Source: a virus
Taxonomy: Duplodnaviria; Caudoviricetes
Direction: 5' to 3' (one strand)
DNA length: 52,334 nt
Virus record (IMG/VR): IMGVR_UViG_3300021356_000025
Location: 1 to 52,334 of that record
Each line of letters starts with the position of its first letter. The stretch's first letter is position 1. The notes below the pieces were generated by a model. That model was not told the DNA's origin and did not search any database. It saw only the letters and a program-made list of their open reading frames with translations. Below are positions 1 through 52,334 of the stretch, piece after piece. Position numbers and translations under genes: made by a program.

Positions 1-2283
1 GAATCAAGAGCCGGTAAGTCTGACAGAAACGCATTAACTAATTTACTTGTATTAGATGTGGATGGTATACGCCTTCCAAAGCCACTTGCAACAGGCAAGC
101 TAACTGCAGCTGACGTAACGTTTCTTGCTAGTCAAATTATTGCAGAACTACCATTACAATTACAGAACGTAAGTTATATCGCTCAAGCATCGTCAAGTCT
201 TGGACTAAAAGGAGACAAGACTTCGCTGCACATCTTTATGTTTCTTTCAATACCAATGCCACCTAAGTCTGTAAAGTTGTGGTTGCAAGATTGTAACTTT
301 GAATCAGATCTATTTAGTGAACAGCTAGGCTTGTCTGTAAACGGACAGTCGCTCAAGCTGCCACTTGATAGCTCTGTTGCTGACAACTCAAAGATAATCT
401 TTATTGCACCACCAACATTTCAAGACGCAACAAAAGATCCGTTCCAAGCTAAAGAAGAACGAATCGTTTTAGTTGAGCGTGAACAGTGGGCATTTGACCT
501 TGCATCACTAATGAATGACATCAGTCCTCAGAAGATACATGAGAAAGGTCAAGTACATAAAAATAAATTACGTGAGCTACAAGGGTTCGGTAAAAAGAAA
601 GAACGAACACGACTATCTACCGTAGACAATGTAACTGAAGAGATATTAGTTAACCCAGACAAAATGTCTATCAGTGTTGCAGACGACTCTTCATTCCCGT
701 ACATACGTTGTAACATAAACGGCGGCGACTCCAATGCGTATTACTTTAACATTGAGAAGCCTACATATATGTACAACTTCAAAGACGAACCAATCTTTGA
801 AATAGAAAAAGCAGACCCTGAGTTCTTCAGAGCTATCTTTGATATATACGAAGCACAACTAAAAGAAACGGGACGTCATGAGTTCCCGGTAGTTATGCGT
901 GACTACTACACAGATACTTTTTATAACGGTGTGTACTGTCCAAATGAAGATCAGTTCTCTGACGAATTTCCGCTGACACCGATCAGCAAACAAAACATTG
1001 AAGACTTTTATCTGAGTCACGGAAAGATAGCACCTGATTTCGTGCCGGACGGTCGTGTAGTATTCGATCCTACATCTGATAAACCAGCAGTTAATTTCAA
1101 AGATGTACCGTACTATGTAAATACATACCGTAGAACAAAGTACGCTATGAAACCTAAACTTCCTAACAAACCATTGGAAGTAGGCGAAGCAGTAACCATA
1201 AAAGAAGACTGCCCTCTTGTACACAGAGTGATCAGTCATATGCTTGGTAATGGTAAAGAAGAGTTTGAACGCTTCATCAATTGGCTAGCTTACATATACC
1301 AAACACGTAAAAAGACCGGCGTATCATGGGTGCTTACAGGTACACAAGGTACTGGTAAAGGTGTCTTCTACAGTAAGATACTTCGTAACTTGTTTGGTAC
1401 ACACCACGTACCTATGCGTTACTTACAAAACATGGAAGAGCACTTCAACCTATATATGCGTGACGCATTGTTTCTTGTAGTTGATGAGTTTCATATGGCA
1501 TCAAGTTCATCAGGTGCATCTAAGATGGCTGATAAACTTAAGAACCAGATTACAGAAAACACTTTAACTATACGTGGTATGCGAGCTAATCAGATAGAAG
1601 TAGCTAACTACACTAATTATATATTCTTAACTAACAGAGTTGATGCAGTAAACATCGAGCCCGGAGATAGACGCTACAACATTGCTCCGATGCAAAAGAC
1701 TAAACTATTACAAGCATATCCAGATATGCCAGAACGTTTAGACAACAATGAGATAGAAGGCGAGCTTTGGGCCTTTGCTGGTTACTTGCAGACTTTCAAA
1801 GTCAACAAGCGACTAGTAGAAATACCTATCGACAATACTGCAAAAGAACAAATGCGTAATGTTTCTATGTCTGTATTTGATGAGTTCTGTCAAGCAGTAC
1901 GTGATGGTAACTTACCATACTTTACTGACATACTAGATATCAATACAGGTTCAGTACTACATGCAAACGAAATAATCGTAGCGCAACGTCTTGTTAAAAC
2001 TTGGATAGCAAATGCAGATAAAGAGTGGGACGTAATACCAACAGAACATTTACGTACTGTATTCCACATACTTACAGAACAGAACCCACGTTTATCTCAA
2101 CGAGAGTTTTCTAAACGTTTAAGTAGAAACGGTATCGAAGTGCAACGCAAACGTTTACCGGGGAATGCTTCTGCTAATCCTGTTAGAGGGTTAGTAGTTA
2201 CTTGGAATCTATCCGAAGAAGATAAAGAGATGTTTATCAATACTTACTTTGAAGATAATGATAAACGATTGTTGGCAGTCTAG
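1..2283 (+). CDS. Primase-polymerase (AEP) / SF3 (D5-like, DUF5906) helicase fusion, 5'-truncated
   Basis: Frame 1 is open from base 1 (ESRAGKSDRNALTNLLVLDVDG), giving a hhhDxD AEP motif I that the ORF track cuts at the GTG; SLHIF is motif II. The C-terminal part has Walker A GTQGTGKG, Walker B FLVVDE, and IFLTN..DRRY motif C/arginine finger. Confidence 0.85.
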   Translation, partial: ESRAGKSDRNALTNLLVLDVDGIRLPKPLATGKLTAADVTFLASQIIAELPLQLQNVSYIAQASSSLGLKGDKTSLHIFMFLSIPMPPKSVKLWLQDCNFESDLFSEQLGLSVNGQSLKLPLDSSVADNSKIIFIAPPTFQDATKDPFQAKEERIVLVEREQWAFDLASLMNDISPQKIHEKGQVHKNKLRELQGFGKKKERTRLSTVDNVTEEILVNPDKMSISVADDSSFPYIRCNINGGDSNAYYFNIEKPTYMYNFKDEPIFEIEKADPEFFRAIFDIYEAQLKETGRHEFPVVMRDYYTDTFYNGVYCPNEDQFSDEFPLTPISKQNIEDFYLSHGKIAPDFVPDGRVVFDPTSDKPAVNFKDVPYYVNTYRRTKYAMKPKLPNKPLEVGEAVTIKEDCPLVHRVISHMLGNGKEEFERFINWLAYIYQTRKKTGVSWVLTGTQGTGKGVFYSKILRNLFGTHHVPMRYLQNMEEHFNLYMRDALFLVVDEFHMASSSSGASKMADKLKNQITENTLTIRGMRANQIEVANYTNYIFLTNRVDAVNIEPGDRRYNIAPMQKTKLLQAYPDMPERLDNNEIEGELWAFAGYLQTFKVNKRLVEIPIDNTAKEQMRNVSMSVFDEFCQAVRDGNLPYFTDILDINTGSVLHANEIIVAQRLVKTWIANADKEWDVIPTEHLRTVFHILTEQNPRLSQREFSKRLSRNGIEVQRKRLPGNASANPVRGLVVTWNLSEEDKEMFINTYFEDNDKRLLAV

Positions 2284-2301
2284 GTATAACTTAGTTATAC
2301 T
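2272..2301 (+). promoter_or_regulatory. Possible sigma70 promoter overlapped by an inverted repeat
   Basis: TTGGCA-N18-TATACT, overlapped by the palindrome GTATAAC-TTA-GTTATAC (2284-2300), upstream of the nuclease gene. Confidence 0.35.
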
Positions 2302-2333
2302 TAGAACTCCATCAATAGCGTATAGGAATAAAC

Positions 2334-3083
2334 GTGATCTCTCTAACTCAGGAAAAGAGACCAGATACTCTTAAGCCGTTAGAAGTACCCGAACAACTAG
2401 GCGAATTGAAGTCTTGGTCTTACTCAGCATTAAAAGTGTTCGAGCAATGTCCGTATCGTTCATACATTGCAAAAGTCAAAAAAATACAAGAAGAATCAGG
2501 ACCAGCTGCAGAACGTGGTACTGTCATTCACCAACAAGCTGAAGATTATGTTAACGGCACACTTGGTGAGTTCCCTGATACATTAAAAAAATTCAAATCA
2601 GAGTTCGAAGAACTACGCGATGGTTTTGCTGATGCTAAAGTAGAACTAGAAGGTGAATGGGGTTTTGATTTGAATTGGAATCCAGTAGGTTGGATGGAAA
2701 AAGATACATGGGCTCGTATCAAACTTGATGCACTTGTCCATGAAGATGAAACATCTGTTCGAGTAATTGATTATAAAACAGGTAAAAAGTTTGGCAACGA
2801 AATAGGCCATTCACAACAAGCGCTGCTATATGCAATTGCTACCTTCTTGCGATATCCAGAAGTGCAGTATGCACAAACTGAGCTTTGGTATTTAGACCAA
2901 GGAGAAACTACAACTAAAAGTTTTACTCGTGATCAAGCTATGCAGTTCATGCCTACATGGCATAAGCGAGCAATAACTATGACAACATGTGATGACTTTG
3001 CTCCAACGCCTAGTAAAGATTCATGTCGCTGGTGTTCTTACCGTAAAGGTGAGTTTCCAGAATGCGCATGGGGTGTTGACTAG
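2334..3083 (+). CDS. PD-(D/E)XK exonuclease, Cas4/AddB-like with Fe-S cysteines
   Basis: SYSAL..FEQCP, G..IH, KLD..IDYKTG, Q..LY, and a C-terminal CRWC..C. Confidence 0.85.
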   Translation: MISLTQEKRPDTLKPLEVPEQLGELKSWSYSALKVFEQCPYRSYIAKVKKIQEESGPAAERGTVIHQQAEDYVNGTLGEFPDTLKKFKSEFEELRDGFADAKVELEGEWGFDLNWNPVGWMEKDTWARIKLDALVHEDETSVRVIDYKTGKKFGNEIGHSQQALLYAIATFLRYPEVQYAQTELWYLDQGETTTKSFTRDQAMQFMPTWHKRAITMTTCDDFAPTPSKDSCRWCSYRKGEFPECAWGVD

Positions 3084-3123
3084 ACTTCCTCCAGCGTCAC
3101 ACCTCCACTGTGACAAGGCCTCA

Positions 3124-3157
3124 GCCCTGCTTCTTTCACGAGAAGCGGGGTTTTTTT
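3124..3157 (+). terminator. Rho-independent terminator
   Basis: CCCTGCTTCT/AGAAGCGGGG stem followed by T7. Confidence 0.8.
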
Positions 3158-3248
3158 ATATAAGGAAAAACAATGTTAAATTTGTTACTAAAAGTATGGA
3201 CAGCGGTAGAGATAGTTCTATGGATAAAAGCCATACGGGAGAAAAGAA

Positions 3249-3527
3249 ATGCAAATGATATACGTGACCAAAGACGGCAACGAGATTCAGTACGCACTAA
3301 AAACAGATCCAGAGGAAGCTCAGTACTGGACGACGTACCGTTTGAAGAAGAGCGACATCAAGATAAAAACTAAAGTTGATAGAAGTACAGCTGCTAGATT
3401 ACGTGGAGAGATATTAGATGACATCACCAGCACTGAAAAACGCGATACAAAACGGACGGACAAAGTACCTAAAAAACGTTCGGGAACCATCGTTCGCAAC
3501 AATGTTAAAAAGAGGAAAGTTAAATAA
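3249..3527 (+). CDS. Hypothetical protein
   Basis: 92-aa ORF with a GGAG RBS. Its 3' part overlaps the next ORF. Confidence 0.5.
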   Translation: MQMIYVTKDGNEIQYALKTDPEEAQYWTTYRLKKSDIKIKTKVDRSTAARLRGEILDDITSTEKRDTKRTDKVPKKRSGTIVRNNVKKRKVK

Positions 3528-4113
3528 AAAACTTGGCGATAAGATCAAGCATAAGAAATGGAAGTCAATGACAATGTATTCACTAACCCTAGAAGAGCGA
3601 GCAACATGCCCTTCTACCTGTAAACAATGGGAGACCTGTTATGGTAACAATATGCCTTTTGGCCACCGTTTCGACCATACGCATCCTGACTTCTACACGA
3701 AGCTCGATGCAGAACTTACCGAGTTAAACAGAAAACATCAAGATGGATTCGTAGTACGTTTGCATGTGCTCGGAGACTTTCCATCACCCCACTACGTTAT
3801 TAAATGGCAGTGGTGGTTACACAAGTTCAGTAATCTACATGTGTTTGGCTACACTCATTGGGAGTGGACAACGGACATCGGACACCTATTAACTAACATG
3901 AATAGGATATACAATGACCGTTGGGCTATAAGATTTTCTGACGATATGCAATCATCTTACAGTGCACACGTTGCATTGCCCCACGATGCTGATGCAGTTG
4001 CAGCACAAGTCGATGGTATCATTTGCCCTGAGCAAACTGGTGCAGTTGACAGCTGTGCTTCATGCGGTTATTGTTGGACAAGTGAAAGGCCCGTTGTATT
4101 CATAGAACACTAA
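3418..4113 (+). CDS. Gp88-like Cys-rich phage protein (start uncertain, possibly 3502)
   Basis: TCP..C....CY, VRLHVLGDF, GYTH, and a C-terminal CP..C..C..CW, the pattern of the phage GP88 family. Confidence 0.7.
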   Translation: MTSPALKNAIQNGRTKYLKNVREPSFATMLKRGKLNKKLGDKIKHKKWKSMTMYSLTLEERATCPSTCKQWETCYGNNMPFGHRFDHTHPDFYTKLDAELTELNRKHQDGFVVRLHVLGDFPSPHYVIKWQWWLHKFSNLHVFGYTHWEWTTDIGHLLTNMNRIYNDRWAIRFSDDMQSSYSAHVALPHDADAVAAQVDGIICPEQTGAVDSCASCGYCWTSERPVVFIEH

Positions 4114-4126
4114 TAAGAGGCTAAAG

Positions 4127-4300
4127 ATGATATTAACTAGCAGGGATAGACTGCAGTTAACACCCGACAAAATAAAAACATGCGGATCATACAACTTCAA
4201 AGGTGATTCCAAGATGCACTATTGCAAGTGCCCAGTCGAATTAAAAATAAACCACTGGCCTGAAGATTGCCGTATATGCGGTAAAAGAAGTAGGATATAG
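4127..4300 (+). CDS. Small putative Zn-ribbon protein (57 aa, not in the ORF track)
   Basis: AGAGG RBS; MILTSRDR...HYCKCP...DCRICGKRSRI*. Confidence 0.6.
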   Translation: MILTSRDRLQLTPDKIKTCGSYNFKGDSKMHYCKCPVELKINHWPEDCRICGKRSRI

Positions 4301-4317
4301 AAATATCTATCCATATA

Positions 4318-4326
4318 TGCTATAAT
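4318..4326 (+). promoter_or_regulatory. Extended -10 promoter element
   Basis: TGcTATAAT about 60 nt upstream of the helicase start. Confidence 0.5.
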
Positions 4327-4388
4327 CGGTCCAAAGATTTTTAATGAACAATGAACAATGAAAAACGAACTATGAAGAGTGAACAACT

Positions 4389-5732
4389 ATGCATGAAGCA
4401 TTCGAACATCAAAAAGTCACGTCTGACTTTATTGTAAACAATCCTTACGTACTCGTAACATCAGACCCCGGCACCGGTAAAACCCGTAGTGTCATTGATG
4501 CCTATGCAAAAAGAAAAAACGGACGCATGCTTGTTCTGGCCCCGTTGTCTATTCTTGAAGCATCATGGGGTGATGACATCAAGAAGTTTCAACCTGACCT
4601 TACGTACGCAGTTGCGTACGCTAAGAACAGAGAAGAAGCATTCTTAGGTACAGAAGACATTGTCATAACTAATCATGACGCAGTTAAGTGGATTAAAAAG
4701 AATTACCACGTACTATGCGGCTTTGATACGCTGGTCATTGACGAGTTTACAGCTTTCAAAAACAAAGACAGTCAACGCAGCAAAGCATGCTTGAAGATCT
4801 CTGAAGCTTTCGAGTATCGTATTGCCATGTCTGGTACACCTAATAGTAATACTATATGTGACATCTGGCATCCAACACTAATCGTTGACGGTGGTGAACG
4901 ATTGGGGCACAGGTTTTACTCTTTTCGTGCCAGCGTTTGTACTTCACGATTCAATGGTTTTGCCAACGAATGGTGTGACAAACCAGACGCACAAGAGATA
5001 GTTGCTGCAGCATTGTCTGACATCAACATTCGATACGAGCTAGAAGATTGTATCGACATGCCCGAACAAACTGTTCGTACTATGTATGTACAGTTACCTA
5101 AAAAGATACGACAACAATACGAAGCACTAACTGACGATTCTGTTTTATATACAGCTAACGGTACTATCAACGCAGTACACGCTGGTGCCCGGGTGAAGAA
5201 GCTGTTGCAGCTTTGTACGGGTGCTGTGTACAACGAAGACGGAGATGCTATCGGTATACATGACGAACGTTATGACATGGTTATGCAGTTAGTTTTAGAA
5301 AGAAATCAGTCACTAGTTGCATTCAACTGGCGGCACGAGAAGGATGCGCTTGTAGAAAAAGCAGAGAAGCTTGGTATCTCATACGCTGTAATTGACGGCT
5401 CTGTTGCCGCACACAAACGTAAAGAGATTGTAGATCGCATGCAAGCCGGCCAGCTGCAAGTTGTGTTTGCACATCCACAATCTGCGGGTCATGGTCTTAC
5501 AATGACCAAAGCAAACACAGTTATCTGGGCGTCACCTACATACAACGCCGAGCACTATCAGCAGTTTAACCGTCGTATCTATCGAGCTGGTCAAACTCAA
5601 AAGACTGAGATCATACAGATTGCAGCTCGTGATACGTGGGAGACTGATGTGTATGTAAAACTGGAAGGTAAACTTGAGAAGATGGAAGACTTACTCTCGA
5701 TACTAAATGACTTACATCAAAACAGGAATTAG
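4389..5732 (+). CDS. SNF2-family (SF2) DNA helicase
   Basis: DPGTGKT, VIDEF, SGTP, GHGLTM, Q...RIYRAGQ motifs. Confidence 0.9.
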   Translation: MHEAFEHQKVTSDFIVNNPYVLVTSDPGTGKTRSVIDAYAKRKNGRMLVLAPLSILEASWGDDIKKFQPDLTYAVAYAKNREEAFLGTEDIVITNHDAVKWIKKNYHVLCGFDTLVIDEFTAFKNKDSQRSKACLKISEAFEYRIAMSGTPNSNTICDIWHPTLIVDGGERLGHRFYSFRASVCTSRFNGFANEWCDKPDAQEIVAAALSDINIRYELEDCIDMPEQTVRTMYVQLPKKIRQQYEALTDDSVLYTANGTINAVHAGARVKKLLQLCTGAVYNEDGDAIGIHDERYDMVMQLVLERNQSLVAFNWRHEKDALVEKAEKLGISYAVIDGSVAAHKRKEIVDRMQAGQLQVVFAHPQSAGHGLTMTKANTVIWASPTYNAEHYQQFNRRIYRAGQTQKTEIIQIAARDTWETDVYVKLEGKLEKMEDLLSILNDLHQNRN

Positions 5733-5734
5733 TT

Positions 5735-6112
5735 ATGAAAGAAGAAATGAACGTTAACCAGCTAATCAATGAACGTGCTGACGTCAAAAGTCGCATGGAT
5801 AAATTGAATAGAGAACTAAAAGACTTACGAGCAGAATCCGATTACATCGATGTTCTGCTTCTTAAGAAGATGGATGCGGAGGGTATGTCACGTACAGCTA
5901 ATGACTCAGCTTCTGTATCTATCAACGAAGACACTGTTCCCGAGGTAACTGATTGGGATCAGCTGTATCAGTATGTAACGGAGACTCAGGATTTTAGTCT
6001 TATCCAAAGACGAGTCAGCAGTACTGCTTACAAGGAAATACTGAAATTAGGTGACGGAGTACCGGGACTACAACCACGCACAGTAAGACGCGTCAATTTT
6101 AGAAAACTTTAA
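5735..6112 (+). CDS. Conserved phage replication-module protein (coiled-coil N-terminus)
   Basis: 125 aa with a V.DWD..Y....QRRVS...PG pattern typical of genes next to phage SSBs. Confidence 0.6.
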   Translation: MKEEMNVNQLINERADVKSRMDKLNRELKDLRAESDYIDVLLLKKMDAEGMSRTANDSASVSINEDTVPEVTDWDQLYQYVTETQDFSLIQRRVSSTAYKEILKLGDGVPGLQPRTVRRVNFRKL

Positions 6113-6140
6113 ATTATCAATGAATAAGGAACAATGAACT

Positions 6141-6806
6141 ATGAGTAGCACAGCGTTAGCAATACCTGAAGATAAAATTCCAGCACACATCAAGAAAGCG
6201 GCAGGCCGTGGCAATGAGAATGTTGGACAGCAAGTAACTATACCTCGTGTTAAGCTTCTACAAAAAATGTCTGATGAAGTAGATAAACATCACGCTAACT
6301 ATGTACAAGGTGCAGAGGTTGGTCATTTCTTGAACACTCTCACTGGTGAAAACTATGGTGAAGAGTTGTACGCAATCAGTATCACGTTCAAAACCGAGCA
6401 CGTTGTTTGGCGTAACCGTGAAGCTGGTGGTGGCCTACTTGGTGCATTCGGTTCTCATGCCGAAGCTCAAGAAGCTATCAATGCACAAGAGAAGCCCGCT
6501 GATTACACTATCACCGAAACTCATACACACCTATTGCTATTGAAAGATCCTAAGACTGGTAAGCTAGAAGAGACTCCAATTGTTATGGACTTTGCTTCTT
6601 CTAAGCTACGTATATCACGTAACTGGAACTCTCAAATTGCACTGAAAGGTGGTGACAGATTTGCTGGTTTATGGAAGATCAAATCAGTAGCTGTTGAGAA
6701 TCGTATGGGTAACGCCTTCATGAACTTAGATGTAAACTTTGAAGGTTGGGCTCAGGAAGACGACTACAAGAAAGCTGAATCGTTATACGAGCAGCACTCT
6801 AAATAA
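6141..6806 (+). CDS. Putative ssDNA-binding/annealing protein
   Basis: G.ENV..IPR.KLLQ..S N-terminus and position in the replication module. Function is inferred. Confidence 0.5.
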   Translation: MSSTALAIPEDKIPAHIKKAAGRGNENVGQQVTIPRVKLLQKMSDEVDKHHANYVQGAEVGHFLNTLTGENYGEELYAISITFKTEHVVWRNREAGGGLLGAFGSHAEAQEAINAQEKPADYTITETHTHLLLLKDPKTGKLEETPIVMDFASSKLRISRNWNSQIALKGGDRFAGLWKIKSVAVENRMGNAFMNLDVNFEGWAQEDDYKKAESLYEQHSK

Positions 6807-6851
6807 TTTCTGTTCTCCTATACAGAAAGAGGAAGGCTATGTAGTAAAAAT

Positions 6852-6887
6852 GGCACGGACTGATCCACCGTGAGCCGCAACGGATCA
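6852..6887 (+). ncRNA. Predicted H-type pseudoknot in the 5' leader of the 6905 ORF
   Basis: Stem CACGG/CCGTG; loop TGATCC pairs with downstream GGATCA. Confidence 0.4.
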
Positions 6888-6904
6888 TTACTAGGAGACC
6901 TACC

Positions 6905-7138
6905 ATGACAAAATATATTCATATTAATCAACACAAAATTAGATCAAACAAAAAGAACAGTGACAACGAACCAGTAATAACTGTCAAAGAAGGACGAAAA
7001 AATACTTACTGTCATTCAGTAACTATTCATGGAGAGAGTACAGTTATTTACGGCGGAAACGACAAGCCTGTGCTGCCCTGCGGCGCTCGTGTTGTTATAA
7101 AGACAGACGCTGATGTAACGTTTGATCCTATGCCATAA
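6905..7138 (+). CDS. Conserved hypothetical phage protein
   Basis: AGGAG RBS; IHINQH.IR.N....PVITVK...CGARV pattern familiar from marine phages. Confidence 0.7.
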   Translation: MTKYIHINQHKIRSNKKNSDNEPVITVKEGRKNTYCHSVTIHGESTVIYGGNDKPVLPCGARVVIKTDADVTFDPMP

Positions 7139-7330
7139 AGTAATATCAACAATAAGTATCAATCATTAGATTAAAAACATAAGAGCTCTTATAATGGCAC
7201 CTATCTTTCCGAGGTTCCCTAATGATTACGTACATGCTTGCATTTGTTATTACAATGCTTTCTCTTATTGCTGTTGACGATTTAAAAGTCAGTAGAAACT
7301 TCTTACAACCTCGAAAAACTACACAAACCA

Positions 7331-7717
7331 TTACCCATATGTTTGTTCGTAAATCCACTGTGAAACATCGTGCCGAGCAACACAATTCTCAAGATATTGC
7401 TGCCTAGTGACACTAGCATCAAAATCATCTGTGATTATCATCGCAGTATCTTCTACGCCTATAACAACAGCAACTTTTGCACCTTGTTTAACTTTGTTTA
7501 GCCATTCTATTTGCAGCTTAGATAACGTGTGCCTAAGAATAGTATTGTCTCTTTTAGGCAATGCTTTGATATATTTGTATTCGATGAAAAGAACGCCCAA
7601 AGGGCCAGAGTAAAAAGCATCAGGCACTCCGCCTGCATACGTGTCGTGTATCTTCCATTTGTGAACTTCAGAAGAAAGTTTGTTATGAATAGACTTAACA
7701 AATCCGTGTTCGTTCAT
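7331..7717 (-). CDS. VRR-NUC/Holliday-junction-resolvase-like PD-(D/E)XK nuclease
   Basis: N-terminal E, GVPD, FIEYK, LS.LQ..W. Confidence 0.75.
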   Translation of the reverse strand: MNEHGFVKSIHNKLSSEVHKWKIHDTYAGGVPDAFYSGPLGVLFIEYKYIKALPKRDNTILRHTLSKLQIEWLNKVKQGAKVAVVIGVEDTAMIITDDFDASVTRQQYLENCVARHDVSQWIYEQTYG

Positions 7718-8187
7718 GTCCAGCTACTTAAGCCAACTCTTTTCCAAGTATTAGTATTAACACAAATATAAAGATAAGAAGAGTCCCAAGTTATTTGACC
7801 TTTTTTACCGGGAGCACCAGCATTAGCAGGGGTTCTTGTTTGGCGTAATCTTATGCAGTCTCCGTCTATATCAACAACTTCTGTGGGATCATTTGTATTG
7901 ATACCCAGTTTAGAGTTGTCTGCATTCTTGTGTAATAGTCCTTTAAACTTAGAGTTAAAACCACGGTTCTTAGAATCAATAGTAGTTGTATTAAACTGCG
8001 AAGCTGTAGCTTTATCTAACACATCACCATCAACCAACTCACGTAAAGTAACCGCCCTATCTATAGAAGTACCTCTAATACCTAATCTTACTTCTAGTAT
8101 TTCAGAAAGAGTCTGTAAATACCTACGCAATGCTGGGTCTGTATTTTGTGGTACTATAGGTATCCCGGGTATTTTAGTAGCGCTCAT
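7714..8187 (-). CDS. Putative tail-associated virion protein
   Basis: Translationally coupled to the tail gene; C-terminal GQITWD..YLYIC...WKRV fibre-type motif. Confidence 0.55.
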   Translation of the reverse strand: MSATKIPGIPIVPQNTDPALRRYLQTLSEILEVRLGIRGTSIDRAVTLRELVDGDVLDKATASQFNTTTIDSKNRGFNSKFKGLLHKNADNSKLGINTNDPTEVVDIDGDCIRLRQTRTPANAGAPGKKGQITWDSSYLYICVNTNTWKRVGLSSWT

Positions 8188-10160
8188 TATGATAATGCCC
8201 TTAGTTCGTCCATAGTTTCAGCAATGCACACGCCGTACAGTTTGCCCTCACCTATTATTTCAATCTGCCATTCAGTAGCAACAGTAGCCGGTAGCCGAAC
8301 CTGTATAATAGGATTACCGTGCATACTATTTTGTGTAACATTTACAGCGTGCGCCCCTGAAATACCGGATGGAACTGTAATAGTTTGAGTTACAGCATTA
8401 GTATTAATATCATGATCAAAGTCATAATCAGCTACTTTGACGCCATCACCATATACTTTTACTCTAGTATCTGCATATGCGTCTATAGATAGCCAACCCA
8501 TAGATGTAGGTTTTTCTGCTATATAAGTTCTAGTTTTATATGTATATTGGTACGCTAAAGGATCAGGATTAGCTGCTTCAAACAGCTTTACAGCAGTAAC
8601 ACCTTTAATTAGATACACGCTAGAGTCAGTAGGATCTTCATACCCACCATAAGGAAAATAAGAACGGTCTAAGCTAACAAGACGATTAGATGGGTCACTT
8701 GCTGGATCAAATATAAACCCTTTGATAGGCGATTGCCCAGAACCATTCCAATGAAACCCTACGTATTTGCCCTCATAATTAAACGCCATAAATTTAGCTG
8801 TAGAATAATCAGACATGTGTAAGTAGTTATCGTTCCAATCTTTAACGGAAATAAGATCTTTGGTAACTACTTGACCAGAAGTACCTGAAATAGCACAAAG
8901 GCCATCAGGGGCAGCATAAAAAACTGTATCACCGATTTCAACAACACTGTTTTTGTATACGCAAGCTTGCGAAAAATCAACTTTCACAGATGCCATTGCT
9001 GATGGATCAGTACCAGTTACAAAATACGGCTGCCCTTTGGTTAAAGCTACAATACCGTTGTTTGTTCTAGCAATTTCAACAATCTCATCTTGGATAGTTA
9101 TTCTATATTTAACTGGCCATGCATGGGGCAGAAAAGGTTCGCTAAAACATAAACGTTTACCTGTAAATCCAGCCATTACGCCTTGGCCTACAGCCATTAA
9201 AGACTTCAAAGGCCCTTCTGGGTATAAAGTAGTATCTGTATCAGGAGGCCCTATCCAATCTGCACTTGGCATAACTTCCGATAAAAAACTTTGGGGATCG
9301 TCATCGATTATACTTGTAACTACATTAGGCGGAAAAAATATTATCCCACTGCCTAAAGAACTCATAGGAACGTCTTTTAAAAACTGATACTGAGTGTCTT
9401 GTGAACCTGTATTAGATCTATACACCCGTATATTGCCTAAATAATTTTCGTGGGTAAGCCCATCATTAGGGGTGTTATCAGCAATAACACCCGAATACAA
9501 TCTTTGATGAACTATCTCAACTTGAGTTACATTACTATGCACTTCTACAGTGCCAGAATAAAGAGGGGGTCCCTCTCTACCATCAAGAGTTACATAGCAT
9601 ATTGCATACGAAACAAGCTGTGGGTCTTCTCCCGGATCAGGCTGTGTATTAGTACCGCCGCCGCTATAAGTCCTAACTAAATTACTAATTATGCCCGACG
9701 GTTGGGGGACTCCTAAAGGGAATGATTTTCTTGGGAATGAACCAGTTAAATTTGCTGTAACAAAACCTCTAGCTTGGAGCATAGAACTCCAAGATATTCG
9801 TGGGTCACCTTCCCCTGTCCAATACACGCGGCCAGTTGCATCGGCAGGCACTGGTCCTTGAACTGCAGATATATCGGCTTCATCCCATTGCAACCATAAT
9901 TCATCTTCATGTGCATCCCCAGAACCGTCCGAGTGAATTGCATCTGTTTCCCAAAAGTATTTAAATATGGAATTTGTTTCAGGAGCGTTAGAATGGCCAT
10001 TTAAAGTAAGTCCGGGAACGCCTAGATCGCCTTTTACTGTATCAATTTTCCCAGATTCTATAACAACGTTTTCTGCTGTTTCGGCATAGTTTTCAGGCAA
10101 TAAACGTGCGTCCAATATAGGAGCTATCCCGCCAAACACTGTCTGCTTAAAATATGCCAT
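8187..10160 (-). CDS. Podovirus tail nozzle/stabilisation protein (tubular protein B-like)
   Basis: F.GIAP....RLLP...A..A.N N-terminus; LCFSEPFLPHAWP; beta-propeller-like composition. Confidence 0.7.
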   Translation of the reverse strand: MAYFKQTVFGGIAPILDARLLPENYAETAENVVIESGKIDTVKGDLGVPGLTLNGHSNAPETNSIFKYFWETDAIHSDGSGDAHEDELWLQWDEADISAVQGPVPADATGRVYWTGEGDPRISWSSMLQARGFVTANLTGSFPRKSFPLGVPQPSGIISNLVRTYSGGGTNTQPDPGEDPQLVSYAICYVTLDGREGPPLYSGTVEVHSNVTQVEIVHQRLYSGVIADNTPNDGLTHENYLGNIRVYRSNTGSQDTQYQFLKDVPMSSLGSGIIFFPPNVVTSIIDDDPQSFLSEVMPSADWIGPPDTDTTLYPEGPLKSLMAVGQGVMAGFTGKRLCFSEPFLPHAWPVKYRITIQDEIVEIARTNNGIVALTKGQPYFVTGTDPSAMASVKVDFSQACVYKNSVVEIGDTVFYAAPDGLCAISGTSGQVVTKDLISVKDWNDNYLHMSDYSTAKFMAFNYEGKYVGFHWNGSGQSPIKGFIFDPASDPSNRLVSLDRSYFPYGGYEDPTDSSVYLIKGVTAVKLFEAANPDPLAYQYTYKTRTYIAEKPTSMGWLSIDAYADTRVKVYGDGVKVADYDFDHDINTNAVTQTITVPSGISGAHAVNVTQNSMHGNPIIQVRLPATVATEWQIEIIGEGKLYGVCIAETMDELRALS

Positions 10161-10172
10161 AATATTTACCTG

Positions 10173-10424
10173 TTAATTATCTAGCTCTCTATCAATTAAA
10201 GCTGCTAAATTAGCTACTGCTATTTCATGTATAGCGGCTTCCCTTTTAGCTTTAGCAGCAATTTGTGCTGCTTCATCGTGTAAAGACAACAATTCTTTTA
10301 CTTCATCCGATAAATCAGATAAGTTATAAACTTTATCGCCAACAGTAACTGTAGGTTCAGGGCGTTTCGCAATTACTTTTTTAGGCGTTGCAAAATCTTT
10401 TTTAGCTTTGTTTTGTTTTGGCAT
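10173..10424 (-). CDS. Small coiled-coil protein, possible fibre chaperone
   Basis: 83 aa, downstream of the fibre genes. Confidence 0.5.
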   Translation of the reverse strand: MPKQNKAKKDFATPKKVIAKRPEPTVTVGDKVYNLSDLSDEVKELLSLHDEAAQIAAKAKREAAIHEIAVANLAALIDRELDN

Positions 10425-10436
10425 TATAGACTCCTT

Positions 10437-10781
10437 CTAGTCTTCTGCGTTAGTAATTCCTAATTTTGCTTTATTTAAAGCTACTCCATCTCGAATCCAC
10501 GGAGCTGTAGGGTATGTATTAGTGTCTACTCTAGCTAATTGCTCTGTAATAGACGCTTCATACGCGTCTATTTGCTCTTGAGTTAGGGTGTTTTTCACCC
10601 AATTTACAACTTGCTCTTTCGTTAACTCTGCAAAGTCAACATAACTTTCGGATGTAGAGTCCGGAGTAAATGTTAACTTGCCGTCACACATTGCTAACCC
10701 GTCAGAAATACTATAGTGGACTTCAACAACGCCCCCATCTGGGTTAGTAAGCACATCAGATACATCCCATAAAATAGCCAT
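10437..10781 (-). CDS. Tail-fibre-associated protein
   Basis: VH...YVDFAELTKEQVVNWVK...PW pattern common after marine phage fibre genes. Confidence 0.55.
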   Translation of the reverse strand: MAILWDVSDVLTNPDGGVVEVHYSISDGLAMCDGKLTFTPDSTSESYVDFAELTKEQVVNWVKNTLTQEQIDAYEASITEQLARVDTNTYPTAPWIRDGVALNKAKLGITNAED

Positions 10782-10791
10782 TTCTTATCCT

Positions 10792-12255
10792 CTATGACTT
10801 AATTCGCACATAACCACTAGTATCTACCCACAGCTCGCCAGACAAAACGCCGTAAGACCCAGCACCGCTGTCAGAAAGATATCTGCTTGATTTGCCTAGT
10901 GTAGGAAACCCAACTCCACTAGGGCCAAGCAGGGCACCAGTGCCGGTAGCCCAGTTTGTTGTGGTTTGCCGAATGTAAAAACCATTAAACCTATCAGTAG
11001 CGTCTTCTCCAACCCCAACGCTAAATACATAATGCTTATTGTCATCATATTTGTTCCACCTACCAACTGCAGTACATCCGTCAAAAGTTGAGTAAGTGCC
11101 GTCGCCATTATCTACAACGGGAGTTGTAACGCCTTGGCCTAAAGCAATGTTTGCCCACGCATCGCTGGCTACAGCACCATGCCCCGCAGCAAAACTACCT
11201 TGTCCAAATGCCTGCGAGTTTGCATTAAATGCGGCAGAAGCAAATCTATATGCATTAGTATAAAAACCCATAGCAACTCCGCAAGTTGCTTCTTGAGTAG
11301 CCCCATCTACACCCACCATAGAACGAACGCCCGCAGTAAAACCGCCTGTTCCATTACCATGATTTATACAACCCATCCCCAAAACAACGGCTCCGGGGCT
11401 TTTGTTATACATTGTTTGGCCAGCATCATTATTTGAAATCGTGCCGAAAGTTAAACTATAATTTTCAGCCATTTTAGAATAGTCAAGATTGCCACCTTCT
11501 AAACGGTCGGCGTTTTCAGCCCAACCAAATGCTGCTTCTTCAGTTATATTTAAGTGCGACTTGTGTATAGAATTAGGCCTTTGTACATCAAATAAGGTTC
11601 TTCCAGTTACACGCTGCTCTATGTCAGTATTTGCAGCAAAAGCATAAGAACCAGTAGAATCCGCATTTCTAGTAACTGTATACGTATAAGCCGTAGGCGA
11701 ACAAGTGTTGCTCATATGGTAAGTTTCGCCACTAATCATCCACATGCCGGCTATAGATGCCTTACTCCACAAAATATTAAAAGATTTAGTAGTAGGGTGA
11801 CCACTAGTATAGTTAAGAGTTACCGTATAAATACTATTATAACTAAAACTAGTTTGACTACTTTCGCCTGCATCCTGTACAACTACACTATCTACAGGAT
11901 CTGAATTTGCGGATTCAATTGTTACGTCAACTCTGTTAGTGTTAATTTCTTTTACAGTAATATAAACAATAGAGTTAACTTCGGCAGTATTATTAACATG
12001 ATAAACTAACCGTTGGCAGTAGTTCTCTGATCCTGTAGGAGGGGCAGGGAATACTGAAGACCTAGCAGTAACTCTTACGACTTCGTTATTAGTGCCGTCA
12101 TCAATAGTTGCATAAAAATATTCCCCCGTATCTAACGAGGGAAATAAATCTCCATGTGCAGTAGATAACTTTATAGTTGTAGAAGTGGCACTTATAGAAT
12201 CAACTATTTCGCCTGCCGCATTATTAGCAAACTGTTGTTTGTTCAGTTTCGGCAT
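10792..12255 (-). CDS. Tail fibre/spike with YadA-like (Hep/Hag) repeats
   Basis: N-terminal anchor (FANNA...FP...EVVRVTAR...VTR...QRVT) and ~14-aa AMG/AFN/AAG/ALG/AVG repeats. Confidence 0.7.
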   Translation of the reverse strand: MPKLNKQQFANNAAGEIVDSISATSTTIKLSTAHGDLFPSLDTGEYFYATIDDGTNNEVVRVTARSSVFPAPPTGSENYCQRLVYHVNNTAEVNSIVYITVKEINTNRVDVTIESANSDPVDSVVVQDAGESSQTSFSYNSIYTVTLNYTSGHPTTKSFNILWSKASIAGMWMISGETYHMSNTCSPTAYTYTVTRNADSTGSYAFAANTDIEQRVTGRTLFDVQRPNSIHKSHLNITEEAAFGWAENADRLEGGNLDYSKMAENYSLTFGTISNNDAGQTMYNKSPGAVVLGMGCINHGNGTGGFTAGVRSMVGVDGATQEATCGVAMGFYTNAYRFASAAFNANSQAFGQGSFAAGHGAVASDAWANIALGQGVTTPVVDNGDGTYSTFDGCTAVGRWNKYDDNKHYVFSVGVGEDATDRFNGFYIRQTTTNWATGTGALLGPSGVGFPTLGKSSRYLSDSGAGSYGVLSGELWVDTSGYVRIKS

Positions 12256-12266
12256 TAATTACTCTC

Positions 12267-13100
12267 CTAAGTAAAGCGAATATCCCAAACAATAGTTATA
12301 GTATCATTTTCAGTTCTAGAGTAAGTAGAATTAAATACTACTCTTGACACACAAACTTCAGCAGCGCCCGATGGACTATTAAAAGTTGCTAATAATACTG
12401 CTTCAGTAATGTCATCACTGTTAGTCCCAGTATACGTTTGGGTAAAGTAATGCGTATTTCTTGGCGTCAAAGCATGTATTGTATTTCTTTCTGCTGTACC
12501 TTGTGGCCCAAGGAAGTCTCTAGCTGTTGTACTTTGTTGCGCACGTTGTATCGTAAAGGTTGCAGTAGCAGCTGTGTATTGATTTAATACCGTTCTAGTA
12601 CCTGTGTCAGTAACTTTTACTATCTCATCTTGAATGTTCTGGCCACTAGTATCAGTTATCTGCATAAAAAAGTGCGACGAAGTAATGCCAGTACTAGCTG
12701 TAGGAAAAAGCTCTGGACGTACAACAGTCATACTAGTAGCAGACGCAGACAAAGTAGCGTTGCTAAAATACGAATACGTTTTATGGAAACCAGCAGGCTG
12801 TATAGACCATGCCCCCTGACCAGTACCTAAAGTCTGAGAAGGAGTTATAGTAGTAGCCTCAGCAGATAGTAGTGTAGTTTCTACACCAGTATCACTGGAA
12901 ACAGGCGCTGTATTACCCCTACCAAATCTTAATTTATTAACGGCACTATAAGCAGCAACAGGAGAAAAATATGCCATCCTATTGATAATATAATCTTGCC
13001 CAGATTCTACTATTAGATTATCAGTAGTTTCTAGGACCTCGCCATTTTTTATAAGGGTAACTATACCCTTTAATTCAGGTTTGTTTTTTTCTTTAACCAT
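12267..13100 (-). CDS. Virion structural protein, paralogue of 13157-13609 with an internal insertion
   Basis: N- and C-termini align by eye with the neighbour (KG...NGEV...N.V..G.D...RM; TEA...R.VF...TEND..TI.WD). Confidence 0.65.
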   Translation of the reverse strand: MVKEKNKPELKGIVTLIKNGEVLETTDNLIVESGQDYIINRMAYFSPVAAYSAVNKLRFGRGNTAPVSSDTGVETTLLSAEATTITPSQTLGTGQGAWSIQPAGFHKTYSYFSNATLSASATSMTVVRPELFPTASTGITSSHFFMQITDTSGQNIQDEIVKVTDTGTRTVLNQYTAATATFTIQRAQQSTTARDFLGPQGTAERNTIHALTPRNTHYFTQTYTGTNSDDITEAVLLATFNSPSGAAEVCVSRVVFNSTYSRTENDTITIVWDIRFT

Positions 13101-13120
13101 TTAAACTCTCTCCTATTATT

Positions 13121-13141
13121 TAGCCCTCTATAAGAGGGCTT
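13121..13141 (-). terminator. Intergenic hairpin, possible terminator/attenuator
   Basis: AGCCCTCT-ATA-AGAGGGCT inverted repeat; weak U tract. Confidence 0.45.
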
Positions 13142-13156
13142 TGGAATATAAACTAA

Positions 13157-13609
13157 TTAGGAAATAGAAACGTCCCAATCAATAGTAAGAGAGTCATTTT
13201 CAGTTTTGTTTACAGCACTAAATACTGTACGGCAAAGCATAGTACCAGCAGACGAAGCATTAAAAATGCCAGCTTCTGTCAAAGCACCGTCGTGCGTAGT
13301 AGCACCCGATGGGAAAGTAGCTGAGTAACTAACTTTACTATCAGCACCTGAAGTAACAACAGACTGAGTCAATGCTACTCGTGTACCTTTTGGTGTAACC
13401 AAAGCTGAATTCCCAGCAGCAGCAGCAGTTGTACCTGTGCCTACAGCCATATGAGACATACGGTTTGGTTGGCTAGTTGCGCCCATACGCTCAGCAACCC
13501 AGTCTTTACCGTCCTCAACAACAACGTTCGGAATGTCTCGAACAACTTCACCATTTAACCTAATTTTAAGATGACCTTTCATCTTCATAGTTTCAGCAAT
13601 ACCGCTCAT
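13157..13609 (-). CDS. Virion structural protein (tail-collar/fibre-base-like)
   Basis: MAVGTG...LTEAGIF...MLCRTVF motif typical of this phage structural family. Confidence 0.65.
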   Translation of the reverse strand: MSGIAETMKMKGHLKIRLNGEVVRDIPNVVVEDGKDWVAERMGATSQPNRMSHMAVGTGTTAAAAGNSALVTPKGTRVALTQSVVTSGADSKVSYSATFPSGATTHDGALTEAGIFNASSAGTMLCRTVFSAVNKTENDSLTIDWDVSIS

Positions 13610-13633
13610 GTTTATTCTCCAAAAAATATATAA

Positions 13634-16600
13634 TTAATTAATTACGGTGCTGTTAATAGCACCACTGTTAACAGTTCGACTGGCCAGACCACTTCCAGTG
13701 GTTAAAGTCGTTACCACAGTCTCAGCAAATGTAAAAGAATCTGCTGGTAGTGGTCTATTGTAGTTTACTAGACTAGTTACTATTACGCTAGTAGTTTGAA
13801 GCTCATTTATTCTTAACGAACCACCTACCCTCACAAAGTCCGTCACGCCAAAAGAACTATCTTCTTGGGCATAACTATAAATACCCGAAACACCTAGCTT
13901 TCTAACGTAAGAAACTTGTAAAGTCGGCGTATCATTTACGCCAAATAAATGTACTTTAGTTAAGCCTGTAGTAAACGCCTTAGATGTAATCGCATCTAGG
14001 ATAGTAAAACTGCTGCTCAAAGGCAAAGTTATCTTCTTAAACACACTAAGATTTTCTGAGTTAGATATAGAATCTGCTAAGTTTTTAGTTAAATCATAAT
14101 CAACAGCGTCAGAAAAACTAAAAGAACTAGAAAAATCCCTGTTATAAACAGCTGTTAAAGTGGGGGTGTCGGAAACACCAAACACGTTAGCTTTACCAAG
14201 CTCGGTGTTGTCAATAGAAAAAGTATCATCCATTGCAAAAGTGTCTGTAAAAGAACGCTTATTACTCGCAAAGATAGAAGCAAATTCTGACGGCGTAATG
14301 GTTTCTGTGCCTATAAATCTAGTAAACGAGTAATTAGACTCGTCAGACATACTGGCACTGTCAGTTTTTGTGCCAGCGGATGATATTTCTGGCGCATCTA
14401 AAATAGTTATAGAGTCATTAATACCCTGTTCATAAGAAATAAAAGGTTTAAAATCAAACTCAGTAGAAAAAGTATCTGTGTCAACAGGCCTAGTTATATC
14501 CAACTTAGGTTGATCGGTAAATGAGTAACTATCTGATATCGGCCTAACAAAAGTTGTGGTTGTAGTTGCAGAGTCGCCCACGCCAAATGAATCAAACTTA
14601 TCCCTATTATCAGAGATAGATGCACCTTGATCAGCTAGTGTTATGCCATCACTACGACTAAGAGTTTGGACTTTAAACGTTGAAAAATGCTCATCAGTAG
14701 ATTGGGCGTCTGTAAATTCTTTGCCAACAGTTTTCGAAGATACTTCAACAATCGTAAATGGCGATTCTGGCCCCATGTTAAAAGTATAGTTACTAGACTC
14801 TGTCATTCCAAAACTGTCTTCTTGACTATTACTATAGTCACTATGTACAACAGCGTATGCAGCGGCACTTAGAGAATCGCTAGTATTTATATCAAACTCA
14901 AAGCTATGGGCATCAGAAAACGTAACAGGTGTGTTATTAATTTCTCTTACATAAGTAGCTTTAGTAGTTGGTACGTCTACTACACTAAAGTTAGAAAACT
15001 CACCAAAAGCAGATGAGAAATCAAGCTCATCTAATATCGTTATAGCGTCAGTAAATGAACGAGATTGCGCTTTAAATAACCCTAAAGTTTCAGATTTAGC
15101 CACACTATCAACTATACCTTTTGTCGGGTTAATAGCTGAAAAGTCTGCAATAGATGCAGCATCAGAAACAATTTTTGTTAGATCTAAAGCACTAGAGTCT
15201 CCCATAGAAAAAGCATCTGAGAAAGAACTACTAGCAGCTATAAACATAAGTAATAGTTCTTCGGGTGAAGTAAATGTACTAGACGCCGCTTTAGTCGTAG
15301 CTTTGTCTACATCTTCTTTAATGGTTATGGGGTGATCAAAAGGCCTGCTATATGTAGTAGACGTAGATGCCGAATCCCCCATGCCAAAATTATTATCTTT
15401 AACAGCACCAAAATCATTACCCACAGATACTGAGTCATCCATAGCAAATACACTGTCTAGCGATCGGGTGTAAGTTGCAAAACTAGCAAGGTCTACTTCA
15501 GTGCCTAATGTTTCAGTATTATTTTTTGTTACTGACAATACATTAGATTCCGCTATTGTAACGGCGTCGTTTTTGTCTAAAGAAATAGATAACGTGTTTA
15601 AATCGCCAACAGATACAGAATTACTAATTATTTCTTTGTACACAGGCATAACAGTTAATACTTCATCTGCTTGCTGAGAGTCGGAAAAAGACTTGTTTAA
15701 AGAGTACGCTAGGTGTTCTACAATCGGCGCACTGTGAGATAGCGGCCTATTGTATGTAGTAGATGTAGTTAAAACATCTGCAAAATTAAATGAGTCATCG
15801 GGTCTAGCTGTTTTATCAATATCAGAAAAATCGATTATAGATATAGCAGAAGTCAAAGACCTAGAAAAAACTTTAAAAGTATTTACATTAACAGAAGTTT
15901 GTATTGAGTCATTTTTATTGGCTAAAAATAACAAGGACGACGTTTCTGCTATACTAACTGGTTCTACTTCAGATGATTTAAACAACTTTCGAAATACTGA
16001 GTCATCTAATCCAAGACTATTACTAACTATGTTTTTGTATACAGGTATAAAAGTAACTACGTCATCCGAAGAAAAAGAATCTTCTTTCGGGGTTGTGTAC
16101 TTATAAGAGAAAGGATCTTCAAAACTAAACGCATCATCATGAGATCTGTTATATACGGTTGACGTAGTAATTACATCTGCCATACCAAAAGTATTAGAAG
16201 ACGTACTTCCAAAGTTACTGCCAACAAGAGCCGCATCGGTTATGTCTACGGTAGAACTAAAGCTTCTAGTATAACCAAAGAAAGGACTTATAAACTCACT
16301 TGCGGACATTTGTTCTTGGTTTGGTATTGTAAAGCGCTTAGTAACAGCGTCCGTCATACTAAACAAAGATGCATCAGCAGCTTTAAACATTTTTGTAATT
16401 ACAGAATCATCCAAACCAAAGCTATCACTGGATGTAGTGCTGTAAAGTGGGAACATAGCGAAGTTTATATTTGCAGATACAGTGTCTTCTGCAGCTGCCA
16501 ATGAAAAATCCATAGACAGCAATTCAGTTATTGAGTACGTAGAATTAAATATACGTTTAAATATAGTAGAAGTAGTAAGTGTATCCCCTATGCCAAATGA

Positions 16601-18775
16601 TGATGGAAGATTTATATCCCTATCCAAAGAAGATATGTCTATAAATGTAAAGGAATCACTAAACGATTTTGTCAGACTAGCAAAAGTAGAAACTTGTGTT
16701 AGTGTAGAAACTGTTTCTGTGGGAATAGTTCTTCTAAGTCCTAGGTCTTGTGCATCTAGCATGCTGAAAGTATCTGACTTTGTAGCATCGTAAGCGTAAG
16801 AAGACTCTTCAGAAATACTTAAACTTTCGTCTCTACTCACGCCATACGAAGAAAACATATTTATAGCTGTAGCAGCGCTAAAGTCGTCTGTTTTAGGCGT
16901 TGTTAAACCACGCACAGCATTTTCTGCGATAGAAGCAGAATGATCAAAGATCCTAATAAAGTCAGTAGAGGTGGTTAGAGAGTCTCCTATCCCAAAAGAC
17001 GAACCGGGGAACACGTCTCTATCTAGGTTACTTATATCCTGTATTGCAAATGAGTCTGTAAAAGATCTTGAAAGCGTAGCAAATGTGCCAACTGCAACAA
17101 GAGTGTCTATATCATCGCTAACCGTATTATAGTACTGCGGATGCGTGACAAACACTGTTTCTGCAGACACTTGCTCGGTTTTATTAAGAGTAGGCTTCAG
17201 TACTGTTGCGTCCGCTATATCAAAAGTATTTGAAACAGCCTTATCAAATGCGAGGGTTGATAGTTCAGACATTCCAAAACTATCTAAGGTTTCTTTAGTA
17301 AACAACCGAGTATCTGCATCAGATACAGATATAGAGTTAGCTACGCTTCTTTCATATATAGCAGTTAATGTAGCTTCTTCCGCTAGATTAAAGTTTTCAG
17401 TTTTACCCATGTTAAACGTTAAAGTATTAACATCGGCTATACCTAAAGAGTCACTAGCTTTTTTAACTATCCTTAATAAGGACTCATCAGATATAGCAAA
17501 ACTATCGGACGCGTCTCTAGAAAAAGCGAATCTATCTATTAGTTCAGTTAATGCAGATATACTTGCGTATTTTACAATAGACTCTATTTGTAAAAAATCA
17601 CTGAGCGCTTGAACTGCTACATGCGTATGCTCTACAGATACGGTAACTTTTTTAACCGCTGGTTCTGCCTTAACTAAAGATACATCAGCAAGTATAGTTT
17701 TATAAGTAGCAATATTTTGTATATAAGTAAAATCAACTAATGCTCTAGCATCAGACCTAATAACCGTTTCGCCGGCCTCTTGCTCTTGTTCAGCCGCTAA
17801 ATCTGCCGCTAACTCTTCGGCAGTCAAAGGCAGCATTTGTTCTAAATAATTTTCTATTTCTTCAGCAGTAGTACGTATCGAGCCGCTAGCTATAGAGCCT
17901 TGTATTAAAGATTGGCCTCTCATGCCAAAAAGATAACGTAGTATTAGGAGGCCATCGGTAAGGGCGTCAAAGTTATCATTACCATCAATGTCCAAATGAG
18001 CGGCTATATACGCTGCATTCTCTTCTACTTCTACTACACTTAAAGGGCTATCTGTCGCTATAGCCCCCCTCCACAACGGCTCTCCTCTAAGGCCAAATGC
18101 ATATCTAAGCATCATTAACCCATCGGTTAAGGCATCAGCATGACCATTGCCATCGACGTCGTAAGAAATGTGCTCTATTTCTAGCGGGTAACTTTCAGCC
18201 CTAAAAACATAACCCGCGTCTGTATGATAAGGCGTGAAGTTTAAATCGGTAGTACCTCTAGCATCCCTATCTACCGCTACGCTAAATCTAACAGTTGCTA
18301 GATGTATTGATTCAGAAGAGCTTGTTGGCCACGTACCGCCCTGTGTAGGTAGCCAGCGTGCACTTACGACTCTATCAGTATTATCATCATTGTCTATGTT
18401 ACCAAACACTGTTTCACTTCTATCAGCCATAGAAGCGTTATCAAACCCGTCAGTAAATACAGGCACTAAGCCTATAAGTGACAGTTTAGAACTATCATAG
18501 TGAAGGTTAAATCCTATGCCCGCAGTTGCACTGTTTGTAGGGGTAGTGCTGTAGCGTATCTCAATTGTTAAAAGGTCTTGGCCGACATACGCTGATGGTA
18601 AATTACTTATATCTAATATCTGAGCGGGGATATTCGGGTCGTAGACAGCCTCGCCATAGTCTAGCTTTACGCCTGTGCCTGAAACTGTATGGTAAAAATT
18701 AGTAGCGCGAGGGGTAGTGACGCTAACTAGCGCTCTCGGTTTAGAGTAGGCTCCGAGAACGGATCGATAGGTCAT
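13634..18775 (-). CDS. Large repetitive S/T/D/F-rich virion fibre protein with inserted cohesin-like and dockerin-like domains
   Basis: aa ~55-200 cohesin-like (GIGFNLHYDSSKL..LATVRF..DLNFT); two DxDGN..DALTDGL..LRY.FG repeats; then ~1350 aa of degenerate repeats. Confidence 0.7.
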   Translation of the reverse strand: MTYRSVLGAYSKPRALVSVTTPRATNFYHTVSGTGVKLDYGEAVYDPNIPAQILDISNLPSAYVGQDLLTIEIRYSTTPTNSATAGIGFNLHYDSSKLSLIGLVPVFTDGFDNASMADRSETVFGNIDNDDNTDRVVSARWLPTQGGTWPTSSSESIHLATVRFSVAVDRDARGTTDLNFTPYHTDAGYVFRAESYPLEIEHISYDVDGNGHADALTDGLMMLRYAFGLRGEPLWRGAIATDSPLSVVEVEENAAYIAAHLDIDGNDNFDALTDGLLILRYLFGMRGQSLIQGSIASGSIRTTAEEIENYLEQMLPLTAEELAADLAAEQEQEAGETVIRSDARALVDFTYIQNIATYKTILADVSLVKAEPAVKKVTVSVEHTHVAVQALSDFLQIESIVKYASISALTELIDRFAFSRDASDSFAISDESLLRIVKKASDSLGIADVNTLTFNMGKTENFNLAEEATLTAIYERSVANSISVSDADTRLFTKETLDSFGMSELSTLAFDKAVSNTFDIADATVLKPTLNKTEQVSAETVFVTHPQYYNTVSDDIDTLVAVGTFATLSRSFTDSFAIQDISNLDRDVFPGSSFGIGDSLTTSTDFIRIFDHSASIAENAVRGLTTPKTDDFSAATAINMFSSYGVSRDESLSISEESSYAYDATKSDTFSMLDAQDLGLRRTIPTETVSTLTQVSTFASLTKSFSDSFTFIDISSLDRDINLPSSFGIGDTLTTSTIFKRIFNSTYSITELLSMDFSLAAAEDTVSANINFAMFPLYSTTSSDSFGLDDSVITKMFKAADASLFSMTDAVTKRFTIPNQEQMSASEFISPFFGYTRSFSSTVDITDAALVGSNFGSTSSNTFGMADVITTSTVYNRSHDDAFSFEDPFSYKYTTPKEDSFSSDDVVTFIPVYKNIVSNSLGLDDSVFRKLFKSSEVEPVSIAETSSLLFLANKNDSIQTSVNVNTFKVFSRSLTSAISIIDFSDIDKTARPDDSFNFADVLTTSTTYNRPLSHSAPIVEHLAYSLNKSFSDSQQADEVLTVMPVYKEIISNSVSVGDLNTLSISLDKNDAVTIAESNVLSVTKNNTETLGTEVDLASFATYTRSLDSVFAMDDSVSVGNDFGAVKDNNFGMGDSASTSTTYSRPFDHPITIKEDVDKATTKAASSTFTSPEELLLMFIAASSSFSDAFSMGDSSALDLTKIVSDAASIADFSAINPTKGIVDSVAKSETLGLFKAQSRSFTDAITILDELDFSSAFGEFSNFSVVDVPTTKATYVREINNTPVTFSDAHSFEFDINTSDSLSAAAYAVVHSDYSNSQEDSFGMTESSNYTFNMGPESPFTIVEVSSKTVGKEFTDAQSTDEHFSTFKVQTLSRSDGITLADQGASISDNRDKFDSFGVGDSATTTTTFVRPISDSYSFTDQPKLDITRPVDTDTFSTEFDFKPFISYEQGINDSITILDAPEISSAGTKTDSASMSDESNYSFTRFIGTETITPSEFASIFASNKRSFTDTFAMDDTFSIDNTELGKANVFGVSDTPTLTAVYNRDFSSSFSFSDAVDYDLTKNLADSISNSENLSVFKKITLPLSSSFTILDAITSKAFTTGLTKVHLFGVNDTPTLQVSYVRKLGVSGIYSYAQEDSSFGVTDFVRVGGSLRINELQTTSVIVTSLVNYNRPLPADSFTFAETVVTTLTTGSGLASRTVNSGAINSTVIN

Positions 18776-19149
18776 TAATCAAAATCACTGCGCACTTTAA
18801 ATTTAACTAGATCATGTACGGTCTGCTTACCGCCGCCCGAGAAAGTGATTTCAAGTTCGCCTTCATAAGTGCCTTCCTCAGTGAAAGGATCGCTAGTGAA
18901 TGGCGCCATAACTTTACCGGCTGCTAGGTCAACAGCGGTACAAGTTATAGTTTTATCTATAGTAGTAGAGCCAACTTTGCGTATGCGTAGGACAACGCTA
19001 GAGTTAGTTAGTACCAATGGGGCCCATGTATCAGAGTCGTACTCGTCTAGCGTTCTACCAGTCGCGGCAGTACTGCTGTCTTTTAGACTAAAGTTTAGTT
19101 GCGGTAGCGTATCGCCCGTAACCATTTTTATAGTATCTGAATAAGCCAT
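18775..19149 (-). CDS. BppU-N-like virion adaptor protein
   Basis: GDTLP.L...L.D...G.Y.GE.EITF..G..QT pattern; coupled to the giant gene by TAATG. Confidence 0.6.
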   Translation of the reverse strand: MAYSDTIKMVTGDTLPQLNFSLKDSSTAATGRTLDEYDSDTWAPLVLTNSSVVLRIRKVGSTTIDKTITCTAVDLAAGKVMAPFTSDPFTEEGTYEGELEITFSGGGKQTVHDLVKFKVRSDFD

Positions 19150-19163
19150 CTTGTGTACCTATA

Positions 19164-19511
19164 TTAGTAAGCCCAAATAACTGGAGTAGTTTCTCTTATA
19201 TCTACATGCACGAAAGTTTTGGCAACACCTATACCATTAAAGCCTAGTTTCAGTGCGTTCTCTATAATGGCACGACGCTCTACTCCGCCCTTTACAGCTA
19301 TGTCAGCGGCAATCCCCTGTCCGTGAGTGCCCGGGGCTTTTTTTCGTTTTTCGATTGGATGTTCTTCTGGATCTCTATAACCGCTAGTTACAATAAAAGG
19401 AAACCCGCAAGCTTCACGAAGCTCATCCAAACGGTGTATAAACTCTTCTGACATTTCATTATTGCCAGTTACTTGGCAATCGAAATCTTCTATCTTAAAA
19501 TATTTAAACAT
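19164..19511 (-). CDS. Endolysin, peptidase M15A family
   Basis: YF...F.C, L..LR, TSGYR, H..G.AADI, FVHVD.R. Confidence 0.88.
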   Translation of the reverse strand: MFKYFKIEDFDCQVTGNNEMSEEFIHRLDELREACGFPFIVTSGYRDPEEHPIEKRKKAPGTHGQGIAADIAVKGGVERRAIIENALKLGFNGIGVAKTFVHVDIRETTPVIWAY

Positions 19512-19513
19512 AT

Positions 19514-19795
19514 CTATCCTTTAAATAACCAAGTTACATATCCAACTAATGCAGCCCAGATAGAAAAAAATACTTTCTCAGCTGTCTTAGCCGTAGCGGC
19601 ATTCTTCGCTACAACTTCTGCCGTTTCTTCTATCTTCTTTTCATTCTCGTCAAGACGCCACTCGTGTCTTTTGAGGCGAGCGTTCTGCCCGACAATCTGT
19701 TCTTCAACGCGTGCTAAACTAGTCAAGACGTCTGTGATCTTATCAATCTTAGTCTCTAGACGGTCTAGCCTTTTTGTTACTTGTGGATCAGTCAT
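19514..19795 (-). CDS. Coiled-coil protein with C-terminal TM (XhlA-like holin/antiholin candidate)
   Basis: Heptads RLDRLETKIDKI followed by a hydrophobic C-terminus; lies in the lysis cassette. Confidence 0.55.
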   Translation of the reverse strand: MTDPQVTKRLDRLETKIDKITDVLTSLARVEEQIVGQNARLKRHEWRLDENEKKIEETAEVVAKNAATAKTAEKVFFSIWAALVGYVTWLFKG

Positions 19796-20166
19796 TTACG
19801 CAAACTCATTATTTTATTAACGCCTTTGATCCCGAAGCTGCTCGAGATGGCTATAAACAGTAAATATTGATACCATTCTGGTAGCTCTGACAATGCTGCA
19901 AAACTTTCTTTGACCCGATCCACTACGGTCATGTCATTCATAGCTATAGCATAGCCTACCATAAATATAGGTACAGACAATATTATAGTCCAAAATTCGT
20001 CTTTCCACGAGTTACCTGACGCTTCTGCCATCTTAGATTCCCAGTTAGCGTCATTTTTTATGGCTTCCATCTTTCTGTCGTGGACGGCTTTTTTCTCTTC
20101 TGCTTTGTTGGCTAGATACCCTTTAGCTAAATTAGCAACCGGCCCTATTAAATTTAAAAAACCCAT
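19792..20166 (-). CDS. Putative holin
   Basis: SWKDEFWT, two TM segments, LPEWYQYLL..SSFGIKG; adjacent to the endolysin. Confidence 0.65.
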   Translation of the reverse strand: MGFLNLIGPVANLAKGYLANKAEEKKAVHDRKMEAIKNDANWESKMAEASGNSWKDEFWTIILSVPIFMVGYAIAMNDMTVVDRVKESFAALSELPEWYQYLLFIAISSSFGIKGVNKIMSLRK

Positions 20167-20175
20167 AATAATTTC

Positions 20176-23100
20176 CTATAGCTGATTATAAATCGGTATC
20201 AAACGATCCTTCAATGTTCTATCTATTGAGAAACCATTTTCTAAAATTGTATCTACTGTCTCAGCAGTAGGTCCTAAGAAAGGCAGTATAGCATCCGGTG
20301 CGAAACCTTCTATGCCTTTGTCATCCCACTTAGCGTTTTGATGTGACATAGCGCCTAGTGTAAATATACCTAAGAATCCTGACTTATCAATTACTTCACT
20401 TAAATAAGTAGGCCAGTCCATACGATCTGTACGGAAGTATTTATTATCTGTCTCAACGCCGGGCAGTACTGCTGCCAAGCTCTGCTTAGTATATTCTCTT
20501 AATTCCATGCCTAACATAGCCAGCGGCATAGTTGCGAGAGCAGTAATAGCTAATACAGAAAGTGTAGCCGTCAACTGAGGCATACCCTGTCCGCCCATTT
20601 CTTTTCTTCTAGAGACCATCTCTCTATAAATACCGCCCATGATTACTTTGCCGTATGCATAGAAATAAGACTTAAGCTGCCAAACAAGTGCCCAGTGTGG
20701 ATCAGAAGCCCATACCGGTCTTTCAGCTGAGTTTGGTCTTAGTATCGACGATTCAACAAAACGCTGTAATCCACGTTTGATTTTCTTGCCTTCGGGGGTA
20801 GTGAACTTTCTACCACTATTATTCCATGCCATAACTTCTTTAGCAGTTAGACCTAGCTCCTGTAGATACCTTTCAGATCTTGGGTTATCAAACTCATTAC
20901 GTGCATGTTTTAAGATAAACTTAACGCCCATACCAGCTGCAAACTCTCTTGAGAAAGTTGTAAACCACTGCAAAGCCGTGTACTTAAAAAATACATCTGA
21001 CATTTTTCTTACTTTAGGATCCATATAGTCAAGCTCAGCTTGAGTAACCCATGAGTTAGCTACAATCTCATTTGTCACTACACCCAAGTCCCTAGCAAGT
21101 TGTCTTGCTTCGGCACGGTTTTTAATAGTGGCTGGTATTTGTTTTAGTCCTTCTACTAAACCGCCGAACTCTTTTGAGTTAATTACAGGGCCTGCAAGTT
21201 CAGGTAGTGACGCAATAGCCGCAAAAGGTAATATAGTTATAAACTGCAAGAATTGACCGTAACTATTTACCTTTCTCCACATTGGGCTTAGTGGATTGGT
21301 TTGGTAACCCAAATGAGTAGCAATAATCTCTTGGACAACTTCTTTGTCTTCGGGAGAAAGCTTGTCCATTTCTGCCTCAAGTAGGTCATTGCCCTGCTCG
21401 TCTTTAGTATGTTTATTCCATTCCACACGTTTTACAACATGCCTTACATACTGTACAAATGCATCTTGTGGCTCGTGTAAGAAGCCCGCATTGTATAGGC
21501 TTCCTCTGTTTACGTTTAGCGTAAGTTGTAGGGCTTTTTCTACAGCTACTGCTGGATCAGTACCGTCTATCTCTATAGGCTTACCATCAGCTACGCTCTG
21601 GTTGTATCTTAGTACAGCGTTAATAGATTTTCTTACTTCGGCTTCGTTAGCCGTTGGGTCTTGCTGCATTATTAATTCTACAAACCCGTCTAAGTTTTCC
21701 TGTATAGCCATTAAGTTAAGAGCTGTAGGGAAGTAGTTTTGCTGACGACCTATATCAGTATTAGACGGGGCTATGTAATCGTCATAAATACTTTCTAAGA
21801 ACTTACGAACTTGTTGGGCTTTTGGAGATAGCTGATCGGTATCTTCATCGCCCATAGCCTCAAGTAATGCAGCTTGGACTTCGGGGTCATCCATAGAGCC
21901 AACTTGCTCTTCAAATTTATTTTGGAACTCAGCTATCTGTCTAGCTGACGCTCCTACAAAACCTAACCCGCCATCTGCATCTGGGTCTTGAGAGCGTATG
22001 TAGAACATGTCAGCAATTTTTCTACCGCCGTGCAAACGCATAATACCATCCGCCGTTCTTACTATCTTCATTAAGGGGCGTAGTTTAGGATTACGCGCAA
22101 TGTCTGCAAGTGCCCCTCGCCAATGATCGGCAAGTGCCTCACCGCCCATCTTAACAACGGCCTGATTAACTTCCTGTACCATAGCTTTCTGTACGAAGTT
22201 AGGGTTAGCGCTAGTGCCAGCTGTTTCGTAACCTTTTTTCTTGGCGTCTACAACTGCCTCGATGTAGGTTTCAAAGTCTTGAGAAGTGTTACCTAAACGA
22301 CGTTTCATCGTTCTAGTAAACTCCCTATACATAGCTTTTAGTTTTTTCGCTAGCTCTTTAAAATGTTTATCCGTTAGAGATTTTGCTTGTTTGTTGATAA
22401 ACTTCTTAGTTGCCCATCTAGCTACTTGATCTGCATACCACTCTTCAAACGCTAATTCATAGTCATAAGCATTTAGATAGTTTTGGTATCTAGGGTCTTT
22501 TTCAAAAGCTCTAAGCAGTCTAGCTCTTAACGCTGGGTTAGCTGTAGCCGCCGTCATCTCTTCTCTAAATAATGCGTGTCCAAACTCGTGCGCCAGTACA
22601 GCTGCATCTCTGAGAGTATTGCCTGATTCATTTAAAATAATTAAATTAGCTTTGCTGCCTGAATCAAGAAGAGGAACGTACATACCTCTTAAATTGCCAT
22701 TACTCTGACGCATTCTATTAACGGAATCTAAAATCCAATTTACATTCTCTGCGCCAAACTGTTGCTCTAGCTCGCCCATAGTCATATTTACTAGATTTTC
22801 ATAAGTAAACACTCTTGGTGGGTTTTTTAATTTTATAGCTTTTCGCAGATTGTTTATCAGACCCACTAAAAACGACTCTTCTACCCCAGCAACTACTTCA
22901 GGCTCAGCTCTTGTGCTGGACTCCGATTGAAGTCTATCCCGTATCTTAGTCATAATTCTTGGGAACTCTTGGCGCCAGATACCCCTGTCCTGATTATGTG
23001 TTATCTCAGCTGATCCGGTATCTAAAAGAGCCTGTCTAGCTTCTGGGTTCTGTGCCAACGATGCCTCAATTAGCTTTTCCATTAAATCAAGGTTATATCC

Positions 23101-26100
23101 GTTTTTTGTGTTGGCTGACTTTTTACCGACAATCTTCCTCCCGTTTACTCTAGCTGGAGGTAGTCTGTTGTAAGCATCATAGGTGACCTGATCAAACTTG
23201 CCGCTTTTCAGAGTTTGATAGGCATGTTCGACTGATAAAAACTTATATCCATTGTATTGAAATGGGCGGTACGCTAGGTTACTAAGGATAGTGTTTTCAC
23301 CAGTCCCAAAATAGATATTTACCGGTTCGCTCTCAGGCTCAGCTTGCGGTCTGTTAGGTTGAGTAGGCTCAGCTTGCGATCTGTTAGGTTGAGTAGGCTC
23401 AGCTTGGTTGTTAGTAGTAGGTGCTCTACCTGTGCGTCTGTCTGTTTGACGATTTGCGTCTTGTACAGTTTCTGGCTGATCGAGCATTCTATCAACTTCT
23501 GAACGTCCGTCCGTCTCTTGGACTTGATCAGCTGGATCAAATTCCTCATTAACTCTACTGGTCTCACGGCCCATGACGTCTCTTTGGAAGCGCTCGAACG
23601 CATCCATAGCTTCATCTGTACCGGACTGGACAGCTACTCTTTCACCAGTTGGCCTTCCTTCAGAATCGACATCTTCCGCTATAACAGCTTCAGGGCGTTG
23701 TTCAGGAATAGTCTGAGGGGGAGAAAGCAGTTCACCTAAAGTAACTTCTTTCCCGTTTATAACAGCAGCTACTGTGCTGCCTTGATAGTCAGGGACCGGT
23801 TGATTGCCGAGGTCAAATATTGATTCGCCGGATACAACTACATCATATCCTTCTAGTCGTAGTTCTGTAAGTATCTCTTGTAAACCTTTTCTAGCAGCTT
23901 CAAATGGCGTTTGACCTTCGAATTTGCCGTCACCACGGGCTGATGCTAAGCGCTGACCCGCTCGAGTAAGATCAGCTAAATTTACTTTAATACGCTTGCC
24001 ATCTGGCGTTACTAAAACTATGTTTTTAAACTTACTTTTCTTAGCTATTTTAATAGCTCTGTCTAGGAACTCCGCTTCTGTAACGCGATAAACTTTCTTA
24101 TCGACAGGGTCTACCAACTCTATTAAGTTTGAATCAAACGATGTCCTTACAACCTCAAACTTACCGTCGCTATTTTTTCTAATTGATACAACTGCGTTTT
24201 TATTGGCACGTTGTTGTCTTACAGCTTCTCTTAAAGTACTTTCTGAAACTTCGCCTATCTCAGCAGTATCCCATTCTTGAGCGCCAAATGTGGCATCATA
24301 ATCATCTCTTGCTTCTTGAGTGTTATCAAACACTCTAGACCGATCTGCTTTAGGCTCGTAAGTCCCTGTAACAGTTTCTTCGCCCTCTATAGTTTGTACG
24401 CCTTCTTGATTCTCTTGATTTTCTAGGTCAGTTTCTTGGTCAACCTCTGTTTGGGGGGCGTCCTCAACATCTTTAGGTGATCTTTTTTTACCTTGAGTCA
24501 ACTTCTCAGCTGCTGCGGTTAAGTCTGCTAGTCCTATCTTTACTTTAGTACCGTCAGGTCTAGTAACTGTAACGCTTTTAAATTTACTACCTTTTGCTAG
24601 TTCTATAGCGTCAAACAAATCGTCTTCGTTCATTTCACGGATGGAGTCGTCAACGTCTGCATCTCTAATATCAGGCCCTTGTTCTTGCTGATATTTTTTA
24701 GCTCTAGTTTCTAGCGCCTGTTGAAGAGTTGTGACGTTTACAAAACCGCCGTCTGGTTTTAGCCCTTCTGCGTTTTGCATCGCTTCTTGTAAATTTTCTT
24801 GGCTAGTAACCTCTTCTGAAACGACATTTCCATTTACATCAAATGCCTGTACAACTATATCCGAGTTGCCTACTTCGCTTTTAGATTGACTATACCCAAG
24901 TGCTATGGCGAGTGCGCCGTCACTAGCTCTAGATTTTATAACCTCTTGAACAATGCTTTTATCAGTAGAGATGATGGTACCTCTACCGGGTATAAATGCT
25001 GCAAAAGCGCGTTTACCATCTACGGTTACTGGAGTAGCTGTATTGGTGCGAGCTTTAAGAGCTGGAGTATCACCCGCTTGCCACACTGATTTCTTAGTGC
25101 TAGTCGGGTCTACCATTGCTTTTAATTGAGCGTTTATGTCTGCTTGGGACTCTGGAGTAGTAGTCCCTGACATGACGTCGCCATACTGCTCGCCGTCAAC
25201 TGTGTCATTTATGTCTTTGCCCCTTTTCTCGTCCATCATACGGCGGGCCTTGTCCATAACATCAGCTGTTGCGTCAAGAACGCCTGCTTCTGCTACTTTA
25301 CGTACTCCCGTAGCTACGACTGTACCAGCCCCACCAACAGGTGCGCCACCCATAAACCCGCCAAACGCTGCTTCTGCTAAACGGAGTTGCGCTTCTTCAG
25401 CAGTGTAAGTGGGGTCCAAATCCATTCTATTTAGGATGCCCAGACCTTCTTGTGTGAATTCTGTAGTACCTTCTATAGCCCCAGTTCTTAAGGTATTAGT
25501 GGCAACTAGTTTAGCAAAGTCCCCAAAAGTAGAGCTCTCTTTAACAGCTCTCTTTTTAGCTATATTGCCAAGCAGTTTTACTATAGCTACTTCACCGGCT
25601 ACGCCTATCGTAGCTTGAGGTAGGCCCACCAACGCTGCTCTAGCCGCTTGACCTTTGTCAAGCTCTTGGCCAGAGTCCAAAGCTTCACCTAAGTTAGATC
25701 CAGATAGCGGTATATACTCAGCTGTAAATGCGCCGCCTATGGTACCGTTTCTGAAAGTTCTATATAAAGAGTTCGCTAAGTCTTTCTCATCTGGGGTAGC
25801 CGTACCTTTTATGGTTCTTTGTATAGAGTCACGACCGATTCGCTCAGCAATCTTTTTACCGGTATAACCTACACCTTTTTTACCTAAGACGGCTACAACG
25901 CCACCAACGCCGCCGGTTGATACAGTTGTGGCTATACTAGGTACGGCTTGACCACTGAACTTAACAGCTTGTTCAATAAACCCAGTTACAGTTGGTTGTT
26001 CTAAAAACTCACCGAACGTGTCCATGTCTTTTACTGCAAGACTAGCGCTCTCTTCCAACCTTCTGGCTTCGGCTATGTTGTCGGCTATAGATTCTTCGTC

Positions 26101-26310
26101 TGCACCTACAAGCGTTTTAGCTAACGCTTTAAAGTACTCGACATCTGCAGCCATGCCTTCTACGCCCTGCAACATTCCGTCAGAAAAAGCCTCGGACAGG
26201 GTTCTTTTGTTCTCTGTTTCAGGGGTATCCGCTGTTACGGTAGTATCAGGAACGCCGGAATCTAACACTGATTGGGTTAGTGTAGATAGATAGTCGTTAG
26301 GATCGGCCAT
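20176..26310 (-). CDS. Giant internal virion/ejection (polyvalent) protein with NADAR and zincin-like domains
   Basis: 2044 aa; Gly/Ala-rich hydrophobic N-terminus; NADAR-like LSN...F.SVEHAYQ..K...LL.TG; HEFGH plus EE.YAD. Confidence 0.75.
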   Translation of the reverse strand: MADPNDYLSTLTQSVLDSGVPDTTVTADTPETENKRTLSEAFSDGMLQGVEGMAADVEYFKALAKTLVGADEESIADNIAEARRLEESASLAVKDMDTFGEFLEQPTVTGFIEQAVKFSGQAVPSIATTVSTGGVGGVVAVLGKKGVGYTGKKIAERIGRDSIQRTIKGTATPDEKDLANSLYRTFRNGTIGGAFTAEYIPLSGSNLGEALDSGQELDKGQAARAALVGLPQATIGVAGEVAIVKLLGNIAKKRAVKESSTFGDFAKLVATNTLRTGAIEGTTEFTQEGLGILNRMDLDPTYTAEEAQLRLAEAAFGGFMGGAPVGGAGTVVATGVRKVAEAGVLDATADVMDKARRMMDEKRGKDINDTVDGEQYGDVMSGTTTPESQADINAQLKAMVDPTSTKKSVWQAGDTPALKARTNTATPVTVDGKRAFAAFIPGRGTIISTDKSIVQEVIKSRASDGALAIALGYSQSKSEVGNSDIVVQAFDVNGNVVSEEVTSQENLQEAMQNAEGLKPDGGFVNVTTLQQALETRAKKYQQEQGPDIRDADVDDSIREMNEDDLFDAIELAKGSKFKSVTVTRPDGTKVKIGLADLTAAAEKLTQGKKRSPKDVEDAPQTEVDQETDLENQENQEGVQTIEGEETVTGTYEPKADRSRVFDNTQEARDDYDATFGAQEWDTAEIGEVSESTLREAVRQQRANKNAVVSIRKNSDGKFEVVRTSFDSNLIELVDPVDKKVYRVTEAEFLDRAIKIAKKSKFKNIVLVTPDGKRIKVNLADLTRAGQRLASARGDGKFEGQTPFEAARKGLQEILTELRLEGYDVVVSGESIFDLGNQPVPDYQGSTVAAVINGKEVTLGELLSPPQTIPEQRPEAVIAEDVDSEGRPTGERVAVQSGTDEAMDAFERFQRDVMGRETSRVNEEFDPADQVQETDGRSEVDRMLDQPETVQDANRQTDRRTGRAPTTNNQAEPTQPNRSQAEPTQPNRPQAEPESEPVNIYFGTGENTILSNLAYRPFQYNGYKFLSVEHAYQTLKSGKFDQVTYDAYNRLPPARVNGRKIVGKKSANTKNGYNLDLMEKLIEASLAQNPEARQALLDTGSAEITHNQDRGIWRQEFPRIMTKIRDRLQSESSTRAEPEVVAGVEESFLVGLINNLRKAIKLKNPPRVFTYENLVNMTMGELEQQFGAENVNWILDSVNRMRQSNGNLRGMYVPLLDSGSKANLIILNESGNTLRDAAVLAHEFGHALFREEMTAATANPALRARLLRAFEKDPRYQNYLNAYDYELAFEEWYADQVARWATKKFINKQAKSLTDKHFKELAKKLKAMYREFTRTMKRRLGNTSQDFETYIEAVVDAKKKGYETAGTSANPNFVQKAMVQEVNQAVVKMGGEALADHWRGALADIARNPKLRPLMKIVRTADGIMRLHGGRKIADMFYIRSQDPDADGGLGFVGASARQIAEFQNKFEEQVGSMDDPEVQAALLEAMGDEDTDQLSPKAQQVRKFLESIYDDYIAPSNTDIGRQQNYFPTALNLMAIQENLDGFVELIMQQDPTANEAEVRKSINAVLRYNQSVADGKPIEIDGTDPAVAVEKALQLTLNVNRGSLYNAGFLHEPQDAFVQYVRHVVKRVEWNKHTKDEQGNDLLEAEMDKLSPEDKEVVQEIIATHLGYQTNPLSPMWRKVNSYGQFLQFITILPFAAIASLPELAGPVINSKEFGGLVEGLKQIPATIKNRAEARQLARDLGVVTNEIVANSWVTQAELDYMDPKVRKMSDVFFKYTALQWFTTFSREFAAGMGVKFILKHARNEFDNPRSERYLQELGLTAKEVMAWNNSGRKFTTPEGKKIKRGLQRFVESSILRPNSAERPVWASDPHWALVWQLKSYFYAYGKVIMGGIYREMVSRRKEMGGQGMPQLTATLSVLAITALATMPLAMLGMELREYTKQSLAAVLPGVETDNKYFRTDRMDWPTYLSEVIDKSGFLGIFTLGAMSHQNAKWDDKGIEGFAPDAILPFLGPTAETVDTILENGFSIDRTLKDRLIPIYNQL
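23335..23406. repeat. 30-bp tandem repeat, 2.4 copies (QAEPTQPNR[S/P])
   Basis: AGCTTGCG(G/A)TCTGTTAGGTTGAGTAGGCTC at 23341-23370 and 23371-23400, one mismatch. Confidence 0.95.
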
Positions 26311-26321
26311 TTAACCGCTCC

Positions 26322-28607
26322 TTATTTTTTGCCAGTAAATGGATGGCGTTGAGTCACTACTGCCCTTAAGGCATCTTCTACTTTCGCATCTAGTTTTCTA
26401 AGGTTTCCAGCTTTTATTACAGAGTCTGTACTTCTGCCATATTGGTCTGTATATTCATACCCAGTGACCTTACCTTTAGATGAGTAAACAGGTCTAACTT
26501 TTTCTATCTCGAAATCAGTTGACTGAATGCTGTCTTTGGCATTAGGTCTAAACCATGCAGCTATATTCCCAACCCAACCGGCATCGTTATCTTGGGCATA
26601 GCCAGCAACCGTAGTACTAATCAAAGCGCCAAATGCTCTTGTCCATTCGTCTCTAACTTGTGGATCTTCCGTATTACGTATTCTAGCTAACACAGTTGGT
26701 AAAAACTGTCTCACTAGGCCGTTAGAAGTGCCCTTACCGACGTAGTTTTCTTTGAAATCATCACCGAACACTACCTTGTTAACGCCTGTATAGAACGTAT
26801 CTAAGTCCTCGTTTAAGCTTTCGTACTGCCCTTCGCGCCATTGTTTAGCTTCTTGATTTAATTTTCTTACAGCTATTCTATTTTTTTCTTGGTTTATTTG
26901 ATTTGTCTGAGCTTGATTAGTAGATAAAGTAGGGTCGCCTGTAGAAAACAAGTTGTCGATACTAGATCTGATTGCTTTTCTGTTACTAGCATCAGGCTCA
27001 TTAGCGGCCAAAACTGCTCGCATCATAGCTCGGTCTTTTGTATTAGCTAATCTCGTGTCCTTTAGGTCTTTTATACCTTTCTGTCTAAGTTGTTCAGCGG
27101 CATCTTTTAGAGTCTGAGGATCTATTTTTATTTTCCCAGAATCTATTTCCTCATCAATTTGCTGATCAGACTTACCTTCCAAGTCCTTAGTTAGTTTAAC
27201 TAATCCAGCAGTTGTGTACTTAGTACCCACTTCTTCGTCAATTTGGTTTTGTATGTTCTGTGCCTCTTCCATAAGATCTCTTTCTATAAGAGCATCTCTA
27301 CGGGACTCCAAATCTCTTATCTTCTTAACAGAAGCTTTATTAGCCCTGTCAAGCACTCGGTTACGGTCTTTTTCTACCTTATCTATTTCATTATCATATT
27401 GCTCACCGCCTATCTTACCCGATGCAAATCTCTCTTTAAGGGCGGCTACTTCAGCATCAAATTCTTCCATCTGTACACCGAAGGAGCGTTTTGTTGTTGG
27501 ATCTATTAAGTTTTTATCAATGTTGGCACGCTCAATATCCCCTCTCATGGAATCAGCAGTTTTATAGAATCGCCAACCTTCATCCGCGGCAGCGAGAACA
27601 GTTTCTTCTGCTTGGGCACGGGCTCCACCCTCTTCAAACGTGGTTCTCTCGCCAACTTGTACATCTGCTATATTAGTTTGTATTTTTCGCTCAATCCCTT
27701 GACCGACCGTGTCATCTTCTGGGTCTATATCTTGCTGTACAGTGGACAGCACGTTCTGAAAATCCTCAAAAGAGGCGCCAGATGCTAAGAGGTCTAGAAC
27801 TCCGGACATTGCTTTTTGGTCGCCTGTAGCTGCCACGACGTCAATTATATCGGCTAACTGAGCGTTGGCTTCTAATCCATCTAGAGCATCTCGTTCTGTT
27901 TCTGCTGCGTTTGCATCAGCCCCCACTACATTTTGCTCTTGTACAATTCTAGTAATATTTACAGAACTTGCGTCGCCTGCTGTTTTTCTATAGCTTAAAT
28001 CTACTAGATTGGTTAGTTTCTCAGGGTCAAAAAATACAACATTATCCTGTGCATCGGCAGTTCTGTTTTCAGTTATAGCTGAGTCTACGCCTTCAGCAGT
28101 TCTTACAGTAACAGCATATCTACCAGACCCGTCTGGGGCTGGGACTATACCGGTGGCTGTAAGACCGGGGCCAAGCATTTTTTCGGCATTAGCATTTATC
28201 TGCTGTAGGCCTATATCCAAAACGGCAGCATCGCCATTTGCTATGCCTTCATTGAATTTAGCTTTATCAATACCTGTAAAATCCTTGTTAACTAGGCCAG
28301 CGGCGCTAAACAGTTCGATAGAGCTATTAGCTTTCTCTACTTTAATCTGCCTGTCTTGCACATTTTGAAGGCGGGCTTCTTCCTTCTCTTTAATAGCAGC
28401 AATCTGACTATTGTATTCTTCTGTTTTTAGATTAGAACGCTCTATTTCGGTTTGCTGCCTATCCTTGAACTGTTCTGCTTCTAAGTTAGCACGCTCTATT
28501 TCGTCTTGCTGTCTATTGCGAAACTCGTTATCCCTGCGTTGCTGATTCATGCCTTGTATAGCACTGAACCCCGCTAGAAATGCTGAACCTACATCTTGAG
28601 TAGCCAT
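26322..28607 (-). CDS. Internal virion/ejection protein
   Basis: 761 aa, helical and charged, upstream of the giant protein as in podovirus ejectosome clusters. Confidence 0.6.
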   Translation of the reverse strand: MATQDVGSAFLAGFSAIQGMNQQRRDNEFRNRQQDEIERANLEAEQFKDRQQTEIERSNLKTEEYNSQIAAIKEKEEARLQNVQDRQIKVEKANSSIELFSAAGLVNKDFTGIDKAKFNEGIANGDAAVLDIGLQQINANAEKMLGPGLTATGIVPAPDGSGRYAVTVRTAEGVDSAITENRTADAQDNVVFFDPEKLTNLVDLSYRKTAGDASSVNITRIVQEQNVVGADANAAETERDALDGLEANAQLADIIDVVAATGDQKAMSGVLDLLASGASFEDFQNVLSTVQQDIDPEDDTVGQGIERKIQTNIADVQVGERTTFEEGGARAQAEETVLAAADEGWRFYKTADSMRGDIERANIDKNLIDPTTKRSFGVQMEEFDAEVAALKERFASGKIGGEQYDNEIDKVEKDRNRVLDRANKASVKKIRDLESRRDALIERDLMEEAQNIQNQIDEEVGTKYTTAGLVKLTKDLEGKSDQQIDEEIDSGKIKIDPQTLKDAAEQLRQKGIKDLKDTRLANTKDRAMMRAVLAANEPDASNRKAIRSSIDNLFSTGDPTLSTNQAQTNQINQEKNRIAVRKLNQEAKQWREGQYESLNEDLDTFYTGVNKVVFGDDFKENYVGKGTSNGLVRQFLPTVLARIRNTEDPQVRDEWTRAFGALISTTVAGYAQDNDAGWVGNIAAWFRPNAKDSIQSTDFEIEKVRPVYSSKGKVTGYEYTDQYGRSTDSVIKAGNLRKLDAKVEDALRAVVTQRHPFTGKK

Positions 28608-28610
28608 ATC

Positions 28611-29372
28611 TTAGAATCCCATTAAGAAAGCAACGCCCATACCGCCGAGCGAGCCTAAAGTTGAATACGTTTGCGCTTTATGTTGCGCTCTTGCCTGTTC
28701 GTAGGCATTTTTACGTTGTGTAGCGTCTGCTGCAGCTCCACCCATTTGATCTTGAGCGGCTCTATTAACCCCTTGACCTATGTCTATAAGCTGAGCCAAT
28801 AGCCCTTGGTTTTGTTCGCGCTGGGCAATACGAGCGTCGCTCATGCCCTGTATAGTGCTCAGAGTATTCTGCCTAGTCATCGCGTCTCGTTGTGCTTTTT
28901 GTTGGGCAGGCGTTAATGCTGTACCATATCGGTCCATTTGGCGCTGTTGTACTCCCTGCATAAGGGCTGGAGTTGAAGCTAAATCTTCTCTAGCTTGGTC
29001 TATAAGAGTAGTATCTGTTTGAGACTTCTCAATCAAGTCTTCTTCGAAATCACGGTAGTTTTTAACGTAGTCGTTAAACTCCATGCGAGTCATTCTAGCG
29101 TATATCTTATCTGGATCCTCTTCGATCGTCCTTTTACTAAGCTGTTTTATCCTCCCGCCTAAACTTGAGGATTTCTTGCGCTGTACAATGTCCCCGTACT
29201 GATTGCGAACAAACTCGTGATTATTCTTAAGAGCGTTACCCTCAACGTCTACTGTAGCTTGCCCTAACTCGGCATCACCCTTGTAAAAGTGATCTTCCAT
29301 CCTTTCGACCCGCTTTTTTCTGCTACGTCGATATGCACCAGCGCCTATACCGGCTTGGAATCCAATACCCAT
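28611..29372 (-). CDS. Internal virion/ejection protein
   Basis: Q/A-rich with a Gly-rich hydrophobic C-terminus. Confidence 0.55.
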   Translation of the reverse strand: MGIGFQAGIGAGAYRRSRKKRVERMEDHFYKGDAELGQATVDVEGNALKNNHEFVRNQYGDIVQRKKSSSLGGRIKQLSKRTIEEDPDKIYARMTRMEFNDYVKNYRDFEEDLIEKSQTDTTLIDQAREDLASTPALMQGVQQRQMDRYGTALTPAQQKAQRDAMTRQNTLSTIQGMSDARIAQREQNQGLLAQLIDIGQGVNRAAQDQMGGAAADATQRKNAYEQARAQHKAQTYSTLGSLGGMGVAFLMGF

Positions 29373-29384
29373 AAATATACCCCC

Positions 29385-30038
29385 CTAAAATACGCTCTTA
29401 AGTGCAGTGCCGAACGTAGCCAATGGAGACCCTTGAGATACGCCTGCGCTGTTAACTGGGTTAAAGAAAGTGCCCTTAACTTGTTGAGGTGCACCTACGC
29501 CTGATTTCGGCTGTACTGTAGCGGTAGTAGCCATGTTGTCCATGCCCTGTGCTAGGGCAGAGCCGGCTATCTGGGCAATAGCAGCATTTTTAGCTGCTTT
29601 AACGTCTGCTTTAGCTTTAGCTTTAGTTAGGTTCTGAGAAGTCTCTAGTCTAGATGCTTGTGACATACCAGACTGCGCTTGTGCTGCTTGCCCTCTAGCG
29701 GTTTTAAGAACGCCAGACTGCATGTTACTTTGTATCTGCTGCCCTTTTTGAGTAGCTAGCCCCAGCTGCCCTGTTGCGCCTCTAGTCAAGTCACCCACAC
29801 GTTCAGCATCTTGTGCCTGAGAAAGATTCATATTAGTTGTCAGCGCTTGCATAGCATCAGCATTAGCACGACCTCTTAGTGCTCTTGTAGGAGCGTCAGA
29901 TTTGGACTGGTCACGCATTTTCTGTAGAAGTGGGTCGTACTTCTGTTTGAAATACGAGTACTCTTTATACGCAACGTCTGCGGATGCTTTTTCAGATTCG
30001 CTAGGCTTGTAGTCTTGTTTTTTAGGTTTTGATCCCAT
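29385..30038 (-). CDS. Internal virion/ejection protein (start revised to 30038, MGSKPK...)
   Basis: TAATG coupling with the upstream stop; A/Q/G-rich. Confidence 0.55.
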   Translation of the reverse strand: MGSKPKKQDYKPSESEKASADVAYKEYSYFKQKYDPLLQKMRDQSKSDAPTRALRGRANADAMQALTTNMNLSQAQDAERVGDLTRGATGQLGLATQKGQQIQSNMQSGVLKTARGQAAQAQSGMSQASRLETSQNLTKAKAKADVKAAKNAAIAQIAGSALAQGMDNMATTATVQPKSGVGAPQQVKGTFFNPVNSAGVSQGSPLATFGTALKSVF

Positions 30039-30505
30039 TACAATTTTCTCGTATAAATTACCGTGTCTTTTTCCCAACCAGTGTTTAGAAAATACTTCTC
30101 CATAGCTGATATAGGAGTTCTCGTTTCTAAATAATCATAACCTGACTCTGCGGCTACGCTTGCAAAAAACTCTTGATATTTAACAGCGCAATTTTGGCCC
30201 CTTTCTCTAGCCCACGCTACCCATATTAAACAAGTTTTTTTGCCGTTGAACTGATCTACCTCAGTAGTAGTTACAACAAAACCTTCTGGCGCTACCCACA
30301 ACCCTGCCCTTTGAGTTGCACATGCGGTGTATATATCTTCCGGTATAAATGTTAGTTGGGGATGTTCTTTTAAAACTTCTTCAATCCCCGGTCTTACCCA
30401 ATGCCATTCACTTCTTACATCTGCACTTACTGGGTTAGTATTTATTACCGTAGTCTCTAGTTCTTCTCTGCCATGATCCTGACTTTGCACTTTGGATTCC
30501 GCCAT
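30038..30505 (-). CDS. GNAT-fold-like virion assembly protein (T7 gp13-type position); start uncertain
   Basis: GFVVT...LIWVAW...G...A...G...R...GW pattern; precedes the ejection genes. Confidence 0.5.
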   Translation of the reverse strand: MAESKVQSQDHGREELETTVINTNPVSADVRSEWHWVRPGIEEVLKEHPQLTFIPEDIYTACATQRAGLWVAPEGFVVTTTEVDQFNGKKTCLIWVAWARERGQNCAVKYQEFFASVAAESGYDYLETRTPISAMEKYFLNTGWEKDTVIYTRKL

Positions 30506-31127
30506 ATTTCACCTTCCTATATACACCTGTATTAGCTCCGCGAGCCTGCTTCTCTGCACGCTCTACACCTTCATTAAATAACCCTGCATATACCCCAGCT
30601 GCGTTCATATCTGACCAAACAGTATTGGGCATACGAAGTAGTCTAAATAATGCACCATTTACTATAACATCTCTATAGTTATTCATCACGTCATTATCGC
30701 AACCATTGCTGGTATATGTAGGTTTTAGTACGGCTCTAACTACTATACCTTGCGTTAAGTTAGCGGCTGGAACGGGTGCTATGAAGAAAGAAGTGTTGGA
30801 CTGCTGTACATAGTACTCAGGCTGTCCAGTTTCCTCTCTCCATTTACGTATACGCTGTTCCAGTAAAGTGCTAGATATAGGTTCTAGCTCTTCACCGTCA
30901 TAGGTTACCCATTCTATTCTATGTACAGCTGTACCTGAAGGGGCATCAAAATCGTACTCGTACCTATTTGCTACAGCTGTGATAGGGTCTAGCTCTTTCC
31001 TGTAAACGCCTGACCTCTCGCATAGCTCTATAGCTGCTGCTCTAATATTAGTTTCAGCAAGAGTGTCTATACAGCCGTTAACGTGTGGTAACACGTCAGG
31101 TAGTAGCGTTTCATATGAAATCGCCAT
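30435..31127 (-). CDS. Head-tail adaptor (tubular protein A-like)
   Basis: LP.V.GC...AAIE.C.R; G.P.YY; GAL.RL..MP...W. Confidence 0.7.
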   Translation of the reverse strand: MAISYETLLPDVLPHVNGCIDTLAETNIRAAAIELCERSGVYRKELDPITAVANRYEYDFDAPSGTAVHRIEWVTYDGEELEPISSTLLEQRIRKWREETGQPEYYVQQSNTSFFIAPVPAANLTQGIVVRAVLKPTYTSNGCDNDVMNNYRDVIVNGALFRLLRMPNTVWSDMNAAGVYAGLFNEGVERAEKQARGANTGVYRKVKYGGIQSAKSGSWQRRTRDYGNKY

Positions 31128-31138
31128 AAATCAGACCC

Positions 31139-31852
31139 CTATTGTAAGTTGGGTGGGTTGCTAGCCTCCACGTTTGGAGACGATACAGTATCTATCTGTG
31201 CTTTACCGGTTACAGATGCTGAGAATAATTGATAATGGTTGGCGGCACGTTGTTGGTTGCCAGCGTACTCAGAATCTTTCATGTATGCCATGTAAAGAAC
31301 GTAGTTCATTACTGCGTTGCCGAAAATATCTGGTACAGACAAAGCAGTGCTCCCAGTGACAGTAGTAATTACGGCTGGGTTCTTAGAGTACATGATCTCT
31401 AGGTATACAGTAGACACCGAGGACACTCCCGGATATACGTAGTAAGTTCTGGGGCTTTCTTCGTTGTATATGTAGTGCTTAACTTCACCGCCATGAGCTG
31501 CGTCGCCGCCCACAGTAGAGTCATGCCAATCGGGGGTTTGTGAATCTAGGATATCGCCGTCTACCAACCTTATAGAGCGTTTGCCATCGTACAAAGTATT
31601 GTCGTTGGCATTTTGCGTCATGTTTCTAACTACTTTGAGTAGTCTATTACCGTCAGCTGGTATGCTTTGCTTTGTGCCAGCATCTAGCGTGACTATCGCA
31701 GTATTTGACATTGCATCGGGCTTGAGTAGTGCTACTTCTCTTTGCGCATCATTGATCCACAAAACCAACTCTGTTTGAGGCCATCTAACGCCTGTAGTAT
31801 CTTGAAGTACTGCCTGCACCCTGCTTATTAGATCATTTACTAAAATAGCCAT
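31139..31852 (-). CDS. Head-tail adaptor (DUF6682-like)
   Basis: LQD....RW...EL..WINDAQ; VYP; NYVLY.AY.KD. Confidence 0.7.
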   Translation of the reverse strand: MAILVNDLISRVQAVLQDTTGVRWPQTELVLWINDAQREVALLKPDAMSNTAIVTLDAGTKQSIPADGNRLLKVVRNMTQNANDNTLYDGKRSIRLVDGDILDSQTPDWHDSTVGGDAAHGGEVKHYIYNEESPRTYYVYPGVSSVSTVYLEIMYSKNPAVITTVTGSTALSVPDIFGNAVMNYVLYMAYMKDSEYAGNQQRAANHYQLFSASVTGKAQIDTVSSPNVEASNPPNLQ

Positions 31853-31862
31853 GCTTTAACAC

Positions 31863-32249
31863 CTATAGGTTTAGTGCTGCTTCCCAAGCTGCTTCGCGCT
31901 CATCACTACGAACAGTTCGGCCTACAGCTTTGTTGACGATAGCAGCCTTTGGCGTACCATCTACTTTAAAGTCTTCTGGGTTACCCTGCTCTATTAGGTT
32001 AGCTAAGCATTCCATTAGAGCTGGATCAAATTCTTCTGTAGTCTCTTCAACTACTTCTTCAAACTCCGCATCTTCTATCTCTTGCGGAGAAACGCTATTC
32101 TCGTTATATAGCTTAGCGCCCATCTGTAGCGCAAGTGTGCCTAATTCTTCGTGGCAAGGGTTTAACTCTCTAACTACGCCAGCGTATAGTCTAAGCGCTT
32201 GACCTGATGGATGTGGTACATATAGGTCTTTGTCACTAATAATCTTCAT
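31863..32249 (-). CDS. Conserved hypothetical protein downstream of the capsid genes
   Basis: 128 aa; C-terminal F..DG.PK......G..V...ER..AW. Confidence 0.6.
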   Translation of the reverse strand: MKIISDKDLYVPHPSGQALRLYAGVVRELNPCHEELGTLALQMGAKLYNENSVSPQEIEDAEFEEVVEETTEEFDPALMECLANLIEQGNPEDFKVDGTPKAAIVNKAVGRTVRSDEREAAWEAALNL

Positions 32250-32264
32250 GATGTGTATCCTCTT

Positions 32265-32290
32265 AAAAACTAACCCCCCGAAGGGGGTTA
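32265..32290 (-). terminator. Rho-independent terminator
   Basis: Minus strand TAACCCCC-TTCG-GGGGGTTA followed by GTTTT. Confidence 0.75.
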
Positions 32291-32294
32291 TAAA

Positions 32295-32708
32295 TTACGC
32301 TGCTACTAAAACACTTAGTTTGATTGTGCCAGATGTAGCGCCTGTAGCTGGGGCTGTTGCGACTTTTAAGTCTATAGAGCCGTCAGCTGCAAAGGTTACA
32401 GGCTTAACTAGTAAGTTAGATGTTCCGCCTGCTTGACCCAAATTACTGTCATCTAGGAACAGGTCAGTATCGCCGTCTGTACCCAAGTCAAGTGTAATTG
32501 CTGGAGAGCCGTTGGTGTCTAAGTCGGGAACTTCCAAGAAGTAACCCAATACTGTTTCACCTTTGTTTATGTTTACTAGCTGAACAATGTCATTAGCCGC
32601 AAGAGCAGCTGAGATAGTGTATTCGCCAGCTCTAACACCTACATCCCCTTGCGGGAATGGGATGTATCCCATGTCATTAGCCACGGAATCTGATTTGAAT
32701 GTAGCCAT
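32295..32708 (-). CDS. Capsid decoration/minor capsid protein
   Basis: 137-aa beta-rich A/G/T protein immediately after the MCP. Confidence 0.6.
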   Translation of the reverse strand: MATFKSDSVANDMGYIPFPQGDVGVRAGEYTISAALAANDIVQLVNINKGETVLGYFLEVPDLDTNGSPAITLDLGTDGDTDLFLDDSNLGQAGGTSNLLVKPVTFAADGSIDLKVATAPATGATSGTIKLSVLVAA

Positions 32709-32722
32709 TTCTATATCTCCCG

Positions 32723-32748
32723 AAGAAACCCCCTCCTAAGAGGGGGTA
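32723..32748 (-). terminator. Rho-independent terminator after the MCP
   Basis: ACCCCCTC/GAGGGGGT stem followed by TTCTT on the minus strand. Confidence 0.65.
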
Positions 32749-32757
32749 TAAGGTTTA

Positions 32758-33879
32758 TTAAGACTGTAGAGTATCTAAGCAGATAACGCCGAAGTCTTGT
32801 ACAGAGCCACTTGCGTCGCTGTTGTACTTAGGCTTACGTAGACCGAAGATCTTACCTACAGAAATACCTGACTGGTTACCGTAGTCGAAAGTATCTTCAA
32901 CCATTTCAGGTAGACCGATGTCAGCCATAGCAAGAGCTTGAGCACCACAGAATAGAGCACGACCGCCGTTCTCAGTACCGGTTGCGCCCCACTTAGAGCC
33001 AGAAGCAGCACCAGAAGTGTTGTATACGTGACGGAACTCATGAACGATAACGCCATCAACCATTACGCTTGAAGAACCAGCGAACAATGCGTTGCTTGCG
33101 CCACGAACGCCAGCGTTACGAACGTTTTGAATGAAGTCGTCATCCATTTTGAGGTCAGCCATTTGCTGTGGAGTAACGAACATGTGGAACACTTCTTCGC
33201 CTGCACCAGCACGGATACCACGAATGTAGCGATCTTTAGCTTTAGCTTTCAAGCTAATGATAGCTTTGTAAGTTAACTTAACGTGACCGTTAGTAGTAGT
33301 GTCACCAGCAGCTAGCTCATTGCTAGTTTTTAGTTTGAAGTGACGATCAGAACTTGGACCAGATACGTCTGAAGCAAACTCAAGATCAGCAAGATCGTGA
33401 CCAGCGCTTGCAGAAGCAGCACGTAGCGTACCGTTGTTTTTGTAAGTGTAAGCAACGCCTGAAAGGGTCAAGAACGCTAGTTGGTCAATACGGTCAGCCA
33501 TTGCATAAGCAAGAGCGTCACGAGATTGCTCACGGAAGTTAACAACAGTTTTTTGGTCAGCCATGCGGCCAGCAATTCTGTTAGCAAAACGTAGTTGATC
33601 TAACTGAATGCTGATGTCATAGGCGCGTAGCGCTTCTTCGTTGCCTTCTAGAGTGTTATCACCAGTGATACCGTCTCCAGTCATGTCAGCAAGCAAAGTG
33701 ATGTTAGCTTTTGTGCCTTTAGCTGATTTAGTAAGCTCAGTAATACGCTGAACCATAGCGTTTGAGCCAGTTCCAGCGAACTGATTGATGAAAGATTGGT
33801 TACGAGCAACTTTCCAGAAGTCACGTGACCATGCTTGTAGTTGGTCGCCTGTTAGCGTACCGAAATTAGTTAAAGCCAT
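32758..33879 (-). CDS. Major capsid protein, N4-gp56/DUF4043 family (start revised to 33879)
   Basis: AGGAGG RBS; G..GDNTLEGNEEAL, IQLDQLR, LFCGAQAL, DYGN, G.RK..Y, DFGVI..DT. Confidence 0.9.
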   Translation of the reverse strand: MALTNFGTLTGDQLQAWSRDFWKVARNQSFINQFAGTGSNAMVQRITELTKSAKGTKANITLLADMTGDGITGDNTLEGNEEALRAYDISIQLDQLRFANRIAGRMADQKTVVNFREQSRDALAYAMADRIDQLAFLTLSGVAYTYKNNGTLRAASASAGHDLADLEFASDVSGPSSDRHFKLKTSNELAAGDTTTNGHVKLTYKAIISLKAKAKDRYIRGIRAGAGEEVFHMFVTPQQMADLKMDDDFIQNVRNAGVRGASNALFAGSSSVMVDGVIVHEFRHVYNTSGAASGSKWGATGTENGGRALFCGAQALAMADIGLPEMVEDTFDYGNQSGISVGKIFGLRKPKYNSDASGSVQDFGVICLDTLQS

Positions 33880-33914
33880 GATAGGCCTCCTTATAAATAG
33901 ACAAAAATAAATAT

Positions 33915-34100
33915 GTGGCAAAACGCCACGCTCTTTTAGCCGACTTAAAGGAGCGGCTAATCCGTAATTCCCGTATCGTGGGACAACGAACTAGCGCTTT
34001 TTAACGAGGTGCGACCTCGACAGGTTTTACGCCTTGTGTAGGCGAAGGATACGTTTTTTACGGCTACGGGCCGACCAGTTATCGTACTGATAGACGAACC
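33915..34100 (-). ncRNA. Structured MCP leader RNA: predicted tandem pseudoknot array
   Basis: Six adjacent stem-loops, each loop complementary to its own 3' tail (see findings). Confidence 0.55.
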
Positions 34101-34108
34101 TAAAATAA

Positions 34109-34137
34109 ATAGTATCTTAAGTCTAAAAACTATGCAA
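34109..34137 (-). promoter_or_regulatory. Sigma70-type promoter for the MCP leader
   Basis: TTGCAT-N17-TACTAT on the minus strand. Confidence 0.7.
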
Positions 34138-34138
34138 A

Positions 34139-34609
34139 CTAATTAAGGGGATTTGATAGATAATCCATACCATCCCATAAATCTTGTATCTCCCTAGTTA
34201 TCTTGTCTAGGTCGTACTTACCCAAATCACCGGCTGCTCGTTCTGCTTTGTCTACAGTTGTCTGCATTTGGATGACTTGTTCTTTGAGTTCTTTAACTTC
34301 GTTTTTGATTTCCAGTAGCTTCTCTTGCTGTTCGGCTATGGTTTTAAGATTTACGCCTAGTTCAGCTAGTTTGCCCTGCAACTTTGGGACGTCATTATCA
34401 GTAAGTTGTGTTTCTATAAGGGCTACTTGTTCAGTTAATGGAACAATATTCGGTATTTTTCTAGCCTCAACGCCCTCTAAACGAGAATACAGGCTACTAG
34501 CTGTCCACACGGTGCCACCAATACTGGTGCCAATCGTTAGCACTATTGCGATCCACACACCCTTGAAGCTGGTGTTTCCTATCTTTAATTCAGTATTTTC
34601 TAGGCTCAT
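34139..34609 (-). CDS. Membrane-anchored coiled-coil protein
   Basis: N-terminal TM (VWIAIVLTIGTSIGGTVW), long heptad region, ends NPLN. Confidence 0.7.
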   Translation of the reverse strand: MSLENTELKIGNTSFKGVWIAIVLTIGTSIGGTVWTASSLYSRLEGVEARKIPNIVPLTEQVALIETQLTDNDVPKLQGKLAELGVNLKTIAEQQEKLLEIKNEVKELKEQVIQMQTTVDKAERAAGDLGKYDLDKITREIQDLWDGMDYLSNPLN

Positions 34610-35442
34610 TCACATTCCCCGTTCATAAAGCAGTTATACCCGTTAGCAGTCGGGCCTGTTAGGTAGTAACCCGAGTCAGATCCTATAGCCAGTACATCTG
34701 CTTCACTAACGTATAGGTCTAGCCCGAAGCCATCATTACCGTTTAGAAATACAGCAGTAGCATTATTAGTGCTAGCCCATTGCATGCTTACCCATTGCTG
34801 GTTAGCACTGTATGTAACTGTAGCTTGTTCTGCTGTCGTATTATTGTTCTCTGCCCCCTGCTCTAGAAAGCCCACCGCGTCTGCGTTTGCGGCTACTGCA
34901 ATGTATGCGCTTGCGGCGTTCGCGTGTGTTTCAATATCGTCGAGAGACTGGTTGTACGTATCGACTTCTTGTTGATCAATAGTTAGCACCTCTGCATTAG
35001 CTACTACGAAGTCTTGTACAGCTGCTTCTTCGTCTGGGCTAGATGCGTCTTCTGCCATCTCAGCAACCTGTACTACCTGTACCATGTCAACCACAACTTC
35101 TGTAAACGTATCGACAGCGGCGTCCATAAGATCTAGCTCTTGCATCGCTTTCTCGTTAAGGACATCTTGTACAGAACCGTACGGCAGATACGTGCTCATA
35201 CCTGACAACGCATTGTTGTAAGCGTCTAGTTGTTCTGTGCTAATGTGAGCGCTAGATGACAGGGTGCCATCTGACAGGCCTGTGCCTGTGTAGGAATACT
35301 CCATAGCCGCTCCAGTAAGAATGATCCCGCGATCAATCTGGTCTACTAAAGCGCTAGAAGCGTCAATTAAATTATCTAGTTCATTTGAGTGAGCTGCGGA
35401 ACTTATCGCTAACAGACTCATTATCATCAGTTTGTTCTTCAT
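34606..35442 (-). CDS. Secreted acidic protein with signal peptide
   Basis: MKNKLMIMSLLAISSAAHS|NELD; almost no Lys/Arg in the mature part; C-terminal CxxxxxC. Confidence 0.7.
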   Translation of the reverse strand: MKNKLMIMSLLAISSAAHSNELDNLIDASSALVDQIDRGIILTGAAMEYSYTGTGLSDGTLSSSAHISTEQLDAYNNALSGMSTYLPYGSVQDVLNEKAMQELDLMDAAVDTFTEVVVDMVQVVQVAEMAEDASSPDEEAAVQDFVVANAEVLTIDQQEVDTYNQSLDDIETHANAASAYIAVAANADAVGFLEQGAENNNTTAEQATVTYSANQQWVSMQWASTNNATAVFLNGNDGFGLDLYVSEADVLAIGSDSGYYLTGPTANGYNCFMNGECE

Positions 35443-36034
35443 CGGATTCGACACCTATACCAAGTACTGCATTAAACCAAAGCTGGGTCTCTGTATACTT
35501 TCTACGTACCTTGCCGTAAGCGGGTATAAACAATGAAGGGTTACTCTTCATTAGAAAGTAAGCTCGTTTCCCAACAACCAGTCTGCCACCCTGTTGTACT
35601 GGGCAGGGCGTTCCTGACATAAACATCGATTTCCACACGATTTCGTCCTCGCACATCCTCGCTACAGCTGCGACCTTCATACCTAGATCCGATAGAAGTT
35701 TTGCATCTCTCCTCCTATCGCAGTTCGGATCAACTTCATACTCACCGCTAGATATACCAACTCCGACAGTCTGAAGCGAACCGCCGGAGCCTTTTAAACA
35801 GGTGTCCATACCATTGCTCATGTAGGTAGGACTAATCGCACTACCTACAGGCATCTCACTAGACGAACCCGCACCGTTATAGTGGTTGGTCGTACTAGTA
35901 TCTGTAGTAGTATTATTACTACTAACAGTAGAGTCATTGTTATACGTGTTGAGACTGCCTTCTTGACTATTAGCACCCTCATCAGCGAATGCCCCGACTG
36001 ACAAACAGACGAGGGCTATGGCAATCCGTTTCAT
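35381..36034 (-). CDS. Secreted Cys-containing protein with signal peptide (start revised to 36034)
   Basis: MKRIAIALVCLSVGAFA|D; SA.SP..M....C...SG..Q..G.G.S.G....D..C...GMKVAAVA.MC...GTPCP. Confidence 0.7.
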   Translation of the reverse strand: MKRIAIALVCLSVGAFADEGANSQEGSLNTYNNDSTVSSNNTTTDTSTTNHYNGAGSSSEMPVGSAISPTYMSNGMDTCLKGSGGSLQTVGVGISSGEYEVDPNCDRRRDAKLLSDLGMKVAAVARMCEDEIVWKSMFMSGTPCPVQQGGRLVVGKRAYFLMKSNPSLFIPAYGKVRRKYTETQLWFNAVLGIGVESDEEQTDDNESVSDKFRSSLK

Positions 36035-36035
36035 A

Positions 36036-36431
36036 CTATCTATACCTTGCTGTTTTCTTAGCAACCTTTTTAGGCTGCTTACTAAACTGCTTCCCTTTTT
36101 TAGTGTCAGCTCGTTTCTTGCGGGACGTAGCGGCATATTCCTTCTTGGAAAGGGCTTCTCTAGCCTTCTTGGGTAGATATCTTTCGCCTGTAGCCTTTGG
36201 ACCCTGAGTACTGTTCTTTCCTGACTTAGTACCCCACTTTTCTTTTGTCCACTTAGTCAAAGACTTTTGAGCCTTTGTCTTAGAACCGGTATAGCCACCG
36301 CCCGATTTTTTGTACCGTTGAGTGGCAAGTTGTGCTTTCCTAGCACTCCATTGACCGGGTTTACCGCCTTTAGAACCAGCTTTTACTGCTGATACTATAC
36401 GCTTCCACTTGGCTTCGTCAGTACGGGCCAT
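36036..36431 (-). CDS. Highly basic conserved phage protein (DUF5872-like)
   Basis: GGKPGQWSARKAQL, GGGY, L.KWT.E.W.T, RYLP. Confidence 0.75.
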   Translation of the reverse strand: MARTDEAKWKRIVSAVKAGSKGGKPGQWSARKAQLATQRYKKSGGGYTGSKTKAQKSLTKWTKEKWGTKSGKNSTQGPKATGERYLPKKAREALSKKEYAATSRKKRADTKKGKQFSKQPKKVAKKTARYR

Positions 36432-36544
36432 TAGTAGCCTTTTTTCTTCTTAACTACTTTTTTGCCTGTCTTTTTAGCAGCTTTTTTAGCCGCTGTTTTG
36501 CCAGCTTTTGTGTATGGGAACTTCTTTTTACCTACCATTGGCAT
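36431..36544 (-). CDS. Lys-rich histone-H1-like peptide (37 aa, not in the ORF track)
   Basis: GAGG RBS; MPMVGKKKFPYTKAGKTAAKKAAKKTGKKVVKKKKGY*; TAATG coupling to the next gene. Confidence 0.75.
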   Translation of the reverse strand: MPMVGKKKFPYTKAGKTAAKKAAKKTGKKVVKKKKGY

Positions 36545-36556
36545 AACAAATACCTC

Positions 36557-36844
36557 TTACCATTTGACTTTATGAGACCAATAACGTGCTGATAGCTTAG
36601 ATGGGCTGCTATCTTGAGCATTGTGTCTCGCGTAATAGCTCTTTTTACGAGCTTTATCTTTCGCCGTCTTGGGATTTTTGCCTGCTCCTTTAACACCTTG
36701 CTGGCCGAAACGGATCGTCTTGATCTGATCACCCTGTTTAGCTACCACTACATGACTCTTAGTAGGGTGACTAGGTGTTCTCTTCGGTTTATTATAGCCC
36801 GAAACTCCGGCTCGGGCTAATCGTGGGTCTTTTTTAGCTGGCAT
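36557..36844 (-). CDS. Highly basic conserved phage protein
   Basis: NKPKRTP.H..KSH.V, IRFGQQG, SY.ARH, SA.YWS...W. Confidence 0.75.
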   Translation of the reverse strand: MPAKKDPRLARAGVSGYNKPKRTPSHPTKSHVVVAKQGDQIKTIRFGQQGVKGAGKNPKTAKDKARKKSYYARHNAQDSSPSKLSARYWSHKVKW

Positions 36845-36854
36845 ATATCACCTC

Positions 36855-37886
36855 TTAGAGGATGTCTCCTCGTAAACGTTTAAGGGTAGCTTCAGGAAGC
36901 GCATCGAACTCTTCTTCCGTCATGTTACTAAGGTCATACTGGCTTTCGCCTTTCGCAGAAGAGCTTTCTCCCGGCATCTCTGGCGGTTGTGAATCGGCAG
37001 CTTTTAGTTTGCGTGATACTTCTTTACGCTTCTTAGCTACTTCATCGACAGCGTTAGCTGTGCTTGCTAGTGATGGAGCTTCTTCATTCTGTACTAGATC
37101 ATATTCACGCACAACGAATCTGGCTGCTTTAGACAATGCTGCAACTGCGTTTTCGCCTTTCATCATAAAGGCATCACGTAATTCTACAACTTCATTAGTT
37201 AAAGATTCATCGAACTGATCAGACGCTTTGTTGAACTGTGGGAACGCGCTCTCTAGCTCAGTAGCAGCTTGTTGTAGAGCAGTAGCTTCTCTGTTCTGAG
37301 ATACTGTTTGAGACATCTTCTGAGTCATTTCAAACTCAATCTGTGCTCTTTCAGCTTTACGTATCTCAGTTCTAATTGAGGTTGCCTTTTCTACTTCACC
37401 GTCAAGCAAAGCATTTTGATACTCAACTTCTTTAGCAGCGAAGTCATACTCTTCAGGGGCTTCGTCCTCTGCCGCCTGTACAGCTTTCATATCTTCAAGT
37501 TGCTTCTGCAACTCTTTCTGTTTAGCTAGTACTTCGTCCAGTCTAGACTTAGGAACCATAGGCTTCTTAGACTTGGGCTCAGCGGGCTTCTCTTCTACCT
37601 CTGGCTCAGGTTCTGGCTCAGGTTCTTTTAGAGCTTCCGGCTCTTCCTCAGACTCTGCTTCAGGTTCAACATCTTCTGCAGGCTCCTCGGTCTCTTCTTC
37701 GGCCACAACTTCTTCGGATTCTTCGGCAACAGTCTCTTCAACAGTTTCCTCCTCTTTAGCTTCTGGCTCTGGCTCGTCTGGGAAACTTAGATCGATGGGG
37801 GGTGTATCATCCTCTTCGATTGGATCAGCTCCCGGCATTACATCGAAAGTCGTTGTGTTTACGTTTTCGTCTTTATCGTCACTCAT
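36855..37886 (-). CDS. Capsid scaffolding protein
   Basis: Acidic E/P-rich N-terminus, VPKSR.DEV, coiled coil, MTEEEFDALP C-terminus; follows the portal. Confidence 0.75.
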   Translation of the reverse strand: MSDDKDENVNTTTFDVMPGADPIEEDDTPPIDLSFPDEPEPEAKEEETVEETVAEESEEVVAEEETEEPAEDVEPEAESEEEPEALKEPEPEPEPEVEEKPAEPKSKKPMVPKSRLDEVLAKQKELQKQLEDMKAVQAAEDEAPEEYDFAAKEVEYQNALLDGEVEKATSIRTEIRKAERAQIEFEMTQKMSQTVSQNREATALQQAATELESAFPQFNKASDQFDESLTNEVVELRDAFMMKGENAVAALSKAARFVVREYDLVQNEEAPSLASTANAVDEVAKKRKEVSRKLKAADSQPPEMPGESSSAKGESQYDLSNMTEEEFDALPEATLKRLRGDIL

Positions 37887-37895
37887 ATCAATATC

Positions 37896-40037
37896 CTATT
37901 GGTTGTTAGTGGGCCTAATGTTAGGTATGTCCACCTGTTGGGGTTTAACTGCTTCTTTCTTTGCGGCAGTCTGCATAGCAGTTGCAGCAATACGGGTTGC
38001 AGCATTAGTTTGGGATTGATTCGTTCTAGTCTGATTAGTTAGAGCGGCAAGTTCTCTACGTAGATCTAGCTCTTGCTGCTTCATGCCAATCTTAGCTTGT
38101 AGCTCTTGCATACGGATCTGCGGATTAGTAACTTCTGCACTCTGTACTTTAGAGATATTGACAGCCGCTTCTGATTGTAGCTTCTGAACTTCTGCTTGCA
38201 TCTTAGCTAGTTCTAACTGTACTTGCTGCATCTGTATCTCTTGTTGTGCAGCTGCTGCTTGCATCTGTTCTTCAGACTGCTCTACGCCAGTCAACATACG
38301 AATGCGTTTAGCTAGCTCACCTTTTCTAGCTAGATGTGAGTACTCAATGATTGCATCATCTGGAATAGCTACGCCGACTTGACGTAAGTTAAGTGCTTCC
38401 GCGAATTGAACTTCATCGAAGCTATCACGAGCTGGGGCAGTAGCAATAACTACATCGTACTCACCAAGAGTAAGATCATTAATAATAGTGCCTTCAGGAG
38501 TCATCTGATTGACGACCATTTCTTCGCGTGGCTTCATAGGATCATCTTCGTTAGTAACCTGAATAACGCGTTGCTCCGTGTAGAACCCTTGAATAAGGTC
38601 GAGTACACGTTCTGCTAGATACTGGCGTGACTTACGCAAGTTATCTAGAGGTACTTGAATCATTATTGCGCCACGATTCTGCTTGGCTTGGATAGCTACG
38701 CCAGATACTTCCGCACTATCTGTACCTAACATAGAATCGTTGATACCTGAGATAGATTGAATGTTAGCCTGCGCTTTCATCGCAATACGATCAAGGCCAC
38801 TTGGGATCTGGTTGGGTTGTATCTTAGACGGTGGGTTGGAGCCTCTGTTATATTCAAGAACAAGGCCTGTCTCTGCACCATGCTCCTCGAGGTCATCCGC
38901 TGTCATACCAACTAACGAGCCTGACTCTACCATCCAACCTGAGTTAGCTGTGGTGTTAACAATGTGTAGTTCTTGTGAAGCAATCTTGTTTAGCTGCTCT
39001 TGTGGGCTCAACAAGTTACGAATCATACCAAACGGACGCCCTCGTCTAAAGTAGGCGAAGTATGGAACAATTGTGAAGTCGTGATAAGGAGACCAATCGT
39101 CGTGCAGTACAACGTGGTCACATGTTACAGTCCAACGAACTTTCTTTATCATTTTACTGATAATGTTCAGACCGTACTGTTTAGCGAACTTTTTCTTCTT
39201 ACTATCAGACCAAGTCGAAGGAGCGTGTCGTTGATCGCCTGTGTTTGGGTCTACATAGAAGTCGCATCTGCTAAGCTTCTTATGTTGACGTTCAATTACT
39301 CGAAGTGAGCGTACGTTGCGATACTCATCGTCCCCCGGAACCTGTGCCCCGAAGTAATCATCTTCTTGATCGCCGAAACGGTTCTCAAAATACTCAACAG
39401 AATCCCTGCCAAAAGTATTACCGTTCTCTGCTATAAATCTTAACTCTTCTGCTTTCTTTTTGCCATAAAGTTCTTCAATTTCATCAAGAGTCATCCACTT
39501 AGTTTCGAACACTTCGTTCCAGTTCTTGGGATCAGCGTCTTTAGCATCTGGATCGATGAGAATGTCTAGTGGGTCTTTGGCAGTGATTCGTATCTCACCT
39601 TCAACGTGGTCAGAGAAGTCCATGCGTACATCAAAGTAACCACGGCCATCTAGTATCAGACCGTCGCTAAATACTTGCTGTTCTACCCAATCGAGCTTGT
39701 TGTTATCTGCAATCTGCATGTATAACTTAGTAAGGGTATGTGCTACTTCTTCGTCGCCACCTCTTCGTGGTTTGAACTTAACGTCAGCTCTTCGTGATGA
39801 CTGTTCACCGAGTACAGTATTAATAGTAGGAAGAACTGTGTTAATAGTAAGGGCTGGACGACCCTCTGATTCTAGCGCCATTCTATCGTAGTCATCCCAT
39901 TGATCACCTCGATAGTAGGCATCACATTTTTGTGCCATCTCGATGTAATCTATATGGCCGTTATCTCTAGCCCGTTCGTATCTGTCCCATTGCGCTCGTG
40001 CTATTTCTTGCTGTTTGGCAGAACTTAGCTTCTTCAT
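37896..40037 (-). CDS. Portal protein (P22-like)
   Basis: YY.G.QW, RP.LTIN, DG...G.G, Q..LNK, SG.AI...Q, Q-rich C-terminal barrel. Confidence 0.9.
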   Translation of the reverse strand: MKKLSSAKQQEIARAQWDRYERARDNGHIDYIEMAQKCDAYYRGDQWDDYDRMALESEGRPALTINTVLPTINTVLGEQSSRRADVKFKPRRGGDEEVAHTLTKLYMQIADNNKLDWVEQQVFSDGLILDGRGYFDVRMDFSDHVEGEIRITAKDPLDILIDPDAKDADPKNWNEVFETKWMTLDEIEELYGKKKAEELRFIAENGNTFGRDSVEYFENRFGDQEDDYFGAQVPGDDEYRNVRSLRVIERQHKKLSRCDFYVDPNTGDQRHAPSTWSDSKKKKFAKQYGLNIISKMIKKVRWTVTCDHVVLHDDWSPYHDFTIVPYFAYFRRGRPFGMIRNLLSPQEQLNKIASQELHIVNTTANSGWMVESGSLVGMTADDLEEHGAETGLVLEYNRGSNPPSKIQPNQIPSGLDRIAMKAQANIQSISGINDSMLGTDSAEVSGVAIQAKQNRGAIMIQVPLDNLRKSRQYLAERVLDLIQGFYTEQRVIQVTNEDDPMKPREEMVVNQMTPEGTIINDLTLGEYDVVIATAPARDSFDEVQFAEALNLRQVGVAIPDDAIIEYSHLARKGELAKRIRMLTGVEQSEEQMQAAAAQQEIQMQQVQLELAKMQAEVQKLQSEAAVNISKVQSAEVTNPQIRMQELQAKIGMKQQELDLRRELAALTNQTRTNQSQTNAATRIAATAMQTAAKKEAVKPQQVDIPNIRPTNNQ

Positions 40038-40039
40038 AT

Positions 40040-41686
40040 TTATGCACTCATCGGTGATTTATCTCGTTTTGTTTTAAACATGTGAGGTAGTTTGTCTCTC
40101 CAAGACGGTTGATAAGCCTGTGCTGGTGCTTCATAAGTAGCAAACTCAGTCATCATTAAACCAATCCACGCTAACGCATCTACCTGATCATCATGTATAC
40201 CATTTGGGAATCGCAGTAGTTCGGCCACAAGTGGGCCTGTAAACTGTTCTTCTCTAGGCAAATATACCATGCCCTGTTGCATACGGCCTTGTATTGCTCG
40301 CGCTCGAGCTTCTTTATCCCTTCGTCCAGTTTTTAAATCTTTGAAATACGCTTCGTGTAACCCTCGTTCACGTACGCGTTTTTCCAAGAACGGGCCTAGT
40401 GCCATCTCAATATGGCCTTTCTCAATACCTATTATAGAAGGTCGCCATTCTTCGTAGAGATCGAGTATCCTTTCTACAATCTCAAAACCGTCGTACTTAC
40501 CTCTTACTACGTCTACAACATACAGGTTATCTTCGGCATCTACCCCAATAACCATACCTACTGTGTAGTCATTGCGATCTCGTTTACCAATCGCCAAATC
40601 CCACGCGCAGTAGTAACGCATCTCGTCAAGGTCCACATCTTCGTAGTCGAAGTATTGAATCATGTCCCTTGTAAAATAATCACCATCATCAGCAACTGGG
40701 TTCTGCTGATAAAGAGCTGACCAATCTCGAGGGCCAACTGCTTTCTCAATTCTCTTTAGGGCTTCTTCGTCGTAGCGTTCTCTATGTAACGCTTCGCCTG
40801 CTTTTCGAAACTCTTCATCAACTTCAGCTCTTGCTGGGTAGTTGACAACTTCCCATTGTTCGCCGTTATTGTCCGCTGCCTTGAGCAACCGCCCAGCCAA
40901 ATCGTCGTCGTGCCAACGGGTGAGAATGACGAGCACTCCACCGCCCGGGGCGAGACGGGTATACGCTGTTGATGTGTACCAGTCCCACGTACTGTCTCTA
41001 GCGTTTTGACTTTCAGCATCATCCCTATTCTTTACCGGATCATCGATAACAAGGATATGGGCGCCTTTACCTGTTATGCCCCCGCCAACACCAGCAGCAA
41101 CAAAACCACCACCAGTACTAGTAAGCCAAGCTTCCGCTGATTGGCTGTCTGGGTCAAGTCTAGTTTTGAACGCAGTTTTGTAAGTTGGCTCACGCAAGAG
41201 TTGACGTACTTTACGACTGAATCCCATAGCGAGCGAGCCTGAGTACGAACAGCTAATAAACTCGTGTTCAGGGTGGCGACCAAGGTGCCAAGCTGGGAAA
41301 GCAACTGAAGCAAGCGTGCTTTTACCATGTCTAGGCGGCATAAAGAGCATAAGCCTTGGAGACTTTTTCTCAGCAACGTCTTTAGAGAATTGCTCAAGCC
41401 TGTTACAAATGTCTTTGTGGACCCAGCCGGCTTGGTATTCTGGATTGAATCGCTCAACGAAAGGGAGTAATCTTTTCCTTGTGAGGAACCTGAGCGCGAG
41501 TTCTGCTTTTGCTTTTTCTTCAACTGAAACCTCCTCTGCCGTAATGACAGGTTGTTCAACGTCAATTGGTGTTGGTAACGCTTCTGCATAGTCTGCTTTA
41601 CAATAAACGCAGACGTCGTCTTCTCCAGAATATAAAGTCTCTGGATGTAACTTCTTACAACGTATGCAAGTTTTCTTTTCTACCAC
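40040..41686 (-). CDS. terL: Terminase large subunit
   Basis: MPPRHGKS, ITGKGA, IDDP.K, TRWH.DDL, LYQQ.P, WDLA, FPNG.HDDQVDA. Confidence 0.95.
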   Translation of the reverse strand: MVEKKTCIRCKKLHPETLYSGEDDVCVYCKADYAEALPTPIDVEQPVITAEEVSVEEKAKAELALRFLTRKRLLPFVERFNPEYQAGWVHKDICNRLEQFSKDVAEKKSPRLMLFMPPRHGKSTLASVAFPAWHLGRHPEHEFISCSYSGSLAMGFSRKVRQLLREPTYKTAFKTRLDPDSQSAEAWLTSTGGGFVAAGVGGGITGKGAHILVIDDPVKNRDDAESQNARDSTWDWYTSTAYTRLAPGGGVLVILTRWHDDDLAGRLLKAADNNGEQWEVVNYPARAEVDEEFRKAGEALHRERYDEEALKRIEKAVGPRDWSALYQQNPVADDGDYFTRDMIQYFDYEDVDLDEMRYYCAWDLAIGKRDRNDYTVGMVIGVDAEDNLYVVDVVRGKYDGFEIVERILDLYEEWRPSIIGIEKGHIEMALGPFLEKRVRERGLHEAYFKDLKTGRRDKEARARAIQGRMQQGMVYLPREEQFTGPLVAELLRFPNGIHDDQVDALAWIGLMMTEFATYEAPAQAYQPSWRDKLPHMFKTKRDKSPMSA

Positions 41687-41688
41687 TA

Positions 41689-41856
41689 CTAATCTTTCGG
41701 TACTGGCGCTGTATATACTTTACGGTTGCGGCTTTTGTGTTGAGCCTGCATTATCTTTAAGAACTCTTGCTCAGCTTTCTTACGTTTAGCTGCACCTTCT
41801 TTAGTTCTCTTAGTTATTAAACTGCCTTTATCGTCTTTGCTATTTGCGTACATCAT
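41689..41856 (-). CDS. Small basic hypothetical protein (55 aa, not in the ORF track)
   Basis: MMYANSKDDKG...VYTAPVPKD* fills the TerS-TerL gap. Confidence 0.5.
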   Translation of the reverse strand: MMYANSKDDKGSLITKRTKEGAAKRKKAEQEFLKIMQAQHKSRNRKVYTAPVPKD

Positions 41857-41859
41857 TAT

Positions 41860-42399
41860 TTATCCCTCTGGTTCTAAATAAGTAGTGTCTTTACCCGCTA
41901 TTTCTAGCAGCTCTTCGTCTGTTAGTCGCTCTAGCTGTTTTGCTGTAGCGTTTAGGTTGACATTTACCTGTACTGCATTATCTGGGGCAGTTAAACCATG
42001 TAATTTAACCAGAGAATCCACCGTATTTTTCATTTCGGTGGCTGTAGCAGAGGAATTATACGCCTCCATGTACATAGCATGCGCGTTTGTGCGTTCGAAC
42101 TTTACTTCTTCGCGCATTTGTTCTCTAAAATACTGTAACGCAGTCTGGACATCTGGCTTTTTGGAGGCTTCAAGCGCTGTTTTGTAGCTTGCATAGCCTG
42201 CACCACGACCAGCTGCCGCGATTGTCATGCCACTAGCGATCAACATCACTAGTTTTTCTTGCTGTACTGTTAACGCACTAAGCGAAAGTCCCATGTAAGG
42301 TACATGAGACTGGAATTCTGTCCTAGCAGATACAGCATTAGTGGACGATTCTGAGACCGCCTCGTCGTTTTTCACTAAGTTCACCGCCAAGTTCTTCAT
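41860..42399 (-). CDS. terS: Putative terminase small subunit (start uncertain)
   Basis: LT.QQEK...G.TIAAA...AGY HTH; L.KLHGL; LTDEELL; upstream of terL. Confidence 0.65.
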   Translation of the reverse strand: MKNLAVNLVKNDEAVSESSTNAVSARTEFQSHVPYMGLSLSALTVQQEKLVMLIASGMTIAAAGRGAGYASYKTALEASKKPDVQTALQYFREQMREEVKFERTNAHAMYMEAYNSSATATEMKNTVDSLVKLHGLTAPDNAVQVNVNLNATAKQLERLTDEELLEIAGKDTTYLEPEG

Positions 42400-42613
42400 C
42401 TAGGAACACAAAAACAGGTGCGTCTTCGCCTAATTCGTCAAATCCGCAACTTACTAAAAAAGGATACAGCGCATCGTCACCATACCCCGCATCAAAAAGT
42501 ATTCTTTCCGCTTTATCAGCGTCATACACTAACACTTCTTTGCCTCCTTTTAACAAAGCTGTACCAAGTACGGCTTTATCGAGGCCTTCAATTGCTACCA
42601 TAGAGATTTCCAT
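42338..42613 (-). CDS. Conserved hypothetical phage protein
   Basis: EGLD.A.LG...VYD...GE.APVFV. Confidence 0.6.
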   Translation of the reverse strand: MEISMVAIEGLDKAVLGTALLKGGKEVLVYDADKAERILFDAGYGDDALYPFLVSCGFDELGEDAPVFVFLDEELGGELSEKRRGGLRIVH

Positions 42614-42637
42614 AATGAATCTTATCCCAACTTCTAA

Positions 42638-43099
42638 TTAATCGCAAGAATGTTCAGCTATAGTCTTAATCCACCAATAAAACATGTCGATTTGAAGACT
42701 ATGTCTTAAGATATTAACACGGTAACAAACTAAGTGTATATTATGTGGCTCATATCCTTGATTTTGGTCTATTCTATCTATGGATGCGTTAAACTCTTTT
42801 TTACCGGAGCCATCTCTATGGTGAGTCATAGCAACCCCCGACAGTGCGCACTTACCGTCTTGCTTTTCCCACAGATCTATCAGGTGCTCCAACTCAACGT
42901 TGAACTCCATTGTTTTACTGCGACTGCTTTTTGCGCTTTGGAGAAGTTTATTTAGGTATTCTTGATAGGTACTTGACCATTTTTTGCGACGGCTAGCCTC
43001 TACACACTTTTTACATGTGTTTCGCAGAGCGCCCTCTGACATATTGTACTCCGTTACAGGGCGGTCTATGTTGCAAACTGCGCACCGTTTATGATCCAT
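42638..43099 (-). CDS. Zn-finger/HNH-type (His-Me) endonuclease (start revised to 43099)
   Basis: CAVC..CKKC; W..Q.GKCALSG; SIDRID...GY...N..LVC..VN. Confidence 0.75.
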   Translation of the reverse strand: MDHKRCAVCNIDRPVTEYNMSEGALRNTCKKCVEASRRKKWSSTYQEYLNKLLQSAKSSRSKTMEFNVELEHLIDLWEKQDGKCALSGVAMTHHRDGSGKKEFNASIDRIDQNQGYEPHNIHLVCYRVNILRHSLQIDMFYWWIKTIAEHSCD

Positions 43100-43127
43100 G
43101 CGCTTAACTATACACGTATAAATCGGT

Positions 43128-43240
43128 TTTGCTAATTTTTTGCGAAAAAATTTTTCAGAAAAAAAAATTTGAAAATTTATTTCTGAATCGCTCACTCACT
43201 ATCTCCCCTCTCGGGTGCGCACCGTCCCCCAACCCCGGAC
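43128..43240. other. A/T-tract block plus C-rich block at the late/early divergence, candidate packaging site
   Basis: AATTTTTTGCGAAAAAATTTTTCAGAAAAAAAAATTTGAAAATTT followed by several CCCC runs; non-coding. Confidence 0.35.
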
Positions 43241-43475
43241 TCCGACATTGGAACCTTGTATCGAACTTGCTTCACGGAACCTTGTCCATCAGTAACCCCT
43301 TGGTTTTAAACTTCGCTCCTCACGTCGCTCGTTGTCAGTGTGTCTTATGAATTTATTATAGGACTACTTGTCATGATCAAACTAACTATCTTAAACGCTT
43401 TTATCCTTGCACTCTCTACTATCTCATTGGGTGCTCACGCTTTACTTATATCTATTTATTACTAGGAGAAACATC

Positions 43476-43694
43476 ATGAAACTATCTAAAAATCTAGCTT
43501 CTTATGCTCTATCAGCTATCAATGCTACTGAATCAGTCGCTTCTAAAGCTACTACTTATGCCAAAACTAAACTTGAGGAACACTCTAAATCTCCCTCTCT
43601 TCAAGAACAGCTTGAACTCTTCGTTGACAAATCAGGTATCGACAAAGAACAAGCCCGTAAATGGCTCAAAGAATCTAACCTCCCATGGAAATAA
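43476..43694 (+). CDS. Hypothetical early protein (72 aa)
   Basis: AGGAG RBS before ATG 43476. Confidence 0.65.
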   Translation: MKLSKNLASYALSAINATESVASKATTYAKTKLEEHSKSPSLQEQLELFVDKSGIDKEQARKWLKESNLPWK

Positions 43695-43922
43695 CCTACC
43701 ACCAGACCGCCGAGGATTTATTCCGAGGCGGTCGTCTTGTTGCGCACTAACCTTGCGTGCGTGCCCGTTGCGCGTGCGTGCGTGCCAATGTCCACTGACA
43801 GCTGTCCGTTGTCCACGATCAACGAATAATGTCCACGAACGAGTAGCTCCCAGCGTAGCAATACACAATATGTTGTGAGTTATCCCCTGATAATTGTACG
43901 TTGTCCTCGGTCAGCACCACTT

Positions 43923-44200
43923 TGTGCCACCTGTGCCACCTTGTGCCACTTTCTGTGCCACCTTACAGATAGAGCTAACATATTGATTTAGTTAGATTTT
44001 ATCTGCAAAACAAAGGCTTGTGCCACTTGTGCCATGTTTTTTCCTATATAGTATATACAGGTATTAAAAAAACAGTGATTTTACTTTTCCATAAACGAAT
44101 TTGAAAAGGTGGCACAACTGGCACATTTAACTCTAGCCCTTGTAGTTACTGGAAAAATGGTGGCACGAAACATGGCACAGTATCTGGCACAACTGGCACG
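43923..44200. repeat. Putative replication origin: 12 GTGCCA iterons, inverted 4+2 / 2+4 around an AT-rich core
   Basis: TGTGCCA at 43923, 43932, 43942, 43954, 44019, 44028; TGGCAC at 44110, 44119, 44161, 44173, 44185, 44194. Confidence 0.8.
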
Positions 44201-44411
44201 AAACTTAAGACTTTACTTTAACATTGACCGCTAACCACGGATAACGGACAACTATCAAAGAAGCGTGGCCGGCAATGGCCAGCACACGCTAGTTGCTATT
44301 TATCCACAATGAATTGTGCATTTACAACAGACAGTTTACCGGGTACCAGCACGCGCTCCTTCGTCGCTTGTGGTCAGTGTTAATTGTGAATTAACTATGG
44401 AGGTAACCATC

Positions 44412-44558
44412 ATGAGCCTACTAAAGTCTCTTATATATTCGTTTAAATTAAACCGCATGTCAGCACGAGAACTAGAACGTGAGTTATATACCGCGCTAGA
44501 CATGCTTCAACCACCTGTCGAATTAAATCCTAATGAAAAGATGGAGGTGAAAAAGTGA
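44412..44558 (+). CDS. Hypothetical early protein (48 aa)
   Basis: GGAGGT RBS. Confidence 0.55.
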   Translation: MSLLKSLIYSFKLNRMSARELERELYTALDMLQPPVELNPNEKMEVKK

Positions 44559-44869
44559 GTACATTTATCGTTCTTACTCAAGCTTTAGAAAACTACGCAA
44601 TGCCTGACTTGTATCCAGAAGCAGACCTGAAGTACTACTTCAAGTATAAGTTCGGCAATGACTATCGCGTATCTGGTTTCTTACGACGAGCAGATGCTCT
44701 TGCTTATGTCGCACTCAACCACTGTACGCTGAACCCTGACTATGTAACTTTCCCAACTAAAGTACTCACTGAAGATGAGTACAGGAAAGAGATAGAAGAA
44801 GAGTTCGGCTTTACAGATCCACAAAGCGTTGATGCTTTGTTCAACAGCCTAGAAGAGGTGGGCATCTAG
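44555..44869 (+). CDS. Hypothetical early protein
   Basis: GGAGGT RBS, GTGA overlap; TQ.LENY...K.K.G..Y. Confidence 0.65.
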   Translation: MSTFIVLTQALENYAMPDLYPEADLKYYFKYKFGNDYRVSGFLRRADALAYVALNHCTLNPDYVTFPTKVLTEDEYRKEIEEEFGFTDPQSVDALFNSLEEVGI

Positions 44870-44972
44870 CTCGCCCCTTCGGGGCTCGCTGTTATCACTC
44901 GTACTTTCAGTACTCGTGGTCAGTGGGTCTTGTGAGCTTATGCTCTTAATTCTTTTTAACTTGGAGGTAACC

Positions 44973-45146
44973 ATGTTGTACGAAAAAAATATAACGCCAA
45001 CTGTGTGGACTAAACTAAAGAAGCCACTGGTTGAATCTTATCAGCACCTTAGAGACAACCCAGCAGATCTTGTGCTGGTACTTGGTGCGCTTTTCGTTTT
45101 CGATATTTCAAACACACTTGATGATATAGCGGAGGATATACAATGA
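44973..45146 (+). CDS. Hypothetical early protein
   Basis: GGAGGT RBS before ATG 44973. Confidence 0.55.
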   Translation: MLYEKNITPTVWTKLKKPLVESYQHLRDNPADLVLVLGALFVFDISNTLDDIAEDIQ

Positions 45147-45325
45147 GTTTTGTTCCATTAAACCTTGACCGTGAACACTGGGAAATGATCGCTAACAACG
45201 ATGAACCAACTCCCAGTCTGAATCACTTTGAAATGATGTATCAGATGATGCAACTTGCTGGCGAGCATGCAGAGGACTGCACAAACGCACAACTTTCTAC
45301 TAAACAATTATTGGAGGATTTCTAA
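45143..45325 (+). CDS. Hypothetical early protein
   Basis: GGAGG RBS, ATGA overlap. Confidence 0.55.
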   Translation: MSFVPLNLDREHWEMIANNDEPTPSLNHFEMMYQMMQLAGEHAEDCTNAQLSTKQLLEDF

Positions 45326-45326
45326 A

Positions 45327-45929
45327 ATGCGTAATTCATTTATCGAAACTGCGTTGCAACAAATCAGTGAGTATCGTGGCTACAAAGGTGAAGTAGCTAA
45401 ACACATCATGTCGTTCAACACTGGCGACCTTGAGACTGACTTCGAAGAAGCATTCATTGCGTCTGCTACTGACGAGACGTCGTATCACCCGCTAGCCATC
45501 ATCGGCTTTCACCAGACGCTGATGGACAAAGTTTGCTGGAACGCTCGCAAGCTTTGGAACGCTCAGAACGAAGAGTCACCAGTGTACGGTGTCGAGACAG
45601 CTGAGCGCACTGCAGAGATTGTAGGTGTTGAGACTAACACTGACGTCAAAGAAGTAGTTGATCTTGACTATCAGAACTTGTTTCAGTCGCATGCATCGCT
45701 TGCTCAAGAGATGAGTGCAGAGGTTGATATCGCTAACCTTTACTACTTCTCGCCAACCAGTCTTGATGAGCAGACTGGCGAATGGCAACCACAATGTACT
45801 TGTGAGTCATTCGACGAAGCGTTTACGGAGATGAACAACATCACCGAGCAACTCGACGCGCAACAGAAAGACACGTTGCGAGCCAAGTTTGCAGAGAAAC
45901 GCAAGGCTCGTGAGAAAGCTGTAGCTTAA
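45327..45929 (+). CDS. Acidic hypothetical early protein (200 aa)
   Basis: GGAGG RBS before ATG 45327; followed by a terminator. Confidence 0.7.
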   Translation: MRNSFIETALQQISEYRGYKGEVAKHIMSFNTGDLETDFEEAFIASATDETSYHPLAIIGFHQTLMDKVCWNARKLWNAQNEESPVYGVETAERTAEIVGVETNTDVKEVVDLDYQNLFQSHASLAQEMSAEVDIANLYYFSPTSLDEQTGEWQPQCTCESFDEAFTEMNNITEQLDAQQKDTLRAKFAEKRKAREKAVA

Positions 45930-45932
45930 TAC

Positions 45933-45975
45933 ATACCCACTCAGTCTTCGGATTGGGTGGGTATTTTTGTTTTTT
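45933..45975 (+). terminator. Rho-independent terminator
   Basis: ATACCCACTCAGTC-TTCG-GATTGGGTGGGTAT followed by a T-rich tail. Confidence 0.85.
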
Positions 45976-46071
45976 AATAAGGAAGCAAACGGTCGCTGGG
46001 CGCCCGTTCGTCTTTGTTTGTTTTTTGTGCGCACCCATCGAGGGCTAAGCGTGCCATGATTGGAGGATGTT

Positions 46072-46218
46072 ATGGAAAGAGAAGATGATTTTGAAAAGCT
46101 GTTTGAATATGTCGATGCATACCTAGCGATCCATGAAGAGTATGCTCGCAAACTTGATATGTCTATTGATGAATTACTTGAGGCTAGAGCAGAATGGCAA
46201 AGCAACCGTGGCATGTAA
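46072..46218 (+). CDS. Small acidic hypothetical protein (48 aa, not in the ORF track)
   Basis: GGAGG RBS; MEREDDFEKLFEYVDAY... Confidence 0.55.
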   Translation: MEREDDFEKLFEYVDAYLAIHEEYARKLDMSIDELLEARAEWQSNRGM

Positions 46219-46400
46219 GACAGAACTTTATGGTCTTAAAAGATGACTGGCCTTATGTTGATTTCAGTAAACCTTTGGGTGTTATATTTAATGACGGTTC
46301 GAAGCAACACTTTAGACACTTGGACATTGAAGGTCCAGTGTGGAAGGAAGTAGCTTCGTACGGTAACTATCACAGAGTAGCAAAAGTTTATAACCTTTGA
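46194..46400 (+). CDS. Hypothetical protein
   Basis: 68-aa ORF in the + strand gene run. Confidence 0.5.
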   Translation: MAKQPWHVRQNFMVLKDDWPYVDFSKPLGVIFNDGSKQHFRHLDIEGPVWKEVASYGNYHRVAKVYNL

Positions 46401-46416
46401 CAACGGAGAACGGACC

Positions 46417-46587
46417 ATGAAAAGCGTGCCGAGGATATCTAGACTTGATCTTCTACATTGGTTAGGTACAAACAATGCAGTTGATACAAGAGAACAATTA
46501 ACTCAAATTATTCTTGAATTAGTTAATGGTGATTACGATCTTGCCATGCTAAAGAAAGACATAATACTTTACAAAGGAGCATTCTAA
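46417..46587 (+). CDS. Hypothetical protein (56 aa, not in the ORF track)
   Basis: GGAG RBS; MKSVPRISRLDLLHWLG... Confidence 0.55.
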   Translation: MKSVPRISRLDLLHWLGTNNAVDTREQLTQIILELVNGDYDLAMLKKDIILYKGAF

Positions 46588-46776
46588 ATGAATCCTGAAC
46601 AGTTTATTCGACATCTAGTCGAACAGTTAGAAGAAGCAATGGACGATGCTAATGAAGCTTTATCGGAAGGGCTTACTGATGGATCAGAAGGAATATATGA
46701 GGGCAGATTAGAGTTAGCTCTAATGATGCATACAGCAATAAAAATGTGGGAGCAGTCACAATATGCAAAATCTTAA
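46588..46776 (+). CDS. Hypothetical protein
   Basis: AGGAG RBS. Confidence 0.6.
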   Translation: MNPEQFIRHLVEQLEEAMDDANEALSEGLTDGSEGIYEGRLELALMMHTAIKMWEQSQYAKS

Positions 46777-46899
46777 ACGTTGGTCATTAATTTGTTTGAA
46801 ACACACGAGTCACATTGCTGCGCAATGCTTTGCGTTTATTGCGTGCCAATTTGACGATCTATCTAAATTTGCTGAAACAAAAATACGGGAGGACTAACC

Positions 46900-47178
46900 A
46901 TGTTTACAGCAGGAATCATAGCCGCTCTTGGCTTTATCTTTTTATTACTTAAGTTTGGTATACAACGAGTAGCAAAGTTTGACATTGCACTCGACGTTGC
47001 CATTACTTTCTTTTTCATCTGGATATTTGCAGGCACGTTTGCAGGCATGATGGCTGGCCTTACTGCCGGTCTTATCATCAGCGTATTCTTGTACGTTGCT
47101 AGACGCGTCGTGCCAAAGCCACCGCCTAAACAAAAGCGTGAATACTTTCGTTGGTTCAGACGCAAAACTGCGGGGTAA
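46900..47178 (+). CDS. Small multi-pass membrane protein
   Basis: GGAGG RBS; 2-3 hydrophobic segments and a basic tail. Confidence 0.7.
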   Translation: MFTAGIIAALGFIFLLLKFGIQRVAKFDIALDVAITFFFIWIFAGTFAGMMAGLTAGLIISVFLYVARRVVPKPPPKQKREYFRWFRRKTAG

Positions 47179-47183
47179 CTCTT

Positions 47184-47411
47184 ATGGAAGTAAGTGAGAT
47201 TGCAAAAATAGCAGAAGAGTGCCGAGTTAAAATTCTGCAGTGGCGTAACCGCCAGCTAATTGCAGACATGTCCGGCATTCATCTCAATACGCTTTCAAGG
47301 TTCTTAAGCGGAGGAGAACTTACGGTTAGTAATTTAGTTGCAATAGAGCTTGCCGTGGCTAAGTATCAACGGATCATTGAATACAAAAACTTGTGCTACA
47401 CATGTGAGTAA
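47184..47411 (+). CDS. Cro/XRE-like helix-turn-helix protein
   Basis: QLIADMSGIHLNTLSRFLSG...T..NL..I..A. Confidence 0.65.
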   Translation: MEVSEIAKIAEECRVKILQWRNRQLIADMSGIHLNTLSRFLSGGELTVSNLVAIELAVAKYQRIIEYKNLCYTCE

Positions 47412-47415
47412 AACT

Positions 47416-47598
47416 ATGTTGGAAAGTAATCCAGTAGTAAAGGCTGAACTAGAACCGATTGACGTAGCGATACGCAAAGAGCGTAATCGTCTGTGGAACT
47501 TGGAAGACGAAACAGGTGAAGAGCAGTGCTCTCACTATTTAGAGTACCTATGTCGTGCCAAAGCACGAGGGGTACAACACATTGTCATTAACTTTTGA
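47416..47598 (+). CDS. Hypothetical protein
   Basis: ORF from ATG 47416; ends G...IVINF. Confidence 0.5.
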   Translation: MLESNPVVKAELEPIDVAIRKERNRLWNLEDETGEEQCSHYLEYLCRAKARGVQHIVINF

Positions 47599-47608
47599 GG
47601 ATAAGACT

Positions 47609-47887
47609 ATGACCGATGAAGAAGTAGATAAAGAAGCAAGTACTCGTGCCGAGCGCATGATGGGCATTCGCAGTGCAATATTTGATGCAATACCAGATGA
47701 ATCTAACGCTTACGAAATATGTGTATCAGGACTTAGCATATTTTTACAAGCAGCTTTGCTTATGGCTGATCATGATGAAAAGAAAGTTCTGGAATTAGTA
47801 GACCATGTAATGGAGCTAGCCCAAGACCTTAACAAAGCAGATGAAGAAGCAGGCATCTGGCCACCACAACCAGACTCGGTACATTGA
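47609..47887 (+). CDS. Hypothetical protein
   Basis: GAGG RBS before ATG 47609. Confidence 0.55.
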   Translation: MTDEEVDKEASTRAERMMGIRSAIFDAIPDESNAYEICVSGLSIFLQAALLMADHDEKKVLELVDHVMELAQDLNKADEEAGIWPPQPDSVH

Positions 47888-47888
47888 T

Positions 47889-48071
47889 ATGAAAGATTCA
47901 GTTGAATGGCGACAAGACATAGCTTTGTCTAACAAAACAGTAAACGAAGTTATGGATAAGTTCTTTGATGAACTTATAAAAGGTAGAGTAGATCTGCCTA
48001 TTGGTACAGATATATTCGTAACAGAAAGTAAGTTAAAAACGGAGAAGTCAAATGAAGACGATAACACTTAA
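47889..48071 (+). CDS. Hypothetical protein
   Basis: Abuts the upstream stop codon. Confidence 0.45.
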   Translation: MKDSVEWRQDIALSNKTVNEVMDKFFDELIKGRVDLPIGTDIFVTESKLKTEKSNEDDNT

Positions 48072-48267
48072 TGAGTTTTCACAACACGATGCCGAATGGT
48101 TGGCAGACTTAATCGACAACTACTTGCAAGACCAAGGCATTCAAGCAACAAGTTTTGCTTTCAATATAGAAGTTGATTATGAGGAAGAAGAAACAAACGG
48201 ACCCCGCGAGATGAAGCTTTCGCTCGCAGACAAAATTGATGTAACAGCAAAAGTAGGAGGAGCATAA
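48052..48267 (+). CDS. Acidic hypothetical protein
   Basis: GGAG RBS. Confidence 0.55.
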   Translation: MKTITLNEFSQHDAEWLADLIDNYLQDQGIQATSFAFNIEVDYEEEETNGPREMKLSLADKIDVTAKVGGA

Positions 48268-48268
48268 C

Positions 48269-48508
48269 ATGGGTAGAGATCCCGGAGATATATGTCGTGT
48301 AGACGATGACCCTTATTCAGATTATTCAGATTATGAAGAAGGTAAAGGTGTATTTAGAAGCACGCCTGAAAGAGACCCGGACGAGCTTCATGACGAGGCG
48401 CGTCTTTTTACAATTGATAACCCTGTTGATATTGGCCCATCACTAGAAAAAAGTGTACCAAGTAACAACTTAGGTTCACTGGCAGATCTATTGCCAAGTG
48501 AGGACTAA
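48269..48508 (+). CDS. Acidic hypothetical protein
   Basis: AGGAGG RBS. Confidence 0.55.
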   Translation: MGRDPGDICRVDDDPYSDYSDYEEGKGVFRSTPERDPDELHDEARLFTIDNPVDIGPSLEKSVPSNNLGSLADLLPSED

Positions 48509-48647
48509 TGGACTTAGACGAAACAATAGAGGCATGCGACAACTTAAGGCTGAAGTTGGAAGGCGTAGGCTTGTCTGATGCACTTGTAGAAATAATTACT
48601 TTTGCTTATATACAAGCAATCAAACATGAACGTGGAGAGGACTGATC

Positions 48648-48875
48648 ATGAAGAACTGGACCTATGTAGATCTTATTGAGTATTCCGCAGGCTTTTACCT
48701 AGTTGCCGGTATGCCTCAAGACTGGGATGGCATGGACGACGGACAACTGTTCATAGGACTTGAAGATAGAGCGTGGCAACCGCTCGAAAACAAGGATGGC
48801 GAATATATCTGGGAGCAGATAGAAACAACGGCTAGAAGCCTAAATGAAACTTTTGAACTTGGAGTAAACATATGA
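48648..48875 (+). CDS. Hypothetical protein
   Basis: GAGG RBS; WQP.E...G..IW..I. Confidence 0.6.
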   Translation: MKNWTYVDLIEYSAGFYLVAGMPQDWDGMDDGQLFIGLEDRAWQPLENKDGEYIWEQIETTARSLNETFELGVNI

Positions 48876-49870
48876 GAACGATTCGACCTAGCCATCTATT
48901 CGATGAGCTAAAAGCAAATGGCCTTGCCAAAGTGAACAGCTGTATACACGCTGGTCCCGGCGAGGGTAAGTCACAACTCGTGTATCAATTCGCAGAAAGT
49001 ATCGGAGCAAAGATGTATGAGCTCCGTGCCAACCTCTTCGATCCTGTTGATGTACGTGGTGGATTGAAAGTTGTAGAGATGGAAGACGGTACATACAAGA
49101 CACGTTACGGTGTGCCTGAAGATTATCCGCCATCAGACTACGAAGGTACAGTTGTATTGTTTATCGATGAGATAACAAACGCACCGAAAGCAACACAGAA
49201 CGCCCTGCTGCAGTTGTTGCTTGACGACAAGATTGGTACATATCATCTACCGAAGAACACAATCAAGATTGCAGCTGGCAACCGTGCTCAAGACCGTGCC
49301 GCTGTCCATGAGATGCCAACACCTGTCAAAAACAGATTTGCTCACTACACATTGGAAGCAAACATTGATGACTGGGTACAGTGGGCATTGAAGAATGACA
49401 TCGATGAATCACTGATTGCATTCTTACGTTACAGACCAATGCTGCTCAGCGCAGTTGATTCCAAAGAGAACGCATTCCCAACACCCCGTGCATGGGAGAT
49501 GCTTAATCGCAAACTACCATTTATCAAAGATGACTTCTACGGTTGCGCATCATTGATTGGTGACGGACCAGCTGGTGAGTACATTGCATTCAAATCAATC
49601 TACAAAGAAGTACCTGACATCGATGCATTAATCAAGAGCCCAAGTACAACCAAGGTTCCAGAGAATGCATCAGTACTGTATGCAATTGCTGGTGCACTTG
49701 CATCACGAGTTACTGATAAGAACTTCGATGCAATCATGAAGTATGTAAGACGCATGCCTGCAGAGTATCAAGTAGTTATCATCAGAGACTGCATGGCTAA
49801 AGACAAAGGGTTGATGTCACAACCCGCATTTACTAAATGGACGCAAGACAACGCGTCAGTATTATTATAG
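48872..49870 (+). CDS. MoxR-like AAA+ ATPase
   Basis: GPGEGKS, DVRG, LFIDE, AAGNR, NRF.H, TPR.W. Confidence 0.9.
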   Translation: MRTIRPSHLFDELKANGLAKVNSCIHAGPGEGKSQLVYQFAESIGAKMYELRANLFDPVDVRGGLKVVEMEDGTYKTRYGVPEDYPPSDYEGTVVLFIDEITNAPKATQNALLQLLLDDKIGTYHLPKNTIKIAAGNRAQDRAAVHEMPTPVKNRFAHYTLEANIDDWVQWALKNDIDESLIAFLRYRPMLLSAVDSKENAFPTPRAWEMLNRKLPFIKDDFYGCASLIGDGPAGEYIAFKSIYKEVPDIDALIKSPSTTKVPENASVLYAIAGALASRVTDKNFDAIMKYVRRMPAEYQVVIIRDCMAKDKGLMSQPAFTKWTQDNASVLL

Positions 49871-49881
49871 GAGGAAGCATC

Positions 49882-50607
49882 ATGGCTTCAGTAAGACTAT
49901 CGCATGAGTTACGTAATGAAATACGTAGAAACGCTATGGAAGCATTTGAAACTGCTAACCCAAAGTGGAAAGCAGACAATGGATTCCAAACCAAAATAAA
50001 GTATGCCATACAAAATTCTAAATGGCAGAACTTTGCTGAAACACTAAACGGTATGATTCAGAACGAACAACAAACAAGAGACACTAACCAGTTCGGTCTA
50101 GAACGTATCAAGGTTGATAGTACTAGAATCAATCACATAACACTAACTCGTAACAAAACACAGGAAGATCGTGACAACGAATTAGGCCATCCAAGATCTG
50201 ATACAGTAGAGCTCGAGATCGAACTCGATGCTGCATTTGAAGCATGGTCTAAGGAAGGTATGTACGGTGGTTGTTCAACAACAGTTGACATTGAGTCTTT
50301 GACAGATGAAGACAGACTAGAGATCAACGACTTGATGACACAAGCTAAAGTATTTCAGAAGGAACTGAGAGACAAAGAAGACAAGTATCAAACATCAATT
50401 GTAAATCTACTCGACAACTGTAACACGCTCAAGCAACTGCTGGAGTCGTGGCCTGCAGCTGAGTCTTTGATTCCACAAAGCAAGATAGAGTTGATGCACA
50501 AGAAAGTAACACGTTCAGCAGCAGCTAAGCAACGACGCGAAGCAGTTGAGTTTGATTCAGACGAGATAAACCAAACGGTACTTACAGCCAAACTAGTTGG
50601 AGGCTAA
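49882..50607 (+). CDS. Nmad5-like protein (nucleotide-modification-associated domain 5)
   Basis: AGGAGG RBS; N-terminal RLS..LR..I and C-terminal L....TLKQLL..WP....P. Confidence 0.6.
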   Translation: MASVRLSHELRNEIRRNAMEAFETANPKWKADNGFQTKIKYAIQNSKWQNFAETLNGMIQNEQQTRDTNQFGLERIKVDSTRINHITLTRNKTQEDRDNELGHPRSDTVELEIELDAAFEAWSKEGMYGGCSTTVDIESLTDEDRLEINDLMTQAKVFQKELRDKEDKYQTSIVNLLDNCNTLKQLLESWPAAESLIPQSKIELMHKKVTRSAAAKQRREAVEFDSDEINQTVLTAKLVGG

Positions 50608-50608
50608 C

Positions 50609-51742
50609 ATGTCTGCAGAAAATGCAATGGTAAAAGCACGAAGCAACTTGCTAATGGACCACCCGTTCTTTGGCACGTTGTCATTGAAGCTCAAGCTTGT
50701 GCTCGACAATGAGCAACCTACCGCTGCAACAGATGGCAAACGTCTAGTCTACAACGAAGACTTTGTAATGAAACAAAGTCCACAAGAGCTTCGTGGTCTC
50801 ATCGGCCACGAGGTTCTACACTGTACAGGTTGTCACCACACACGCCGTGGTGAGCGTGATCCCAAGCTTTGGAACATGGCTTGTGATTACATTATCAATC
50901 AGATCTGTAAGAAAAGCGGATTGATACTACCAGACGGTGCATTGTTGGATGACAAGTACGATGATACATGGACGCCTGAAGCTGTCTACAATGACTTACA
51001 AGACAGACAAAGCGAAGACGAAAAGCTACCTGAATGTGGTTGGGGCTTGGTAATGGACGCTGACAACGGATCACTAACCAAGGAAAGCAATGCACAGCAA
51101 GAGGCTGACTGGCAGATTGCAGTAACACAAGCGGCTGAGATAGCTAAGTCGCAAGGCAAACTACCCGGGCATCTCGAGCAATTCATTCAAGACATTGTAG
51201 AACCAAAGGTAAATTGGTTGACAGTACTTTGGCCTTTCTTTACAGACTTGCGTAAAGATGACTACACATGGGCTAAACCACACAGAGCTTATATATCGGA
51301 GGACGAGTACTTACCATCGTGCCACAGTGAAGGCTGTGGGAAAGTCGGTATCATATTCGACACAAGTGGTAGTACACACAGGGATCAACAACAATTCGTT
51401 GGCGAACTAAACGCAATCATCAACGATGTGCAGCCGTCGTCTGTTGTTGTAGTGCACTGTGACTATGTAGTTCAACAAACATTCGAACTAGAGCAAGGCG
51501 ACGAACTTGGAGAAGAGCATCAAAACTTGAAAGGACAAGGTGGTACACAGGTTACACCAGCTTTCAAATACATCCGCGAAGAACATCCGGATGTGGAAGC
51601 ACTTGTGTACTTAACGGATTTGGAAACCGATATGCAAGATTTCATTAACGCAGAGGAAGAAGTTATATGCCCTGTATTATGGATCAGCACAGAAAGGAAT
51701 GTCGAAGCACCGTTCGGGGAGACAGTATATTTGACAGACTAG
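50609..51742 (+). CDS. DUF2201-type metallopeptidase + VWA domain protein
   Basis: TAATDG, HEVLH, WN.ACD..IN, MIDAS DTSGS, GGT, YLTD. Confidence 0.88.
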   Translation: MSAENAMVKARSNLLMDHPFFGTLSLKLKLVLDNEQPTAATDGKRLVYNEDFVMKQSPQELRGLIGHEVLHCTGCHHTRRGERDPKLWNMACDYIINQICKKSGLILPDGALLDDKYDDTWTPEAVYNDLQDRQSEDEKLPECGWGLVMDADNGSLTKESNAQQEADWQIAVTQAAEIAKSQGKLPGHLEQFIQDIVEPKVNWLTVLWPFFTDLRKDDYTWAKPHRAYISEDEYLPSCHSEGCGKVGIIFDTSGSTHRDQQQFVGELNAIINDVQPSSVVVVHCDYVVQQTFELEQGDELGEEHQNLKGQGGTQVTPAFKYIREEHPDVEALVYLTDLETDMQDFINAEEEVICPVLWISTERNVEAPFGETVYLTD

Positions 51743-51877
51743 TTACACTAGTATTAACATTGAGATTGCCTCAAAGTGACCAAATGTACAATTTTTCCTC
51801 CTAGTTATTGTACGTCCAAGTTGTCAGCTTGGTGCACTGATGGTCAGCAACGCACCTTTATTTTTCAGGAGAGCATT

Positions 51878-52165
51878 ATGAGTATTGACGAAGCAACTCC
51901 CAACGATTGGGACAACTTAGGCAAGAAGATAAAAGATTACACAAAAGATTTTGATGTAGTAAACAACCCCAGCCATTACAACACAGGCGCTGTAGAATGT
52001 ATCGATGCAATAGAAGAGTCTATGTCGCCTGAAGCATTCCAAGGATACCTAAAAGGCAACACCATAAAATATTTATGGCGGTACAACTACAAGGGTAAAC
52101 CATTACAAGATTTACAAAAAGCGGAATGGTATTTAAACAGGTTAATAAAAACTTTAAATAAGTGA
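51878..52165 (+). CDS. DUF3310 family protein (T7 gp1.7/SaV-like)
   Basis: VNNPSHY, ECIDAI, GN.IKYLWR, KG...DL.KA.WY; AGGAG RBS. Confidence 0.85.
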   Translation: MSIDEATPNDWDNLGKKIKDYTKDFDVVNNPSHYNTGAVECIDAIEESMSPEAFQGYLKGNTIKYLWRYNYKGKPLQDLQKAEWYLNRLIKTLNK

Positions 52166-52172
52166 GGGCATT

Positions 52173-52322
52173 ATGTTAGACATAATTATAGGCACAACTT
52201 TGTTTATAGGATTTATGTATGTAGCGTACGAAGGCTGGCAAGAACTTAGAGACAAGCAGGCTGCTTGGGAAAAAAGAAAAGTAAAGAAACTCAGGAAGAA
52301 AACTTATGTCCTCCGAGACTGA
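52173..52322 (+). CDS. Small membrane protein (49 aa, not in the ORF track)
   Basis: GAGG RBS; MLDIIIGTTLFIGFMYVAY followed by a basic tail. Confidence 0.55.
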   Translation: MLDIIIGTTLFIGFMYVAYEGWQELRDKQAAWEKRKVKKLRKKTYVLRD

Positions 52323-52334
52323 CATTGTTACACT
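52306..52334 (+). CDS. Truncated ORF start, possibly a family A DNA polymerase
   Basis: AGGA RBS; MSSETDIVTL resembles the 'IVTLDFET' ExoI start of phage PolA. Only ~10 codons are visible. Confidence 0.3.

Follow-up and report, generated by a model that had tools for sequence, protein, structure and literature searches.

What does a non-coding leader of about 220 nt in front of a phage major capsid protein (MCP) gene do, and is it folded as its letters suggest? The question is raised by the window, by which is meant the whole stretch of DNA analysed here, positions 1 to 52,334 (52,334 nucleotides) of the IMG/VR virus record IMGVR_UViG_3300021356_000025 (Duplodnaviria; Caudoviricetes). An earlier note on this DNA had reported a TTGCAT-N17-TACTAT promoter that leaves such a leader before the ribosome site of the MCP gene, and had read the leader, as minus-strand RNA, as six abutting units (U1 to U6), each a stem whose loop can pair with its own 3' tail. 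Promoter and leader are found with the motifs and at the coordinates given there. The features discussed below are collected in Table 1.

Genomic context of the leader

The leader lies between the promoter (34137-34109, minus strand) and the capsid ATG at 33879. TTGCAT-N17-TACTAT has a single exact match in the whole window. In 56 aligned relatives, TTG and TA.TAT are invariant and the spacer is variable; the looser pattern TTGNNN-N16-18-TANNAT is present in 95 of 99 relatives, where it ends 7-12 nt (in one, 18 nt) upstream of the leader's first paired C. Transcription is predicted to start near A34101/G34100. The ORF upstream of the leader has its stop at 34139, and the gene in this position is not the same across relatives. 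The capsid ATG is preceded by the Shine-Dalgarno (SD) sequence AAGGAGG, and the MCP shares 52.6% identity with the major head protein of Pseudomonas phage KPP25. The leader is followed by some 25 kb of structural genes in the same orientation.

Table 1. Features of the capsid leader and its surroundings in the window (paired strands are joined by "with" or a colon)
Feature	Position	Strand	Description
Sigma-70-type promoter	34109..34137	-	-35 TTGCAT 34137-34132; 17-nt spacer; -10 TACTAT 34114-34109
Unit 1, H-type pseudoknot	34074..34097	-	5' (U)CGU 34097-34094 : loop ACG(A) 34085-34082
Hairpin H1 (unit 1)	34091-34087 with 34078-34074	-	loop (U)ACGAUA; 5/5 pairs changed on both sides
Unit 2	34052..34073	-	hairpin H2 34073-34070 with 34064-34061; A-rich linker UAAAAA after it
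Unit 2, possible loop-tail pairing	CGU 34068-34066 : ACG 34054-34052	-	
Unit 3, pseudoknot	34020..34044	-	H3 34044-34040 with 34034-34030
Unit 3, loop-tail pairing	ACA 34039-34037 : UGU 34022-34020	-	UGU abuts H4
Unit 4, pseudoknot	33995..34019	-	H4 34019-34015 with 34009-34005
Unit 4, loop-tail pairing	CGC 34013-34011 : GCG 33997-33995	-	linker UUAAAAA between
Unit 5	33956..33995	-	long stem P5 33995-33986 with 33965-33956, enclosing H5
Hairpin H5 (unit 5)	33983-33980 with 33972-33969	-	loop ACGAUAC; 4/4 pairs changed on both sides
Unit 6	33938..33958	-	H6 33958-33954 with 33942-33938; 11-nt loop CUCCUUUAAGU
Terminator-like hairpin	33915..33929	-	GUGGC-GUUUU-GCCAC, then AUAUUUAUUUUU; flagged by consensus scan; covaries by eye
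Capsid ribosome site	33877..33897	-	UUUAUAAGGAGG 33897-33886; AUG 33879-33877; stretch 33896-33887 complementary to H6 loop
Major capsid protein gene, 373 aa	32758..33879	-	phrog_334 major head protein, E 1.6e-82

Distribution and conservation of the leader

Relatives were obtained by four capsid-protein scans of viral contigs, each returning 458-598, and 133 distinct leaders were taken from 266 loci with sufficient upstream DNA. A covariance model (R1) of the 165-nt core (34099-33934) gives one match per source in 100 of 100 and 99 of 99 sources, with E at most 7e-35 and 3e-24, respectively; the two source sets overlap, and the first includes the window. Within the window, the leader is the sole match of R1 up to E = 1. 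A search with a leader 16-mer found 80 viral loci. Four of these are cut off by the contig end and three are chance matches in unrelated sequence; in all of the usable loci (73/73) the capsid ATG lies 57-77 nt after the leader.

Carriers of the leader form an uncultured marine phage clade of several hundred contigs, with more than 600 leaders in IMG/VR. Among the 80 matches listed (of 109 matching stretches) in a 16-mer search of genome contigs, two hold the leader; these two MAG contigs, labelled Dehalococcoidales and Verrucomicrobiales, are probably mis-binned phage. The cultured relatives KPP25, AP1 and phiA008 have gaps of 160-197 nt ahead of their capsid genes, in which no similar leader or motifs were seen by eye.

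The leader is better conserved than the four-fold sites of the capsid gene (pairwise identity 0.747 vs 0.472), and its identity is the higher in 99.9% of 1500 sequence pairs. Within it, unpaired columns are conserved nearly as well as paired ones (0.730 vs 0.770). Contigs from the RNA libraries of two studies span the leader and the capsid start (33834-34189 and 33860-34089), and one of them continues upstream past the promoter. These metatranscriptome data comprise four runs in the form of assembled contigs, in which starts, ends and processing are not visible, and they are weak evidence because such libraries can contain DNA.

Evidence for a folded leader

The window's 170-nt leader accommodates six non-overlapping units of hairpin plus loop-tail pairing, as the earlier note had it, and none of 1000 dinucleotide shuffles reaches six (mean 1.5, sd 0.96, maximum 5). 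A single loop-tail match is cheap, since 51% of chance hairpins have one of 3 bp; the earlier note had cautioned that some of the second stems, being 3-4 bp long, may be due to chance. The sequence likenesses reported among units, namely the UCG openings of all five units U1 to U5, the CGU(U)AAAA linkers and the UUCGU...ACGAUA shared by U1 and U5, are all present. The "internal covariation" read from comparing units of one sequence has no value as evidence; real covariation comes from homologues.

Covariation among homologues was measured by a G-test with APC, shuffles, slid controls and parsimony counts on the MCP tree. The shuffle controls ignore relatedness, which is countered only by the parsimony counts on the capsid-gene tree, and these in turn could be inflated by recombination. 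For the nested helices, 98.0% of cells are paired, against 86.4% in shuffles (0/500 as high) and 29-41% in slid controls, and both sides have changed in 22 of 35 pairs. Many G.U pairs in the helices are compatible with the capsid-sense strand only. The pseudoknot pairs of units 1-4 are paired in 92.3% of cells (shuffled 88.8%, slid 11-41%), and 50 of these cells are changed on both sides compared with 18.2 +/- 3.8 in shuffles (0/500). When all 22366 column pairs are scanned without bias, pairs of the pseudoknots rank 11, 27, 30 and 50; ahead of them are stem pairs, plus some pairs of adjacent columns or from the 3' region, and nothing else. Pairing of loop bases outside their own hairpin, which defines an H-type pseudoknot, is found by covariation in units 1, 3 and 4. 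Thus all six of the proposed stems covary in homologues, while of the proposed loop-tail pairings those of U1, U3 and U4 hold, that of U2 is weak, that of U5 is invariant, and that of U6 fails.

No Rfam family accounts for the leader. In searches of Rfam 15 with 225 nt and 1101 nt, none reached its gathering score (best 9.9-16.1 bits vs thresholds of 36-75). ARAGORN reported no tRNA and no tmRNA, and Tandem Repeats Finder gave 0 rows for 33850-34200 at a minimum score of 30.

Units 1 to 4

The covariation supports units 1, 3 and 4 as compact H-type pseudoknots with A-rich third loops. In unit 1, the pair 34094-34085 (rank 50 of 22366) is UA in 87, CG in 13 and UG in 11 leaders and unpaired in 0 of 111, and the MCP tree requires at least 5 and 7 changes; one divergent leader, L265, has CUUG:CAAG in place of the usual pairing. 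Among the partners tried, the U-to-C change at 34094 is compensated at 34085 only. Pairing of the 5' CGU with the ACG of the unit 2 tail or of the P5 3' strand was rejected, as it leaves C.A in 9 and 13 sequences. An alignment-free loop/tail test shows no difference between unit 1 and permuted pairings (3.87 vs 3.86).

In unit 3, the pair 34039-34020 (rank 11) is GC in 64, AU in 31 and GU in 16 leaders, again with 0 of 111 unpaired, and the pair 34038-34021 ranks 27. On the MCP tree, this pseudoknot has changed at least 13 and 17 times, and none of 100 sequences is in an A.C state. In unit 4, the pair 34011-33997 (rank 30) is CG in 89 and UA in 8 leaders, and 34012-33996 is GC in 109 and AU in 2. 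Divergent leaders keep the unit 4 pairing with other letters: CAUA:UAUG in L232 and L260, and CGCAU:AUGCG in L276.

Hairpin H2 of unit 2 is 100% paired, with GC/UA/CG and CG/GC switches. Support for its loop-tail pairing is weak, since only 79 of 111 leaders have a standard third pair. The pairing is compensated in L106/L107/L162, L173, L227 and L072/L092, and its own loop-tail match lies above permuted pairings (0/2000). The units also have sequence features in common: H1 and H5 possess the same loop ACGAUA, each preceded by YCGU, and H2-H4 share C-G/G-C closing pairs, followed by UWAAA.

Units 5 and 6 and the ribosome site

The pairing proposed earlier for U5, UCGU:ACGA (33989-33986 with 33979-33976), competes with the inner part of P5. 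The outer part of P5 covaries (UA/GU/CG at 33990-33961; UA to AU at 33993-33958). The CGU:ACG core never varies, for either partner, and covariation therefore cannot choose between the pseudoknot and the nested P5. A U-to-C change at 33989 is compatible with P5 (C-G) and not with the optional fourth pair of the pseudoknot. Three bases, AGC 33958-33956, are contested by P5 and H6.

In H6, both sides have changed in three of five pairs, and the loop carries the anti-SD CUCCUU (33953-33948). The loop-tail pairing CUC:GAG proposed for U6 was rejected as specific to the window, the pair 33951-33933 being C.A in 81 of 108 sequences. The loop motif NNCC occurs together with an SD in 103 of 111 leaders; in 75 of the 103, the base following CC can pair with the one preceding GGAG (UA 49, AU 23), and in 28 the combination is non-standard. 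The loop-SD extension is 1.33 vs 0.945 +/- 0.113 in permuted pairings, with 1 of 2000 permutations as high. In the minimum-free-energy fold of the window sequence, the ribosome-site stretch 33896-33887 is paired with the H6 region. By eye, the CUCC hairpin is apparently absent from L227 and L265. With a conserved anti-SD complementary to its own SD, and covariation beyond the GGAG core, this RNA has the features of an SD-sequestering leader. Such an element is counter-intuitive ahead of the capsid gene, which is the late gene with the highest expression.

The window also contains the GUGGC/GCCAC hairpin noticed earlier, together with the U-rich run behind it; here the G+C-rich hairpin and directly adjoining U tract have the features of an intrinsic terminator. 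A hairpin of -4 kcal/mol or better occurs in 118 of 133 leaders (15/133 have none), and only 21 of the 118 show at least five U in the next 8 nt. By eye, the terminator-like hairpin is missing in L072 and L173.

Possible functions of the leader

What is established for this RNA is that it is structured and conserved, that it is strictly linked to the capsid gene, and that its loop-SD complementarity shows some covariation. The reading that we prefer, with about even confidence, is a cis-acting multi-pseudoknot leader that would sequester the 5' end of the capsid mRNA and gate its ribosome site, and that probably tunes the amount of capsid protein. Host RNA polymerase would start at the dedicated promoter within the structural-gene block, and the first ~165 nt would fold into six abutting helices, at least three of them (units 1, 3 and 4) closing into H-type pseudoknots. 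The unit 1 pseudoknot would take bases at or within ~5 nt of the predicted transcript start; since the first bases are used in this way, the 5' end would lie buried, and decay that depends on it would be kept from the message. The loop CUCCUUUAA of the last hairpin would pair with the SD region 50-60 nt downstream and thereby set or gate ribosome access. This mode of action, from the transcript start and the stabilising effect to the direction of the translational effect and a trans factor at the conserved loops, is what we infer from the features above. Of the functions suggested in the earlier note, a translation or stability element fits: the leader is tied to the capsid gene, single in each source, adjacent to the predicted start, and provided with an anti-SD loop.

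Stabilising or SD-sequestering 5' leaders are known from the ompA 5' stem-loop, the T7 gene 10 leader and the T4 gene 32 pseudoknot operator. Like these, the capsid leader would place structure at the extreme 5' end of a highly expressed mRNA, with an anti-SD and a pseudoknot upstream of an AU-rich ribosome site; unlike them, it is larger, with six helices, at least three pseudoknots and strongly conserved loops and linkers. We know of no homology between them. Several directly abutting H-type pseudoknots in one RNA are also found in the upstream pseudoknot domain of the tobamovirus 3' UTR and in PK2-PK4 of tmRNA. These belong to a plant-virus 3' UTR and a trans-translation RNA, whereas the leader forms the 5' end of a DNA-phage mRNA and shares no sequence or model match with them; RF01101 (pseudoknot of tRNA-like structure) matches faintly at 12.1 bits vs 44.

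It speaks against the preferred reading that protection would need no more than a simple 5' hairpin; a length of 165 nt, together with the conserved loops and linkers, points to an additional function or partner. Alternatively, the leader may be a translational operator for a phage or host RNA-binding protein, for example in autoregulation by free capsid or scaffold protein, as in the precedents of T4 gene 32, ribosomal protein S15, the alpha operon and the P22 scaffold. The conserved repeated modules would then be putative binding sites, whose occupancy would stabilise the fold hiding the ribosome site. We regard this proposal as rather unlikely. The loop common to H1 and H5, the closing pairs and UWAAA common to H2-H4, the near-equal conservation of unpaired columns and the complementarity of the H6 loop to the SD are all consistent with it; however, the covarying pseudoknot pair already accounts for the conservation of the unit 1 loop bases, and the upstream gene differs among relatives.

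Unlikely, too, is that the leader is a phage counterpart of exoribonuclease-resistant RNAs, in which an end-to-end rod of pseudoknots, stabilised by A-rich third loops and beginning at the first transcribed bases, would block 5'-end-dependent nucleases (RNase E sensing, RNase J, or ribonucleases released by host defence). If this were true, the capsid message would outlive late host-mRNA shut-off, and the last hairpin would hand over the ribosome site.

A riboswitch-like sensor, in which one or more compact pseudoknots with A-rich tails would bind a ligand or ion and shift the arrangement of P5, H6 and anti-SD, is improbable. Units 2-4 do have the make-up of small pseudoknot aptamers, namely a stem with a short loop, a tail rich in A and a second stem of 3 bp; the outline of preQ1-I (RF00522), a compact H-type pseudoknot with a first stem of 4-5 bp, a second of 3 bp and 6-7 nt of A-rich third loop, is seen in units 2 and 4. 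Second stems this short would be marginal without a stabiliser, single-stranded bases are strongly conserved, and the competition of P5 and H6 for AGC 33958-33956 would offer a switch. The preQ1-I likeness pointed out earlier stands for the architecture only: the best RF00522 match, on U4 (33998-34019, minus strand), scores 12.4 bits vs a gathering score of 39 (E 4.5 in the 225-nt search), and the 1101-nt search gave no RF00522 match. The loops of preQ1-I aptamers are longer than 4-5 nt, a length too short for the known pocket, whereas those of the leader are 4-5 nt and leave little room for a pocket. The units are, moreover, serial and stacked end to end, the gene downstream is a capsid gene without metabolic logic as a target instead of queuosine genes, no Rfam family reaches threshold, and the terminator-like hairpin, with its scarce U tract, is not a general expression platform.

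It is very doubtful that the leader acts in trans, as a decoy or sponge in which an abundant late RNA would titrate a host ribonuclease toxin or another RNA-binding defence or host factor. Phages can evolve pseudo-ToxI, according to PMC5086642, and the leader resembles the ToxI, CptI and TenpI antitoxins and pseudo-ToxI treated there in its serial pseudoknot units, A-rich stretches and hairpin after the array, and pseudo-ToxI also in its phage context. The strong promoter would give abundant RNA, and a terminator-like hairpin does follow the leader in the window. The analogy, drawn in the earlier note, breaks down on the near-identical tandem nucleotide repeats of type III antitoxins, which Tandem Repeats Finder does not detect in the leader, its units differing in sequence, and on the gene that follows, which encodes a capsid protein (phrog_334, E 1.6e-82) and not an endoribonuclease. 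In addition, the array is fused to the ribosome site and its last hairpin is tied to the SD, the leader was found only before the capsid gene (73 of 73 usable loci) and in a single copy per MCP-anchored source, and most relatives have a poor U tract or no hairpin.

Equally remote is control of transcription in cis, by attenuation at the terminator-like hairpin or by a put-like RNA modifying RNA polymerase for terminator read-through: a promoter followed by structured RNA, then a hairpin with a U-rich run and then the gene, as in the window, and the long co-directional block downstream would suit it, but most relatives have the hairpin without an adjacent U tract and some have none, no alternative pairing between leader and hairpin was found, and no Rfam family matches.

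Novelty and significance

Structured mRNA leaders as such are already known. A catalogue published in 2023 (PMC10690425) lists 8495 candidate structured RNAs of 29-151 nt mined from IMG/VR; as its main text describes them, they include covarying intergenic motifs upstream of phage genes, five of them upstream of the major capsid domain PHA00201, and the text, which names T4 gene 32, gives no pseudoknot or functional analysis of the candidates. The leader resembles them in its IMG/VR source and as a covarying intergenic motif upstream of a phage gene, and may already be listed, undescribed, in this catalogue. In searches of published full text, no tandem pseudoknots in phages and no account of this capsid leader were found. 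Within Rfam and these texts, a 165-nt leader in which six helices abut and covariation supports at least three pseudoknots appears to have no described counterpart.

The alignment and covariance model make the leader ready for probing and reporter assays, and for synthetic biology with marine hosts it is a candidate module to stabilise messages or gate translation. The leader also offers a compact, well-defined model for post-transcriptional control, by DNA phages, of the yield of their most abundant protein.

Gene order and distribution of the leader

The IMG/VR viral contig comprises 52334 bp, with an estimated completeness of 89%, and carries its structural-gene block on the minus strand. 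Its closest cultured capsid proteins are those of the Pseudomonas phages KPP25 and phiR18 (52.6% identity). The virion block contains two very large ORFs downstream, at 13634-18775 (-, 1713 aa) and 20176-26310 (-, 2044 aa), and no PHROG match was found for the 761-aa ORF (26322-28607) or the 343-aa ORF (36855-37886). Three neighbouring genes at 48872-51742 (+), encoding a MoxR-like AAA ATPase, an Nmad5 (nucleotide modification associated domain 5) protein and a DUF2201 metallopeptidase/VWA-like protein, may constitute a nucleotide or DNA modification module.

Features of the structural-gene block and the capsid leader, in block order, with the pairs of each hairpin changed on both sides among relatives
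Feature	Position	Strand	Changed pairs	Remarks
Small terminase	41860-42399	-		Window gene calls
Large terminase	40040-41686	-		Window gene calls
Portal	37896-40037	-		Window gene calls
Several unnamed ORFs	between portal and 156-aa ORF	-
156-aa ORF	stop at 34139	-		259-nt gap to capsid gene
Promoter TTGCAT-N17-TACTAT	34137-34109	-		Inside the gap; sole exact pattern match in window
H1		-	5/5
H2		-	3/4
H3		-	3/5
H4		-	3/5
H5		-	4/4
P5 (encloses H5)	33995-33986 with 33965-33956	-
H6		-	3/5
Major capsid gene	ATG 33879	-		373 aa, phrog_334, E 1.6e-82
Further virion genes	after capsid gene	-

Viral contigs were scanned with the capsid proteins of the window and of the related loci L072, L106 and L173. 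Each scan confirmed 458-598 relatives, 80 of which were kept, and the resulting 286 loci, 266 with enough upstream DNA, furnished 133 distinct 228-nt leaders. Promoter, leader and capsid gene stay linked in these relatives while the gene upstream of the promoter varies, and a mosaic boundary is therefore placed at the capsid promoter. Window 34139-34609 (-) and the upstream genes of L002, L005, L009 and L022 show at least four unrelated C-termini.

A covariance model (R1; 162 positions, 35 nested pairs), built from 53 representatives, gave one match per source in 100/100 and 99/99 sources (overlapping sets), weak additional matches in L023 and L057 (E 0.3 and 0.51) having been excluded ahead of the count. 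In the window its single match up to E = 1 lies at 33934-34099 (177.7 bits). A leader 16-mer located 80 more viral loci: the capsid ATG follows 57-77 nt downstream in 73, four end at the contig edge, and the other three are chance hits on unrelated sequence. In bacterial and archaeal genomes this 16-mer hit 109 stretches, mostly by chance; of these, 80 were listed as loci, and the leader is present in only two of the 80 (MAG contigs). Cultured relatives have gaps of 160-197 nt ahead of their capsid genes, in which no similar motifs were seen by eye. Seven further studies have DNA runs listed as containing stretches that share 70-75% of sampled words with window 33300-34400; they are labelled as marine, seawater, estuary or sponge metagenomes, or as metagenome alone, and two runs from which the contig itself may derive are not counted.

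Mean identity among relatives is 0.747 for the leader, 0.472 for four-fold degenerate capsid sites, 0.528 for capsid third codon positions and 0.839 for the capsid protein, and of 1500 sequence pairs, 99.9% show the leader as more conserved than the four-fold degenerate sites. Under the nested model, unpaired columns are nearly as conserved as paired ones (0.730 vs 0.770).

Nested stems and pseudoknots

The earlier note proposed that the leader is tiled by six tandem pseudoknots, and each motif it listed was found at its coordinates. The leader that follows the promoter is about 220 nt long. On the window sequence alone, the minimum-free-energy fold modestly outperforms shuffles (z = -2.35). 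The 170-nt core contains six non-overlapping units of a hairpin with a 3-bp loop-tail complement; in 1000 dinucleotide shuffles the number of such units was 1.5 +/- 0.96 and never reached six. Lone second stems mean little, since 51% of chance hairpins possess such a complement.

The nested stems were evaluated on a model-guided alignment (A4; 100 sequences, 92 distinct), in which 98.0% of cells are standard-paired vs 86.4% when shuffled, 22/35 pairs changed on both sides, and 330 cells changed on both sides vs 88. These values were matched by 0/500 shuffles, and slid controls were 29-41% paired. All six proposed stems are supported by both-side changes on A4. The long stem P5, missed in the earlier note, also covaries in its outer part (UA/GU/CG at 33990-33961; UA to AU at 33993-33958). 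G.U pairs are abundant and compatible with the capsid-sense strand only.

For the loop-tail pairings, 111 leaders were aligned with MAFFT and every one of the 22366 column pairs was ranked by G-test with APC correction. The highest ranks are mostly stem pairs. Loop-tail pairs take ranks 11 and 27 (unit 3), 30 (unit 4) and 50 (unit 1); of twelve pre-specified pairs, about 0.03 would be expected by chance within the top 50. Pair 34039-34020 of unit 3 (GC 64, AU 31, GU 16, unpaired 0) involves columns that change at least 13 and at least 17 times on the capsid-gene tree, with no A.C among 100 sequences. Pair 34094-34085 of unit 1 is UA 87, CG 13, UG 11 and unpaired 0, and the divergent leader L265 has CUUG:CAAG in place of (U)CGU:ACG(A). 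Unit 4 (34011-33997: CG 89, UA 8, unpaired 13) retains its pairing with new letters, as CAUA:UAUG in L232 and L260 and CGCAU:AUGCG in L276. Pooled over units 1-4, the 12 pairs are 92.3% paired vs 88.8 +/- 0.3 shuffled, with 50 cells changed on both sides vs 18.2 +/- 3.8 (0/500 shuffles as high) and 7 pairs so changed vs 4.1 expected (4/500); slid controls were 11-41% paired, and the A2 alignment gave similar results.

The pairing of unit 2 is weak, its core being self-complementary CG. Its informative third pair is standard in 79/111 leaders (A.A in 15, U.C in 11) and compensated in several divergent lineages. An alignment-free test placed the own loop-tail match above permuted ones for units 2, 3 and 4 (0/2000 each) and not for unit 1. 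The CGU:ACG core of unit 5 is invariant, with the loop and the P5 3' strand equally good partners, and the CUC:GAG pairing of unit 6 is refuted by C.A in 81/108. The proposed loop-tail pairings thus hold by covariation for units 1, 3 and 4, weakly for unit 2, and fail for unit 6; with six real hairpins and at least three real pseudoknots, the original observation was largely right.

Units 1, 2 and 4 have classical H-type geometry, with 1-2 nt in the first loop and 4-7 nt in the third; unit 3 lacks a first loop. No nucleotide separates the helices at H1/H2, unit 3/H4 and unit 4/P5, which makes a stacked rod plausible.

Promoter and transcript start

The pattern TTGNNN-N16-18-TANNAT was found in 95/99 relatives, and the first paired C of unit 1 follows the -10 end by 7-12 nt (modes 8 and 12; one case of 18). 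The usual distance from a -10 element to the transcript start is well established, and this spacing would put the start 0-5 nt ahead of the first pseudoknot stem. RNA-library contigs from two studies (33834-34189 and 33860-34089) both span the leader and capsid start, although they show no ends and may be of DNA origin. In many relatives (e.g. L003:545-585; window 34109-34137 (-)) the spacer and -10 form an inverted repeat, AATATTAG-N5-CTAATATT, overlapping the -10, with arms of 6-9 nt in 54/95 promoters. The repeat resembles an operator at which a dimeric DNA-binding protein would control the capsid promoter.

The 3' half of the leader

The H6 loop, CUCCUUUAAGU, bears a CUCC anti-Shine-Dalgarno (SD) motif and is complementary to UUAUAAGGAG at 33896-33887; the energy fold of the window pairs these two regions. 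Of the 111 leaders, 103 combine an NNCC motif in the loop with a recognisable SD. The base after CC pairs with that before GGAG in 75/103 (UA 49, AU 23, UG 3), the remainder being UU 17, AA 9, AG 1 and CU 1. Contiguous extension past the core averages 1.33 vs 0.945 +/- 0.113 with permuted loops and ribosome sites, a mean reached in 1/2000 permutations. In L095 and L161, UCCAUUAAA stands opposite UUUAAUUGGA (or an L161 variant of it). Exceptions are CACC loops and the leaders L227 and L265, whose 3' halves differ.

These two divergent leaders (L227:407-560, L265:436-589) keep units 1-4 and have no clear P5 or H6 and no CUCC loop, so that the leader looks modular; L227 retains a hairpin with a GCGAUAA loop and, after it, a run of U. 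In the MAG-binned contig L342 (5679-5867) the hairpin normally after H6 lies within the H6 loop, 3' of CUCC, in a leader of 189 nt with all other parts kept.

The hairpin ahead of the ribosome site is terminator-like in the window and present in 118/133 relatives; as only 21 of these 118 have at least five U in the next 8 nt, it is unlikely to be a general termination platform.

Comparison with known systems and probable function

No Rfam family matched the leader at threshold; among the best of the weaker matches are PreQ1 on unit 4 (12.4 bits vs 39) and a tRNA-like-structure pseudoknot (12.1 vs 44). Full-text literature searches returned no description of such a leader. A survey of intergenic regions in IMG/VR, published in 2023 (PMC10690425), gives 8495 covarying candidates, five of which precede a major capsid domain, and the leader motif may be among the 8495.

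The earlier note offered decoy, sensor and translation or stability readings. The anti-defence decoy is unsupported: unlike type III antitoxin arrays, the leader has no tandem repeats (0 by Tandem Repeats Finder) and is followed by a capsid gene. Cis-acting control of the capsid mRNA, at the level of stability and translation, is the likeliest function, and the conserved single-stranded bases leave room for a putative partner.
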